Made by a program: the position numbers and the translations under genes | Part shown: positions 1 to 64,000 of the stretch, one piece after another | How the letters are laid out: each line of letters opens with the position of its first letter | Numbering within the stretch: the stretch's first letter is position 1 | Assembly (NCBI RefSeq): GCF_036365525.1 | Contig: NC_090419.1 | Coordinates: forward strand, 13,082,001-13,146,000 | Source: Heterodontus francisci | Taxonomy: Eukaryota | Direction: 5' to 3' | DNA length: 64,000 bases | Notes under the pieces: model-generated | Told to the model about the DNA's origin: nothing | Databases searched by the model: none | The model's input: only the letters and a program-made list of their open reading frames with translations

Positions 1-1065
1 TCGGAAGGTCAGTACCGAGGGAGCGCCGCACTGTCGGAGGGTCAGTACTGAGGGAGCGCCACACTGTCGGAAGGTCAGTACCGAGGGAGCGCCGCACTGT
101 CGGAGGGTCAGTGCTGAGGGAGCGCCGCGCTGTTGGAGGGTCAGTACTGAGGGAGCGCCGCACTGTCGGAGGGTCAGTACTAAGGGAGCGCCACGCTGTC
201 GGAGTGTCAGTACTGAGGGAGTGCCGCACTGTCGGAGGGTCAGTACCGAGGGAGCGCCGCACTGTCGGAGGGTCAGTACTGAGGGAGCGCCGGACTGTCG
301 GAGTGTCAGTACTGAGGGAGTGCCGCACTGTCGGAGGGTCAGTACTGAGGGAGTGCCGCACTGTCGGAGGGTCAGTACTGAGGGAGTGCCGCACTGTCGG
401 AGGGTCAGTACTGAGGGAGCGCCGCACTGTCGGAGGGTCAGTACTGAGGGAGCTCCGCACTGTCGGAGGGTCAGTACTGAGGGAGCGCCGCACTGTCGGA
501 GGGTCATGACTGAGGGAGCGCCGCACTGTCGGAGGGTCATGACTGAGGGAGCGCCGCACTGTCGGAGGGTCATGACTGAGGGAGCGCCGCACTGTCGGAG
601 GGTCAATACCGAGGGAGTGCCGCACTGTTGGAGGGTCAGTACCGAGGGAGCGCTGCACTGTCGGAGGGTCAGTACCGAGGGAGCGCCACACTGTTGGAGA
701 GTCAGTACCGAGGGAGCGCCGCACTGTCGGAGGTGCGGTCTTTCAGGATGAGACATTAAACCAAGTCCATGTCTGCTCTCTCAGGTGGATGTCAGAGATC
801 CCACGGCCACAACTGGGAGGAGCGGGGTGGGGTTTGGAGGGATGGGTGGGGGAGTGGATGGAGTTCTCTCCGACTTCCTGGGGCCAATTGCCATCCCTGA
901 ACCAACATCACTAAACAAACCGATGATCTGGGGTCGTTATCACATTGCTGTTTGCGGGATCCTGCTGTGCGCAGAATGGCTGCTGCGCTTCCGACATTAC
1001 AGCAGTGACCGCACTTCAACTGAAAGTTATTCACTGGCACTTTGGAAAGTCTGGAGGTGTTGAGA
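1..1065 (+). mobile_element. DeuSINE (SacSINE1-like) with an internal 33-bp minisatellite expansion (1-730)
   Basis: Tandem CACTGTCGGAGGGTCAGTACTGAGGGAGCGCCG units run directly into the Deu-domain-like GGAGGTGCGGTCTTTCAGGATGAGACATTAAACC..CACATTGCTGTTTGCGGG.. body. Confidence 0.75.
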
Positions 1066-1262
1066 GGCACAGGAGAAGTGGAAGATTTAGCATCAGGTAG
1101 TCAGTCGACACGAGTGTGCACTGCAGGTTTAATATTGAGCTCGATCGCTGGCTCAGGTTACTGAGGGATCCAGGGAAAAGGCAGGATCTGATTGTAGAGT
1201 AGAAAAGGATCGAGGGGCTGCAGGAGGGTTTTATTTCTCACCCTGTCTTTGTCCTTCATTAG

Positions 1263-4200
1263 CGATCAAGTCGGAAATCTGGATATTCATCATTCCAGCT
1301 GTCATGACATCAGTGATCCTGATTCTCTTCTTGGAAGAGATCGGATTCTTCTTTCGGAATATCCGGAGTGCCAAACGCAGGCGTCTGAATCTCTGGATCC
1401 TAGGGATCTATCCGGTGAGACCCCTTCCTCGTCCTCAGTCTCCCCTCCCTCGGTGTCCGCTCCCTCGGTGTCCCCTCCCTCGGTGTCCCCTCCCTCGGTC
1501 TCCCCTGCAGAGTGTCAGCACATTGCTGATGAAGTAGTAATGGGAAATGATGATGAGCAGGGATGCTGGTGAGTTAACATCTCCTCTTCTGCTTCTGTTA
1601 GGTGTTTGCAATGACCTCGCTGATCGGGATGTACATTCCCCGATCGGCCGCCCTCTGCAGCTTCATCGCATCCATGTGAGTATTCACGGCAAATAAAGCT
1701 CTCCCTCGGAGTGAATCCAATGGACCCAAACCCCTTCCCGTTCACTCCCACTGTACACAATCCCAATGGACCCAAACGCCTTCCCGTTCATTCCCACTGT
1801 ACACAATCCCAATGGACCCAAACGCCTTCCCGTTCATTCCCACTGTACACAATCCCAATGGACCCAAACCCCTTCCCATTCACTCCCATTGTACACAATC
1901 CTAATGGACCCAAACCCCTTCCCGTTCACTCCCATTGTACACAATCCCAATGGACCCAAACGCCTTCCCGTTCATTCCCACTGTACACAATCCCAATGGA
2001 CCCAAAACCCTTCCCATTCACTCCCATTGTACACAATCCTAATGGACCCAAACGCCTTCCCATTCATTCCCACTGTACACAATCCCAATGGACCCAAAAC
2101 CCTTCCCATTCACTCCCATTGTACACAATCCTAATGGACCCAAACGCCTTCCCATTCACTCCCACTGTACACAATCCCAATGGACCCAAACGCCTTCCCA
2201 TTCACTCCCACTGTACACAATCCCAATGGACCCAAACGCCTTCCCGTTCACTCCCACTGTACACAATCCCAATGGACCCAAAACCCTTCCCATTCACTCC
2301 CACTGTACACAATCCCAATGGACCCAAACCCCTTCCCATTCACTCCCATTGTACACAATCCTAATGGACCCAAACCCCTTCCCGTTCATTCCCACTGTAC
2401 ACAATCCCAATGGACCCAAACCCCTTCCCGTTCACTCCCACTGTACACAATCCCAACGGACCCAAACCCATTCCCGTTCACTCCCACTGTACACAATCCC
2501 AATGGACCCAAACCCATTCCCGTTCACTCCCACTGTACACAATCCCAACGGACCCAAAACCCTTCCCATTCACTCCCATTGTACACAATCCTAATGGACC
2601 CAAACGCCTTCCCATTCACTCCCACTGTACACAATCCCAATGGACCCAAACGCCTTCCCATTCACTCCCACTGTACACAATCCCAATGGACCCAAACGCC
2701 TTCCCGTTCACTCCCACTGTACACAATCCCAATGGACCCAAAACCCTTCCCATTCACTCCCACTGTACACAATCCCAACGGACCCAAACCCATTCCCGTT
2801 CACTCCCACTGTACACAATCCCAATGGACCCAAACCCCTTCCCGTTCACTCCCATTGTACACAATCCCAACGGACCCAAACCCATTCCCGTTCACTCCCA
2901 CTGTACACAATCCCAATGGACCCAAACCCATTCCCGTTCACTCCCACTGTACACAATCCCAATGGACCCAAACCCCTTCCCCGTTCACTCCCACTGTACA
3001 CAATCCCAACGGACCCAAACCCATTCCCGTTCACTCCCACTGTACACAATCCCAACGGACCCAAACCCATTCCCGTTCACTCCCACTGTACACAATCCCA
3101 ATGGACCCAAACCCCTTCCCATTCACTCCCATTGGACACATTCCTAATGGACCCAAACCCCTTCCCGTTCACTCCCACTGTACACAATCCCAATGGACCC
3201 AAACCCATTCCCGTTCACTCCCACTGTACACAATCCCAACGGACCCAAACCCATTCCCGTTCACTCCCACTGTACACAATCCCAATGGACCCAAACCCAT
3301 TCCCGTTCACTCCCACTGTACACAATCCCAATGGACCCAAACCCCTTCCCGTTCACTCCCATTGGACACATTCCTAATGGACCCAAACCCATTCCCGTTC
3401 ACTCCCACTGTACACAATCCCAACGGACCCAAACCCATTCCCGTTCACTCCCACTGTACACAATCCCAACGGACCCAAACCCATTCCCGTTCACTCCCAC
3501 TGTACACAATCCCAATGGACCCAAACCCATTCCCGTTCACTCCCACTGTACACAATCCCAACGGACCCAAAACCCTTCCCATTCACTCCCATTGTACACA
3601 ATCCTAATGGACCCAAACCCCTTCCCGTTCACTCCCACTGTACACAATCCCAACGGACCCAAACCCCTTCCCATTCACTCCCACTGTACACAATCCCAAT
3701 GGACCCAAACCCCTTCCCATTCACTCCCACTGTACACAATCCCAATGGACCCAAACCCCTTCCCATTCACTCCCACTGTACACAATCCCAATGGACCCAA
3801 ACCCCTTCCCATTCACTCCCACTGTACACAATCCAAATGGACCCAAACCCCTTCCCGTTCACTCCCACTGTACACAATCCCAACGGACCCAAACCCCTTC
3901 CCGTTCAATCCCATTGTACACAATCCAAATGGACCCAAACCCCTCCCCGTTCACTCCCACTGTGCACAATCCCAACGGACCCAAACCCATTCCCGTTCAC
4001 TCCCACTGTACACAATCCCAACGGACCCAAACCCCTTCCCATTCACTCCCATTGGACACAGTCCCAATGGACCCAAACCCCTTCCCGTTCACTCCCACTG
4101 TACACAATCCCAATGGACCCAAACCCCTTCCAGTTCACTCCCACTGTACACAATCCCAATGGACCCAAACCCCTTCCCGTTCAATCCCATTGTACACAAT

Positions 4201-5713
4201 CCAAATGGACCCAAACCCCTTCCCGTTCACTCCCACTGTACACAATCCCAATGGACCCAAACCCCTTCCCGTTCACTCCCATTGTACACAATCCAAATGG
4301 ACCCAAACCCCTTCCCGTTCACTCCCATTGTACACAATCCAAATGGACCCAAACCCCTTCCCGTTCACTCCCACTGTACACAATCCAAATGGACCCAAAC
4401 CCCTTCCCGTTCACTCCCACTGTACACAATCCCAATGGACCCAAACCCCTTCCCGTTCACTCCCATTGTACACAATCCCAATGGACCCAAACCCCTTCCC
4501 GTTCACTCCCACTGTACACAATCCCAATGGACCCAAACCCCTTCCCGTTCACTCCCATTGTACACAATCCCAATGGACCCAAACCCCTTCCCGTTCACTC
4601 CCATTGTACACAATCCCAATGGACCCAAACCCCTTCCCGTTCACTCCCATTGTACACAATCCAAATGGACCCAAACCCCTTCCCGTTCACTCCCACTGTA
4701 CACAATCCCAATGGACCCAAACCCCTTCCCGTTCACTCCCATTGGACACAATCCAAATGGACCCAAACCCCTTCCCGTTCACTCCCATTGTACACAATCC
4801 AAATGGACCCGAACCCCTTCCTGTTCACTCCCACTGTACACAATCCCAATGGACCCAAACTCCTTCCCGTTCACTCCCATTGTACACAATCCAAATGGAC
4901 CCGAACCCCTTCCTGTTCACTCCCACTGTACACAATCCCAATGGACCCAAACTCCTTCCCGTTCACTCCCATTGTACACAATCCCAATGGACCCAAACCC
5001 CTTCCCGTTTGCTCCCACTCTATACAATCCCAATGGACCCAAACCCCTTCCCGTTTGCTCCCACTGTACACAATCCCAATGGACCCAAACCCCTTCCTGT
5101 TCACTCTCACTATATACAATCCCCATGGACCCAAACCCCTTCCCATTCAATCCCATTGTACACAATCCCAATGGACCCAAACCCCTTCCCATTCACTCCC
5201 ATTGTGCCCTGGCACATTCTTGTTCTATAATTCTCCCTCTGCCAGATAAGGTGGGGTCTGAGGCGGTGCCAGCGGGTCCTCTCGAGGGATGTGAATGATG
5301 TGTCTGGCAGGGAGTGCTGAACGCCTCTCCCTGTTCCTACCTGCTCACATCCTTCCATTCCTGTGAACAATGCCACTGTCAAACTGCTCCATTTACTCCC
5401 CAGGCTCGGTTTTATAATCAAGACTCTCTCCTTTTCTCAGCTATCATTCCATTACTCTTTGGAAATTCCTCGGACTGATTACAGACTTCTTTGGTGGGAA
5501 GGTGCGGATGCTGGAACAACTGGCCGGAGAGGAGGTGTCTCCCAATCCTTTCCCGTGTTGTTGCTGCTGCTGCTTCCCGATGATCTCCGTCAACCGGTGA
5601 GTTCCTGCAGAGAGAGGGACGGTGGGAGGGGACAGACTGAGAGAAAGACAGATTGTGAGAGGGAGTGAGGCAGAAAGAGAGAGAGGGAGAAAGAGGGTGA
5701 GAGAGAGGGAGAC

Positions 5714-5747
<34 letters not shown>

Positions 5748-8340
5748 ATAGTGAGGCAGACNNNNNNNNNNNNNNNNNNNNNNNNNNNNNNNNNNNNNNN
5801 NNNNNNNNNNNNNNNNNNNNNNNNNNNNNNNNNNNNNNNNNNNNNNNNNNNNNNNNNNNNNNNNNNNNNNNNNNNNNNNNNNNNNNNNNNNNNNNNNNNN
5901 NNNNNNNNNNNNNNNNNNNNNNNNNNNNNNNNNNNNNNNNNNCAAAGAGAGACACAGAGCGAGATAGAGAGGGAGACAGAGAAAGGTAGAGAGTGAGACA
6001 TAGAGAGAGTGAGACAGATAAAGAATGTAGCAGACAGAGAGAGAAAAGTAGAGAGAATGAGGCAGACAGAGTGAGAGAGAGACAGAGACAGAATGAAAGA
6101 ACGAGAAAGAGAAAGAGGGAATAAGAGAGAATGAGAGAGAGAGAGACAGAGAGAGAGAGACAGAGAGAGACAGACAGAGAGAGACAGACAGACAGAGGGG
6201 AGAGTGTGAGATAGGCAGAAGATGGATGAAAAGCTTGATTTCAAAAGTGTCTTAAAGGAGGAGAGAGGGAGGCAGAGAGGTTTAGGGAGGGGAATTCCAG
6301 AGCTTAGGGCCCCAGGCAGCTGAAGGCACGGCCGCCAATGGTGGAGCGATGGGAATCGGGGGATGGTCAAGAGGCCGGAATTGGAGGAGGGCAGAGATCT
6401 CAGAGGGTTGCAGGGAGGGACGAGGGCCATGGAGGGATTTGAAAACGAGGATGAGAATTTTAAAATGGAGGTGTTGGCGGAGCGGGAGCCAGTGTAGGTC
6501 AGGGAGCACAGGGGGTTGACGTGTGAACGGGCCAAGTTAGGGCGCGGGGGGGGGCAGCAGATGAGTTGAGGTTTACAGAGGGTTGAATGTGGGAGACCAG
6601 CCAGGAGAACGTTGGAATAGTCAAGTCTAGCGGGGACACTGGCACGGATGAGGGTATCGGCGGCAGATGGGCAGAGGCAGGAACAGAGTCGGGTGATGTT
6701 ACAGAGGTGGAAGTGACGTTTAATGCTGGGCCTCTGAGGTAACGGGTGGTCCCTTACTCTTTCTAAGGTTGAGCCTGAGGTGGATGACGGCAGCTGTGTT
6801 CCAGTTATCGGTTGTCAGGACGATACTCTTCTTTGTCTTGCTTGTGCTGTGGACAGATGAGAAGTACGATTATGGAGATGTGAGTACGTCCTGCAAAGGT
6901 GAGGATCGGGAATCGGAGTCCAGAAGGCAACTGGGATGGAAGGATGATGGAGGTGCTCGGGGGCGGGTTGTGGCCATGCGGCCGTTGGATGAGGATTATT
7001 GGTGGGAGGGTGGCTTACAACAGCCTCTTTGATTAGGGTGGGGAGGCAGCCTCACAGGCTGGGGATTGGTGGAGTTTGGAAAGGGAAGGCTGGAGACCGG
7101 GATGTGTGGTACGGTGGTGTGACATTTCATTGGCCATTTGCAGGTCTCCTTCATCAACCCCAACTCCTATGTCAACATCATTATCGGCGTTTCCACCTTC
7201 CTATCCTTTTACGGTTACCTCTTATACTACAAGGCCACCAAGAACTCGCTGAAGGGCTACGGCCTGCAGGAGAAGTTCATCTGCATCATTGTGGTCCTGG
7301 TGCTATTTGGACTACAGAGTGGAATCCTGGAGACGATGGGGGCACTCGGCGCCATTCCCTGCTTCCCGCCTTTCTCCGTGGACATGCGCACTCAAAGTAA
7401 GTCCGGCACACACCTTAAAACCCAACTCTTTGACCCAGCTTTTGGTCAGCTGTCCCGAACACCTCCTTATCTGGCTTGCTTTTGTTTGACTTTCGCTCCT
7501 GGGATTAAGCACAATAACGTACTTCGGAATTTTGCCTGATTTACTATTGGAGACAGTGAGCTGAGTAGAGGAGGTGGGGTGGAGTGAGCTTTGTTGGGTT
7601 GAGTTGTGTCGGGTTGAGTTGGGTTGGGTTGGGTGTGGATAGGTTGAGTTGAGTTGGGTTGGGTTGGTTTGGGGAAGAGTTCAGTTGGGTTGAGTTGGGT
7701 GAGAATGGTTAGAGCCGAGTTGGTTTGGGTTCAGTGCAGTTGAACCGGGTTGGGTTGGAGTGAGTTGACCTAGGATAGAATTGTATGTAGCCTGTGAAAG
7801 GCCTAAAGCACTTACCGTCTTCCCTGATTCATCCTGTAACACTCTACTGCTGTGCCCCTTGCAGTCATTTTCCATTATGCAGTCATTGTCGAGATGTTCT
7901 TCATCAGCATATTGGCCTGCTATTGCTTCAGGAAGGTGGAGCCATGTGACAACCCTGGTGACGATCTTCCCACAATCAAGCTGCACAAGTCCATGCAGAC
8001 GGAGGACATTGAGTTCGGCGGCAACGATTGTAGCTGCTTTGACCCTGATGGCTTCTCGCTGGGAATGAACCCGGGTTACATCAGTGACGCAGACGATACA
8101 CTGTGCAGGATCGAGCATGCTCCGTTGGATAGGTTTGACTTCAAGACGGCCAAGAAGTTGCTTGCGGACGGCAGTTTTGTCCCCGCACCTCCGAGTGCAG
8201 AGAACGGCGCGGCAAGGAAACTGAGCACCAGTTGGAACGCGTCTCCAGTTCGGGACTGTGTACCTGTTGAAATGAACACTGTTCAGGTGAAGGCACAGAT
8301 TAACTACCGGGATCCCTGTAAAGATGTGACTATGGTCTGA
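1263..8340 (+). CDS. Organic solute transporter subunit alpha-like (SLC51A/OSTalpha family), 5'-partial; exons 1263-1414, 1602-1675, 5441-5596, 6768-6879, 7144-7396, 7865-8340
   Basis: All exons have AG/GT boundaries and join in frame: ..IKSEIWIFIIPAVMTSVILILFLEEIGFF..LWILGIYP|VFAMTSLIGMYIPRSAALCSFIASI|YHSITLWKFLGLITDFFGG..PNPFPCCCCCCFPMISVNR|LSLRWMTAAVFQLSVVR..|VSFINPNS..QSGILETM..IPCFPPFS..|IIFHYAVIVEMFFISILACYCFR.. stop TGA 8338-8340. The poly-Cys loop and multi-TM pattern are OSTalpha hallmarks. The first exon(s) lie upstream of the window. Orthology versus paralogy to SLC51A is not resolved. Confidence 0.88.
1712..5205. repeat. 46-bp minisatellite, ~76 copies, in an SLC51A-like intron
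   Basis: Unit AATGGACCCAAACCCCTTCCCGTTCACTCCCACTGTACACAATCCC; strong C/A strand skew. Confidence 0.97.
5608..6210. repeat. (GA)n/(GACA)n purine-rich microsatellite spanning an assembly gap (N 5762-5942)
   Basis: Seen directly in the sequence. Confidence 0.95.
6235..6720 (-). mobile_element. L2-type LINE 3' fragment (related copies at ~45480-45780 and ~54590-54885)
   Basis: Minus-strand translation LPDLHWLPLRQHLHFKILILVFKSLHG..LWNS.P is typical of L2 ORF2 C-termini. Confidence 0.7.
7590..7770. repeat. (GGGTT/GAGTT)n pentamer microsatellite
   Basis: Seen directly in the sequence. Confidence 0.85.
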
Positions 8341-9499
8341 AGCCTCTGTAATGAGCCTTTACCTGAGTGATAAATTAGAAGCTTTTAACACGTAACCTAC
8401 GTACATGAAGGACTTGTGCCTACTGTGCGGGTTCACAGCCAGACTTCACGCTGTGTTACCGACTCTTAAGCAATCCTGCACAGTCACCATGGGCCAAATG
8501 GTCTCCTGCTGTAGTGTATCATCCTATAGTTCTGTGAATTTGAGGCAAAAAAAAAAATCCAAATGGAACAGGTCAAAGATAACAGCTAAAACATCAGAAC
8601 CATGAGCAATGCCACGGGATAGCCAACACGCTATTGGCGCCAGGAGCTCACCCAACCGAGGGTCTCGCGTTTTCCCCTTTTGACGGAAAATAAAACGTTC
8701 ATGCAAACGTCTCTCCTTGGATTTCAGCAGGAGGATTCGGAGACAACAGGAGGCCCCAATACACTTCGAGCCTTTTCTGCCATTCCACTGGATCACGGGT
8801 GATCCGTACTCCAACTCCTTGGCTCCGTAACTCCTGATACCCTTACCCAACAAAAAAAAACTATGGCTCTCAGTCGACAAAATCTGAACTCGCCCAGCAT
8901 TCACGGTATGTCGGGGGAATGGGAGTTCGAGATTCCTGCCACTGTGCAAACAGGTTTCTGGACTTCGCTCTTGAACAGTTTGCGCTCGGAGGCCAAGTAA
9001 GGCAGCTGGGAGCAATAATTGGAGATTGGTATCGGCCTTGTGGCCGTGCTGAATAAACCACTTGATTTTTATTTTGCTTTAGAGAAAGGAAACTTGGCCG
9101 GCAATCTCAGTTTGCCACCGAATTAGAACATCGGCCCATGGTGCTGTTCTTGCCACCCCCGTCTGGCCATGGTAATTGGTCAAGCGGGCGTTTGCGATGG
9201 CGATGGGAGGGGAAAGTTGTCTGGAGGAGAGAGGCAGAGGGAAGATTTTCAGCATCCTGTAAATAACTAAGGGGAAAATGCAGATGGCTGCTCAGAAATG
9301 ATGGAGATTTGGTGGAAAGGGGAGAAATAATCACATTTTCCAGTGTTCAGTGCTATTCATTTGGAAGAAAATAAAGGGCAACTATTAAAAATTTTTTTAA
9401 AAGCCAGTTTCAATAGTTTTTTCTTTGTTTAAGCGCTCATCACAAGTGATCCCATCTCCTCCATTGACCAAGGCTCCAAGGAGGTCGGTAACCAAGGCC

Positions 9500-10080
9500 T
9501 CACTCCTCTTGGCAACCGGGAGGCGCGTCACGTGATGTATGGGCGTGGCGATCACTGGCACGTGACAGGCTCCCCCCCCCACCCACACACACACATGCAC
9601 ACTGCACACTTCCGGGAGCAGGTGGTGTTGGAAGCACGTGACTAGGGTCACTTCCGGTTAACGGGGTGGTGAGGGCGTCCTGGGGGAGCACGTGATGGGG
9701 GGGGACACGTGACCCGAGTCTCCGTCAGGCGGAGCGGTGATTCACTTCTCCAGCGGTGCCCGCTCTGGATGGCAATGGTGAGGAGCGAGGTGGGCGGGCG
9801 GGCGGGCGGGGGGGGGGTGGATTTTTGTTGTTTTGGGCGGGGGTGTGAATCATTAATGATTATTTATCCCAATGGTGGGGGGCGAAAAAGAAATCCGGGG
9901 CGGTTATCGTCCCTATTCGGAGCCGTTGGACGGGGCGGCCAATCGGAGCGTGCCGTGCTCTTGATGGACGGGCGAGGTTGACCAATAGGCGGCGTCGGGT
10001 GGGGGGATGGACTTCTGCCGGAAGTTGGCGGGGAATGCGGAAGTGTCTGCTTGTGTTGACCCATCCCTGCGGTGCCAATG
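9500..10080 (+). promoter_or_regulatory. CpG-rich WDR13 promoter and probable non-coding first exon (donor near 9777)
   Basis: CpG-dense. Five CACGTGA E-boxes (9529, 9559, 9635, 9689, 9706), ETS-type ACTTCCGG/CGGAAGT sites (9608, ~9650, ~10018, ~10037), CCAAT boxes and GC boxes. ATG|GTGAGG donor at 9777/9778. Confidence 0.65.
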
Positions 10081-10184
10081 GGGTAGAAACTGGGTTGGGT
10101 TGGGTCGGGTCGAGCTGCAACTTGGCACCTGGTGCATTTTAATCTTGTTTCCACCCCAAATGCAGTTATAATTTGCATCTTTCA

Positions 10185-11240
10185 TGGAAACATCTCAGTC
10201 CTAAATGGCTTACCTCCTTATCGTGAGACTGTGACCCCTGGTCCTGGGCTCCCCCAACACCGGCAACATCCTCCCTGCATCCAGCCTGTCCAGTCCTGCT
10301 AGAATTTTCCAGGTTTCTATGAGATCCTCTCCCATTCTTCTAAACTCTAGCCAGTACAAGCCTAATCGACCCTGTCTCTCTCCCCGTACGTCAACCCTGC
10401 CATCTTAGGAATCAGCCTGGTAAATCTTCTTTGCACTCCCTCCATGGCAAGTACATCCTTCCTCAGATAAGGAGACCAGAACTGCACACAGTACTCCGGG
10501 TGTGGTCTCACCAAGGCCCTGTGTAACTGCAGCAAGACATCCCTGCTCCTGTACTCGAATCCTCTGGCCATGAAGGCCAACGTACCATTTGCCTTCTTAA
10601 CTGCCTGCACGCCTACTTTCAGACAGCCAGGTCTCGCTGCACCACCCCCCCCTTTCCCAATCTGTCGCCGTTCAGATAATCTGCCTTTCTGTTTTTGCCA
10701 CCAAAGTGGATAACCTCACATTTATCCACAGTATACTGCATCTGCCACGTATTCGGCCACTCACCCAACCTGCCCAAATCACACTGGAGCTTCTCTGCAT
10801 CCTCCTCACAGCTCACCCTCCCACCCAGCTTTGTATCATCTGCAAACTTGGATATATTACATTTAATTAATATATGAGGATAATGTGGGGGGGGGGGAAG
10901 GCGTCGAAGTGGATGATCAGCCTTAATAGTATTGAATGGTGGGGCAGGCTGAATGGCCTACTGTTCCTAAAGAGCAGACTTCTAGAGAGGGTGCAGGAGC
11001 AGATAGACATGGGTGTATATGTGCACAAATCATCTAAAGGTGGCAAAGCCGGTTGGGAAAGTGGTTAATAAAACTGGCAGGATCCTGATCTCATAAATAG
11101 GGGCAGAGATACAAAAGCAAGGATGTTACGATGAACCTTGACGAAACCCTGGTTTGGCCTTAACTGGAGTATTGTGTCCAGTTCTGGGCACCACGCTTCA
11201 GCAAGGATCTTAATGCATTAGCGAAAGTGCAGAAAAGGTT
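10185..11240. mobile_element. CR1-type LINE fragments (10185-10865 minus; ~10980-11240 plus)
   Basis: [20 protein letters not shown] and KCEVIHFG motifs. Confidence 0.85.
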
Positions 11241-11549
11241 CCCCAGAGAGCCGGCACGGATGTGACAGCCGGATCGGCCTCCTCCTGCCTCGACCCCGCG
11301 GCTGCCCTAAGGGGCATTTTAACGGGAGTCGAGCCTGGGATCTTTCAGGTCGGCATGCCCCAGTCCCAGGCTGGGGGTGGGGTGGAGAGCAGTGACCAGC
11401 TTCCCCTCTAAATGGTGATAAATGAGAAGTCACGTTTTACCTTTTTTGAGGTGTGTGACTGTGTGTGTGTGTCTCTCTCTCTCTTGCAGATGGCCGTGTG
11501 CAGCTGCACGGAACCTGTAACTCCCTGAAGACTTCCCGGGGCCTGTGGG

Positions 11550-18085
<6,536 letters not shown>

Positions 18086-19999
18086 TGACACTGAACTTGA
18101 GACATCGCTCTGCATGGCAGGCTGTCAGCTGCTGGATATTTTTAATTTAGTTACATTCGAGGTGGCTGCGATATACAGAGATTTCCAGAATTAACTTGGC
18201 CTGCGGTTCTGGTCTCCCTGGATGTGTGCGATTCCTAGGCAATCCCCCCTGCCCCGCCCCCTTCAACTAAATTGTCTACAGGTATACCCCTTCCTCCTCC
18301 CTTCCCTGTCCAGTTGAAATTGATGTGGGCTGACGCCAGCGCAGGGAGAGGGGATGTTGTGGCGGGGGGGAAGCAACGAGAAGGCCGAGCGCCGGCTGGG
18401 AATTATTTCCGGCTGGGGTAGCCCTCGTGTCCCCCGTCCTGTGCGTTTTGGGAAGGCGGGTCGGGCCAGTGTGACCGGGAGGAGCCCGCAGATGCGTCTC
18501 TCTTCCTCCTTGTTCCCTTGCTGCCATTCCCCAGCTAAACTCAGCCCTGTCGCTGGAGTCTAATAGTCCCACCGGTGGCTCAGTGAGTAACACGCACGCC
18601 TAACACGCTCAGCCCCGGAGCCCCTGGGTTCAAGTCTCCCCCACAAGGACTTGAGCACATTATCCAGGCCGCCACTTCCGAGTGCATTACTGAGGGAGAG
18701 CCGCACTGTCGGTGGCGCTGTCTTCCAAGTGAGACGCTGAAACCGAGGGGAAAACACTAAACCCAGCGCACCTTGCAGTGTGACTGGATACCATTCCTCC
18801 CTCAGTCCATAAAAACCTGGCCGACTGGCCACGCATCTGCGGGATCTTGCTGTGTGCAGCGGGACCCGTGCATTTCCCAGTTTGGAGAAGTTAATTGTGC
18901 GCGGAGCGCTTTGATGTGCTAAATTACGGAACATCTACCTTCTAAAAAAGGGGAAGGCGAGATATTTAACACAAGCAGGTGAACTATGTCTAAAACTGTT
19001 TAGTTTATTTGTGTTTTTAAAAATGCTTCTGTTTTATTTAATAGCGTCTTTGTAAACACTATTTTTTTTCTCAACGTGCAATTGTGGGGGTGGGGGTGGG
19101 GGTGGGGGGGGGGGGTGGAATTTAAAAATAGGTGCAGTCGCAGTCTGCGAGTCCGAAAACACTGGTCAAAGTCCCTGGTAACGGAAGGCAGGATATGATC
19201 AGTGGTCCGCTTCGCACCGACCCCTCTAATTAATGTGTAGTTTCTAGTCGGGATCTCCCTCACTGAGTGAGGGAAAGCCCCGCAGGTGTCCTGGGAGGGG
19301 CTGGTAGATGATTGTAAGCTGTTCAAAAGGTGGGGGGGGGGGGTTAGTCGGACTGAGTTGTAGGTTATCAGGGCAGAGGCGTTTAGCTGTAAGCTGTTTG
19401 TAAAAAGGTTGCACTGTTGTCTTTGGTTTGGTACTTGATGATGAAAATTAAATTATTACAGCGCAGCAGCTGATTCTGTTCCTGCTCTCTCTCTCTCCTG
19501 GTGCCTCCTCCTCCTCGGTTGTGGAAGGGGGAAGGATGTTTCACAGTCTCTCACGAGTGCCAGTCAGTGAGCTGTTCAGCTGTGCGGGGCGTCGCAGCTG
19601 AGCCTGCACTCTCAATACCAGCTCTCCGTCAAGCCTCAGCTGCGGCTTCTGCCAGGGCCCAGAGGATAAGGGATTGCGGCAGGGGCGCGGTCTGGAGTTT
19701 ACACTGGCCTGTGCTGCAGATTCATTCGGCCCATCTGCTGCGTGGCGGTGTTTGTGTTCCACAAGAGCCCTCCCACTCCTCTCCATCACCATATCCTGCT
19801 ATTACTCCCTCGTGTGTTTGTCCAGCTTCTCCTCAAATGCCTCGATACTATTCGCCTCAACCACTCCCTGTTAAACCCAGAGTATTAATAAACTCTCGCG
19901 TATTTTCTTGACTCTTTTATTTGCTCACCAATCCTTATATCAAAAAAAAGCGAACTTGCAGTTCTGATTAAAACATTAAACTCCGAGTCCTTCATTGAT

Positions 20000-22900
20000 T
20001 TAAAAGTCTTTGTCCCCCTCAGTCACACACAAGCCTCCAAACGCCCCAGCGATGTCACACTGCTCTGCTGAGGGCTCTGACAGCGAGGGTGGCCTCTTGG
20101 AGGGCGAGGGGCCTCGTTCCCGAGCAAGCAGGTTATTTTTCTTCAAAAAACAGGCTTCCTGATAGGGAGGGCAGATGGGAGGTTGGGTGGGTGGAGTATA
20201 AGTGTATTCCTTGCTGGGATCCAGCTGGAGAGAGGGGGCAGAAACACCAGAGTTACGAAACAGAAAACCAAGCACATCTTTCCCGTGTCCATTTGGTGTC
20301 GGCTGTGGCTTGCTGCTGAGTCAGCAGGTGGCGACTTCGAGTTCCCTGTTCCAAAGACGGGAGCAGTACCGAGGGAGTGCCGCACTGCCGGAGGGGCAGT
20401 ACCGAGGGAGCGCCGCACTGTCGGAGGGGCAGCATCGAGGGAGAGCCGCGCTGTCGGAGGGGCAGCATCGAGGGAGAGCCGCGCTGTCGGAGGGGCAGCA
20501 TCGAGGGAGAGCCGCGCTGTCGGAGGGGCAGCATCGAGGGAGTGCCGCGCTGTCGGGAGGAGGCCATTCAGTGAGATTGTGACTGATCTGCAGCCAAACT
20601 TCATATCCAGTCACCATGACAGCAGCTCGCCGCTCTTACCTGTAAAGGGTAGGTCTTGTCCGAGTCGTACGCACTGAGATCGCCACACGCGAGGAAAGGC
20701 ACGATCAGCCTGTTGGGGCCTTCCAGTTGGTTAAAGTCCACATCTTCAGCAAGAGAGGAGGAAAAGAGAGAGAGGTGATAAAGAGGAACTGGTCGAGAAC
20801 CACAGGGCACTGATTTCAGGTGAGAAAGAGCTGGTGTCGAGGGGGGTGGGGGGGGGGGGGGAGCAGCGGGAAGAACAGTATCGCTCTTCGAAAGAGCCAG
20901 CACAGACTCAGATGGGCCGAACAGCCTCTGTACGATCGTACGTGATGGGTTCTCGTGGTTCGGGGGAAGCCGGGAGAGATACAGGAGCGGTGCAGACCCT
21001 GTTCTTACCGTAGGAGTGGTCCAGGAGCGGGTTCGACATGTTGGGCACATACCCCGCGGGGGGCGAGTATCCGCGGCACACCACAAACGCTTCTGCGGAA
21101 GGGAGGGAGAGAAAAAAAAAATAACCAGTCAGCCCTGGCTCCAAGCACCAAATGTCCATTGCAGCTTCTCCCACAACCCCCCCCCACCACTTAATCAGGA
21201 CAATGAGCAAACTATTGCAATAAATCTAGTCCCAGTTCCCATCCCACTGCTTGTTCCCAAATATATCAGCTGCCAGATCTCGGGCGCCATTTCTCGCTGT
21301 GACTTACACGGGAAACACAGCTGCGTCAGGGGCTTAAAGGGTTAAATTACGAGGGACTGTTCGCACAGACTGGGCTCGTGTTCCCTCGAGTGTAGAAGAC
21401 TAAGGGGTGATTGAATCGAGGGGTTTAAGATGATCAAAGGATTCGATCGATATAGTTCATTCTGAAGCTGGGGTCTTAAATCTGAGCAATGGAAACTATG
21501 AAGGTATGAGGGACAAGTTGGCTGTGGTGGATTGGGAAAATAGACAAAGATTTGGCAGTCGACAGGCAATGGTGAGTATTTAAAGAAGTTTTACACGGTT
21601 TACAACAAGTATACATTCCTCGAAGACACAAAAACCCAACAGCAAAAATGAATCAATTGTGGTTAACAAAAGGACTTTAAAGATTGCATTAGATGAAAGG
21701 AATAAGGTCGCTTAAAAAGTGGGAAGCTCGAGGAGTGGGAGCAATTTAGAATCCAGCAAAGGAGGACCAAGAAACTGATAAAGAATGGGGAAGAGAGATT
21801 ATGAATCTAGGCTAGCTAGAAACATAAAGGCGGACTGTAAACGCGTCTGTAGGTGCGTGAAAAGGAAATGATTAGCAAGGACGAATGTGGGTCCATTGCA
21901 GGCGGAGACAGGAGAGTTTGTGCTGGAGAATTGAGGAAATGGCGGAGAGACTGAACAAATACTTTGTGTCTGTCTTCACGGAGGAAGATACAGAAAATCT
22001 CCCAGAAATACCAAGGGACTCGTAAAAATGAGGAACTGAAAGTAATTAGTATTAATAAAGAGGTAGTACTCGAAAAATTAACTGGATTGAAAGTTGATAA
22101 ATCCCCTGGACCAGATGAGCTACATCCCAGAGTGTTGAAGGAGGTAGTTATAGAGATAGTGGATGCATTGGTGGTTATCTTTCAAAATTCTATAGATTCT
22201 GGAAAGTAGCAAATGTAACCCCGCTATTTAAGAAGGGAGGGAGAGAGAAAACGGGGAATTACAGACCTGTTAGTTTGACATCAGTAGTACGGAAAATGTT
22301 AGAATCTATTATAAGGGATGAGATAACTGGACATTTGGAAAATAACGATATGATTGGGCAGAGTCAACACGGATTTGTGAAAGGGAAATCATGTTTGACA
22401 AACTTGTTTGAGTATTTTTGAGGATGTTACTTGTAGCAGAGATAAAGGAGAACCAGTGGCTGTGGTATGTTTGGATTTTCAGATAAGATCCCACACAGGT
22501 TAGCAAAAGATTAGAGCACGTGGGATTGAGGGCTAATATATTGGTATGGATGGAGAATTGGTTCACAGACAGAAAGCAAGAGAGTAGGAATAAATGGATC
22601 ATTCTCAGGATGGCAGGCTGTTACTAGTGGGGTACCGCAAGGATCGGAAGTGGGGCTACAGCTGTTCACGATCTATATCAATGATTTGGACGTGGGGACC
22701 AAATGTAATATTCCCAAATTTGCTGACGACACAAAACTAGGCGGGAATGTGAGTTGTGAGGATGCAAGGAGGCTTCAAGGGGACTTGGACAGGCTAAGTG
22801 AATGGGCAAGAACATGGAAGATGGAATATAATGTGAATAAGTGTGAAGTGATCCACTTTGGTAGGAAAAACAGAAAGAGAGTATTTCTTCAATGGTGAGA

Positions 22901-25900
22901 GGTTGGGAAGTGTTAATGTCCAAATGGGACCTGGGTGTCCTTGTTCATGATTCACTAAAAGCTAGCATGCAGTTGCAGCAAGCAGTTAAGGCAAATGGTA
23001 TGTTGGCCTTCATCACAAGGCGATTTGAGTAGAGAGGTCTTGCTGCAATTGTATAGAGCCTTGGTGAGACCGCACCTGGAGTAGTGTGTGTGGTTTGGGT
23101 TCCTCATCTATGGAAGGATATACTTGCCATAGAGGGAGTGCAACGGAGGTTCACCAGACTAATCCCCGGGATGGCGGGATTGTCTTATGAGGAGAGATTG
23201 GGGAAACTGGACCTGTATTCTCTAGAGTTTCGAAGAATGAGAGGTGATCTCATTGAAACTTACAAAATTCTTACAGGGCGTGACAGGGTGGATGGGGATG
23301 GGATGTTTCCCCTGGCTGGTGAGTCCAGAACCAGGGGACATAGTCTCAGAATAAGGGGCAGGCCATTACAGACTGAGATGAGGAGGAATTTCTTCACTCA
23401 GAGGGTGGTGAATCAGTGGAATTCTCTACCCCAGAGGGCTGTGGAAGCTCAATCATTGAGCATGTTCAAGACTGAAATCGAGAGATATCTGGATACTAAT
23501 GACATCAAGGGATATGGGGATAGTGTGGGAAAATGGCGTAGAGGTAGATGATCAGCCATGATCTAACTGAATAGCAGAGCAAGCTCGATGGGCTGATTGG
23601 CCTACTCCTGCTCCTATTTCCTATGACCCTATGACAGAGAGAAACTACTTCCTCTGGTGGGGTGGAGGGAATCCAGGCTGTTCAGGGGTAATGTCAGGAA
23701 GCACTTCTTACAAACATACGAATTAGGAGCAGGAGTAGGCCACTCGGCCCCTTGAGTCTGCTCCGCCTTTCAATAAGTTCACAGCTGAACTGATTACTCC
23801 ACATTTCCACCTACCCCCGATAACCTTCCACCCCCTTGCTTATCAAGAATCTATCTACCTCTGCCTTAAAAATATTCAAAACTCTGCTTCCACCGCCTTT
23901 TGAGGATGAGAATTCCAAAGACTCACGACCCTTTGAGAGAAAAAATTCTCCTCATCTCTGTCTTAAATGGGCGAACCCTTATTTTTAAACAGTGACCCCT
24001 AGTTCTAGATTCTCCCAAAAGGGGAAACATCCTTTTCACATCCACCCTGTCAAGACCCCTCAGCATCTTATATGTTTCAATCAAGTCGCCTCTTACTCTT
24101 CTAAATTCCAGCGGATACAAGCCGAGCCTGTCCAACCTTTCCTCATAAGACAGCCCGCCCATTCCAGGTATTATTCTAGTAAACCTTCTCTGAACTGCTT
24201 CCAACGCATTTACATCCTTTCTTAAATAAGGAGACCAGTGGTGTGCACAGTACTCCAGATGTGGTCTCACCAATGCCCTGTATAATTGAAGCAAAACCTC
24301 CCTACTTTTATATTCAATTCCCCTCACAATAAACGATAACATTCTACTAGCTTTCCTAATTACATGCTGTACCTGCATACTAACCTTTTGCGATTCATGC
24401 ACTAGGACACCCAGATCCCTCTGTATCTCAGAGCTCTACAATCTCTCACCATTTAGATAATATGCTTCTTTTTTATTCTTCCTGCCAAAGTGGACAATTT
24501 CACACTTTCCCACATTATACTCCATTTGCCAGGTCTTTGCCCACTCACTTAACCTTTCTATATTCCTTTGTAGCCTCCTTATGTCCTCTTCACAACTAAT
24601 TTTTCTACCTATCTTTGTGTCATCAGCAAATTCAGCCACCATACATTCGGTCCCTTCATCTAAGTCATTTATATAAATTGTAAAAAGTTGAGGCCCCAGC
24701 ACAGATCCCTGTGACACACCACTCATTACATCTTGCCAACCAGAAAATGACCCATTTATGCCTACTCTCTGTTTCCTGTTAGCTAACCAACCTTCTATCC
24801 CTGACAATATGTTACCCCCTACATCATGAGCTTTTATTTTCTGCAATAACCTTTGATGTGGCACCTTATCAAATGCCTTCTGGAAATCTAAGTACAAAAC
24901 GTCCACCGGTTCCCCTTCATCCACAGCACGTGTAACTCCCTCAAAGAACTCCAATAAATTGGTTAAACATGATTTCCCTTTCACAAAACCATGTTGACTC
25001 CGCCTGATTATCTTGAACTTTTCTAAATGCCCTGCTATAACGTCTTTAATAATAGCTTCTAACATTTTCCCCAAGACAGAAGTTAAGCTAACCGGCCTGT
25101 AGATTCCTGTTTTCTGTCTCCCTCCCTTTTTGAACAAAGGAGTTACATTCGCTATTTTCCAATCTAACAGAACCTTCCCCGAATCTAGGGAATTTTGGAA
25201 AATTAAAACTAACGCATCAACTATCTCACTAGCCACTTCTTTTAACACCCTAGGATGAAGTCCATCAGGACCCGGGGACTTGTCAGCCCGCAGCTCCTAC
25301 AATTTGTTCAGTACCATTTCCCTGGCGATTGTAATTTTCTTGAGTTCCTCCCTCCCTTCCATTTCCTGACCTACAGCTAATACTGGGATCTTATTTGTAT
25401 CCTCAATAGTGATTACCGATGCAAAATATCTGTTCAATTCATCTGCCATCTCATTATTATCCATTATTAATTCCCCAGCCTCACTTTCTAAAGGACCAAC
25501 GCTCACTTTGTTAACTTTTCTATATTAAATATCTACAGGAACAGTCATTATATTTCTAGCTAGCTTTTTCTCATACTCTAATTTTACCTTCCTTATCAAT
25601 CTTTTAGTCATTCTTTGCTGTTTTTTATATACTGTCCAATCTTCTGAGCTGCCTCCCATCTTTGTGCAATTATATGCTTTTTCTTTAAGTTTGATACTAT
25701 CTTTAACTGTTTTAGTTAACCACGGATGGTGGGTCCCACCCTTGGAATTTTTCTTTCTCATTGAAATGTATCTATTGTGTATTCTGAAATATCCCCTTAA
25801 ATGTCTGCCACTGCATCTCTATTGACCAGTTCACTTTAGCTAGCTCTGCTTTCATGCCCTCATAATTGCCCTGATTTAAGTTTAAAATACTAGTCTTGGA

Positions 25901-28900
25901 CCCACTCTTCTCTCCCTCAAACTGACTGTAAAATTCACTCATATTATGATCGCTGCTGCCTAGGGGCGCCTTAACTGTGAGGTCATTAATTAATCCTCTC
26001 TTGTCACACAATACCAGGTAGAGTATAGCCTGCGGTCTGGTTGGCTCCAGAACATACTGTTCCAAGAAATTATCCCGAAAACATTCTTCACACAGAGGGG
26101 AGTGGAAATCTGGAACTCTCTCCCCCAGAAAGCTGTCGAGGCCGGGGGTCAATTGGGCAAAATTAGACGCCTCCCTACGATTAAGGCGAGTCTCCTTGAC
26201 ATGCCACAGATTGCCAAGCAGCTGTCAACATAGAGACACTTCCCGCAGCGATTAGACTCTCAGTGACCCTGCGCCGTGCCCGATTACAGCAATTTTACCG
26301 TACGCCCGAACTCTTACCGATGCTGGAGTTACGGCTGCTCCGCGGCTTTGCGCAGGTCACCTCGGAGAAGAAGATTTTCAGCTGCGAGTACAGCAGCGTA
26401 ACGTCCTTCCCGCGGAAGATCTGTCGGAATTGCGAAGCAAGGAGCTTTAAACACCGGCATCAAACAGTTGGGCCAAATGGCCTGTAAAATGTGCCGTAAA
26501 TACTACGTAACCTGCACTTATATAGCAGCTTTAACGCAGTACTGAGGGAGTGCCGCACTGTCGGAGGGGCCATGATAAGATGTTAATTTGCCTGTTGCGA
26601 TGGAGCGGGAGGACGTCAAGCATCCTGGGGCACCAGTCAGACAGGAAGACAAATATCTGGTTGTTCATCAAGGTTTGTGGGATCTTGCCGGGGGGCAAAA
26701 CGCAATCACATTTGCCTCTTTAATGATCCCTCTTTAATTTCACGCCCACCCACCCCCCTGATTGAATGCTCTGCCCACCTCTCTCGCTGTAATCCTTACT
26801 TCCTGGGTTGCAGAGCCTGAGATTATAGTCCGTTCTCAGTTATTGCCCGGTTTTCTGCTGGTCGTTGTTGAACTGGACGAAAGGGCGTGAATTGCCGCAA
26901 ACAAAAAATACTTAAAAATACATCCTTCCCGTCCCCTCCCCAATAAAGATGTTTCAACCAAAGAAACACTGGCCGTAGCAAACATCCCTTAACACCAAAG
27001 AAAGCTGGAGGTGTGTGCACGATGAGTCTGCGCGGACGCCTACCTTTGCTACAAAGGTTCCGCCATTTTTCAGCACGTGGGTGGTGATGTTTAGAGCCTG
27101 GAATGTGAGACAAGCCATATGGTTAACATTTCCCAGGAGCAGATTTATCACCAAAGACCAACACATCACACTTGGAATCCCTGTGGATTACGTCAATGAT
27201 TTGTTCGCTTGAAGAGGGTTAATTTCAAGATGGCTGCCTTTCATTTCCCTTATTTAAAACTGGCTGCCTGCCATTTGCCTAATTTAAAATGGCCACCCTC
27301 CATTTCCTCATATAAATGGCTGCCCACTTACAGATATTGCTGTGCTGTTTTGCAATTGAATGCTCATTCTGAGAGGTTACAACCTATCAGGAAAGACTGA
27401 ACAGGCTGGGACTCTTTTCTCTAGAAAAGAGAAGGCTGAGGGGGTGACCTGATAGAGGTCTTTAAAATGATGAAGGGGGGTTTCGATAGGGTAGACGTAG
27501 AGAAGATGTTTCCACTTGTGGGGGGAGACTAGAACTCGGGGGCCATCAATATAAGACAGTCACTAATAAATCTAATGGGGAATTCAGGAGAAACTCCTTT
27601 CCCCAGAGACTGGTGAGAATGTGTAACTCGCTACCACAGGGAGTGGTTGAGGTGGGTAGTATCGATGTATTTAAGGGGGAAGCTGGATAAACACACGAGG
27701 GAGAAAGGAATAGAAGGATATGGGGATGGGGGGAGATGGAGAGAGGGGTAGGAGGAGGCTCGTGTGCAGCAGGAATGCCAGCACAGAGCAGATGGGCTGA
27801 ATGGCCTGTTTCTGTGCTGGACATTCTATGTTACCCTAAACTACGATGGTCGCTCCCTGTTTCCCGAATCTAAGACAGCTCCAGTACTGGATCCTCGGTG
27901 TTATATGTCCTGCGTTATTTCCGAGTCACATTCTGTCACTAAACTCTGACTTGGGGTCTCACAGAGCCACCATAGAACAAATGTTCACTCTGCTTGTCTG
28001 GTGACAGGACAACATACAAACACTCGTTAATGGTGACTAAGGCTGCTTGAACAGGACTTACCGCTAGCAGGAGCTGGGCCTGAATATACTCATCGATATC
28101 GTGGAGGCCAGTTACTGGAACAGAAGGGGTTTTGAAATAATTACATTCGAGGTCACCATGGATACTGGTAAAAATATCGACATACAAGGGAAGGCAACAA
28201 ACCTCCTGCCTCCTGTCTGCCTTGCAGATCATTCATTCACTCAACTAAGCCACAGCTCAAGAGATTTTCACCCTGTTCTGTCCGAACTGATTCCCTCTAC
28301 ACTGTCCCCATCAAAAACGCCCAGGGCAGGTACAGCACAGGGTTAGATACAGAGTAAAGCTCCCTCTACACTGTCCCCCATCAAACACTCCCAGGACAAG
28401 TACAGCACGGGGGTTAGAAAAAAAAAATGCGGTTGGCTGCTGTCTCATTGGAGGTGCTGACTGCTGATTGCAGCAACGAGCCTCAGCTGAGAGTGCTGGT
28501 GGCAGTTGGAGGTTGCCGAGGTGGAGAGAGGAGCGACACTGAGCAGAGAAAAGCTTCAATAACAATCACCGTGAAAGAGAAGAGACTTTTTGTTGGAAAC
28601 AAGGCTTTGTCCGGAGCTGGGTGCTGAACATCAGTAATTTGCTTTGCTTTGGACTGTTGGGGGAGGAACAAGTGGCCGGAACAACAAGGGGTGGGGCTGC
28701 CAATTCAGCAGGAATCTGTGCTGCTGCAACAAGCACACAGGGAAGCTCCCTCCCCACCCCAATTGCCCAGCCTGGGTCAGCTGAAGCTGCCCAGCTAAAC
28801 AGACGGAAGGGGATAGATAGTGCCTGGGCAGCTTCAGCTGACCCAGGTGAAGACGCCTCCCCCAACCAGAAGACCGGAAGACCTAGTGTGCTGGCAGAGA

Positions 28901-31900
28901 CTGTTTTAAGTGTGCTGTGTGCACCACCTCCGGAAAGCAAGTCATCCCATACAGTCTGTCTTTCCCTCTCCTCTATTCCCTCAGCCTCTCCCCTAACCTG
29001 TTGTTTGTTTGTTTGTTTTTTTATATATATTCAATATCTTCTGTGAATCTTTTGTTATTCGGTTTGCAAGCCTACAATTTGGGGGTGGGTTTAGCTCATG
29101 GTCGTTAGACCCATGGCAAGCCCTTCATCACTGGTGGCGGGGCCCTCTACCACCTATGCAGCTGCAGCCTCTGTGACTGCCCACGCAGCCCCATCACCCT
29201 TTAAATTGATAACATCCAGCCATGGGGTGAAGTGCTATCCCCACCCCAACATGTTCATTGAGGCCTGCGTAAAGGCAATGGCCAAGGTTGTCGGCCCCTC
29301 GGCCGTTGTTGCGGCCTCAAAGATGTATGGGAAGACTGTTTTTTCTGAAGACCGAGTGGGTGGTGTCCCTGGCCCTGAATAAAGGGCTCACTGTGGGTGG
29401 GACTTTCCTGCCAGTGGACCCTCTGGGGGCCACTGCGCAGCGGATAATGCTATCAAACGTCCCGCCCTTCATTCCCAGTGAGCTCCTCCTCCCCCATCTG
29501 CACCATCTGGGGGAGGTGAGGTCGGAGATCACCCCAATCCCGCTCGGTCTTCGGGAGCACAGCCTCTGACATGTCTACTCCTTCCGCCGCCAGCTATTTG
29601 TACAGCTGGCGCGGGAGGAGGTCTTGGAGGACCACTTCAGTGTGGAGTTCCAGGGGACGGCCTACCGTGTCTTCTGGATCTTGGACAGGGCGCGATGCCA
29701 TGTCTGCAAGGGGGTGGGGCATGTTCGTAAGAGCTGCCCCAACTTCCCGGCCGCCAACTCCGGCACTCTGCACCTCCTCCCACTCCCTCCACTCATCCTA
29801 CAGACACTAGACACTGCTCGGTCGGTTCCAGAGGCTGCGGTTTTCACGGCCTCCAACGGGGAGGGGAGTGCCCGCCCGAGTGGAAGGAAGGCGCGGAGGA
29901 AAAATAAACACAGAGAGGCTCGTCCCCTGGACACCGTGACACAACCCGAGCCTGAGCTCAGCCCAAGGCCCGTTCCCAGTGAATCGACCTGTCCCAGGGC
30001 TGGGCTCAGGCCCAGAGTAACTAAAAAAAAGGAGGGTGTGGAGGCAGAGCCCTCTGATGACATGGAGGTCTCTGAGCCTCCATGCCCGAGTGGGAAAAAG
30101 AGGAGAAGGCACCCCTCCATAGAGGTAACACAGGGCCCTGAGGTGCAGGGCCCATCAATTGGAGGGGAGCTGTCTCCTGGTTCAGGTCCCTAGGTTCCCC
30201 CTGCCACCACCACCACCAAGTCTGTAAAGCCTGAGCAGGAGCCTCCCTACCCCTCAAGATGGAGGGGGAGAGGGAGGCCCCAGTACATGAAGCCCCTCTG
30301 GGGGGAGCCAGTGGAGCCCTGCTTGTGGTGGGGGAGCCTCGGGACGTCTCCCATTCTGCCACTGGGTCAGGTGCCCTGAGTGGAGGGGAGGGCGAGGCCC
30401 CAAAGGGGCAGCCCTCCCAGCCAGGAGACACTCGACCCGGTTATAACTGAAAATGCTGCCCCATCTGCTGGGTCTGTGGGCGCTGGCGGGGCAGGAGATG
30501 GCCTCCTCTCTCCGCCTCCGGCTGGATTTCCGGAGTCGGGAACTTCCATCTCCCCTGGAGTGCTCAGTGGCCTGGGGGCGGAGGTGGAGGGGGGTCCTGG
30601 GCCGCTGGTGCCTACAGGCTCCAGTTCCATCCTAGAACCCAGAAAGGACTCCTCCGCCATTGATCCTGGGGGTGGGATTGTGGCGGAGCCAGGACCAGCT
30701 GGCGCAGCCGGGACATCCGCCCCACAGTGTGTGGTGGGTGTGTCGGCCGCTGGCGGTGACGACCCAGAGGAGGATGGGGACTCGGTGTGGGGCACAGAGG
30801 ACGATCTTCATTCCATCGCCAGTGGCGGAGCCCCTCATGCCTCCCACCGAGTCTCCTCTCATCCCCACGGCGGAACTCCGGGATTTCCTCGCCGCATGTG
30901 GGCAGAGTTCACTCCACTCCACACGCGGGCGGGATCGCGTACTGGCACTTTAACAACCGGCTGCTGGAAGACGAGCGATTCCGGGACTTGTTCCGTCGAT
31001 TCTGGGCTGACTGGAGAAGGAAGCAGGGGGGCTTCCCCTCCTTGAGGCTCTGGTGGGATGTGGGCAAGACTCACATCCGTGTCTTTTGTCAGGAGTACGT
31101 GAAGGGGTCGACCAAGAGGCGGGAAGCCGAGATCGGGCGCCTAGAGAGGGAGGTGCTCGACTTGGAGTCCCACCTCGGTCACGCCATCGCAGACCCGGCC
31201 CTGTGGCAGGCGTACAAAGAGAAGAAGGGCGCGCCGAGGGACCTGCAGCTCATGCAGATCCTGGAAGATTTGGACCGCGCCTCACCCTTCTTCTACTCGC
31301 TGGAAAAATGGCGGGGGGTCCGTAAGCAGCTCGTTGAGCTGCCGGCCGACAACGGATCCTCCATCACAGATCCGGAGGGAATGGGCCTCCTGGTCCGTAC
31401 GTATTATAGTGCATTGTTCTCTCCGGATCCGTCCAGCGAGGACGCGAGCAGAGTTTTGTGGGAGGACCTGCCGCAGGTCAGCCCGGAGGGCATCGAAGGA
31501 TTGGAGGCTCCGCTCACATTGGCGGAACTAACCGGCGCCTTCCGCCAGCTCTCGAGGGGCAAATCCCCAGGGCTGGACGGGCTGACTGTGCACTTCCTCA
31601 GGGCGTTCTGGGACGTCCTGGGGGACGATTACGCGCGGGTCCTGGGGGAAAGCCTGGCGACCGGGGAGATGCCCCTCTCGTGGCGCAGGGCGGTCATCAT
31701 CCTGCTGCCGAAGAGGGGCGATCTCCGCCTGCTTAAAAACTGCCGTCCAGTCTCCCTCCTCAGCACGGATTATAAGATCTTTGCCCGGGCTATGTCTACC
31801 CGCCTGGGCTCCGTGCTGGCCTACATGATCCACCCCGACCAGTCCTACACAGTCCCGGGTTCGGTCCATCCAGGACAACATCCACCTGGTCCGGGACCTG

Positions 31901-34900
31901 ATCCATCTTTCCCAGAGGTCTGTCAGTCGCCTTTCTCTCCCTCGATCAGGAGAAGGGGTTCGACAGGGTGGATCACGAATACCTGTTCGGGATTCTGCGC
32001 ACTTTCAGAGTCGGGCCGCATTTTGTGGCCCGGGTCCGACTTTTATACGCGGCCGCAGAGTGTCTAGTCAAGGTTAACGGGTCCTTGACGGCGCTCCTTC
32101 GCTTTGGGAGAGGAGTGCATCAGGGATGTCCCATGTCCGGCCAATTGTATACCATCTGCGTGCAGCCGATCTTGTGCCTGCTTTGCAGGAGGTTGACAGG
32201 ATTGGCTCTGCGCGAGCCGGCCATGCGGGTCGTCCTCTCGGCTTACGCCGATGACGTGCTCCTCACGGTCACAGATCCCGTTGACTTGCGGAGGATGGAC
32301 GACTGCCAGCAGACCTTTTCTGCCGCGTCCTCCGCGAGGATCAATTGGGAGAAATGTTCCGGACTCCTGGTTGGTCAGTGGCGGGTGGACTCCCTGCCGG
32401 AGGAGATGACACCTTTTGCGTGGAGCACCACGCACCTCCTCTATCTGGGAGTCCACCTTAGCCCCACTCAGGAAGCCTGGCCGGCAAACTGGCAGGAGTT
32501 GGAGGCGAAAGTCACCACTTGGCTGAGGTGCTGGACAGGACTGCACAGAGTGCTTTCCTTCAGGGGCCGAGCGCTGGTCATAAACCAACTGGTGTCCTCC
32601 ATGCTGTGGTACCGGTTGGTCACTTTGGCCCCGCCCCCTGCATTTGCCTCCAAGATCCAGAAGAAACTCGTCGATTTCTTCTGGGGCAAGAGGAAACACT
32701 GGGTCTCTGCCGCGGTCCTGAGTCTCCCGATCGAGGAGGGCAGCCAGTCGCTGGTGTGCGTCCGCACCCAGGCTGCGACTCTCCGCCTTCGGACCCTGCA
32801 GAGATACCTGTACGTCGAGCGTCCTCCCAGATGGTGTGCGCTGGCGACGTATTTTTTCCGCCGGGGCACTGCCTTCAAGACAACACGCAGCTCCCGGTGG
32901 AGTCCGTTAGCCGCGCCTCTCTGAGGGAGTTGCCTGTCTTTTACCGGGATTTATTCAGAGTCTGGAACATGGACGCCTCCAGTCAGGGCGCTCCCCTGCC
33001 AGCGGAGGAGAGCACCTCGGCTATCTGGGTGGCTGGCTCCGGGGATGGACCGGTGGGCGGAGGAGTAGCTGAAGCCCCCGGGATGCCCCTCACTGCGGGT
33101 GACGAGGGGGCTCGGGAGTGCGGCGCGCTCCCGGCCGAGCTGACCCCTACTTGGCCGGAACTGCTCATCAGACCTAGGCCCCGAAACCCTCCTTGGGAGC
33201 CGGTCCCGCACAACCCGAGCCGCCTCTCGGAAATGCCCTCCGTGCCATTCCAATCGGCCCGGAGGAGTTTCCTGTACGGGCTGCTCCTGCACACTCTCCA
33301 CTTCCTCGCCCTCGTCAGCCGGCAGGACACGCCCTGGCGGTCCGCGTTGCCATCTGACGGCGAGGGGAAGCCCTGATGGAGGTCTCTCTTCGCAGGAGTC
33401 CTCCCCCTTTACACTGGGGACCTGGGGTGGATGGTGTTGCACAGGGCAGTCCCGTGCAATAGACTTTTAAGTAGGTTCACGGACTCCCAGGCCACCTGTA
33501 ATTTCTGCGGCCTGGAAGAGTCCGTGTTCCATGTATATATGGAGTGTGCGAGTTTTCAGCCCCTCTTTCAGTATTTGAAGGGGCTGCTCCTCAAGTTCTG
33601 GCTGCACTTCAGTCCTACGCTCCTGATCTTTGGGCACCCGGTGCGTAGGGGCGTGGGCCGGGAGGAGGATCTCCTCGTCGGTCTGCTCCTGGGCCTGGCC
33701 AAGGTGGCAATTCACAGGTCCAGGTTGCAGGTCGTTGGGGAGTCCGTCCTCCCCGATTGCCTGCCCCTCTTCCGCGGTTACGTTCGCGCCCGGGTGTCCC
33801 TGGAGAGGGAGCATGCGGTGTCCGCCGGTACGCTTGAGGCCTTCCGCGACCGGGAGTGCATCGTCGACGCCGAGAATGGCATTTTAATTTGAGTTTTTTG
33901 TTGATTTATCTGTTTTTAATAAAGTTATTTTAAAAATATGTGTATAAAGGGGGCCTGAGGAATAAAGGCCCCCTCGACATAAAGAAAAAAAACGGGGTTA
34001 GATACAGAGTAAAGTTCCCTCTACACTGTCCCAACAATATGCCTCTGTCCGAAACACGTCCTTCATACAATTTTCTCTTCTCCCATCTCTCTGAGTGCAA
34101 ACTGACGCCCACTGGAAACCATCCCGGGACTTGCACTTAAATATCTATCAAAACACGCGGTCACACCCCGACACTGTGGGGTACACAGATCAACGGTAAC
34201 CATACCATCTGGCGCTCCGTCACAAACCACCAAGTCTGCGGCCTGACCCTCAAAATGCTTGATGATCTCCTGGGCTGTCGAAACCTACGAGACAGGAAGA
34301 GCTAAGTGGCCACAGTGTTTCGTGCGATGTGGGCCTCGCTGGCTAGGCCAGCATTTGTTGTCCATCCCGAATTGTCTTTAAGAAGGTGGTGGTGAGCTGC
34401 CTTCTTGAACCGCTACAGCCCGCGTGGGGTAGGTACACCCACAGTGCCGTTAGGGAGGGAGTTCCAGGATTTTGACCCAGCGACAGTGAAGGAACGGCCG
34501 ATATAGTTGCAGGTCAGGATGGTGTGTGGCTGGGAGGGGAACCTGCAGGTGCTGGTGTTCCCGTGCGTCTGCTGCCCTCGTCCTTCTAGGTGGTAGAAGT
34601 CGCGGGTTTGGGCGGCGCTGTCAAAGGAGCCTTGGCGAGTTGCTGCAGTGCATCTTGTAGATGGTGCTCACTGCTGCCACTGTGTGTCGGTGGTGGAGGG
34701 AGGGAGGGCATGTTTAAGCTGGTGGGAGTGATAACTCTCCACTTGGTTTCCCCAGATCTGTTGCACTGACATCCCAGAACCGGTACCTGAAAGGGGTGGT
34801 TTTCCTAGCCCCCCGACTGGCTGGTTGAGTTATGAGCTCGTCCGGGCCAATCCCGGGCATGTCCTGCCTTGGAATGCCAGGGCGGTGGGGCTACCACTGT

Positions 34901-37900
34901 CGCCTCTGGACCAAGGAGGCAAGTTAACATGATCGATGCGCCGTGCCTCCTGTCAGGCTCGGGCAGCATATCAGGACTGGATTGAAAGCCCCTCAGCACT
35001 CAACGGGGCACGGGCGCACAGACTGGTGACCTGAGCTCTTGCGTGCACTCGAGCTCACAAACATTTCTGAATGTGTCCCCTCCCCCGCCGCCCCCCCCCC
35101 CCCAACCCCAGGTTACCTTGGTGATGTCTCCCTGGATCTGGATGACCCCCGAGAGAGGAGCCATGGCCTGCAGATCCACGGCAACGATCTTGACTGGCGA
35201 GCTCGTGGGATCATCCCTCCTGTGAGTGGGACCAAAAAAAATTTAGACAAATCGGAAAGGGGGTGGGAAATGTGTTGGGGGGGGGGATGTTTGCTGAATA
35301 TCCCAACAAATCTCCAGCGGTGCCGGCCTCGGTTTGTCCAGGAGTTGGCAGCAACTTGGAAAACTCAGCTCCGCGGAGCCGCCTAGTGGCCAGGCCCTGC
35401 AACTGCACGGTGACGGTTGACATAGCAAAACTAACTCCGCTCTACAGAGCCGCCTAGTGGGCAGCCCCTGCAATTACACCGTGACGGCTGACATAGCAAA
35501 ACTAACTCAGCTCCACAGAGCCACCCAGTGGCCAGCCTCCTGCAGCGACACCGTGACAGTCTGCAGACAGGTTGGGCTAGAACGTGGCAGATGGAATACA
35601 ATGTAAGAAAGCTAAAAGAGGAGATATTTTTTTGAATGGTGAGTGTGAAATGTTTGCATTCAGAGGCTCCTGGGTATCCTTATACATGAATCCCAGAAAG
35701 TTAACATGCAGGTACAGCAAGCGATTAGGAAGGTAAATGGTACATTAGCCTTTATTACAAAGGGATTAAGGTACAAGAGTAAGGCAGTCTTAGTACTATT
35801 ACAAGGTATTAGTGAGACCACACCTGGAGTACTATGTGCAGTTTTGATCTCATTGCCAAAGGAAGGACATATTTGCCCCAGAAGGAGTGCAACGAAGGTT
35901 CACTAGACTGGTTCCTGGGATGAGGGGATTGTTCTATGAGGAGCAATCAAGGGAACTGGGCCTAAATTTCCTGGAGTTTAGCAGAATGAGAGGCGGTCTC
36001 ACTGAAACGTATAAAATTCTGAAGGGGTTTGACAGGGTAGATCCCGAGAGGCTGTTTCCCCTGGCTGGGGAACCTAGAACTTCCAATCGTCCCTGGCTAT
36101 TGGGAGAGGTGCCAGAGGATTGGCACGTGGCAAATGTGACACCCTTGTTCAAGAAAGGGTGTAAGAACAGTCCTGGCAACCACAGGCCAGTTAGTTTAAC
36201 ATCAGTGGTGGGCAAGGCTTTCGAACAATGATCAGGGAAAATTTCACGGAACACTTAGAAAGGTCCGAGTTCATTGAGGAGAGCCCGCACGGATTAGTAA
36301 AAGACAGATCAGGCTTGACTAATCGAATTGAATTTTTTGATGAAGTAACAGGGAAGATTGATGAAGAGTATGCGGTGGATGTTGTTTATGTGGACTTTAA
36401 GAAAGCTTTTGATAAGGTACCACATAAAAGGCTAGTTAGCAAAATGGAGGCTCAGGGAATAGCAGGGTCAGTGTCCAATTGGATAAAAAATTGGCTGAAG
36501 GACAGAAAACAGGGAGTTGTGGTAAACGGTTGTTTTTCAGACTGGAGGATGGTAGACAGTTGGGTTCCCCAAGGGTCAGTACTGGGACCACTGCTTTTTT
36601 TTACTTATATATAAATGACTTGGATCTTGGAATACAGAGTAGAATCTCAAAATTTGCCGATGATAGCAAACTTGGAGGAATGGCAAACAGTGAGGATGAT
36701 ATGAACTGCCTACAACAGGACATAGACAGGCTAGCAGAGTGGGCAGACAGGTGGCAGATGGAGTTTAATAGAGAGAAGTGTGAGGTGATGCATTTTGGCA
36801 GAAGGGATAGGGAGACTTAATGACACAGTTCTAAAGAGTGTGCAGTAACAGAGGGACCTGGGGGTGCATGTGAATTGATCTTTGAAGGTGGCGGGACAGA
36901 TTGAGAGAGTGGTTAGTAAAGCATACGGTATCTTGGGCTTCATAAATAGAGGCATTGAGTACAAAAGCCAGGAAGTTTTGCTGAACCTTTATAAAAGCTC
37001 TGGTTGGGCCCCAACTGGAGTATTGTGTCCAGTTCTGGTCACCACGCTTTAGGAAGGATGTGAACGTCCTTGAGAGGGTTGCAGAGGAGATTTACCAGAA
37101 TGGTTCCAGGGATGGAGGATTTTAGTGACAAGGGGAGATTGGAAAAGCTGGGGTTGTTCTCCTTAGAACAAAGGAGATTGAGGGGAGATTAAATAGAAGT
37201 GTACACGATTATGACAGGCTTAGATACATTAGACAAGGAAAAACTGTTCCCATTAACGAATGGTACAAGGACTAGGGGACACAGATTGAAGATTTTGGGT
37301 GAGAGATGCTGGGGACGGGGTGGGGGGATGTGAGGAAGAACTTATTTATGCAGTGAGTGGTAATGACCAGGAACCCGCTGCTCACAGACCTCAAGAGGAA
37401 ATTGGACGGCCACTTAAGAGAAATAGACTTGCAGGGCTACAGGGATCAAGTAGGACTGATTGGATAGCTCGGTGGAGAGCTGGCATGGACTCAATGGGCT
37501 GAACTGCCTCCTTCTATGCTGTAAATGACTCTAAGACTCTGTAACACGGGGTCACAGTCTCAGGGTAAGGGGTCGGACATTTCGGACTGAGGCGAGGAGA
37601 GATTTTGTCACTCAGCGGGTCGTGAATCGTGGGAATTCTCTGCCCCGGAGAGCTGTGGATGCTCAGTCGTTCGGGATATTCAATACTGGGATCGACAGAT
37701 TTTTGGGCAGTGAGAGAATGGAGGGAGAGAGCGGAGTCGAGGTAGGAGATCGGCCGCGAGCTTACGAAAGGGCGGAGCAGGCTCGAGGGGCCGAAGGGCC
37801 TCCTCCGACTCTAGTCCAAGTAGTTATACAGTTGCGCGGCACGGTTGCAATCGGGGGAAAGGCCCCTCGTCTGAGACTTACTTGAGTTTACGGCTCAGGA

Positions 37901-38587
37901 CCTGACTCCAGCTCCCAGGAGCAGCGCAGAGGTCGACGGCCCGACAAACGTCTGGGGGAAAGGAAACATCGATTTTACTCGCTTACGAGGATATCCGAAC
38001 AGCGCTGTTGAAACTTCCACGGCGTTCGGAAACGGCACGCCACCTGCTCCCCGTTCCGACAGACGGCCCCCGCACCAAACCCGCCGAGATTTGTAAACAC
38101 GGGATCTTCCTTTCCCTGTCAGCTCCCCCCGCTCAAAACCGCACCCCCCCCTCCCCCCCGCAACAAAAATACACCAGGTCACGACGGGGTGGATTCATTC
38201 CGCGATACGAGTTCCACGTGCATTCCCCCCCCCCCCCCCACCACCGCCTTCTGCAATTCCATTGGAAGCAGCTACAACGAGGCTGGGTGGAGCATTTTAA
38301 GGAGATGGCTTCCTCGGCCGCACCGTGCGCTGAGGTCCACCTTTCCCCCATCCGGGACCGTAAGCCTGACGTAATCTGGCGCCTAGGGATGATGGCGGAA
38401 AGGCAGGGGGGGGGGGGAAATGCGTAGCGGCGCAAATCGGCGGATCTTACAACGGAATTGCATTACCCTGGAAAAGATTGTACTCCTCGTCCAGCTGCAG
38501 CAGTTTAAAGGCGCTCCTCGCCCGCCACCCTTCCTCTTTCGCCAGGCGGTAATAAATGTCCCGTTTGTCCTTTGAAGAACGTCCCAT
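20000..38587 (-). CDS. FTSJ1: tRNA (cytidine32/guanosine34-2'-O)-methyltransferase FTSJ1/TRM7; exons 38587-38467, 37951-37882, 35219-35117, 34284-34206, 28114-28062, 27097-27044, 26420-26318, 21092-21009, 20743-20640, 20224-20000 (996 nt, 331 aa)
   Basis: [40 protein letters not shown]|[44 protein letters not shown]|..[10 protein letters not shown]|[18 protein letters not shown]|[18 protein letters not shown]|[24 protein letters not shown]|EAFVVC..|..[10 protein letters not shown]. The FtsJ/RrmJ K-D-K-E tetrad and SAM motif are intact; all junctions are GT/AG. Confidence 0.96.
20360..20560 (+). repeat. SINE-derived 33-bp minisatellite variant (FTSJ1 last intron)
   Basis: GCTGTCGGAGGGGCAGCATCGAGGGAGAGCCGC units. 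Confidence 0.8.
21470..23625 (+). mobile_element. 5'-truncated CR1-type LINE
   Basis: [30 protein letters not shown] and [11 protein letters not shown] motifs; 3' end GGCCTACTCCTGCTCCTAT. Confidence 0.9.
23715..26085 (-). mobile_element. 5'-truncated CR1-type LINE, relatively intact
   Basis: ORFs 24436-25248 ([37 protein letters not shown]) and 23923-24402. Confidence 0.92.
27360..27830 (+). mobile_element. CR1-type LINE 3' end
   Basis: Resembles the 3' ends of the other CR1 copies here; ends GGGCTGAATGGCCTGTTTCTGTGCTG. Confidence 0.7.
28292..28418 (-). repeat. 72-bp minisatellite, left part (interrupted by the Tx1-like element; resumes at 33992-34033)
   Basis: Reverse complement of the 17190-17846 unit. 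Confidence 0.9.
28419..33991 (+). mobile_element. Tx1-clade (L1 group) non-LTR retrotransposon, near full length, frameshifted and internally deleted; antisense in an FTSJ1 intron
   Basis: ORF1 remnants from ~29113 with a CCHC knuckle ([14 protein letters not shown]). ORF2 remnants: [56 protein letters not shown], and a C-terminal CNFC..H....C. AATAAA signals and an A-rich tail end at ~33991. Flanked by ACGGGG(G)TTAGA on both sides. Confidence 0.9.
35350..35560 (-). promoter_or_regulatory. Three ~71-bp tandem units, each with a CTCF-like site
   Basis: Minus-strand cores CCACTAGGCGGC (35389-35378, 35460-35449) and CCACTGGGTGGC (35531-35520), each preceded by TGCAG. Confidence 0.5.
35565..37810 (+). 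mobile_element. Nested CR1-type LINE fragments (36081-37540 inserted into an older copy)
   Basis: The RT motifs restart at 36081; the host copy resumes at ~37543 (ACACGGGGTCACAGTCTCAGG). Confidence 0.8.
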
Positions 38588-38589
38588 CT

Positions 38590-39490
38590 TCGCTCAGCAG
38601 CTGAAAGACACAACCTCCGGGCTTAGCACATTGCACAGCCACCACAATACAGCCTCTTCCACCGGCCCCTCGAGCCTCTTGCGCGCCATTCAGTAACATC
38701 ATCATCTATCTTGACTCCACTTTCCCGCCCTATCCCTCGATTCCCGCAACGCCCAAAAACCTATCCCATCTCCGTCTTCAATATACCCGACGACTGGGCA
38801 TCCACAGCACTCCGGAGTCGAGAATTCCAAAGATTCACAGCCCTCCGAGTGACGAATTCTCTCCCCAGCTCAGTCCGAAATGGTTGCCCCGTTATCCTGA
38901 GACTGTGATCCCCTGTTCTGGGCTCTACAGCCAGGAGGGGAAACAGCCTCTCGGCATCTATCCTGTCAAACCCCTTCAGAATTTTATACGTTTCAATGAA
39001 ATCGCCTCTCACTCTTCTAAACTCCAGGGAGTATCGGCCTGGTCTGCTCAATCTCTCCTCATAGGACAATCCCCCAATCCCAGGAAGCTGTCTGCTGAAC
39101 CTCCCGTGCACGCCCTCTAGTACAAATATGTCCTTCCATGGGTAAGGAGACCAAAACTGCACACAGTACTCCAGGTGTGGTCTCACCAATACCCTGTATA
39201 ATTGTAGTAAATCTTCTACCCCAATCCCTTTGTAATAAAGGCTAACGTCCCATTTACTTTCCTAATCGCTTGCTGTACCTGCATGTTAACTTTCTGGGAT
39301 CTATGTACAAGGCCACCCAGGTGCCTCTGGATGCAAACATTTCCCAGTCTCTCAGCATTTAAAAAATATTCTGCTTTTCTATTCTGCTGACCAAAACTGG
39401 ATAACTTAATATTTCCCCGTATTCTACATGGTTTGGCATCTTCCTGCCCAATCACCTAACCCCTCTAAGTCCTTCTGTAGCCTCTTGAAG
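38590..39490 (-). mobile_element. CR1-type LINE 3' fragment
   Basis: ORF 38761-39189 [19 protein letters not shown]. Confidence 0.85.
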
Positions 39491-40099
39491 AATCATCGAA
39501 CATTTATAGCAAAGACGGAGGCCATTCGGCCCTTTACGTCTATGCTTAGCTAGCTATCCTGCCTAATCCCCGTGCCCTCTCCCCCCCCCGCCCGACCTCT
39601 CTGCTAAGGGATGTGGGTCCTTCCGAACCACTCGGCCCCTCGTAATTCTATGCACCTCAATTAATTCTCCCCTCAGCCTATATTAAGTTTTCCTCGTAGC
39701 TAAAATTCTCCATCGCTGGCAACATCCTCTGTACACTCGCATAGTACCATCCCATCCGTCCTGCAAAGCCAGTGAACGGGTACCGTCCGCCGCACTTTAG
39801 CTGCGGTCCAGTTAGTGTTTCATACAGTTGCGGCATAACCTCGACTGCTCTTACATTCTGCGCCCTTGGCCAATATAGGAAGGTGTCGCCATTGACATCT
39901 TGGCCACCTCAATCTACCTTTGCCTCTCTCCCCCTCCCTCACTTTTATATTGCCTCCAAACCTCGCTGTCCTGCAACCCCGGCCCTGTCCACCCCCTGCC
40001 CAGATGCTGCCTGCTCCAATGAGTGCTTCCTGCCTTGCCCTAGCCTGAGTTGAGCAAAAGCCTGCTGGACTAGGCCAGGCAGCCATGTTGAGTGGCCCC

Positions 40100-40560
40100 C
40101 CTCACCCCTGCTGTCTTGCCCCGCTCTCTTGCGGCTGAGTAAGCGGCGCCCCACGCCCCGCCCCGCAAGGAGGACCCGGCCGCGCAGCCGTCTAACGCGC
40201 GCCTGAGTGACCTATCGACGCCCGTCCCAAAAAAAACGCACGGGAGAAGGATAAAAAGACGATTAAAATGTAAAAAATTGAGGGTTGGGGGAAAAGATAT
40301 CGTTAAAAAAAAAACAGCGTTTTTTTTTTGTTTTTCATGTGTGGTGGGGGAGTGGGGGGGGGGGAAAGTGACGAGAGGCTGCAGTACCGCCTGCGACCAG
40401 CGGGAGCTGCGGGGTGGCGCTATAGTGCAGGCGCGGCGGCCGCGGCGGGTTGGCGCCAAATCCCGCCCTCAACGCGCGCGCGCTCAATTTTAAACCGCGG
40501 CGACGGTTGGGCGCCGTCAAGATGGCGGCGGCAAGAAGGAGGAGGGTGGGGGATGGGCAC
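40100..40560. promoter_or_regulatory. CpG island, probable FTSJ1 promoter / non-coding first exon
   Basis: CpG-dense region 1.5-2 kb upstream of the FTSJ1 ATG exon, whose acceptor at ~38600 implies an upstream UTR exon. Contains an E2F-like TTGGCGCCAAA (40450-40460), a GCGCGCGC run, a YY1-type CAAGATGGCGGC (40518-40529) and a minus-strand GTGAG donor candidate at 40105-40101. Confidence 0.6.
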
Positions 40561-42269
40561 TGGATGGCCATGGGGAGGGGATTGTCAGGACAAGGCTAAT
40601 GATTTCCCCTTCAGGTTTTTTTTTAGAAACAAAACAATGGCCCCATTTCAGGGGTGTTTCAAAGGCTTGCCCTCCTCTGCGGCAGTTGGCAAGCCCTTCG
40701 GCATCGCCGGTGCCCACCCTGACCTTGCCAACTGCACCCCGCCAAAATGTTTCACCCTCCTTTTATTTCCCCCCTTACGCACCTATGACTCAGGCCAATT
40801 ACTAGTTATTTTCCCCCATTACTTTTTAAAAAATATTTCGGGTTGCTATGACCCGTGGCATTAAAAGGATGCCTACTTGTGTGAGGCACCCCACAGTTGA
40901 ATACCCTTCCCTCCCCAGCCAGACTTGCTGGTGAAGAATGGGCACCCCAGGTCCGAGTATCAGGCCACCCTCATCCCATGCGTCTGAGGAATCCCATCGA
41001 TAGTCACGCCTTCAGGAGAGATAGGGAAAACACTGGCGCAAATAGGAAGATTTACAGGCCACCGCAGATATGAACTCCCCCCCCCCCCCCCCACCACAAC
41101 CCTCGCCATTCCTCAGTCTCCCTTTCCTCGCTGCCTTTTGTCCCAAGTTCCCATTTCAAGTATTGGATGGTAAAACCGGAGGGATTTATACAGCGGTGGC
41201 CCCCAGATGCGGTATTAGAACCACTGCTCTTTTTGATTATATATTGATGACCTGGATTTGGGAAGACGGGGCATCATTTCCAAACTCGGAAACGCAGTGA
41301 AGGGGATAGTAAATGACTTCAGAAGAACGTGGGTTGACCAGTGAGATGGGCAGACATATGGCAGCTGCAGTTTAACACTGAGAAGTGTGAACTCATCGAT
41401 GTTGGTCGGATGAGGAGAGAAATATAAACTTAAGTGGTACAGAGTGTGTACGCACACAAAGGGGGGGGGAGATTAGGAGAATTTTTTTTGACGAGTTATT
41501 GTGATCTGGGAACGCGCTGATAGAAAGGAAGCAGATTCAATAGTAACATTCAAAAGGAGAATCGGAGAAATACTTGAAGCTAAAGCATTTGCGGATCGGT
41601 GGGAGAGGAGCAGGGGGACGCGACAGATCCTGCTTACGAAAGCCTACTTCATCTTGTCGCAATTTAACATTGATGGTCTTCCTATTCGAAACTGCTCATG
41701 TCCACATTTACAATGGGAACTGCCTATGTAAACATGTCACGCTGTAATGACACCTACCCGCCAACAGCAGTGCTAGAGAGCCTCAGCCTGGTCTGCAGAG
41801 AAACTCAAGTTTTCCAGTTTATCTGCTTAACTCGTTAACAATTTTCCGATTCAAACACTTAAAGCAATGGCAGAATGAATGAGTTTGGAAAAGCAACTTA
41901 ATATTGTCTATGAACCCCAGTTCTTGGCACATCTTCCGGATAATTGCTTCCTAAGTCTGTCTGTGACCTGCGGAAATGCCCCACCACCACCACCAACAAC
42001 AACTTGCATTTAGCTAGCACTTTTAGCATCCCAGGCGAGTCTTACCAAGCAAAAATTTGATACCGACGATAGCAGTCACCTTACAAGTTCTCGCACTCTC
42101 CCTCGCTCTCCCCTTATGAGTCCATTCCTGGAAACAGGAAGTGAAAAGATCGGTCAGTCCGACAGTCAACCAGCTACAAACTATTCCTTGCGCAGTCTTC
42201 TCACTAGAGGGCAGGATGTGCTTGTAAATGACATTCTTACCACAGTCTGTCAACACAGAGAGAGAAAAA

Positions 42270-42810
42270 AAGACTTGCATTTACGTAGCGCCTTTCCTGC
42301 CCAGCGGACATCCCCAAGTGCTTTACGGCCAATTGAAGTGCGGTCGCTGTCGTAATGCGGGAAACGCGACTTCCGATTTGTGCACAGCAAGCTCCCACAA
42401 ACAGCAATGTGATAATGACCCAGATTGTCCGTTTTTTTTTGTGATGTTGCTTGTGGGATAAATACTGGCCCCAGGACACCGGTGAGAACTCCCCCGCCAC
42501 CACCACTGTTCTTCCAATAGTGGCCCTGGGATCTTTTACGTCGACCTGGGAGGGCAGATGGGGCCTTGTTTTAACATCTCGTCTGAAAGACTGCACTTCC
42601 GACGGTGCGGCTCCCTAAGTACTGTCCCCTCTGGCAGTGCGGCGCTCCCTAAGTACTGACCCTCCGACAGTGTGGCGCACCCTCAGTACTGACCCTCCGA
42701 CAGTGCGGTGCTCCCTCAGTACTGACCCTCCGACAGTGTGGCGCTCCTTCAGTACTGCACGGGAGTGTCAGCCTGGATTTCGTGCTCAAGTCCCGAAGTG
42801 GGACAAGCTG
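42270..42810 (-). mobile_element. DeuSINE (SacSINE1-like) with a short 33-bp expansion
   Basis: Reverse complement of the Deu-domain body and its ..AAATGCAAGTCTTT tail. Confidence 0.75.
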
Positions 42811-43439
42811 CTGACTCTGAGGTGTGGTTTCTGGGTTCCAAGTATAATGTTGACCGTGACAGGCATTCCACCTTGTCCTCAACTGTTGAACTGGAGGGCA
42901 CAGTCTGTGCTCGAAGGGTGGTAAATGCAGAACTAATCTGCAGGTAAGATATTTCAGTGAGTGGTCAAACTGCGGAACACACATCCGAGAGTGTTGGCGG
43001 ATGCCGTGATTTTCGATGCGCTCAAATTAGATAGATTTCTTTGATGAAATGGTTCCCAAAGCTCTCCACCACTTGTGGAGTTCTCTTGCCATCTCTGGGT
43101 GGGTCTGTTGCAGAACTGGTAAGGGATTAGTCACCTCAATTAATCAACAATCATCGGTGCGGCAATTCTTATTTTCCTGTGTAAAACCCGGCCTGCTACA
43201 TTCCCATGTTCTTGACGTGTGTCCTAGATTGAGGGAAAACACCCAAGCAAATCCAGCCCTCCAAAAAGGAAGTAGATTCAGGAATAAATAAAGAATAATA
43301 AAACCACAGGTATGGGGGAAGAAAAAGTCCCTTTCTCAAGTGACGGAAAGTGTCAAAAAAAATTCTTTGCATTGTAAACGAGCTGTATTTACGAAGGATC
43401 CTTTACTCTCAGTGGAGGGGCAAATTGCCCCAAAACAGC

Positions 43440-44740
43440 GGAAATAGTTTCCCTCCATCTACCCTATCAGTTCTCTTTAATACCTTGAAAACTTTGATCA
43501 AATCATTCCCTTATTCTTCTAAATTCCAGGGAATACAACTCTAGTTTGTGTAATCTCTCCTCATAATTTAACCCTTGGGAGTCCAGGTATCATTCTGGTA
43601 AATCTACACGGCCCTCCCTCCAAGGCCAGTGTATCCTTCCTCAGGTGTGGTGCCCAGAACTGAACACCGTGCTCAAGGTGTGGTCTAACCTGGGCTTTGT
43701 ATAGCTGAAGCACGACTTCAACCCCCTTGTATTCTAGTCCTCGAGATATCAAGGACAGCATTCCATTAGCCTTTTTGATTTTTTTAATTCTTTCATGGGA
43801 TGTGGGCGTCGCTGGCCATGCCAGCATTTATTGCCCATCCCTAATTGCCCCTTGAGAAGGTGGTGGTGAGCCGCCTTCTTGAGCCGCTGCAGTCCTTGGG
43901 GTGTAGGTACACCCACAGGGCTGTTAGGGAGGGAGTTCCAGGATTTTGACCCAGCGACAGTGAAGGAACGGCCGATATAGTTCCAAGTCAGGATGGTGTG
44001 TGACTTGGAGGCGAACTTGCAGGCGGTGGTGTTCCCATCTGCATCTGCTGCCCTTGTCCTTCTAGGTGGTAGAGGTCGCGGGTTTGGAAGGTGCTGTCTA
44101 AGGAGCCTTGGTGAGTTGCTGCAGTGCATCTTGTAGATGGTACACACTGCTGCCACCGTGCGTTGGTGGCGGAGGGAGTAAATGTTGTGGATGGCGTGTT
44201 GATCAAGTGGGCTGTACCTGTTATGATATTTTAATGATATATGTACCTGGATCTCCCCAAGTCTCTTCAGACCTTCACTATTTCTAGCTTTTGATCATTT
44301 AGTAAGTCCCCTGTTCAATCCTTCTTCGATCCAAAGTGGCTGACCTCACATTTTCCTACATTGAAATCCATTTGCCAGTTTTACCCATTCACTTAATCTG
44401 TTAACATCTCTTTGTAATGTCACGCCTCCGTCTACACTGCTTACAATGGTGTCATCAACCAATCTGGATATGTGGCTTTCTATCCCGTTATCTGAGTCGT
44501 AAATGATTACAGTGAATAGTTGAGGCCCCGACACAGATCGTTGTGACACAGCACTATTCATATCCTGCCAATTTGAGCCTCCTGACCATTATCCAACTCT
44601 TTGTCCCCTTCAGTTCAGCCAATTTCCTAACCAGATCAATAATTTTCTGTCAATTCCATGAGCTTCAATTTTCACTAACTGTCTTTTCTGAGGGACTTTA
44701 TCAAATGCTTTCTGGAAGTCCATACAAATTACATCCTCGG
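43440..44740 (-). mobile_element. CR1-type LINE fragment interrupted by a second LINE family (43790-44215)
   Basis: ORFs 43561-43827 and 43749-44156. Confidence 0.75.
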
Positions 44741-44749
44741 CCTCCTACA

Positions 44750-45210
44750 CCGTTCCAATGAAACTCAACGTGAGCTCGAGGAACAGCGCCTCACCTTTCG
44801 CCTAGGCGCTTCACAGATTTCCGGACTCTCCATTGAGTTCAACAATTTCAGATCGTGAACTCTTGCCATTTGTTTTGGACGGCGGTTGATGGTGATGATC
44901 TTGTGTTCCCATTTACCACCTCCTCTAGACACAACTTCTGTATCGTTGCTTGTCCCATTATCATCTCCTTTCAGTCTTTCACCCTCATTCCTTTTGTCAT
45001 TTAATCCCCGTTGTCCTCCACCGTGCCCTCCAGACCCTCCCTTTTGCTCTTTCCTCCCCTCGCCTGCTTTCCCTATCTCCGAACTTGCTTCAAACCTTTT
45101 AACATCTCTGACTTTCTCCGGTTCTGATGAAAGGTCATTGACCTGAAATGTCAACTGTTTCTCTTACCACAGACGCTGCCAGACCTGGACTCCTTCCAGC
45201 ATTTTGTGTG
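44750..45210 (+). mobile_element. Penelope-like element 3' fragment (another copy at ~47495-48050, minus)
   Basis: Translates as QRELEEQRLTFRLG..GLSIEFNNF, resembling the C-terminus of GIY-YIG Penelope ORFs, followed by TCTGATGAAAGGTCA..GACCTGAAA. Assignment from recall. Confidence 0.6.
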
Positions 45211-46444
45211 CGTGTGTAAATAATATCAGGCCTCGGTCTAGCATACACATTACATCTTCAACTGCTGCATTTCTCACATGTGAAAGCGTCACACCTGCAA
45301 AGGTCATGTCATTCCTTACACATGACCGGTTTAACCATTCTCTATCCCAGACGGTTGATGAGTATATATTTCAGGCTGAGATTGATAGATCTTTGGTCTC
45401 TCAGGGAATCAAGGGATATGGGGAGCGGGCGGGAAAGAGGAATTGAAGCTGAGGATCAGACCTGATCATGTTGAACAGCAGAGCAGGCTGATCGATGGGA
45501 ATCGGGGAGAAGCAAGTGACCAGAATTAGAGGAGCGCAGAGATCTCAGAGGGTTGTAGGGGCTGGAGGGGTTTGCACAGAGAGGGAGCAGTGAGGCCATA
45601 GAGAGATTTGAAAAAATGAGTGAGAATTTTTTAACTCGAGGCTTTGCCAGACCGGGAGCCAATGTAGGGTCAGCGAGCACAGGCGCTGATGGGCGAACGG
45701 GACTCGGTGCGAGTTCGGATACGGGACAGCAGAGTTTTACGTGAGCTCAAGTTTGTCGAAGATAGGAGGCTGGGCAGGAAAGTTGCGACACTTTGGTATC
45801 ACTGGTCGTTTATGAGCGGTGTTGAGAAATACTGAGCATGTATCCTGCCAGATTGTCATAAAAGGTCAGGGAGGGGAGATATGCCAACTTTACCCAGTCT
45901 GGCCTGATTCTACTCTACACTGTGTGCTCGGCATGAGTCAGTCCAAACAGCTACAAAACAATCAGAAAGCCCAGACGCAAGCTGACAAACACAGCCGCCA
46001 ACATCCCAAAAACATATTTTTGAACAACAGGCTAAAATACCTGAAGCATTTATTTACAAATTAGACACCGAAACCAGGCAGGGTTAGAACACTACAAAGC
46101 AATCTTAAAACATCCACAAAGGATTAATGATTCTCTCCAATCTTCCGGTCGAGGAACGATCCTGTTTTTTTCCCCACGTGACGTTTCTTGATGGAATACT
46201 GCAAAGTTTCCCTTTTTATCTCCGCTGCATTCGTTCTCAGGATTACACTTCCCTGGAGACAAAATTTTGAGAACAGCTATGCAACCTCCTCGTTGTTAGC
46301 GAGGATGATTTCGTGGTCAGGCAGGGCTGGGGGACCAACTTGGATTGAAAACAATAGCACATTACTTTCCACAGCCAACACCTCAAACACAGTACCTGAT
46401 CATTTATCGCACTGCTGTTTGTGGGAGCTTTCTGTGCGCAGATT

Positions 46445-46785
46445 TAGTTTAGAGATACAGCACTGAAACAGGCCCTTCGGCCCACCGAGTCTGTGCCGAC
46501 CATCAACAACCCATTTATACTCATGCTACACTAATCCCATATTCCTACCACATCCCCACCTGTCCCTATATTTCCCTACCACCTACCGACAGTAGGGGCA
46601 ATTGCTAATAGCCAATTTACCTATCAACCTGCAAGTCTTTGGCATGTGGGAGGAAACCGGAGCACCCGGAGGAAACCCACGCAGACACAGGGAGAACTTG
46701 CAAACTCCGCACAGGCAGTACCCGGAATTGAACCCGGGTCGCTGGAGCTGTGAGGCTGCGGTGCTAACCACTGCGCCACTGTGCC
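46445..46785 (-). mobile_element. tRNA-derived V-SINE (HE1-like)
   Basis: Minus strand reads GGCACAGTGGCGCAGTGGTTAGCACC (A box)..GGTTCAATTCC (B box)..GCGTGGGTTTCCTCCGGGTGCTCCGGTTTCCTCCCAC (V-domain). Confidence 0.85.
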
Positions 46786-49700
46786 GGGGAGCCAGAAACA
46801 AGGAGGCACAGATTGAGGCCGGTCACTGCAGGGAAAGAAGGGGAATACTGGAAGACGTGTTTTCACAGCGGGTTACCAGAACAAGGAATGCTTCACCCCC
46901 AGGGGCCGACTGAGGCAGCAACTGGAATACCATTTAAATTGGAGGGATATAGGAAAAATGGCAGGCAAGTGGGATTAGAGCAGTCAAAGTGCAGCTGAAG
47001 ACCTAAGGTGGGATGAACGGCCTTGTACTGTAAAATACATTGAATTTACAGCATAGAAACAGGCCATTCAGCCCAACGTGTCCGTGCCAGTGTTTATGTT
47101 CCACCCTTCTGCCCCTCACCCACCATATCCTTCTATTCCTTTCTCCCTCATGTTTATCCAGCTTCCCTTTAAATGCATCTACGCTATTTGCCTGAACCAC
47201 TCCCCCTGGCAGCGAGTTCTACTCTTTGACTGATTATGATTCTATGCTTCTTAGTGATGAATGCCAGATTCCGATATAAAACTAGGGTTCAACATGTTGA
47301 ACAGCCCGTGCTTTGCCATATCCTGCCGTAAATCCGGCAAGAAAGAGGGGTTTGGAAAAGGAAAATATCGGGTTGGCACGGTGGGAGCAGAACCACGCTG
47401 GGAGGACAGGGCGGAGCTTTACCCTGTGTCGAACCCGCGCCGCTATATCTGACCGAGAAACACAACGCGGAGCCAACAGTGGGAAAGATGGCATAAGAAC
47501 AAAAAGTGCTGGAAATACTCAGCAGGTCTGGCAGCATCTGTGGAGAGAGAAGCAAAGTTAACGTTTCAGGTCAGTGGCCCTTCATCAGAACTGGCAAAGG
47601 TTAGAAATGTAACAGGTTTTAAGCAAACAAAGCAGGGGTCGGGCAAAAGAGAATAAAAGGGAAGGTGTTGATAGGACAGAGGGTCAGAGAGATTGACTGA
47701 CAAGGAGGTCATGGGGCAAAGGCAAAGGGTATGTTAACGGTGTGGTGAAAGACAAAGTGTTAGTGCAGAGAGGGTGTTAAATGACAAGAATAATGAAAAC
47801 CCTAGCCAAAAGTAAATGTTCCTGAGCTCGCGTTGATGTGCACTGCAGCAAGCCCAGGACAGAGATGTGGGCATGGGAGCAGGGGGAATCACCGCTTCAC
47901 CTGAAAGGAGTGTTTGGGGCCTTGGATAATGAGGAGAGAGGAGGTAAAGGGGCAGGTATTACATTTCCTGCGATTGCACAGGAAGGTGCCGTGGGAAGGG
48001 GACGAGGTGTCGGGGGTGATGCAGGAGTGGACCAGGGTGTCGTGGAGGGAAGGCTGGCTCCTTGCCACTGAGTGGAATCACATTACAGGCTAAATTCCAG
48101 TGAAACAATGGGCCATTAACAACAAGAAGGATTACTGCCACTAATGAGACCAAGAGGTGCAGGATTTACCTGTTTGGCAGAATTGGTGTATTGTCCAGCA
48201 CGTGGGCCCCATCAGGGACTTTCCGCGTTGTAAAGCCAGCCCGCCTTCAGAAAACCTGCCATCAAAGCAGCAAAGCATGTCCGTCATTCCAGTGGAGCTG
48301 AACTGAAATAACAATCCTTGTTGTCACGGGATGCAGAGAGTAGCGTGGGGCAGCTGGGGGGTTCGTTGCTGACGAGGAGGCAGTGGCGAGCGCCCTGGGT
48401 GGGCCCGTCCGCAGCATGCCAGTACAGGCACAGAGGGAAGCTGCAGGCTTATCTTAAGCCTGGGACGGTGACGGGAGAGTCGGAAGATCGAGGAGTGCGG
48501 GAGGGTTTGGGGCAGGGATTTGGGAGGGCATAGTACCCGAGAGGGGAGAAATGGAAGGAGGCATGGCGAGAGGAGAAAGGGGTCGAGCGAGAAAAGTAGT
48601 AAAAGGCCTGTAAGCTCCCGGTTTTCTCTCTCCGCCCTTGTTGAATTATGGTGCTACATTTGCTAGCATTGGGACCGCTCCAGAATGTAGGGAGCTTTGG
48701 AAGATCACAACCAGTGCATCCACTAACTCTGCAGCCTGCACCCTATGTTAAATAGATCCAAGCCCGAACAGCGAAGAACTAGGTGCCGATCCTTTTCTGG
48801 TCAGTTTATTCACAGAATGCAGCATTACACATCTCTGCCTTCTGTTCACCGACCATACTTGTGTATAGCAGGCTGTCTTTATATTCATTTCATATCCTTA
48901 ACACAACACCCTTCAACGCAATTAACCATTAACACCGAGACCCCTCCGCTGTATGGTGCCCGGAATCCGTGCTCCAAATACTTGCAACATCCACCTGAAC
49001 AGACTGAATGATACGTCGTATTAGTATCTCATCTGGAACACAACACCTCCCATCTTGCAACACTTGCTCAATACCACACAGGCGACAGGAGCTGAGATTA
49101 TGTGGTCAAGTCTCGGAAAGGGCTCAAAACCACAACCCTCTAAGTAGGAAGTGATCTGACACTCACACTGAGCCTGGCTTAGTGGCCTGTCTATTACTGT
49201 ATTGCACTACTCTCAAAGTATTGGCTGCCTGTAATATAAGAAGATACAGCTATAGGGCTTACAATAATTCAAGATTATCGAGGGGAATATGGGGAAAGAG
49301 TGGGGGGAAGTGGGACTAACTGGATTGCTTCTTGAAAGAAGCCAACACAAATTCGATGGGTTGAATGGCCTCCTTCAGTGCTGTACCCATTCTATGTTTC
49401 TCCGGTCTGCGCTCATTGAAAGGTGCATAGGGAGGGTTCGGGATGCATTGAGGATAAATTAGGGACCTGCTCTTAGAGCGTGACTTTGAGAATCTCAAAA
49501 TGCCACATCCGGTTTGGAGTCCAGTCACCGTTTCTGCTCAGGCAAAAGGAACACAGTCATTTTCCACACGGCAGAGATTCCACAAGCAGTGTGGTGTTTG
49601 AGGGAGGAATGTTAGCCAAGACACTGGGAGAACTCCCTTCGAATAATGACACAGGGTCCTTGCAGCAATCCCTGAGGACTACACCAGAGTGTCTGCTGAG

Positions 49701-50264
49701 ATTACTCGTGTCAGTCGTGGAGCATGTATCTAACGGGAAACCCTCTGATCTGGTTGGCAGGTTGTTACCACTCGCCCAACAGCTTGGCTCAGTGGTAGCA
49801 CTGTTTCTGCTGAGGGACAAAGTTGTGAGCACGCCATCTGAACTTCGACTTCAGTGCAGTACTGAGGGACTGCGCTGTTCCCTGCTCAATGAAACGTCTG
49901 CCAGATCAGCTGGGTGTTACTATTTGCAGGAAGAGCAGGGAGACCTCCAGAATTCCAGCCAACATTCCTCCCTCAGCCAACGCCACCAGGAAGAGGTTAT
50001 TTGGTCATTCATCCATTTGCCCCTGTGGGACAATGAGACTAACACGGACAAGTGGAAGATTTGAGTGATAATGCAGTGGTAACTTCTCCCAACGGAATCT
50101 AACCTGTAGAAAAAGCACAGGTGAAGGGTTTATTGTATCGAACATCGTAAACAAAACTGCAGTAAAGGTATTTTAAAGGAAGTCGGCGTTTATTATATAT
50201 ACAAAGTGATCGTATTACTGCATGACAGAATATTTTTACACTTGTGTCAGAATCTAGCGCACCC

Positions 50265-50632
50265 AGGGTTAGATACAGAGTAAAGCTCCCTCTACACTGT
50301 CCCCCATCAAACACTCCCCAGGACAGGTACAGCACGGGGTTAGATACAGAGTAAAGCTCCCTCTACACTGTCCCCCATCAAACACTCCCAGGACAGGTAC
50401 AGCACGGGGGTTAGATACAGAGTAAAGCTCCCTCTACACTGTCCCCATTAAACACTCCCAGGACAGGTACAGTACGGGGTTAGATACAGAGTAAAGCTCC
50501 CTCTACACTGTCCCCCATCAAACACTCCCAGGACAGGTACAGTACGGGGTTAGATACAGAGTAAAGCTCCCTCTACACTGTCCCCCATCAAACACTCCCA
50601 GGACAGGTACAGCACGGGGTTAGATACAGTGT
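50265..50632 (-). repeat. 72-bp minisatellite, ~5 copies
   Basis: Same family as 17190-17846, in reverse orientation. Confidence 0.92.
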
Positions 50633-51488
50633 AAAAGTTACTTATTGCTGCCTCAACAATACTGTAAATTGTGATAATTCCAATTTCTACACTAACCTTC
50701 TTTGAGTGAAATTGATAAATTGTGTTGATGTCTTGGTAATGTTGTGCTGTGGATCTGAACTTTTCCTCTCCTTGCTTATGCTGTTAATCTACATCACTTA
50801 AATCTGTGATTTTTGCTTGGAATATATCTCAGTCAAACTACAATAACCTCACTATCTTACACTGCTTAAGGGGCAAGTTCAGTGTGCTAAGACACCTGAT
50901 CCTATTTTATTGCAGGGTGGAGAGCTGCCTTCTTGAACCGCTGCAGTCCATGTGGGGTAGGTACACCTACAGTGATGTTAGGAAGGGAGTTCCACGATTT
51001 TGACCCAGCGACAGTGAAGGAACGGCGATATAGTTCCAAGTCAGGATGGTGTGTGATTTGGAGGGGAACTTGCAGGTGGTGATGTTCTCATGCATCTATT
51101 GCCCTTGTCCTTCTCGGTGGTGGAGGTCGCGGGTTTGGAAGGAGCCTTGGTGCGTTGCTGCAGTGCATCTTGTAGATGGTACACACTGCTGCCACTGTGC
51201 GTCGGTGGTGGAGGGAGTAAATGTTTGTAGATGGGGTGCCAATCAAGCTGGCTGCTTTGTCCTGGATGGTGTCGAGCTTCTTGAGTGTTGTTGGAGCTGC
51301 ACCCATTCAGGCAAGTGGAGAGTGTTCCATCACACTCCTGACTTGTACCTTGTAGATGGTGGACAGGCTTTGGGGAGTCAGGAGGCGAGGCTGACTGACA
51401 GTAACACCTTGGTTAAAATGAATAGAATTTTCTGGTGAATTAACGAGACTGACCTTTACGAGTGACCTTTCCATCCTCGATCACTAAA

Positions 51489-51528
51489 TTATTGTTTGCA
51501 GAGCTGTTCAGAGCAAAGCTTTCCTCGT
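51489..51528 (-). CDS. WA-like exon 5 (cytoplasmic tail and stop)
   Basis: ttttgtttacAG acceptor, phase-2 compatible; [15 protein letters not shown]. Confidence 0.7.
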
Positions 51529-54500
51529 CTGTAAACAAAAGTATGAAACAGGTTGAAGACGTAGCTTGATAAATTACAACAAAAAACCAGAGCCGTCAGA
51601 GAACGAGGGAACAGATCAGTCACAACAAAGAAAAGTATCTCACCTCTTGTATATTTTTGTCACCAGGTACAGAGTTATCACCAAGCCGAGAACTCCTGCA
51701 ATAACTCCAACAGCACAGACAATGGTCCCAGTGTCAGGCAGTACAGGAGGCTGATCTGTTCAAAACAATCAGGGCAGCAAATTATATCTTGGTTTCTGTA
51801 GTGGGTAGTTATTAATCCAGTATCTCAGCCCAAATGGCCAAAACAGAAACTCTGCCTCCATAAGCAGCAGTGACTGTGTTTTGCATTGCATGTGTACAGT
51901 GGTCTGGGATGTCCCACTGGAAGAAAAAGCAAAAAGATGGATGTGCTTTTCGAAGCGCCTATCATCACCTCCAGACACCATAAAGCATTTCACAGCCAAT
52001 CAGGTACTTTTGAAGTGCTGTACATCACTGTTGTAATGTAGAAAACGCCAGCAGCCAATTTACGCACAGCAAGCTCCCACAAACAGCAATGTGATAATGA
52101 TGATAATCTAGGTTTTCTTTGTGATGTTGACTGAGTGAGAAATATTGGCCTCAGGACACCAGGAAGAACATCTCCCTCAGCTCTTAGTGCTATGGCATCT
52201 TTTCCTCTGTTAACAATACATCTGAAAGACAGCAGATCTGACAGTGCAACACTCCCTCAGTACTGACCCTGCAACTGAGCATTCCGTCAGCACTGACCCT
52301 CCGACAGTGCGGCACTCCCTCAGTACTGACCCTCTGACAGTGCAGCGCTCCCTCAGTACTGACCCTCCAACAGTGCAGCACTCCCTCAGCACTGACCCTC
52401 CGACAGTGCGGCACTCCCTCAGTACTGACCCTCTGACAGTGCGGCGCTCCCTCAGTACTGACCCTGCAACTGAGCATTCCGTCAGCACTGACCCTCCGAC
52501 AGTGCGGCACTCCCTCAGTACTGACCCTCCAACAGTGCAGCACTCCCTCAGTACTGACCCTCCAACAGTGCAGCACTCCCTCAGTACTGACCCTCCAACA
52601 GTGCAGCGCTCCCTCAGTACTGACCCTCCAACAGTGCAGCACTCCCTCAGAACTGACCCTCTGACAGTGCGGCACTCCCTCTTGTACTGACCCTCCGACA
52701 GTGCGGCACTCCCTCAGTACTGACCCTCCGACAGTGCGGCTCTCCCTCAGTACTGACCCTCCAACAGTGCAGCACTCCCTCAGTACTGACCCTCCGACAG
52801 TGCAGCGCTCCCTCAGTACTGACCCTCCGACAGTGCAGTGCTCCCTCAGTACTGACCCTCCGACAGTGCAGCGCTCCCTCAGCACTGACCCTCCGACAGT
52901 GCGGCACTCCCTCAGTACTGCCCCTCCGACAACACACTGAGCCATAGCTGACACACAAGGACTGCGATGAGACGTTAAAATTGCAAGTTGACAGGATATT
53001 CAACTGGGCTGAGACCCGGGGCTGGTCCTGTCCTCGTCCAACGTTCATACATGTAGTCACTGGATTTGGGGGCGGGGCGGGTAGAGGCAGGAATCCTGGC
53101 TGATCATTTCCCCTTCCCTAATGAGTAGTATTGACGCCAAATGTAATGCCCCCTATGCTGCAGCTCACTGAGACCACACTGCATGAGTAAACAACCTGCG
53201 CACTTTTGCTTTCTATAATTCAGAGACACATTGAGCAGGCCCTTTATATATTGCTCCATTGAAAGAACTTGCTATCAAATTTCTGATTAATTATAATGGA
53301 CCTAAAGGTTTGCTTTCTGATAGTACTGCTTTGTGGGACTGAAACAACCTCGGGGGAGGCTTTAAATTGAATTTATAGCATCATACGAGATTGATTGCAA
53401 CATATGATTGAATATTATTGCAGGTTTTCGAGCTGCAGTCTGAAAATCCCAGGTGTCAGATCTCTCTCTGTCTGGGATGGCCGGTTTTACACACGCTGAG
53501 CACTGCGTAACCTAGTTTTTTGATACTGTTGATTAATAAAGTGATTTTTGGTGATGACAGCCCAAGTTTTCCCTCGGGAGACTGATGCTGTGTTTCGCAA
53601 CTACAGGACAGTGTGAACTGAGGATACCGGGTGCAGCTCAGTGTGTGTCAGTATTTACAGGGGGATCCCCCGGGGGAGTGTGTCAGTATTTACAGGGGGA
53701 TCCCCGGGGGAGTGTGTCAGTATTTACAGGGGGGTCCCCGGGGGAGTGTGTCAGTATTCACAGGGGGGTCCCCGGGGGAGTGTGTCAGTATTTACAGGGG
53801 GTCCCTGGGGAATGTGTCAGTATTTACAGGGGGTCCATGGGGAGTGTGTCAGTATTTACAGGGAATCCCCGGGGAGTGTGTCAGTATTTACAGGGGGTCC
53901 CCGGGGGAGTGTGTCAGTATTTACAGGGGGTCCCGGGGGAGTGTGTCAGTATTTACAGGGGTTCCCCGGGGAGTGTGTCAGTATGTAGAGGGGGTCCCTG
54001 GGGAGTGTGTCAGTATTTACAGGGGATCCCCCGTGAATGTGTCATTATTTACAGTGGGGACACCGGGGAGTGTGTCAGTATTTCAGGGGTTTCCCGGGAG
54101 TGTGTATTTACTGGGGGACCCGAGGGAGTGTGCCAGTATTTACAGGGGGTCTTCCACACAGAGAAGTTCGAAAATCTCTGGTGTGAACACCTGATCCTCT
54201 GTATAATTCTTGTCAACCTTTAAATGACGTCCACAGTAACTTAACACCTAACCTACGGTATGTTACATACCCAACAAAACAGTCAGTGGTTTCTCGAGAC
54301 TCATATGAGCTACTTGGCAGCTGTACGTGTCCCCATCATGTGGATCAATCCTGATGTACTTTAAGATGTTAAATGTCCAGTCCTGCTCAACCACTGTTTG
54401 TGATGAATTAACTAGCCCAGTGAATCGCCTCCCATTGATTTGGAAGGTAATGTCGATTTCGAACGGGTAGAATTTTTCTGCGTAACAGTACAGGGTGTTT

Positions 54501-57500
54501 GACTGATGTGGTGTGTAGTTATCCTCAGTGTAGATGTGCACAGCTGGCTTTTCTGTAACAGAGATAACAGTTAACTGTAATAATGACGCCAATCTCCCGT
54601 GGCGTTGCTCACAGTGTGTCAGAGGACATGCTCAACTCCTGTGTCTGTCAGACAATAATTTGACACTGAGCCACATATTAGGCCAGGCAACCCAAAGCTT
54701 GGTCAAAGGTCAAGTTTTAAGGAGCATCTTAAAGGAGGAGAGAGAGAGAGACGGAGAGGTTTAGGGAAGGAATTCCAGAGCTCAGGGCCCCAGGCAGCTG
54801 AAGGCACGGCCGCCAATGGTGGAGCGATGGGAATCGGGGGATGCTCAAGAGGCCGGGATTGGAGGAGCGCAGAGGTCTCGGAGGTAAAGGCCTGCTACCC
54901 GACCCGAATCCGGCGGGACCCGACGACATGTGTCGGGTCTGGGCCGGGTCGGCTCGCTCTTCTGGGTCTGGCTTTCAGGCTCGGGTGGGGTCGGGCCGGG
55001 TCCCGGTTGGACACGCAGTATTAATTGGACTTGGAAGGTTATTTAAAAAGATGAAGATTGGAGCCACGACCTCAGTGATTGTTTGGTCATGAGTTAAACA
55101 GAAACCGACGGAGTTGTGTCCAGACAGGTTGTGCCACACTGTACCAGTATCTGTATTGCTTAAAACAAACACAGCAATTGCCTGAAGGCTCAGAAAATAT
55201 GATTCATTACCTAGACTCCTGCTTTACTGGTTGAAATACTTGCTGCAAGTTTATCCAGTGAGCAGCTGAGAGGCAGAGACCAGGAAGGTCCTGAGTGATT
55301 AATTATTATAAAATATACAGTATTTATATAAAAAATATAAAATGACCACTGTCAGGACTCTAGTCTGGTACAGTACTGTACATGTGTAGACTTTGCATCA
55401 CTGGCCTGGATTGGAAGCCACTGTAGGTCAGTGAACAAAAGAATGGGTCAACAGGACTTGATGTGAGTTAGGTTGGGTTATGCGCAATAGAGATTTGAAA
55501 GATGACGTCCTAGAGAAATTATACAGCACAAATAAAGACAAATGATTTTGATCTAATAGCCGTTACCGAGATATGGTTGCATAGTGACCAAGGTTGGAAA
55601 CAAAATATTCCAGGGTACTTGACGTTTCGAAAATACAAAATGGCTAACAACGAGGTAGCCCTATGGACTGGGAAAGGATCGTGAATCAGAAAAGCAGGAA
55701 ATAAAAACACTATGGAGATAAGAAATAACAAGGGGCAGAAAACACTGGTGGGAATGGGTTATAGGGCACCCCCAACAGTGGCTATACACTGGCCAAGAAA
55801 TAAGAGGAGCTTGCAACAAAGATAGTGCCATAATGGTGGGAGACTTTCATCTTCAAATAGACTGGGCAAATCAAATCAGCAAAAGTAGCTTGGAGGACAG
55901 GTTCATGGAATGCATTTGAGACAGTTTCCTAGAATATTGGGTCATATAAACCAACCAGGGAAGAGGTTATTTAAGTCTTGAGATAGGGTTAATTAGTAAT
56001 CTCATAGTCAAGGATCCCATCGGGCAGAGTGATCATAATATGATAGAATTTCATATTGAGTTTGAGAGTGCCACACTTGCGTCTGGAACTTGAGCACTGA
56101 ACTTAAATAAAGCCACAGGGATGAGGGGAGAGACGGCTAAGGTTGATTGAGAAAATTGACGCATGTCACTGAATGTTAGTGCACTAAAATTAGTGCTCAG
56201 TGTCACGACGAGTAGTTTTAAAAAAAATAAATAACTGTAGACAAGAGACTTACTGCTGATGATTCTTTTAGCATTTGTCAATTTTATCATTTCTTCGGTG
56301 ATGATTTGCAGCCGAGCCTGGAATCCACGTGCCCGCTCTTTAAAATACGTCACTTCTTCCTGGCCCAGTTCCTCTACCCCGTCCGTCATTTTCCCATTTA
56401 GAACAAACATCAGCGCCCCATAATCATAGAACAGGAAGGGAATGGAATTTATATTGAAGATGTCTATGTTTCTTTCTAAATCCGGAGTATTGCTGTAGTA
56501 CAGCCTGGCGGAAACAGATTCAAATTCTGGACAGAGAAAACAGCAGACAAATCACAAAATGAAATTAGACATTTGTACATATATCGCACCTTATGTCTCT
56601 CCAAATCATCGCTAAAGTCTTCATGCACAAGAACTTACTGCAAAGGGCTGTGACTGGTTCTTATGTATTTTGTACACAGTTTGATCCCACAAAGAACAGT
56701 GAGCTGAATGACTCATTGTTCCCAGTTATTAGTTTTGTTGCTTGAAGGTGGAATGTTGGCCAGGACAACAGGAGAACTTCTTGCTCCTCTTCCGAAAGTG
56801 CCATGGGATCTTTAACATCCACCTAAACTAGTGGACGGGGCCTGGATTCAGTGTTTGATCGGACAGTGCAGCAACAGTGCAGGATAAGATGTTCACCCTG
56901 GCTGGTGAGTCTAAACTTAGGAACATAGAAAATAGGACCAGGAGCAGGCCATTTGGCCCTTCAAGCCTGGTCCGCCATTCATTATGATCATGGCTGATCA
57001 TCCAATTCAGTAACCTGTTCCCGCTTTCTCCCCATACCCTTTGATCCCTTTAGACCCAAGAGCTATATCTAACTCCTTCTTGATAACATACAATGTTTTG
57101 GCCTCTACTGCTTTCTGTGGTAGTGAATTCCACAGGCTCACCACTCTCTGGGTGAAGAAAATTCTCCTCAACTCAGTCCTGAAAGGTTTACTCCATATCC
57201 TTAGACTATGGCCCCTGGTTCTGGACTCCCCCACCATCGGGAACATCCTTCCTGCATCTACCCTGTCAAGTCCTGTTAGACTTTTATAGGTTTCTATGAG
57301 ATCCCCCCTCACTCTTCTGAACTCCAGCAAATATAATCCTAACTGACTCAATCTCTCTCCATATGTCAGTCCCACCATCCCAGGAATCAGTCTGGTAAAC
57401 CTTCGCTGCACTCCCTCTATAGCAAGAACATCCTTCCTCAGATAAGGAGACCAAAACTGCACACGATATTCAAGGTGTGGCCTCACCAAGGCCCTGTATA

Positions 57501-59279
57501 ATTGCAGCAAGACATCCCTGCTCCTGTACGCGAATCCTCTCGCTATGAAGGCCAACATACCATTTGCCTTTTTTACCGCCTGTTGCACCTGCATGGGCTG
57601 CTTTGTCCTGGATGGTGTCCGAGCTTCTTGAGTGTTGTTGGAGCTGCAACCGTCCAGGCAAGTGGAGAGTATTCCATCACACTCCTGACATGTGCCTTGT
57701 AGATGGTGGACAGGCATTAGGGAGTCAGGAGGAGAGTTACTCGCTGCAGAATTCCCAGCCTCTGAATACAACCCTCGTCTGTCTAATCTCTCCTCGTAGC
57801 TTAACTCTTGGACTCCAGGCATAATTCTAGCAAATTTATGTCAGATTTGCTTCAAGGCCAATATATCCCTCCTAAGGTGTTGGGCCCAGAGCTTCCACTT
57901 CTGCACATCCAGAACTATGGGCCATAAAATATAAGATAGCAACTCATAAATCCAATCGGAAATTCAGGAGTAACGTCTTTCCCCAGTGAACCAGGAGACA
58001 CAGTCTCAGAATAAGAGACAGGCCATTACAGACTGAGATGAGGAGGAATTTCTTCACTCGGAGGGTGGTGAATCAGTGGAATTCTCTACACCAGAGGGCT
58101 GTGGAAGCTCAGTCATTGAGCATGTTCAAGACTGAAATCGATAGATATCTGGATACTAATGACATCAGAGGGATATGGGATGGGGGAAAATGGCACAGAG
58201 GTAGATGATCAGCCATGATCTGTTTGAATGGCGGAGCAGGCTCGAAGGGCCGAATGGCCTACTCCTGCTCCTATTTCCTATGTTCGTTCCTATTAGCTCT
58301 TCAATGTTCGAGACTGTCAGCCTGAGCTACGGATGCACGTCAGGGAGGGAGCCTGAGATCCAAAACCTGTGACCGGCTGAAACCATTTCCGCCCCAGGGA
58401 ACTGTCAGGAATAACGTGCAGAAGGAGTTTTGAGGAACTTAATATCACATCGCTCCATGAAAGGAACGTTGTGCTACCTAAAACCAGTTTAGAATAATAT
58501 GGAGTAGATTTTCTAATTGAACGGGCCTGACCCAGAGCTCTGTGCAGTGGGGAGTGGGTATCGGGGATTAGTGGGCGGAGGTCAGTGCCTCGACACGTGA
58601 CCTCGCACAACTTCCCGTCCATTCATTTAACTCGTAAGATCCACCGTGCAAATCATCAGGCCTGGAAACCACGCGCACCGATTTCTGCGCTCAAATTCCG
58701 ATATGTGTCTCTGTCACATGAAGCTTTTCACCCGCGGCACGAGCTGTACAATTTATCCTCCGCAGGTGCGAGACCTCACTGAGAGACTGAAACACTTAGC
58801 ATACTGAAATCTGAGTGTGAGCAAAGCACAATTTTTTTTTAAAGTTAAGATTGGAGCACATTTTCAAAAGAGCCGTGCTCATGTTTTTCTGCAGTTTAGT
58901 TTTAAAAAATTCAGAAACATTAACTCTGAAGGTCACAATCATGAGACACTCACTCTTGGAGGCTGAATTTAGCAGCTCATACTCAGACTTTCATCCCATC
59001 AGTCAGGACTGGATTGGAACCCAAACCCCACCCCACCCCCCCACCCCGAGGTGCCTTAACTTGGATCTTCCTTGAGGTCATTTTGCTCAGATTCCCCAGC
59101 AAGAGAGCAGGGCAGCTCAGAGATTGCACCAGCACACTACAAGATCAATTCTGTGATCTAAGCTCCACACCAGGTCACAAGCCAGATCCCAATGGTGTCC
59201 ACACAACACACTCACCGATCGCTGAAATTGTTACTGTAGTAAGTGAGGCGATGATTATTAGGGAGCCACAGAGTTCCAT
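51489..59279 (-). CDS. MHC W-category alpha chain (WA)-like / MHC class II-architecture alpha chain; exons 59279-59216 (leader), 56526-56254 (alpha1), 54552-54271 (alpha2 Ig-C1), 51755-51644 (CP/TM), 51528-51489 (cytoplasmic); 771 nt, 256 aa
   Basis: Leader [21 protein letters not shown] (aacATGG, phase-1 GTGAGT). Cys-free 91-codon membrane-distal domain. C1-set domain [49 protein letters not shown]. Class II-alpha-type [19 protein letters not shown]. Tail [13 protein letters not shown]. Intron phases 1,1,1,2 with no stops. Confidence 0.85.
51644..51755 (-). CDS. WA-like exon 4 (connecting peptide + transmembrane)
   Basis: [38 protein letters not shown]; CxxGxxxGxxG motif as in class II alpha TM helices. 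Confidence 0.88.
51930..52930 (-). mobile_element. DeuSINE (SacSINE1-like) with a 33-bp minisatellite expansion (52240-52930), in a WA intron
   Basis: Reverse complement of the structure at 1-1065. Confidence 0.78.
53640..54150. repeat. ~32-35-bp G-rich minisatellite, ~15 copies
   Basis: Unit GTGTGTCAGTATTTACAGGGGG(A/G)TCCCCGGGGGA. Confidence 0.92.
54271..54552 (-). CDS. WA-like exon 3 (alpha2 Ig C1-set domain)
   Basis: 282 nt, phase 1-1; L-x-C..FYP..YSC-x-V-x-H C1-set signature. Confidence 0.92.
56254..56526 (-). CDS. WA-like exon 2 (alpha1 membrane-distal domain)
   Basis: 273 nt, phase 1-1, open: [91 protein letters not shown]. Beta-strand-like first half (F-x-Y-D motif) followed by a long helix-like segment. 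Confidence 0.8.
56880..58290. mobile_element. Mosaic of CR1-group LINE fragments in WA intron 1
   Basis: ORF 57007-57822 ([19 protein letters not shown]) plus plus-strand 3' ends. Confidence 0.8.
59216..59279 (-). CDS. WA-like exon 1 (signal peptide)
   Basis: ATG GAA CTC TGT..GCG ATC G|GTGAGT; 21 codons + 1 nt; hydrophobic core. Confidence 0.8.
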
Positions 59280-59909
59280 GTTGGGGAAGGACTTCTTGTT
59301 TCTCCAGGAGCACCCGAGTGATGTGAATGCAGCCGTTTCTGTTCACGATTGCTCGGTGCAGCTGCGAACCAACTCCGTTCTGTTTCAATGATGTAACTCA
59401 ATCTCACCATCCAAACACATCACCGGAGGCTCATTTCTCAACTTGGCATTGGTTCAAACTGAGAATCCAGTTGTTCAGGAAACAGAGAGTTTAAATACGT
59501 AACAACTACTTGCCCTTATTTGGAGGCACCTTTAACGTTGCAAAACATCCCAAAGCACCAGACACTGTGGGTTTGGTTGGGGGGTTGGTGGGGGCATTGG
59601 CATCTCCACCTACAGGCAGGATTCAAAATGTTAGCTGGGATGATCAAAGGCAACAGGAATGAGGTAGGTTTTGAGGAAGCTTTTAAAAGAGGAGTGAAAG
59701 ATACCAGGATGGAGGGAATTCCAAAGTGTGGGAGTGGTGTTTAGGTGGATGAGGGGGGTGGGGTGCGGAGAATGGGGAGAGTGAACAATTAGGAGAACAG
59801 AGAGACCCAGAGCTTGAGCAGATGGGAGAAGCAGGATAGGACCAAACATGGAGGGACTTGCAGGAACTGAAGCACTTGAAATGAGTTTTCCACTTTTCCC
59901 CTGGTATAT

Positions 59910-60645
59910 TGGAGCGAATGACCATCTCAAACAAGAGAGAATCTAACCATCTCCCCTTGATGTTCAACAGCATTACCATTGCTGAATCCCCCACTATTAA
60001 CATCCTGGGGGGGGTTACCATTGACCAGAAACTGAACTGGAGTAGCCATATAAATACCGTGGCTACAAGAGCAGGTCGGAGGCTAGGAATCCTGTGGCGA
60101 GTAACTCACCTCCTGACTCCCCAAAGCCTGTCCACCATCTACAAGGTACAAGTCAGGAGTGTGATGGAATACTCTCCACTTGCCTGGATGGGTGCAGCTC
60201 CAACAACACTCAAGAAGCTCGACACCATCCAGGACAAAGCAGCCCGCTTGATTGGCACCCCATCCACAAACATTCACTCCCTCCACCACCGACGCACAGT
60301 GGCAGCAGTGTGTACCATCTACAAGACGCACTGCTGCAACGCACCAAGGCTCCTTCGATGGCACCTTCCAAACCCGTGACCTCTACCACCTGGAAGGACA
60401 AGGGCAGCAGATGCATGGGAACACCACCACTTGCAAGTTCCCCTCCAACCCATACGCCATCCTGACTTGGAACTATATCGCCATTCCTTCACTGTCGCTG
60501 GGTCAAAATCCTGGAACTCCCTTCCTGACAGCACTGTGGGTGTACCTACCTCACAAGGACTGCAGCGGTTCAAGAAGGCAGCTCACCACCAACTTCTCAA
60601 GGGGCAATTAGGGATGGGCAATAAATACTGGCCTAGCCAGTGACA
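59910..60645 (+). mobile_element. Second CR1/L2-group LINE family, 3' fragment (other copies at ~34320-34710, 43790-44215, 50915-51385, all minus)
   Basis: [42 protein letters not shown]. Confidence 0.8.
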
Positions 60646-60649
60646 TCAA

Positions 60650-62340
60650 GAAAGGGATGCTTATGTCAGATACCAAAAGCTCAGTACTGCAGAAAGCCCA
60701 GAGGAGTGCAGAAAGTGCAGGGTGAAATTATAAAGGAAATTAGGAAAGCAAAGAGAGGGCATGAAAAGGTATTGGCAAGTCAAGGAAAAGCCAAAGATGT
60801 TTTATAAATACATAAAGAGCAAGAGGAGAACTAAGGAAAGAGTAGGGCCAATTAGAGACCAAAGAGGTAACACGTGTGGAAGTCATAGGCATGGTTCTCA
60901 ATGAATACTTTGCATCTGTCTTCATAAAAGAGGGCGACAAAGCAGACACTGCAGTTGAGGAGGAGTGTGAAATATTGGATGGAATAAACAGAATGAAAGC
61001 GGAAATATTAAGGAATTTAGCATCTTTGAAAGTGGACAAGTCACCAGGCCCAGATGAAATGTACCCCAGGCTGCTAAGAGAAACAAGGGAGGAAATAGCA
61101 GAGGCTCAGACCATGATTTTCCAATCCTCTCTAGCTACAGGCATGGTGTTGGACTGAAGGATTGCAAATGTAGTATTGTTGTTTAAAAAGGGAGAAAGGA
61201 ATAGACCTAGTAATTACAGACCAGTCAGTCTAACTTCGGTGGTAGATTAATTATCGGGATAAAACTCTGAGGGACAATATTAATTATCATTTCGAAAGGC
61301 ACAGATTAATCGAGGAAAGTCAGCATAGATTTATTAAAGGAAGGTTGTGTCTGACTAACTTGACTGAATTTTTTTTTGAGGAGTTAACAAGGAGGGTTGA
61401 TATGGGTAGCACATTTGAGGTAGTCTTCCTGGATTTTAGAAAGGCTTTTGACAAGATTCCACATGGCAGACTGGCCAGAAAAGTAAAAGCCTGTGGGATC
61501 CAAGGCAAAGTAGCAAGTTGGATCTAAAATTGGTTCAGTGGCAAGAATCAAAGGATCAACACGTGTTTTTGTGACGGGAAGGCGTTTCCAGTGGAATTCC
61601 ACAGGGCTCAGTAATAGTTCGGACTGCAGGAAAATGTCAATGAACTGGTCAGGTGGGGAGAAAAGCGGCAAATGGAATTCAATCTGGAGAAGTGTGAGGT
61701 GATGCATTTGGGGAGGGCAAACAGGTCAGGGAATGCACAATAGGATACTGAGGAGTGTAGAGGAACGGAGGGACCTTGGAGTGCATGTCTACAGATCCCT
61801 GAAGGTGGCTGGACAGATCGATAAGGTGTTCAAGACGACAATATGAAATTCTTGCTTTTATCAGCCGAAGCACAAAATGTAAGAGCTGGGAGGCCCTGCT
61901 AGAACTGTTTAAAACACCAGCTCAACCACAGCTACTGTGTACTGTTCTGGTCACCGCTTTACAGAAAGGATGTGCTGAGCTGGAGAGGGTACAAAGGAGA
62001 TTTATGGGGATATGTCCAGGAATGGAGAATTTGAGCTAAGAGGGAAGATTGGATAGGCTAGAACAGAGGAAGCTGAGGGGAGATTGACTTGAAGTGTATA
62101 AAATTATGAGATAGAGTGGATCGGAAGTTTCTACTTCAATGAGGAGGGATCAATAACTGGGGGTGTCGATTTAAAGCAATTGGTAGAAGGATTAGTGGGG
62201 GGGGGAAGTTGAGTAATATTTTCCCACAGAGGGTGGTGGGGGTCTGGAACTCACAGCCCGAAAGGGTGGTAAGGAAAGAAACCCTCATCACATTTTTAAA
62301 AAATACTTGAATGGGCACGAGGTGCTGTAACCTATGGACC
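60650..62340 (+). mobile_element. Decayed CR1-type LINE between the WA and WB leader exons
   Basis: LNEYFASVF, KSPGPDEMYPRLL and LDFRKAFDKIPH remnants. Confidence 0.82.
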
Positions 62341-62802
62341 AAGAGCTGGAAGGTGGGAGCACTCACTCGTGGGTACCAGGAGCCCCTCAGGAGAGTGCCT
62401 GGTGAGCAGTCCAACTCACCCGAAATATGACCCAGCACTGACAACACACACAGACACACACATATCACACCTCATCAAAGGGTGTCAGCCAGTCACTATT
62501 TATGACGAGACTATCCCTTTAAGAGAAACTATCCCTTTAATGGAAGTTTTGTGACAAGCACGAGGAAGTGGAATCAAATTAATTGTCTGTCAAAGTGCAG
62601 CTGCCGGATAAACCACAGGTGTAATCGGAGTCTTCAATGGTGTGTGTTTCTGTGACCGAGGAGCTTCAGTGGGTGGAGTCAGTGATCTTAATGGAAGGGC
62701 TCGTCTCTCAGGAATTCAAAGCAAGTCTTAGCGGACTCCTCAATTCAATCAGTCGCACCTTTAATTCAGGCCTGCGAGGAGATCCATTGCCTTCCTTTCG
62801 AG

Positions 62803-62869
62803 ATGTCAGTTTTCTACAGATGGGTGTTTGTGGCTGTTTCTGTTCTGGCTGTGGTGGACAGTTCGAGCG
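62803..62869 (+). CDS. Signal-peptide exon of a divergently transcribed gene, probably the W-category beta chain (WB); remainder lies beyond the window
   Basis: gagATG TCA GTT TTC TAC AGA TGG GTG TTT GTG GCT GTT TCT GTT CTG GCT GTG GTG GAC AGT TCG AGC G|GTGAGT = MSVFYRWVFVAVSVLAVVDSSS + phase-1 donor. Lies in unique sequence, head-to-head with the WA-like gene. The WB identity is inferred from this arrangement only. Confidence 0.6.
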
Positions 62870-63489
62870 GTGAGTAGGTTATGACCCTCCCCCTCACTTT
62901 AACACACTACCTGAGGGGTTTGGATCAAGTACATCGGGGAGAAGCTACTGCTCAGTGATTCACTATACGGAGGGTTATCAGGAGATAGGACGTGCTGCCA
63001 GAAACCGTGGTAGGAGCAGAACTCATAATAGCTTTTAAAAGGGAAAGTTGAAGAAGAGAAATGAAAGGCTTGTGGGGAAAGACCAGGGGAATGGGACTCA
63101 GGGTGGAGCTCAGAGAATTGGTACAGGTGCGATGGGCTGAATGGCCTCCAGAATCCACATGTCATTCTTCAATTACGGACTTGCCGGCCATCCCACTTCT
63201 AAATTGGTATGCCTCGTGTCCGTTTTATGCCCGAGAAAGGGCGCAATGTGGGTTAATTGTATAATAATTGAGTATTTAATTGTATGCAGGTGGTGGGTAT
63301 TAACTCGTCATAAAGTGGAGTCATCGAGCCATTTACGGCACAGAAGGAGGCCACTTGGCCCACCGAGTTCATGCTGCCTCTCTGCAGAACTATCCTGTCA
63401 GTCCCACTCCCCTCCTTGATCCAGGTAGCCCTGCAAGTTTATTTCCTTCAAAGTGCCCATCCAACTTCCTTTTTAAACCATGATTTAAT

Positions 63490-64000
63490 AATCATGATGT
63501 CAGCTAGCAAAAAATATAAAAATGGACTGTAAAAGCTTCTGTAGGTACGTAAAAAGGAAACGTTTGGCTAAGACAAATGTGGGTCCATTACAGGCAGAGT
63601 CAGGAGAGTTTATAATGGGGAAATGACAGTGAAGCTAAATGATTACTTTGCGTCTGTCTTCACTGAGGAAGAGACAAGAAATCTCCCAGAATTAGCGATC
63701 CAAGGGATTAGGGGGAATGAGGAATTGAAGGAAATTAGTCTCAGTAAGAACATTGTATTGGAGAAATTAATGGGGCTGAAGGTTGATAAGTCCCCAGGAC
63801 CTGATATTCTACATCCCAGAGTGTTGGAAAAGAGGTAGCTATGGAGATAGTGGATGCATTGGTGATCATCTTCCACAATTCTATAGATTCTGGAGTGATT
63901 CCTGCAGATCGGAAGGTAGCAAATATCACCGCACCATTTAAAAAGGGAGGGAGAGAGAAATCAGGGAATTACAGACCTGCTATAGCCTTACATCAGTCAT
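63490..64000 (+). mobile_element. CR1-type LINE fragment running off the window end
   Basis: LNDYFASVF..KSPGPDILHPRVL. Confidence 0.85.

Follow-up and report, generated by a model that had tools for sequence, protein, structure and literature searches.

A Tx1-clade LINE family of a shark inserts site-specifically, though leakily, into a dispersed 70–72-bp tandem repeat

Introduction

Target-specific Tx1 elements, those that target satellites included, are a well-known kind. The best full-length named match of the shark family described here is Tx1L of Xenopus laevis (YTX2_XENLA, P0006; 50% identity over the whole ORF2), which likewise inserts into a multicopy sequence. The target of Tx1L is the nonautonomous piggyBac element Tx1D (PMC4494074), whereas the shark family uses a tandem repeat that is dispersed and has unrelated flanks. 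Keno (U2), Kibi and Koshi (microsatellites) and Tx1-Mar (Mariner) share clade and habit with it but use other targets, as do the satellite-targeting families marked 'Sat' in Figure 3 of Kojima 2015 (PMC4494074). The same source notes tandem insertion, also seen in the shark family, for target-specific Tx1 families, and takes a family as target-specific when one sequence type makes up more than 20% of the flanks, those of 5′-truncated copies too (PMC4494074). R1Bm, TRAS1 and SART1 are site-specific APE elements as well, of another clade (R1); the R1Bm loop is described as two residues shorter than that of L1, with a short in-vitro consensus (PMC1950540, PMC1919474). R2Bm, which targets 28S rDNA, differs from the shark family in its endonuclease class (restriction-like rather than APE), and upstream rRNA sequence on its RNA has been noted as required for full-length insertion (PMC6895275).

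Results

The window, i.e. the whole stretch of 64,000 nucleotides of Heterodontus francisci DNA that was analysed, contains a dead, decayed copy of a young Tx1-clade LINE family inside a 70–72-bp repeat. Its parts are as follows (basis in brackets, otherwise the sequence itself):

28292..28407, + strand: target array, left half, some 1.6 units of the 70–72-bp repeat, terminating in GTACAGCA
28407..28418, + strand: left copy of the duplicated target stretch, ACGGGGGTTAGA (same compound junction in copies L168 and L192)
28419..28427, + strand: A-run just upstream of the element, likely the scar of a poly(A)-only event or else an RNA 5′ extension (159 of 696 intact 5′ ends likewise behind an A-run)
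28428..28434, + strand: 5′ leader of the element, TGCGGTT; this YGGG(G/A)TT variant mimics the target's right half (leader variants track 5′-UTR subfamilies)
28435..29112, + strand: 5′ UTR (84% identity to the intact copy L070 across 28433-30898)
29113..30897, + strand: ORF1 remnant, frameshifted, with a weak zinc knuckle, its end lost to deletion (tblastn to P0002)
30897..30898, + strand: junction of an internal deletion of about 920 bp, APE endonuclease gone (comparison with intact copies)
30898..33892, + strand: ORF2 remnant, residues ~230-1245, frameshifted, with reverse transcriptase and C-terminal zinc finger (profile matches)
33893..33980, + strand: 3′ UTR with a GC hairpin at 33949-33973 and AATAAA in its loop (sequence and fold of the L070 3′ end)
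33981..33992, + strand: A-rich tail
33992..34032, + strand: continuation of the target in register (right half), ACGGGGTTAGATAC... to CTACACTGTCCC
17197..17847, − strand: unoccupied target array, 9.1 units, period 72
50266..50635, + strand: unoccupied target array, 5.3 units, period 70

The left flank ends GTACAGCACGGGGGTTAGA at 28418, followed by the A-run to 28427 and the element; after the A-rich tail, which ends at 33992, the repeat is back in register, (A)CGGGGTTAGATACAGAGTAAAG, up to 34032. The initial annotation had described an element that interrupts a repeat also forming two other arrays in the window and continuing in register on its far side, and this description holds. Beyond it we find the A-run and the 7-nt leader between the duplication and the element body, a unit of 70–72 bp (period 72 in the array at 17197, 70 at 50266) and a broken copy. 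The deletion at 30897/30898 has taken away the last part of ORF1 together with residues 1-229 of ORF2 and is private to this copy (shared by 0 of 20 close copies). The ORF2 remnant matches RVT_1 (E 2.4e-20) and, below the cut-off, zf-RVT (E 2.6e-4), and it is 92% identical in DNA to L070; the ORF1 piece reaches zf-CCHC only below the cut-off (E 0.031), and a Pfam search with P0002 gave no match. The second 3′-UTR hairpin of the family is missing from the window copy.

The four stretches of the repeat cover about 1.9% of the window, close to the 2% given earlier. Since the repeat is rare in the genome background (30 bases out of 200,000, in 20 stretches of 10 kb placed arbitrarily), its association with the element in the window is not a matter of chance. 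It is concentrated near contig ends. The flanks of the window's interrupted target array are single-copy in the genome, and unrelated flanks adjoin the ends of the other two arrays. These flanks, which give no sign of a surrounding transposon at the three window arrays, led us to reject the target as part of a bigger transposon, and likewise membership in the Tx1L family proper. The target as an RNA gene was rejected too, the window having no Rfam match. An empty allele of the locus was not seen when contigs from four runs were compared with 27600-34400, no listed piece joining both unique flanks. Joints that skip the window element stem from the many copies of the repeat.

The placement in the Tx1 clade stands: the reverse transcriptase groups with Tx1L and with turtle, sturgeon and stingray sequences at 100/100 in a 28-row tree, of which 27 rows were hand-picked from 120 listed matches, without named Keno, Kibi or Dewa rows and without an L1 outgroup. 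An intact copy with its APE endonuclease, whose recovery had been proposed, was obtained in L070. It encodes an ORF1 of 681 aa, stop to stop, and an ORF2 of 1245 aa with Pfam matches to Exo_endo_phos (E 6.8e-15) and RVT_1 (E 2.4e-37) and an L1-EN fold (TM 0.88). Its endonuclease hairpin is short and glycine-rich, with 7 residues (WRSGGGG). A short glycine-rich hairpin of such kind, engineered into L1, cut the activity. The hairpin of Tx1L, for comparison, has 11 residues (PMC1950540).

The family is site-specific and inserts at GTACAGCA^CGGGGTTAGATAC of the repeat, and its targeting is leaky. It had been suggested that the family targets this minisatellite and that the downstream flanks of genomic 3′ ends would reveal it. 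In the best 29 other matches of the 3′ end, what comes next is the repeat at the same phase (23), another element copy (3) or unrelated DNA (3); three pairs in this set look like duplicates (L014/L018, L020/L021 and L024/L025). Genome-wide, the 1418 exact 3′ ends yield 699 matches with the repeat's GGTTAGA coming within 32 nt, where about 2 would be expected by chance (2 of 100 listed rows are double counts), a strict share of about 49% at 3′ ends. At the other side, 640 of 696 intact 5′ ends are preceded, at the same phase, by the repeat's left half or by an A-run: 481 immediately follow CAGYAY, and an A-run plus Y precedes 159, that is 69% strictly and 92% counting A-runs; this set required the leader by construction, and 56 of the 696 fall outside both classes. 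All 16 fetched A-run cases, mostly chosen from chromosome interiors, lie in or near the repeat or element tails. By the threshold of Kojima 2015 the family thus counts as target-specific, truncated copies included (19 of 64 with the repeat on the left). The specificity is incomplete, at least 25 of these 64 truncated copies being off-target.

Two further candidate targets were rejected. The shark target contains GGGTTAG, yet, unlike the TRAS/SART habit, 0 3′ ends genome-wide are joined to the telomere repeat, whose arrays may be under-assembled. For a second hot spot in another repeat, where L105 and L169 share a site, only 1 direct junction was found genome-wide.

Both flanks were analysed for 100 3′ ends, the first ones by genome position on the four largest contigs (C1-C4), comprising 34 full-length elements (35 ends), 64 truncated ones and 1 without a visible 5′ end. 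The full-length elements are joined directly to CAGCAC in 28 of 34 cases and lie behind an A-run within the repeat or behind another copy in the other 6. The truncated copies have the repeat on the left (19), an A-run (2) or an off-target site with its own duplication (25, of which a script found 23 and visual inspection 2); the other 18 are unclassed. Off-target insertion was hence found for 0 of 34 full-length versus 25 of 64 truncated copies (Fisher p=4e-6). Every complete copy sampled lies at the repeat while truncated ones are often elsewhere, and a repeat-like RNA tip therefore likely helps to finish complete insertions. Of the off-target copies, 13 of 25 enclose 10-290 nt of repeat and a second poly(A) inside the duplication, so that 3′ flanks alone overstate targeting. 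L199 is a nearly full copy, 23 nt short; its left flank is unrelated and the repeat stands at its right, with no duplication found.

The family bears the marks of target-primed reverse transcription, with poly(A), 5′ truncation and duplications. Truncated on-target copies carry an 8-16-bp duplication, which is absent at full-length junctions: full-length copies join almost blunt, via a target-like leader. The leader is encoded by the element, because the letters that set it apart from the target (T, A) reappear with certain 5′-UTR variants. The roughly 11-bp duplication with a one-G difference that had been reported for the window copy is real (28407-28418 with five G, 33992-34002 with four G) but is not a signature of full-length family copies; as these are near-blunt through the leader, it belongs to a compound junction. 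It probably stems from an earlier poly(A)-only event or from a 5′-extended RNA. For the 5′ junction of the window copy, we lean slightly towards an A-scar or poly(A)-only step followed by a leader-completed insertion over a single event from a 5′-extended RNA. In R2Bm, target sequence at the RNA 5′ end is likewise tied to full-length insertion (PMC6895275); the extra sequence of R2 is upstream target left by a ribozyme, whereas the shark leader copies the downstream side. A ribozyme in the 5′ region of L070 was rejected, with two chance-level Rfam matches only.

Discussion

We consider it probable that a single site is used in target-primed reverse transcription, the first nick there coming from an endonuclease of loose specificity and the completion of full-length copies being aided by the target-like 5′ leader of the RNA. 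The site, the two junction types, the off-target insertions and the carried repeat pieces are observed; the individual steps are proposed as follows. The APE endonuclease would nick the bottom strand opposite A^C, preferring the target but also taking a core of roughly (C)MA^SRG (the A at −1 is fixed by the site alignment), and reverse transcription would start from the poly(A) tail. Copies stopping early would join the overhang of the staggered cut and so produce, at the target or away from it, a duplication whose length is mostly 8-16 bp. Copies extending to the RNA 5′ end would offer the complement of YGGG(G/A)TT, which could pair with the target overhang to give CAGCAC|leader, nearly blunt. 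As each insertion or abortive poly(A)-only event would regenerate A^CGGGG, tandem copies and A-scars would accumulate.

The strongest rival, which we regard as possible though rather unlikely, holds that the endonuclease alone sets the site, that off-target full-length copies are purged by selection (promoter, long homology) and that the leader is a functionless relic of an old duplication. The Tx1L endonuclease is indeed sequence-specific in vitro (PMC1950540). Moreover, none of the 34 sampled full-length copies is more than 22.5 Mb away from a contig end, truncation affects every interior copy (29 of 29) and divergence is slightly greater in the off-target copies (median 92.9% versus 96%), so that selection or age could explain the absence of full-length copies elsewhere. 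Selection on length may also contribute, copies of 1.3-6.5 kb being rare in both classes. Against this, the asymmetry holds within 22.5 Mb of contig ends (off-target 0/34 full-length versus 7/35 truncated, p=0.011, on small numbers), identity to L070 is as high as 96-99.6% in some off-target copies, and the missing 8-16-bp duplication at full-length junctions is left unexplained.

That a few insertions were multiplied at the DNA level together with the arrays, by segmental duplication or subtelomeric exchange, is very improbable. Duplicates do occur (the three pairs named above, L243/L244 and L201/L202), as do tandem blocks in L076, but only 2 pairs among 35 full-length ends share a downstream flank at ≥93% over 150 bp (several ends having little unmasked flank), tails, truncation points and 5′-UTR variants differ among copies, and the window flanks are single-copy. 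Least probable of all is the repeat as a passenger, either part of the element's 3′ end or read-through cargo: although the repeat pieces after the tail in 13 of 25 off-target copies would suit it, this reading is refuted by left flanks that continue the repeat, in register at full-length copies (481/696), at 19 truncated copies ending at many different points and at the window copy with repeat on both sides.

With the leader-completed one-site model as the preferred reading, the family bears on the completion of the LINE 5′ junction and on target change by APE endonucleases, both open questions. It offers at least 1418 natural insertions of two classes from one enzyme, near-blunt full-length with leader versus truncated with duplication; closely related to Tx1L, on which biochemical work exists, it has a naturally short glycine-rich hairpin. 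Being a site-specific APE LINE of a vertebrate and having intact copies, it is of interest for targeted gene insertion. We found no description of the shark family or its target in the literature searched, chiefly open-access, and no literature match for four motifs of the repeat; the family may be catalogued in Repbase or Dfam, and the supplements of Kojima 2015 may list satellite-targeting families. The word shark has 0 occurrences in the text of Kojima 2015, and neither a leader nor a full-length/truncated asymmetry appears in the sections covered (PMC4494074).

As a last step of the preferred model, the read-through RNA of on-target donors would end within the repeat, and off-target copies would thereby plant repeat pieces at new places. 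In L1 3′ transduction a downstream flank is likewise moved elsewhere, and a second poly(A) lies within the duplication; the flank carried by the shark family differs in being the element's own target. Target transduction offers a route for minisatellite spread. We put forward tentatively, and as a rather doubtful extension, that the family seeds its own sites under a two-key rule: the relaxed short-loop endonuclease would open many sites, only the minisatellite would permit a leader-completed, transposition-competent full-length copy, and truncated misses would plant the minisatellite. If so, much of the dispersed target would be the element's own work, with the minisatellite serving as a landing pad spread by a retrotransposon.

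Two minor observations concern single copies. In the A-run case L246, about 250 nt of unique sequence intervene before the repeat or tails. A common donor was considered for the window copy and L213, which have the leader TGCGGTT in common; L213 is no closer to the window copy than other copies are (85-90%) and has retained its endonuclease.

A Tx1L-like LINE family is targeted to a dispersed 70–72-bp repeat

The initial annotation described the Tx1-clade LINE copy of the window as interrupting a 72-bp tandem repeat that is also present as two arrays, and the sequence agrees with this description:

17197–17847: unoccupied target array, period 72
28418: end of the left repeat, followed by an A-run and then the element
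33992: end of the A-rich tail, after which the target repeat resumes in register to 34032
50266–50635: unoccupied target array, period 70

It had further proposed that the family might target this minisatellite, which is borne out by the downstream flanks of other copies, as 23 of the 29 best other 3′-end matches lead into the repeat at the same phase. An exact 26-letter pattern of the 3′ end occurs 1418 times genome-wide, and GGTTAGA lies 2–32 nt behind it in 699 matches (2 of the 100 listed being double counts), whereas chance would give about 2, judging by how often the motif occurs in 200 kb sampled at arbitrary positions, 30 bases of which are repeat. On the other side, 481 of the 696 exact matches to the 5′ end directly follow the CAGYAY of the repeat and 159 follow an A-run plus pyrimidine; the 16 A-run cases inspected are all located within or close to the repeat or element tails. 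A single exact form of the empty site has 4307 occurrences, among the matches listed mostly near contig ends. We regard site-specific targeting by this Tx1L-like family as shown, with hardly any doubt. The target repeat and full-length copies are concentrated within ~20 Mb of the ends of the four largest contigs, often more so at one end.

Target-specific Tx1 families such as Tx1L in Tx1D, Keno, Kibi, Koshi and Tx1-Mar are established according to a section of PMC4494074, and a figure legend therein marks some Tx1 families as satellite-targeting. The literature searched (excluding Repbase, Dfam and most subscription journals) gave no account of this family or of the 70–72-bp repeat. The Tx1L-like family is real and site-specific, and its target is apparently undescribed.

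Coding capacity and endonuclease of the family

An open ORF2 of 1252 codons from stop to stop is present in 3 of 20 long loci, and one of these, the intact reference copy L070, also has an open ORF1. Its ORF2 encodes APE endonuclease and reverse transcriptase domains and is 50% identical to Xenopus Tx1L over the full length. In a 28-row reverse transcriptase tree, L070 is sister to a stingray protein within a clade (100/100) that also includes Tx1L as well as sequences from turtle and sturgeon. The endonuclease was modeled with a mean pLDDT of 93, and the predicted fold is closest to human L1-EN (TM 0.88). Between the anchor residues T and S, the hairpin is 7 residues long, reading WRSGGGG in 8 of 9 copies and WGSGGGG in L070, whereas that of Tx1L has 11. 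No part of the model is less certain than this hairpin (pLDDT 65 across residues 191–200). A passage of PMC1950540 describes that this hairpin loop inserts into the minor groove, and that shortening or deleting the L1 loop lowers activity and changes specificity.

The window copy is decayed by frameshifts and lacks ~920 bp at 30897/30898, comprising the last part of ORF1 and residues 1–229 of ORF2 (the endonuclease), a deletion absent from all 20 copies picked by 5′ similarity. Its outer flanks are single-copy. Since many copies are 97–99% identical to L070 compared to 92% for the ORF2 of the window copy, the family is young and the window copy older. At least four different 5′ UTRs (L070, L151, L188, L200 and window 28435–29112) share a common leader and coding region, suggesting repeated replacement of the 5′ end.

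Full-length and truncated copies differ in their junctions

We read both ends of the first 100 listed 3′ ends on the four largest contigs, picked regardless of their flank. Full-length elements number 34 and account for 35 of the ends; 28 of the 34 are joined straight to CAGCAC, while the other six stand behind an A-run that lies in the repeat or behind another copy. A plain unrelated flank was seen in none. Among the 64 truncated ends, the left side is repeat in 19, often with an 8–14-bp duplication, and an A-run in 2; another 25 lie off target and have a duplication, and 18 are unclassed. One end lacks a visible 5′ end. Off-target status is associated with truncation (p=4e-6 overall, p=0.011 when confined to the 22.5 Mb nearest contig ends), and truncated lengths are alike at target and off-target positions (medians of 419 and 334, respectively; p=0.08). 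Off-target sites share a loose core of about (C)MA^SRG, its A being fixed by the manner of alignment, and the target fits this core.

The first ~7 nt of the element, the leader YGGG(G/A)TT, mimic the right half of the target. Since its variants go with 5′-UTR subfamilies, the leader is element-encoded. It probably helps to complete full-length copies. For R2Bm, part of PMC6895275 reports that 5′ target sequence favours full-length insertion. Counting against a reading as two junction classes, however, interior copies are truncated in 29 of 29 cases, off-target copies show slightly higher divergence, and L199 combines a nearly full-length body with an unrelated left flank.

In four short copies (L094, L194, the first of L062 and the left flank of L168), the first 10–13 letters of the 5′ end are fused directly to a 3′ fragment, either through internal deletion or because copying switched to the leader. 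L061 and L218 contain inverted parts with target-like junctions, as expected from twin priming. A second hot spot was discarded: L105 and L169 lie off-target at one shared site of a different interspersed repeat, with a single direct junction genome-wide. Window 34432–34455 resembles that site.

Origin of the 5′ junction of the window copy

The ~11-bp target-site duplication noted initially is real but does not directly adjoin the element, as an A-run and the leader come between. A poly(A)-only event may have made this duplication and regenerated the site, which the element would then have entered near-blunt in the usual way. Alternatively, a single event copying a 5′-extended RNA could have given the junction, a possibility that we rate somewhat lower. 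Since A-scars carrying target pieces of widely varying length are frequent and one lies inside an element's own leader (L247), we lean towards two events. Two of the six full-length elements without a direct CAGCAC junction, L168 and L192, share the window structure of target piece, A-run and leader.

L246 (G000:C33:18281500-18290800) and L247 (G000:C1:18522500-18531800) carry unique stretches of ~70–250 nt, ending in an A-run, at the target site upstream of the leader; that of L246 starts with the element's leader. These stretches resemble the ends of host RNAs that had been copied into the target, and the copying may have switched template to the leader.

Transduction of target sequence

Thirteen of the 25 off-target copies have a duplication that encloses the element, its poly(A), 10–290 nt of repeat and then another poly(A), which implies that the RNA sometimes includes the downstream repeat; L080, from the similarity-ranked set, is a further case. 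The element hence deposits fragments of its target, of up to several units, at new locations. As AATAAA-type signals lie in hairpin loops just upstream of the tail, it is plausible that the RNA reads on into the downstream repeat for this reason. In L024 and L025, an A-run plus ~36 nt of target has turned into a tandem array of ~42-bp units.

Other organisms and further arrays

Contigs from the sets labelled organisms B, C and D extend over the element as well as the repeat. Pieces from B and C run through the 3′ junction in the same phase and reach ~30 letters into the target, which is borderline under the 31-letter rule, and E has a loose end with tail, target piece and second A-run. These matches are only suggestive. 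RNA labels of the sequence sets are guesses, and the matches are no demonstration of expression.

The window further harbors a second dispersed minisatellite of 33 bp (1–733, 15106–15497, 20363–20556, 42598–42757 and 52240–52931) as well as 46-bp (1717–5205) and 32-bp (53643–54151) arrays. The 33-bp repeat also follows downstream of L228, a broken family copy.

What the first reader, a model, noticed from the sequence alone, without database searches (positions are those of the whole stretch)
59216..62869. Head-to-head pair of leader exons: hidden partner gene (probable WB) 3.5 kb from WA
Seen in the sequence: a plus-strand ATG at 62803 encodes a clean signal peptide (MSVFYRWVFVAVSVLAVVDSSS) ending at a phase-1 G|GTGAGT donor. 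It mirrors the minus-strand WA leader (ATG 59279, also G|GTGAGT, phase 1). The two ATGs are 3524 bp apart, and most of the interval is LINE insertions, so the ancestral intergenic distance was probably about 1 kb. From recall, W-category alpha and beta genes are reported as head-to-head pairs. Inference: this is a co-regulated alpha/beta heterodimer locus, and the beta1, beta2 and TM exons lie just past the window.
Basis: partly seen in the sequence, partly recalled or inferred. Interest (0 to 1): 0.8.

Follow-up and report, generated by a model that had tools for sequence, protein, structure and literature searches.

The report
Shark WB leader exon facing WA
This is the signal-peptide exon of a horn-shark "W-category" MHC beta-chain gene (WB_Nds5-like), facing its alpha-chain partner head to head; the reading is correct, but the gene pair and layout were already described in sharks in 2021.

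Summary
A + strand ATG at 62803 encodes MSVFYRWVFVAVSVLAVVDSSS. This exon ends in phase 1 at 62869 before GTGAGT. It faces the - strand WA leader (ATG 59279, exon end 59216, also G|GTGAGT).

The - strand gene is an intact WA_DS5-like gene. The + strand leader matches, at about 20 of 22 residues, the leaders of three transcript-derived WB_Nds5L proteins of the congener Heterodontus zebra (SI of Okamura et al. 2021, PMC8713811). It shares the lineage signature with catshark and white-shark WB_Nds5L. In white shark and catshark, WA_DS5L and WB_Nds5L are the published head-to-head pair.

About 2.4 kb of the 3.5-kb interval is two LINE fragments, which leaves about 1.1 kb of non-repeat DNA.

- **RNA evidence:** it is weak, coming from contigs of one run over both leaders.
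- **Co-regulation:** it is untested, and no class I/II SXY motifs were found.

The scan had already noted WB paralogs starting 3.9 kb past the window end, and a second WA/WB pair 62.5 kb beyond it. This is an ordinary new ortholog of a known kind. As a by-product, the RefSeq WA model uses a LINE-derived first exon instead of the true leader.

The parts
62803..62869 (+). Coding part of exon 1 of a WB_Nds5-like gene: signal peptide MSVFYRWVFVAVSVLAVVDSSS plus the first base (G) of a split codon (phase 1)
   Evidence: Sequence read. About 20 of 22 residues match H. zebra WB_Nds5L_1 and _2 leaders in the SI of PMC8713811. The lineage signature is shared with catshark and white shark. It is the best leader-like configuration in the window.
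62870..62875 (+). Splice donor GTGAGT of WB intron 1
62747..62802 (+). Probable 5' UTR of WB (approximate 5' limit)
   Evidence: Run X1 has depth 2.3 in bin 62601-62800 and a contig with depth 8.4 over 62792. All runs have zero depth at 62401-62600. The limit is inferred from bin means, not from a listed contig.
62876..64000 (+). Start of WB intron 1, running off the window; holds dispersed repeats at 63318-63473 and 63503-63997
   Evidence: No open MHC-like exon in any frame. Repeats seen by self-BLAST and direct repeat D1.
59216..59279 (-). Coding part of exon 1 of WA_DS5-like gene: signal peptide [21 protein letters not shown] plus G (phase 1)
   Evidence: tblastn of Heptranchias P0003 residues 13-49 onto 59327-59217 gives 68% identity, E 3e-9. 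It matches the leaders of P0002 and P0004 and of H. zebra WA_DS5-like.
59210..59215 (-). Splice donor GTGAGT of WA intron 1
59280..59420 (-). WA 5' UTR and proximal promoter, covered by a contig of run X1
   Evidence: X1 record 1 is 200 nt long and lies on 59229-59420 with 2 mismatches and 1 gap.
59917..60640 (+). LINE 3' fragment inserted in the intergenic region
   Evidence: Repeat depth of 50,000-600,000 and loose ends at 59917 and 60640. An inverted copy at 57620-57765 is 92% complementary. Self-BLAST covers 60076-60644.
60650..62360 (+). Degenerate LINE carrying a broken reverse-transcriptase ORF, inserted in the intergenic region (ends approximate)
   Evidence: Pfam RVT_1 at 2.1e-7 on 61246-61524. 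Repeat depth through 62400. Self-BLAST covers 61653-62127.
56254..56526 (-). WA alpha1 exon (273 nt, phase 1-1)
   Evidence: 99% identical to RefSeq-derived P0001.
54271..54552 (-). WA alpha2 exon (282 nt, C1-set Ig domain, phase 1-1)
   Evidence: Pfam C1-set at 1.7e-17.
51644..51755 (-). WA connecting peptide / transmembrane / cytoplasmic exon
51489..51528 (-). WA last coding exon, with stop codon TAA at 51491-51489

Best explanation
Positions 62803-62869 (+) are the signal-peptide exon of a horn-shark W-category MHC beta-chain gene of the WB_Nds5-like lineage. It lies head to head with an intact WA_DS5-like alpha-chain gene (51489-59279, -). Transcription starts a few tens of bases upstream of the ATG. 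The exon is spliced at G|GTGAGT in phase 1 to a beta1 exon beyond the window, giving a D or E codon at the junction. The signal peptide is probably cleaved after SSS. By analogy with other species, the mature WB chain pairs with a WA chain into a class II-shaped membrane heterodimer. The two genes diverge from an intergenic region that was originally about 1.1 kb long. Two LINE insertions have stretched it to 3.5 kb. Shown here: the exon anatomy, the identity of the leader, the identity and integrity of WA, and the repeat content of the interval. Inferred: the downstream WB exons in this genome, heterodimer formation, and shared (bidirectional) regulation.
For: The sequence anatomy was read. 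Leader-like configurations are rare in the window, and this one is the best of 5. WA is identified by 76-99% identity of its alpha1 exon to shark WA_DS5-type proteins, including Triakis 'MHC class II alpha chain like protein'. Its alpha2 exon is a C1-set domain, and all exons are intact with canonical splice sites. H. zebra WB_Nds5L_1, _2 and _3, predicted from transcriptome contigs, start with near-identical leaders followed by D or E. Catshark and white-shark WB_Nds5L share the M(S/P)V(F/L)YRW...S(V/I)LD signature, and other WB lineages do not. Published head-to-head WA_DS5L/WB_Nds5L pairs exist in white shark and catshark. Run X1 has contigs over both first exons, while the flanking unique DNA has zero depth.
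Against: No beta1, beta2 or TM exon is in the window, so an intact WB body in this genome is not demonstrated here. The RNA evidence comes from contigs of a run only guessed to be RNA. Depths are low (3.8 and 8.4). The splice joint was not displayed. The contigs differ from the window at 62792 and around 59371, so they could come from an allele or from the paralogous pair. A phmmer search with the leader stretch found nothing, although a 22-residue signal peptide is too short for that to be informative. No shared or class I/II-type promoter motif was found in the non-repeat DNA.
Confidence: 0.9

Rival explanations
1. An orphan or relic leader exon. The WB body downstream has been lost, inverted away or pseudogenised, so the exon is conserved in sequence only because the event was recent.
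For: The rest of the gene is not visible in the window. The locus is riddled with LINE insertions and minisatellites. Earlier scan notes describe inverted duplications and gene conversion in this cluster.
Against: The ORF, the ATG and a consensus donor are all intact. The leader differs from the transcribed H. zebra orthologs at only about 2 residues. A contig of run X1 covers it. An unverified scan note places WB exons from 3.9 kb past the window end.
Confidence: 0.07
2. The leader belongs to a different immunoglobulin-superfamily or secreted-protein gene, or is a chance ORF next to a chance GTGAGT.
For: Signal peptides are short and compositionally simple. Pfam finds nothing in the 61-residue open stretch, and phmmer finds nothing.
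Against: About 20 of 22 residues are identical to a lineage-specific leader, including the rare residues W, Y, R and M. Its position and orientation next to WA_DS5L match the published pair exactly. Only 5 such configurations exist in 128 kb of scanned strand.
Confidence: 0.02

Closest known systems
WA_DS5L/WB_Nds5L head-to-head pair of great white shark (285-kb contig) and cloudy catshark (82-kb and 159-kb contigs), Okamura et al. 2021, PNAS, PMC8713811, Fig. S11
   Same: The alpha lineage is the same (WA_DS5-like). The beta leader signature is the same. The divergent orientation is the same, and the pair sits in a multi-pair W-category cluster.
   Different: The species and order differ (Heterodontiformes). 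Here the interval between the start codons is 3.5 kb, of which about 2.4 kb is two LINE fragments. Spacing in the other sharks was not available to me.
Heterodontus zebra WB_Nds5L_1, _2 and _3 (TSA GGGL01449143, GGGL01449112, GGGL01449138) from the same paper
   Same: The leaders are near-identical and are followed by D or E, as the phase-1 G| predicts. These are congeneric orthologs or paralogs, known as transcripts.
   Different: They are known only as cDNA-level sequences, without a genomic map. Which of the three corresponds to this locus cannot be decided from 22 residues. The text copy of the SI is machine-read and may drop letters.
Zebrafish WA/WB pair (same paper, SI)
   Same: A head-to-head arrangement, with no class I/II-type conserved promoter motifs found between the start codons.
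   Different: The zebrafish start codons are 227 bp apart, against 3524 bp here (about 1.1 kb without repeats).
Classical MHC class II alpha/beta gene pairs
   Same: The exon plan is the same (leader, distal domain, C1-set domain, CP/TM/CY), with phase-1 leader junctions and paired alpha and beta genes.
   Different: W-category chains carry class I-like sequence features (per the paper). No SXY-type module was found here by consensus scan.

Membership tests
W-category beta chain, WB_Nds5-like lineage | Lineage-typical signal peptide (M-S/P-V-F/L-Y-R-W ... S-V/I-L-D ... S-S) | tested here: met
   The window peptide was compared by eye with H. zebra, catshark and white-shark WB_Nds5L in the SI of PMC8713811. 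It matches the H. zebra forms at about 20 of 22 residues. The one difference inside the signature is A for D after SVL.
W-category beta chain, WB_Nds5-like lineage | Phase-1 leader/beta1 junction giving D or E as the first mature residue | tested here: inconclusive
   The donor side fits: a single G precedes GTGAGT, and the orthologs have D or E at that position. The acceptor and the beta1 exon lie outside the window.
W-category beta chain, WB_Nds5-like lineage | beta1 domain exon (QCEC-type), beta2 C1-set exon with class I alpha3-like features, and CP/TM/CY exon | not testable with these tools
The other collections hold no shark genome.
W-category beta chain, WB_Nds5-like lineage | Head-to-head neighbour of a WA_DS5-like gene | tested here: met
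   The WA_DS5-like gene lies at 51489-59279 (-). The leaders diverge, 3524 bp apart.
W-category beta chain, WB_Nds5-like lineage | Transcribed and spliced to WB exons in this species | tested here: inconclusive
   Contigs of run X1 cover the exon area while the flanks have zero depth. The run type is only a guess, and no joint or loose end at 62869 was listed.
W-category alpha chain, WA_DS5-like lineage (the facing gene) | Class II-type exon plan with a C1-set alpha2 domain, and high identity to the type WA_DS5 of Triakis scyllium | tested here: met
   Five coding exons, all open, with canonical splice sites. C1-set at 1.7e-17. Identity to Triakis P0004 is 76% (73% in the tblastn) over the alpha1 exon and about 76% over alpha2. 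It nearly matches 'zebra bullhead shark WA DS5L' in the paper's datasets.
Classical MHC class I/II promoter (SXY module, ISRE) | X1 (RFX), X2 (CRE) and Y (CCAAT) boxes in order, or an ISRE, within the proximal promoter | tested here: not met
   The consensus scan of the non-repeat DNA found three CCAAT sites in WA orientation, one TGACG half-site and one GAAACT IRF half-site, plus one GAGGAAGT and one RUNX site. There was no RFX site and no full ISRE. The longest words shared between the two sides are at chance level. This was a simple consensus scan only.

The most novel reading that the evidence does not exclude
The W-category pair is driven by a bidirectional promoter unlike the SXY/ISRE promoters of classical MHC genes. 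In this horn-shark copy, two LINE insertions have split that promoter into a WA-proximal part of about 640 bp and a WB-proximal part of about 440 bp. If so, this locus would be a natural experiment on whether WA and WB expression stays coupled.
Probability: 0.15. Interest if true: 0.35.

Novelty: new member of a known kind. Interest (0 to 1): 0.15.

Why it matters
The result places the horn-shark ortholog of a published shark gene pair (WA_DS5L/WB_Nds5L) on the genome. It also shows where the true first exons are. That is useful for annotation, because the RefSeq-derived WA protein (P0001) starts in a LINE ORF and misses the real signal peptide. A gene finder could likewise miss a 67-nt WB leader that sits about 5 kb ahead of the next exon. 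It adds nothing new about what W-category molecules do. The only mildly open point is how the pair is regulated, since no classical MHC promoter module is present.

Tried and rejected

2. The search of protein representatives (phmmer) with the 32-residue stretch 62779-62874: 0 hits. A 22-residue signal peptide is too short to reach significance in 1.8 billion proteins, so this says nothing either way.

3. Pfam on the 61-residue open stretch around the leader: nothing, as expected for a signal peptide.

4. The search for homologous proteins cannot reach full-length WB proteins from a stretch of 61 residues or fewer because of its length window, so I ran no further search on it.

5. I did not type the paper's WB sequences into any tool, because only window, locus or stored-protein sequence may be typed. 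A search for horn-shark WB proteins starting from those sequences was therefore left out.

The alpha1 exon was searched on its own, as a region of an open stretch, and the other exons were compared by tblastn.

7. Read laying (one call, 58001-64000) showed depth over both leaders in run X1. It did not list the contigs or any loose end at 62869, so splicing was not seen.

8. A search for shared or known promoter motifs in the two non-repeat flanks gave nothing above chance.

9. A scan of the whole window for WB-type beta1, beta2 or TM signatures, or for a second C1-set exon, found none.
Full report
**1. Observation**

- **+ strand:** ATG at 62803, then 22 codons (MSVFYRWVFVAVSVLAVVDSSS), a lone G at 62869, and GTGAGT at 62870-62875.
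- **- strand:** ATG at 59279, peptide [21 protein letters not shown], a lone G at 59216, and GTGAGT at 59215-59210.

Both exons are phase-1 leader exons, and their start codons are 3524 bp apart.

I scanned the whole window on both strands for ATG + 14-34 open codons + 1 base + GTRAGT. There are only 5 such configurations, and the 62803 exon has the best hydrophobic core of them, 9 of 10. The pattern is therefore not a common chance event in this DNA.

**2. The facing gene is WA_DS5-like and intact**

- **alpha2 exon:** the - strand open stretch at 54266-54631 is a C1-set Ig domain (Pfam 1.7e-17).
- **alpha1 exon:** searched on its own, as residues 9-100 of the open stretch 56054-56551. It found a Heterodontus francisci RefSeq-derived protein at 99% identity (P0001). 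It also found Scyliorhinus, Heptranchias and Triakis scyllium proteins at 76-78%. The Triakis entry is the 'MHC class II alpha chain like protein' of the group that defined the W-category.
- **Exon map:** tblastn and the sequence itself give leader 59279-59216, alpha1 56526-56254, alpha2 54552-54271, CP/TM/CY 51755-51644, and last exon 51528-51489. All exons are open with canonical splice sites.
- **Leader:** it aligns to Heptranchias P0003 (59327-59217, E 3e-9). It also matches the leaders of P0002 and P0004 and of H. zebra WA_DS5-like.
- **Lineage:** the alpha1 sequence is nearly that of 'zebra bullhead shark WA DS5L' in the paper's Dataset S1.

This identifies the genome as horn shark and the gene as WA_DS5-like.

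**3. The + strand leader belongs to WB_Nds5L**

The SI Appendix of Okamura et al. 2021 (PMC8713811) lists three H. zebra proteins, WB_Nds5L_1, _2 and _3. They were predicted from transcriptome contigs (GGGL01449143, GGGL01449112 and GGGL01449138).

| Protein | Leader | Mature protein starts |
|---|---|---|
| WB_Nds5L_1 | MSVFYSWVVFVAVSVLDVVDSSS | DLHLFHVQCEC... |
| WB_Nds5L_2 | MSVFYRWVFAVSVLDVVDSSS | DIHLFHVQCEC... |
| WB_Nds5L_3 | MSVFYRWVLVAV...SVLDVVESSS | ELRLY... |

The held text is a machine-read PDF, so single letters may be missing.

The window peptide agrees with forms 1 and 2 at about 20 of 22 positions. The lone G before the donor fits a split GAT/GAA codon for the D or E that follows in the transcripts.

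Cloudy catshark (MSVLYRWVFAVAA...SVLDLVDCST; MPVFNRRWFVAV...SVLDMVDC..) and great white shark (MPVFYRWIFVAV...SILDEV...SS) WB_Nds5L leaders carry the same signature. WB_DS1 and WB_DS3 leaders are unrelated.

The paper states that white shark has three head-to-head pairs, one of which is WA_DS5L/WB_Nds5L. It also states that catshark contigs have the same order, and the main text says the head-to-head layout holds for sharks, teleosts and coelacanth. So the lineage of the alpha gene, the lineage of the leader, and their relative orientation all match the published pair.

**4. The interval between the two leaders**

- **First LINE fragment:** positions 59917-60640 are the 3' part of a LINE. Repeat depth there is up to about 600,000, with loose ends exactly at 59917 and 60640 in many contigs. 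An inverted copy at 57620-57765 is 92% complementary.
- **Second LINE fragment:** about 60650-62360 is a second, degenerate LINE. Pfam RVT_1 scores 2e-7 on 61246-61524, and repeat depth continues through 62400.
- **Promoter motifs:** a consensus scan of this non-repeat DNA found no RFX/X-box and no full ISRE, and no X-X2-Y arrangement. It found three CCAAT sites in WA orientation, a TGACG half-site, a GAAACT IRF half-site, a GAGGAAGT (62562-62569) and a RUNX site (62611-62617). The longest words shared between the two sides are at shuffle level.

The paper likewise reports no classical MHC promoter motifs in the 227-bp zebrafish WA/WB interval.

**5. Expression**

One sequencing-run search found three runs of one sample, guessed to be RNA and kept as contigs. 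I laid them on 58001-64000.

- Run X1 has a 200-nt contig on 59229-59420, covering the WA leader and upstream sequence.
- X1 also has depth over 62601-63000, including a contig of depth 8.4 over 62792 that reads G for T.
- All three runs have zero depth over unique DNA at 58401-58800 and 62401-62600.

That pattern fits RNA rather than genomic DNA, and it suggests both first exons are expressed in the same run. However, the depths are low, the contigs over the WB exon were not listed, and no joint or loose end at 62869 was shown. The small differences from the window also mean the contigs could come from an allele or from the paralogous pair. I count this as weak support only.

**6. What could not be done**

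- **Rest of the WB gene:** it is not in the window. No beta1, beta2 or TM signature and no second C1-set exon were found.
- **Leader search:** phmmer with the leader stretch against 1.8 billion representatives gave no hit. For 22 residues this is uninformative.
- **Paper sequences:** I did not search a joined WA model.
- **Earlier scan notes:** these are unchecked AI notes. They say two inverted WB paralogs begin 3854 letters past the window end, and that a second WA/WB head-to-head pair lies 62.5 kb past it. I could not verify this.

**7. Verdict**

The exon is real. It is very probably (0.9) the leader of a WB_Nds5-like gene paired head to head with WA_DS5-like.

This is a correct reading of a known arrangement, so it is a new ortholog rather than a new kind. 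I found no paper that mentions the W-category together with Heterodontus in its main text, although H. zebra sequences are in the 2021 SI. [quoted passage not shown] Co-regulation remains an inference.

The practical by-product is an annotation error. The RefSeq-derived WA protein P0001 begins with 27 residues from a LINE ORF (57822-57742) instead of the true leader at 59279-59216.

Noticed in passing
window 57742-57822 (-) versus 59216-59279 (-): The H. francisci database protein P0001 (named 'RLA class II histocompatibility antigen, DP alpha-1 chain-like') starts with 27 residues ([27 protein letters not shown]) encoded by a LINE ORF inside WA intron 1. It lacks the true signal peptide, which all other shark WA_DS5 proteins have. 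This looks like a wrong first exon in the gene model.
   Followed up: yes
window 52240-52931 and 53643-54151 (WA intron between the alpha2 and TM exons); also 1-733, 15106-15497 and 20363-20556: A 33-nt minisatellite family recurs at several places in the window, including inside the WA gene. A separate 32-nt array lies next to it.
   Followed up: no
window 1717-5205: A 3.5-kb array of a 46-nt unit (76 copies, 93% matches) that is open in several frames. An assembly gap follows at 5762-5942; it was left untouched.
   Followed up: no
window 17197-17847 and 50266-50635: A 70-72-nt tandem repeat is present in opposite orientations at two sites 33 kb apart. It may be the dispersed 72-bp minisatellite named in another scan note (s1-872589).
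   Followed up: no
SI of PMC8713811 (H. zebra WA_DS10-like) and scan note s1-872867, 31.8 kb past the window end: The published H. zebra WA_DS10-like sequence begins with a long run of SKLFPSLLLP-type repeats. This fits the scan note about a WA signal-peptide exon inflated by an in-frame minisatellite. The paper also reports read-through transcripts running from WA_DS10-like into WA_DS5-like, which implies that WA_DS10L lies upstream of this WA on the same strand.
   Followed up: no
window 62792 and 59371: The X1 contigs differ from the assembly at two places: T>G at 62792, 11 nt upstream of the WB ATG, and a 1-nt deletion at 59371 in the WA upstream region. The cause could be an allele, another individual, or the paralogous WA/WB pair.
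   Followed up: no
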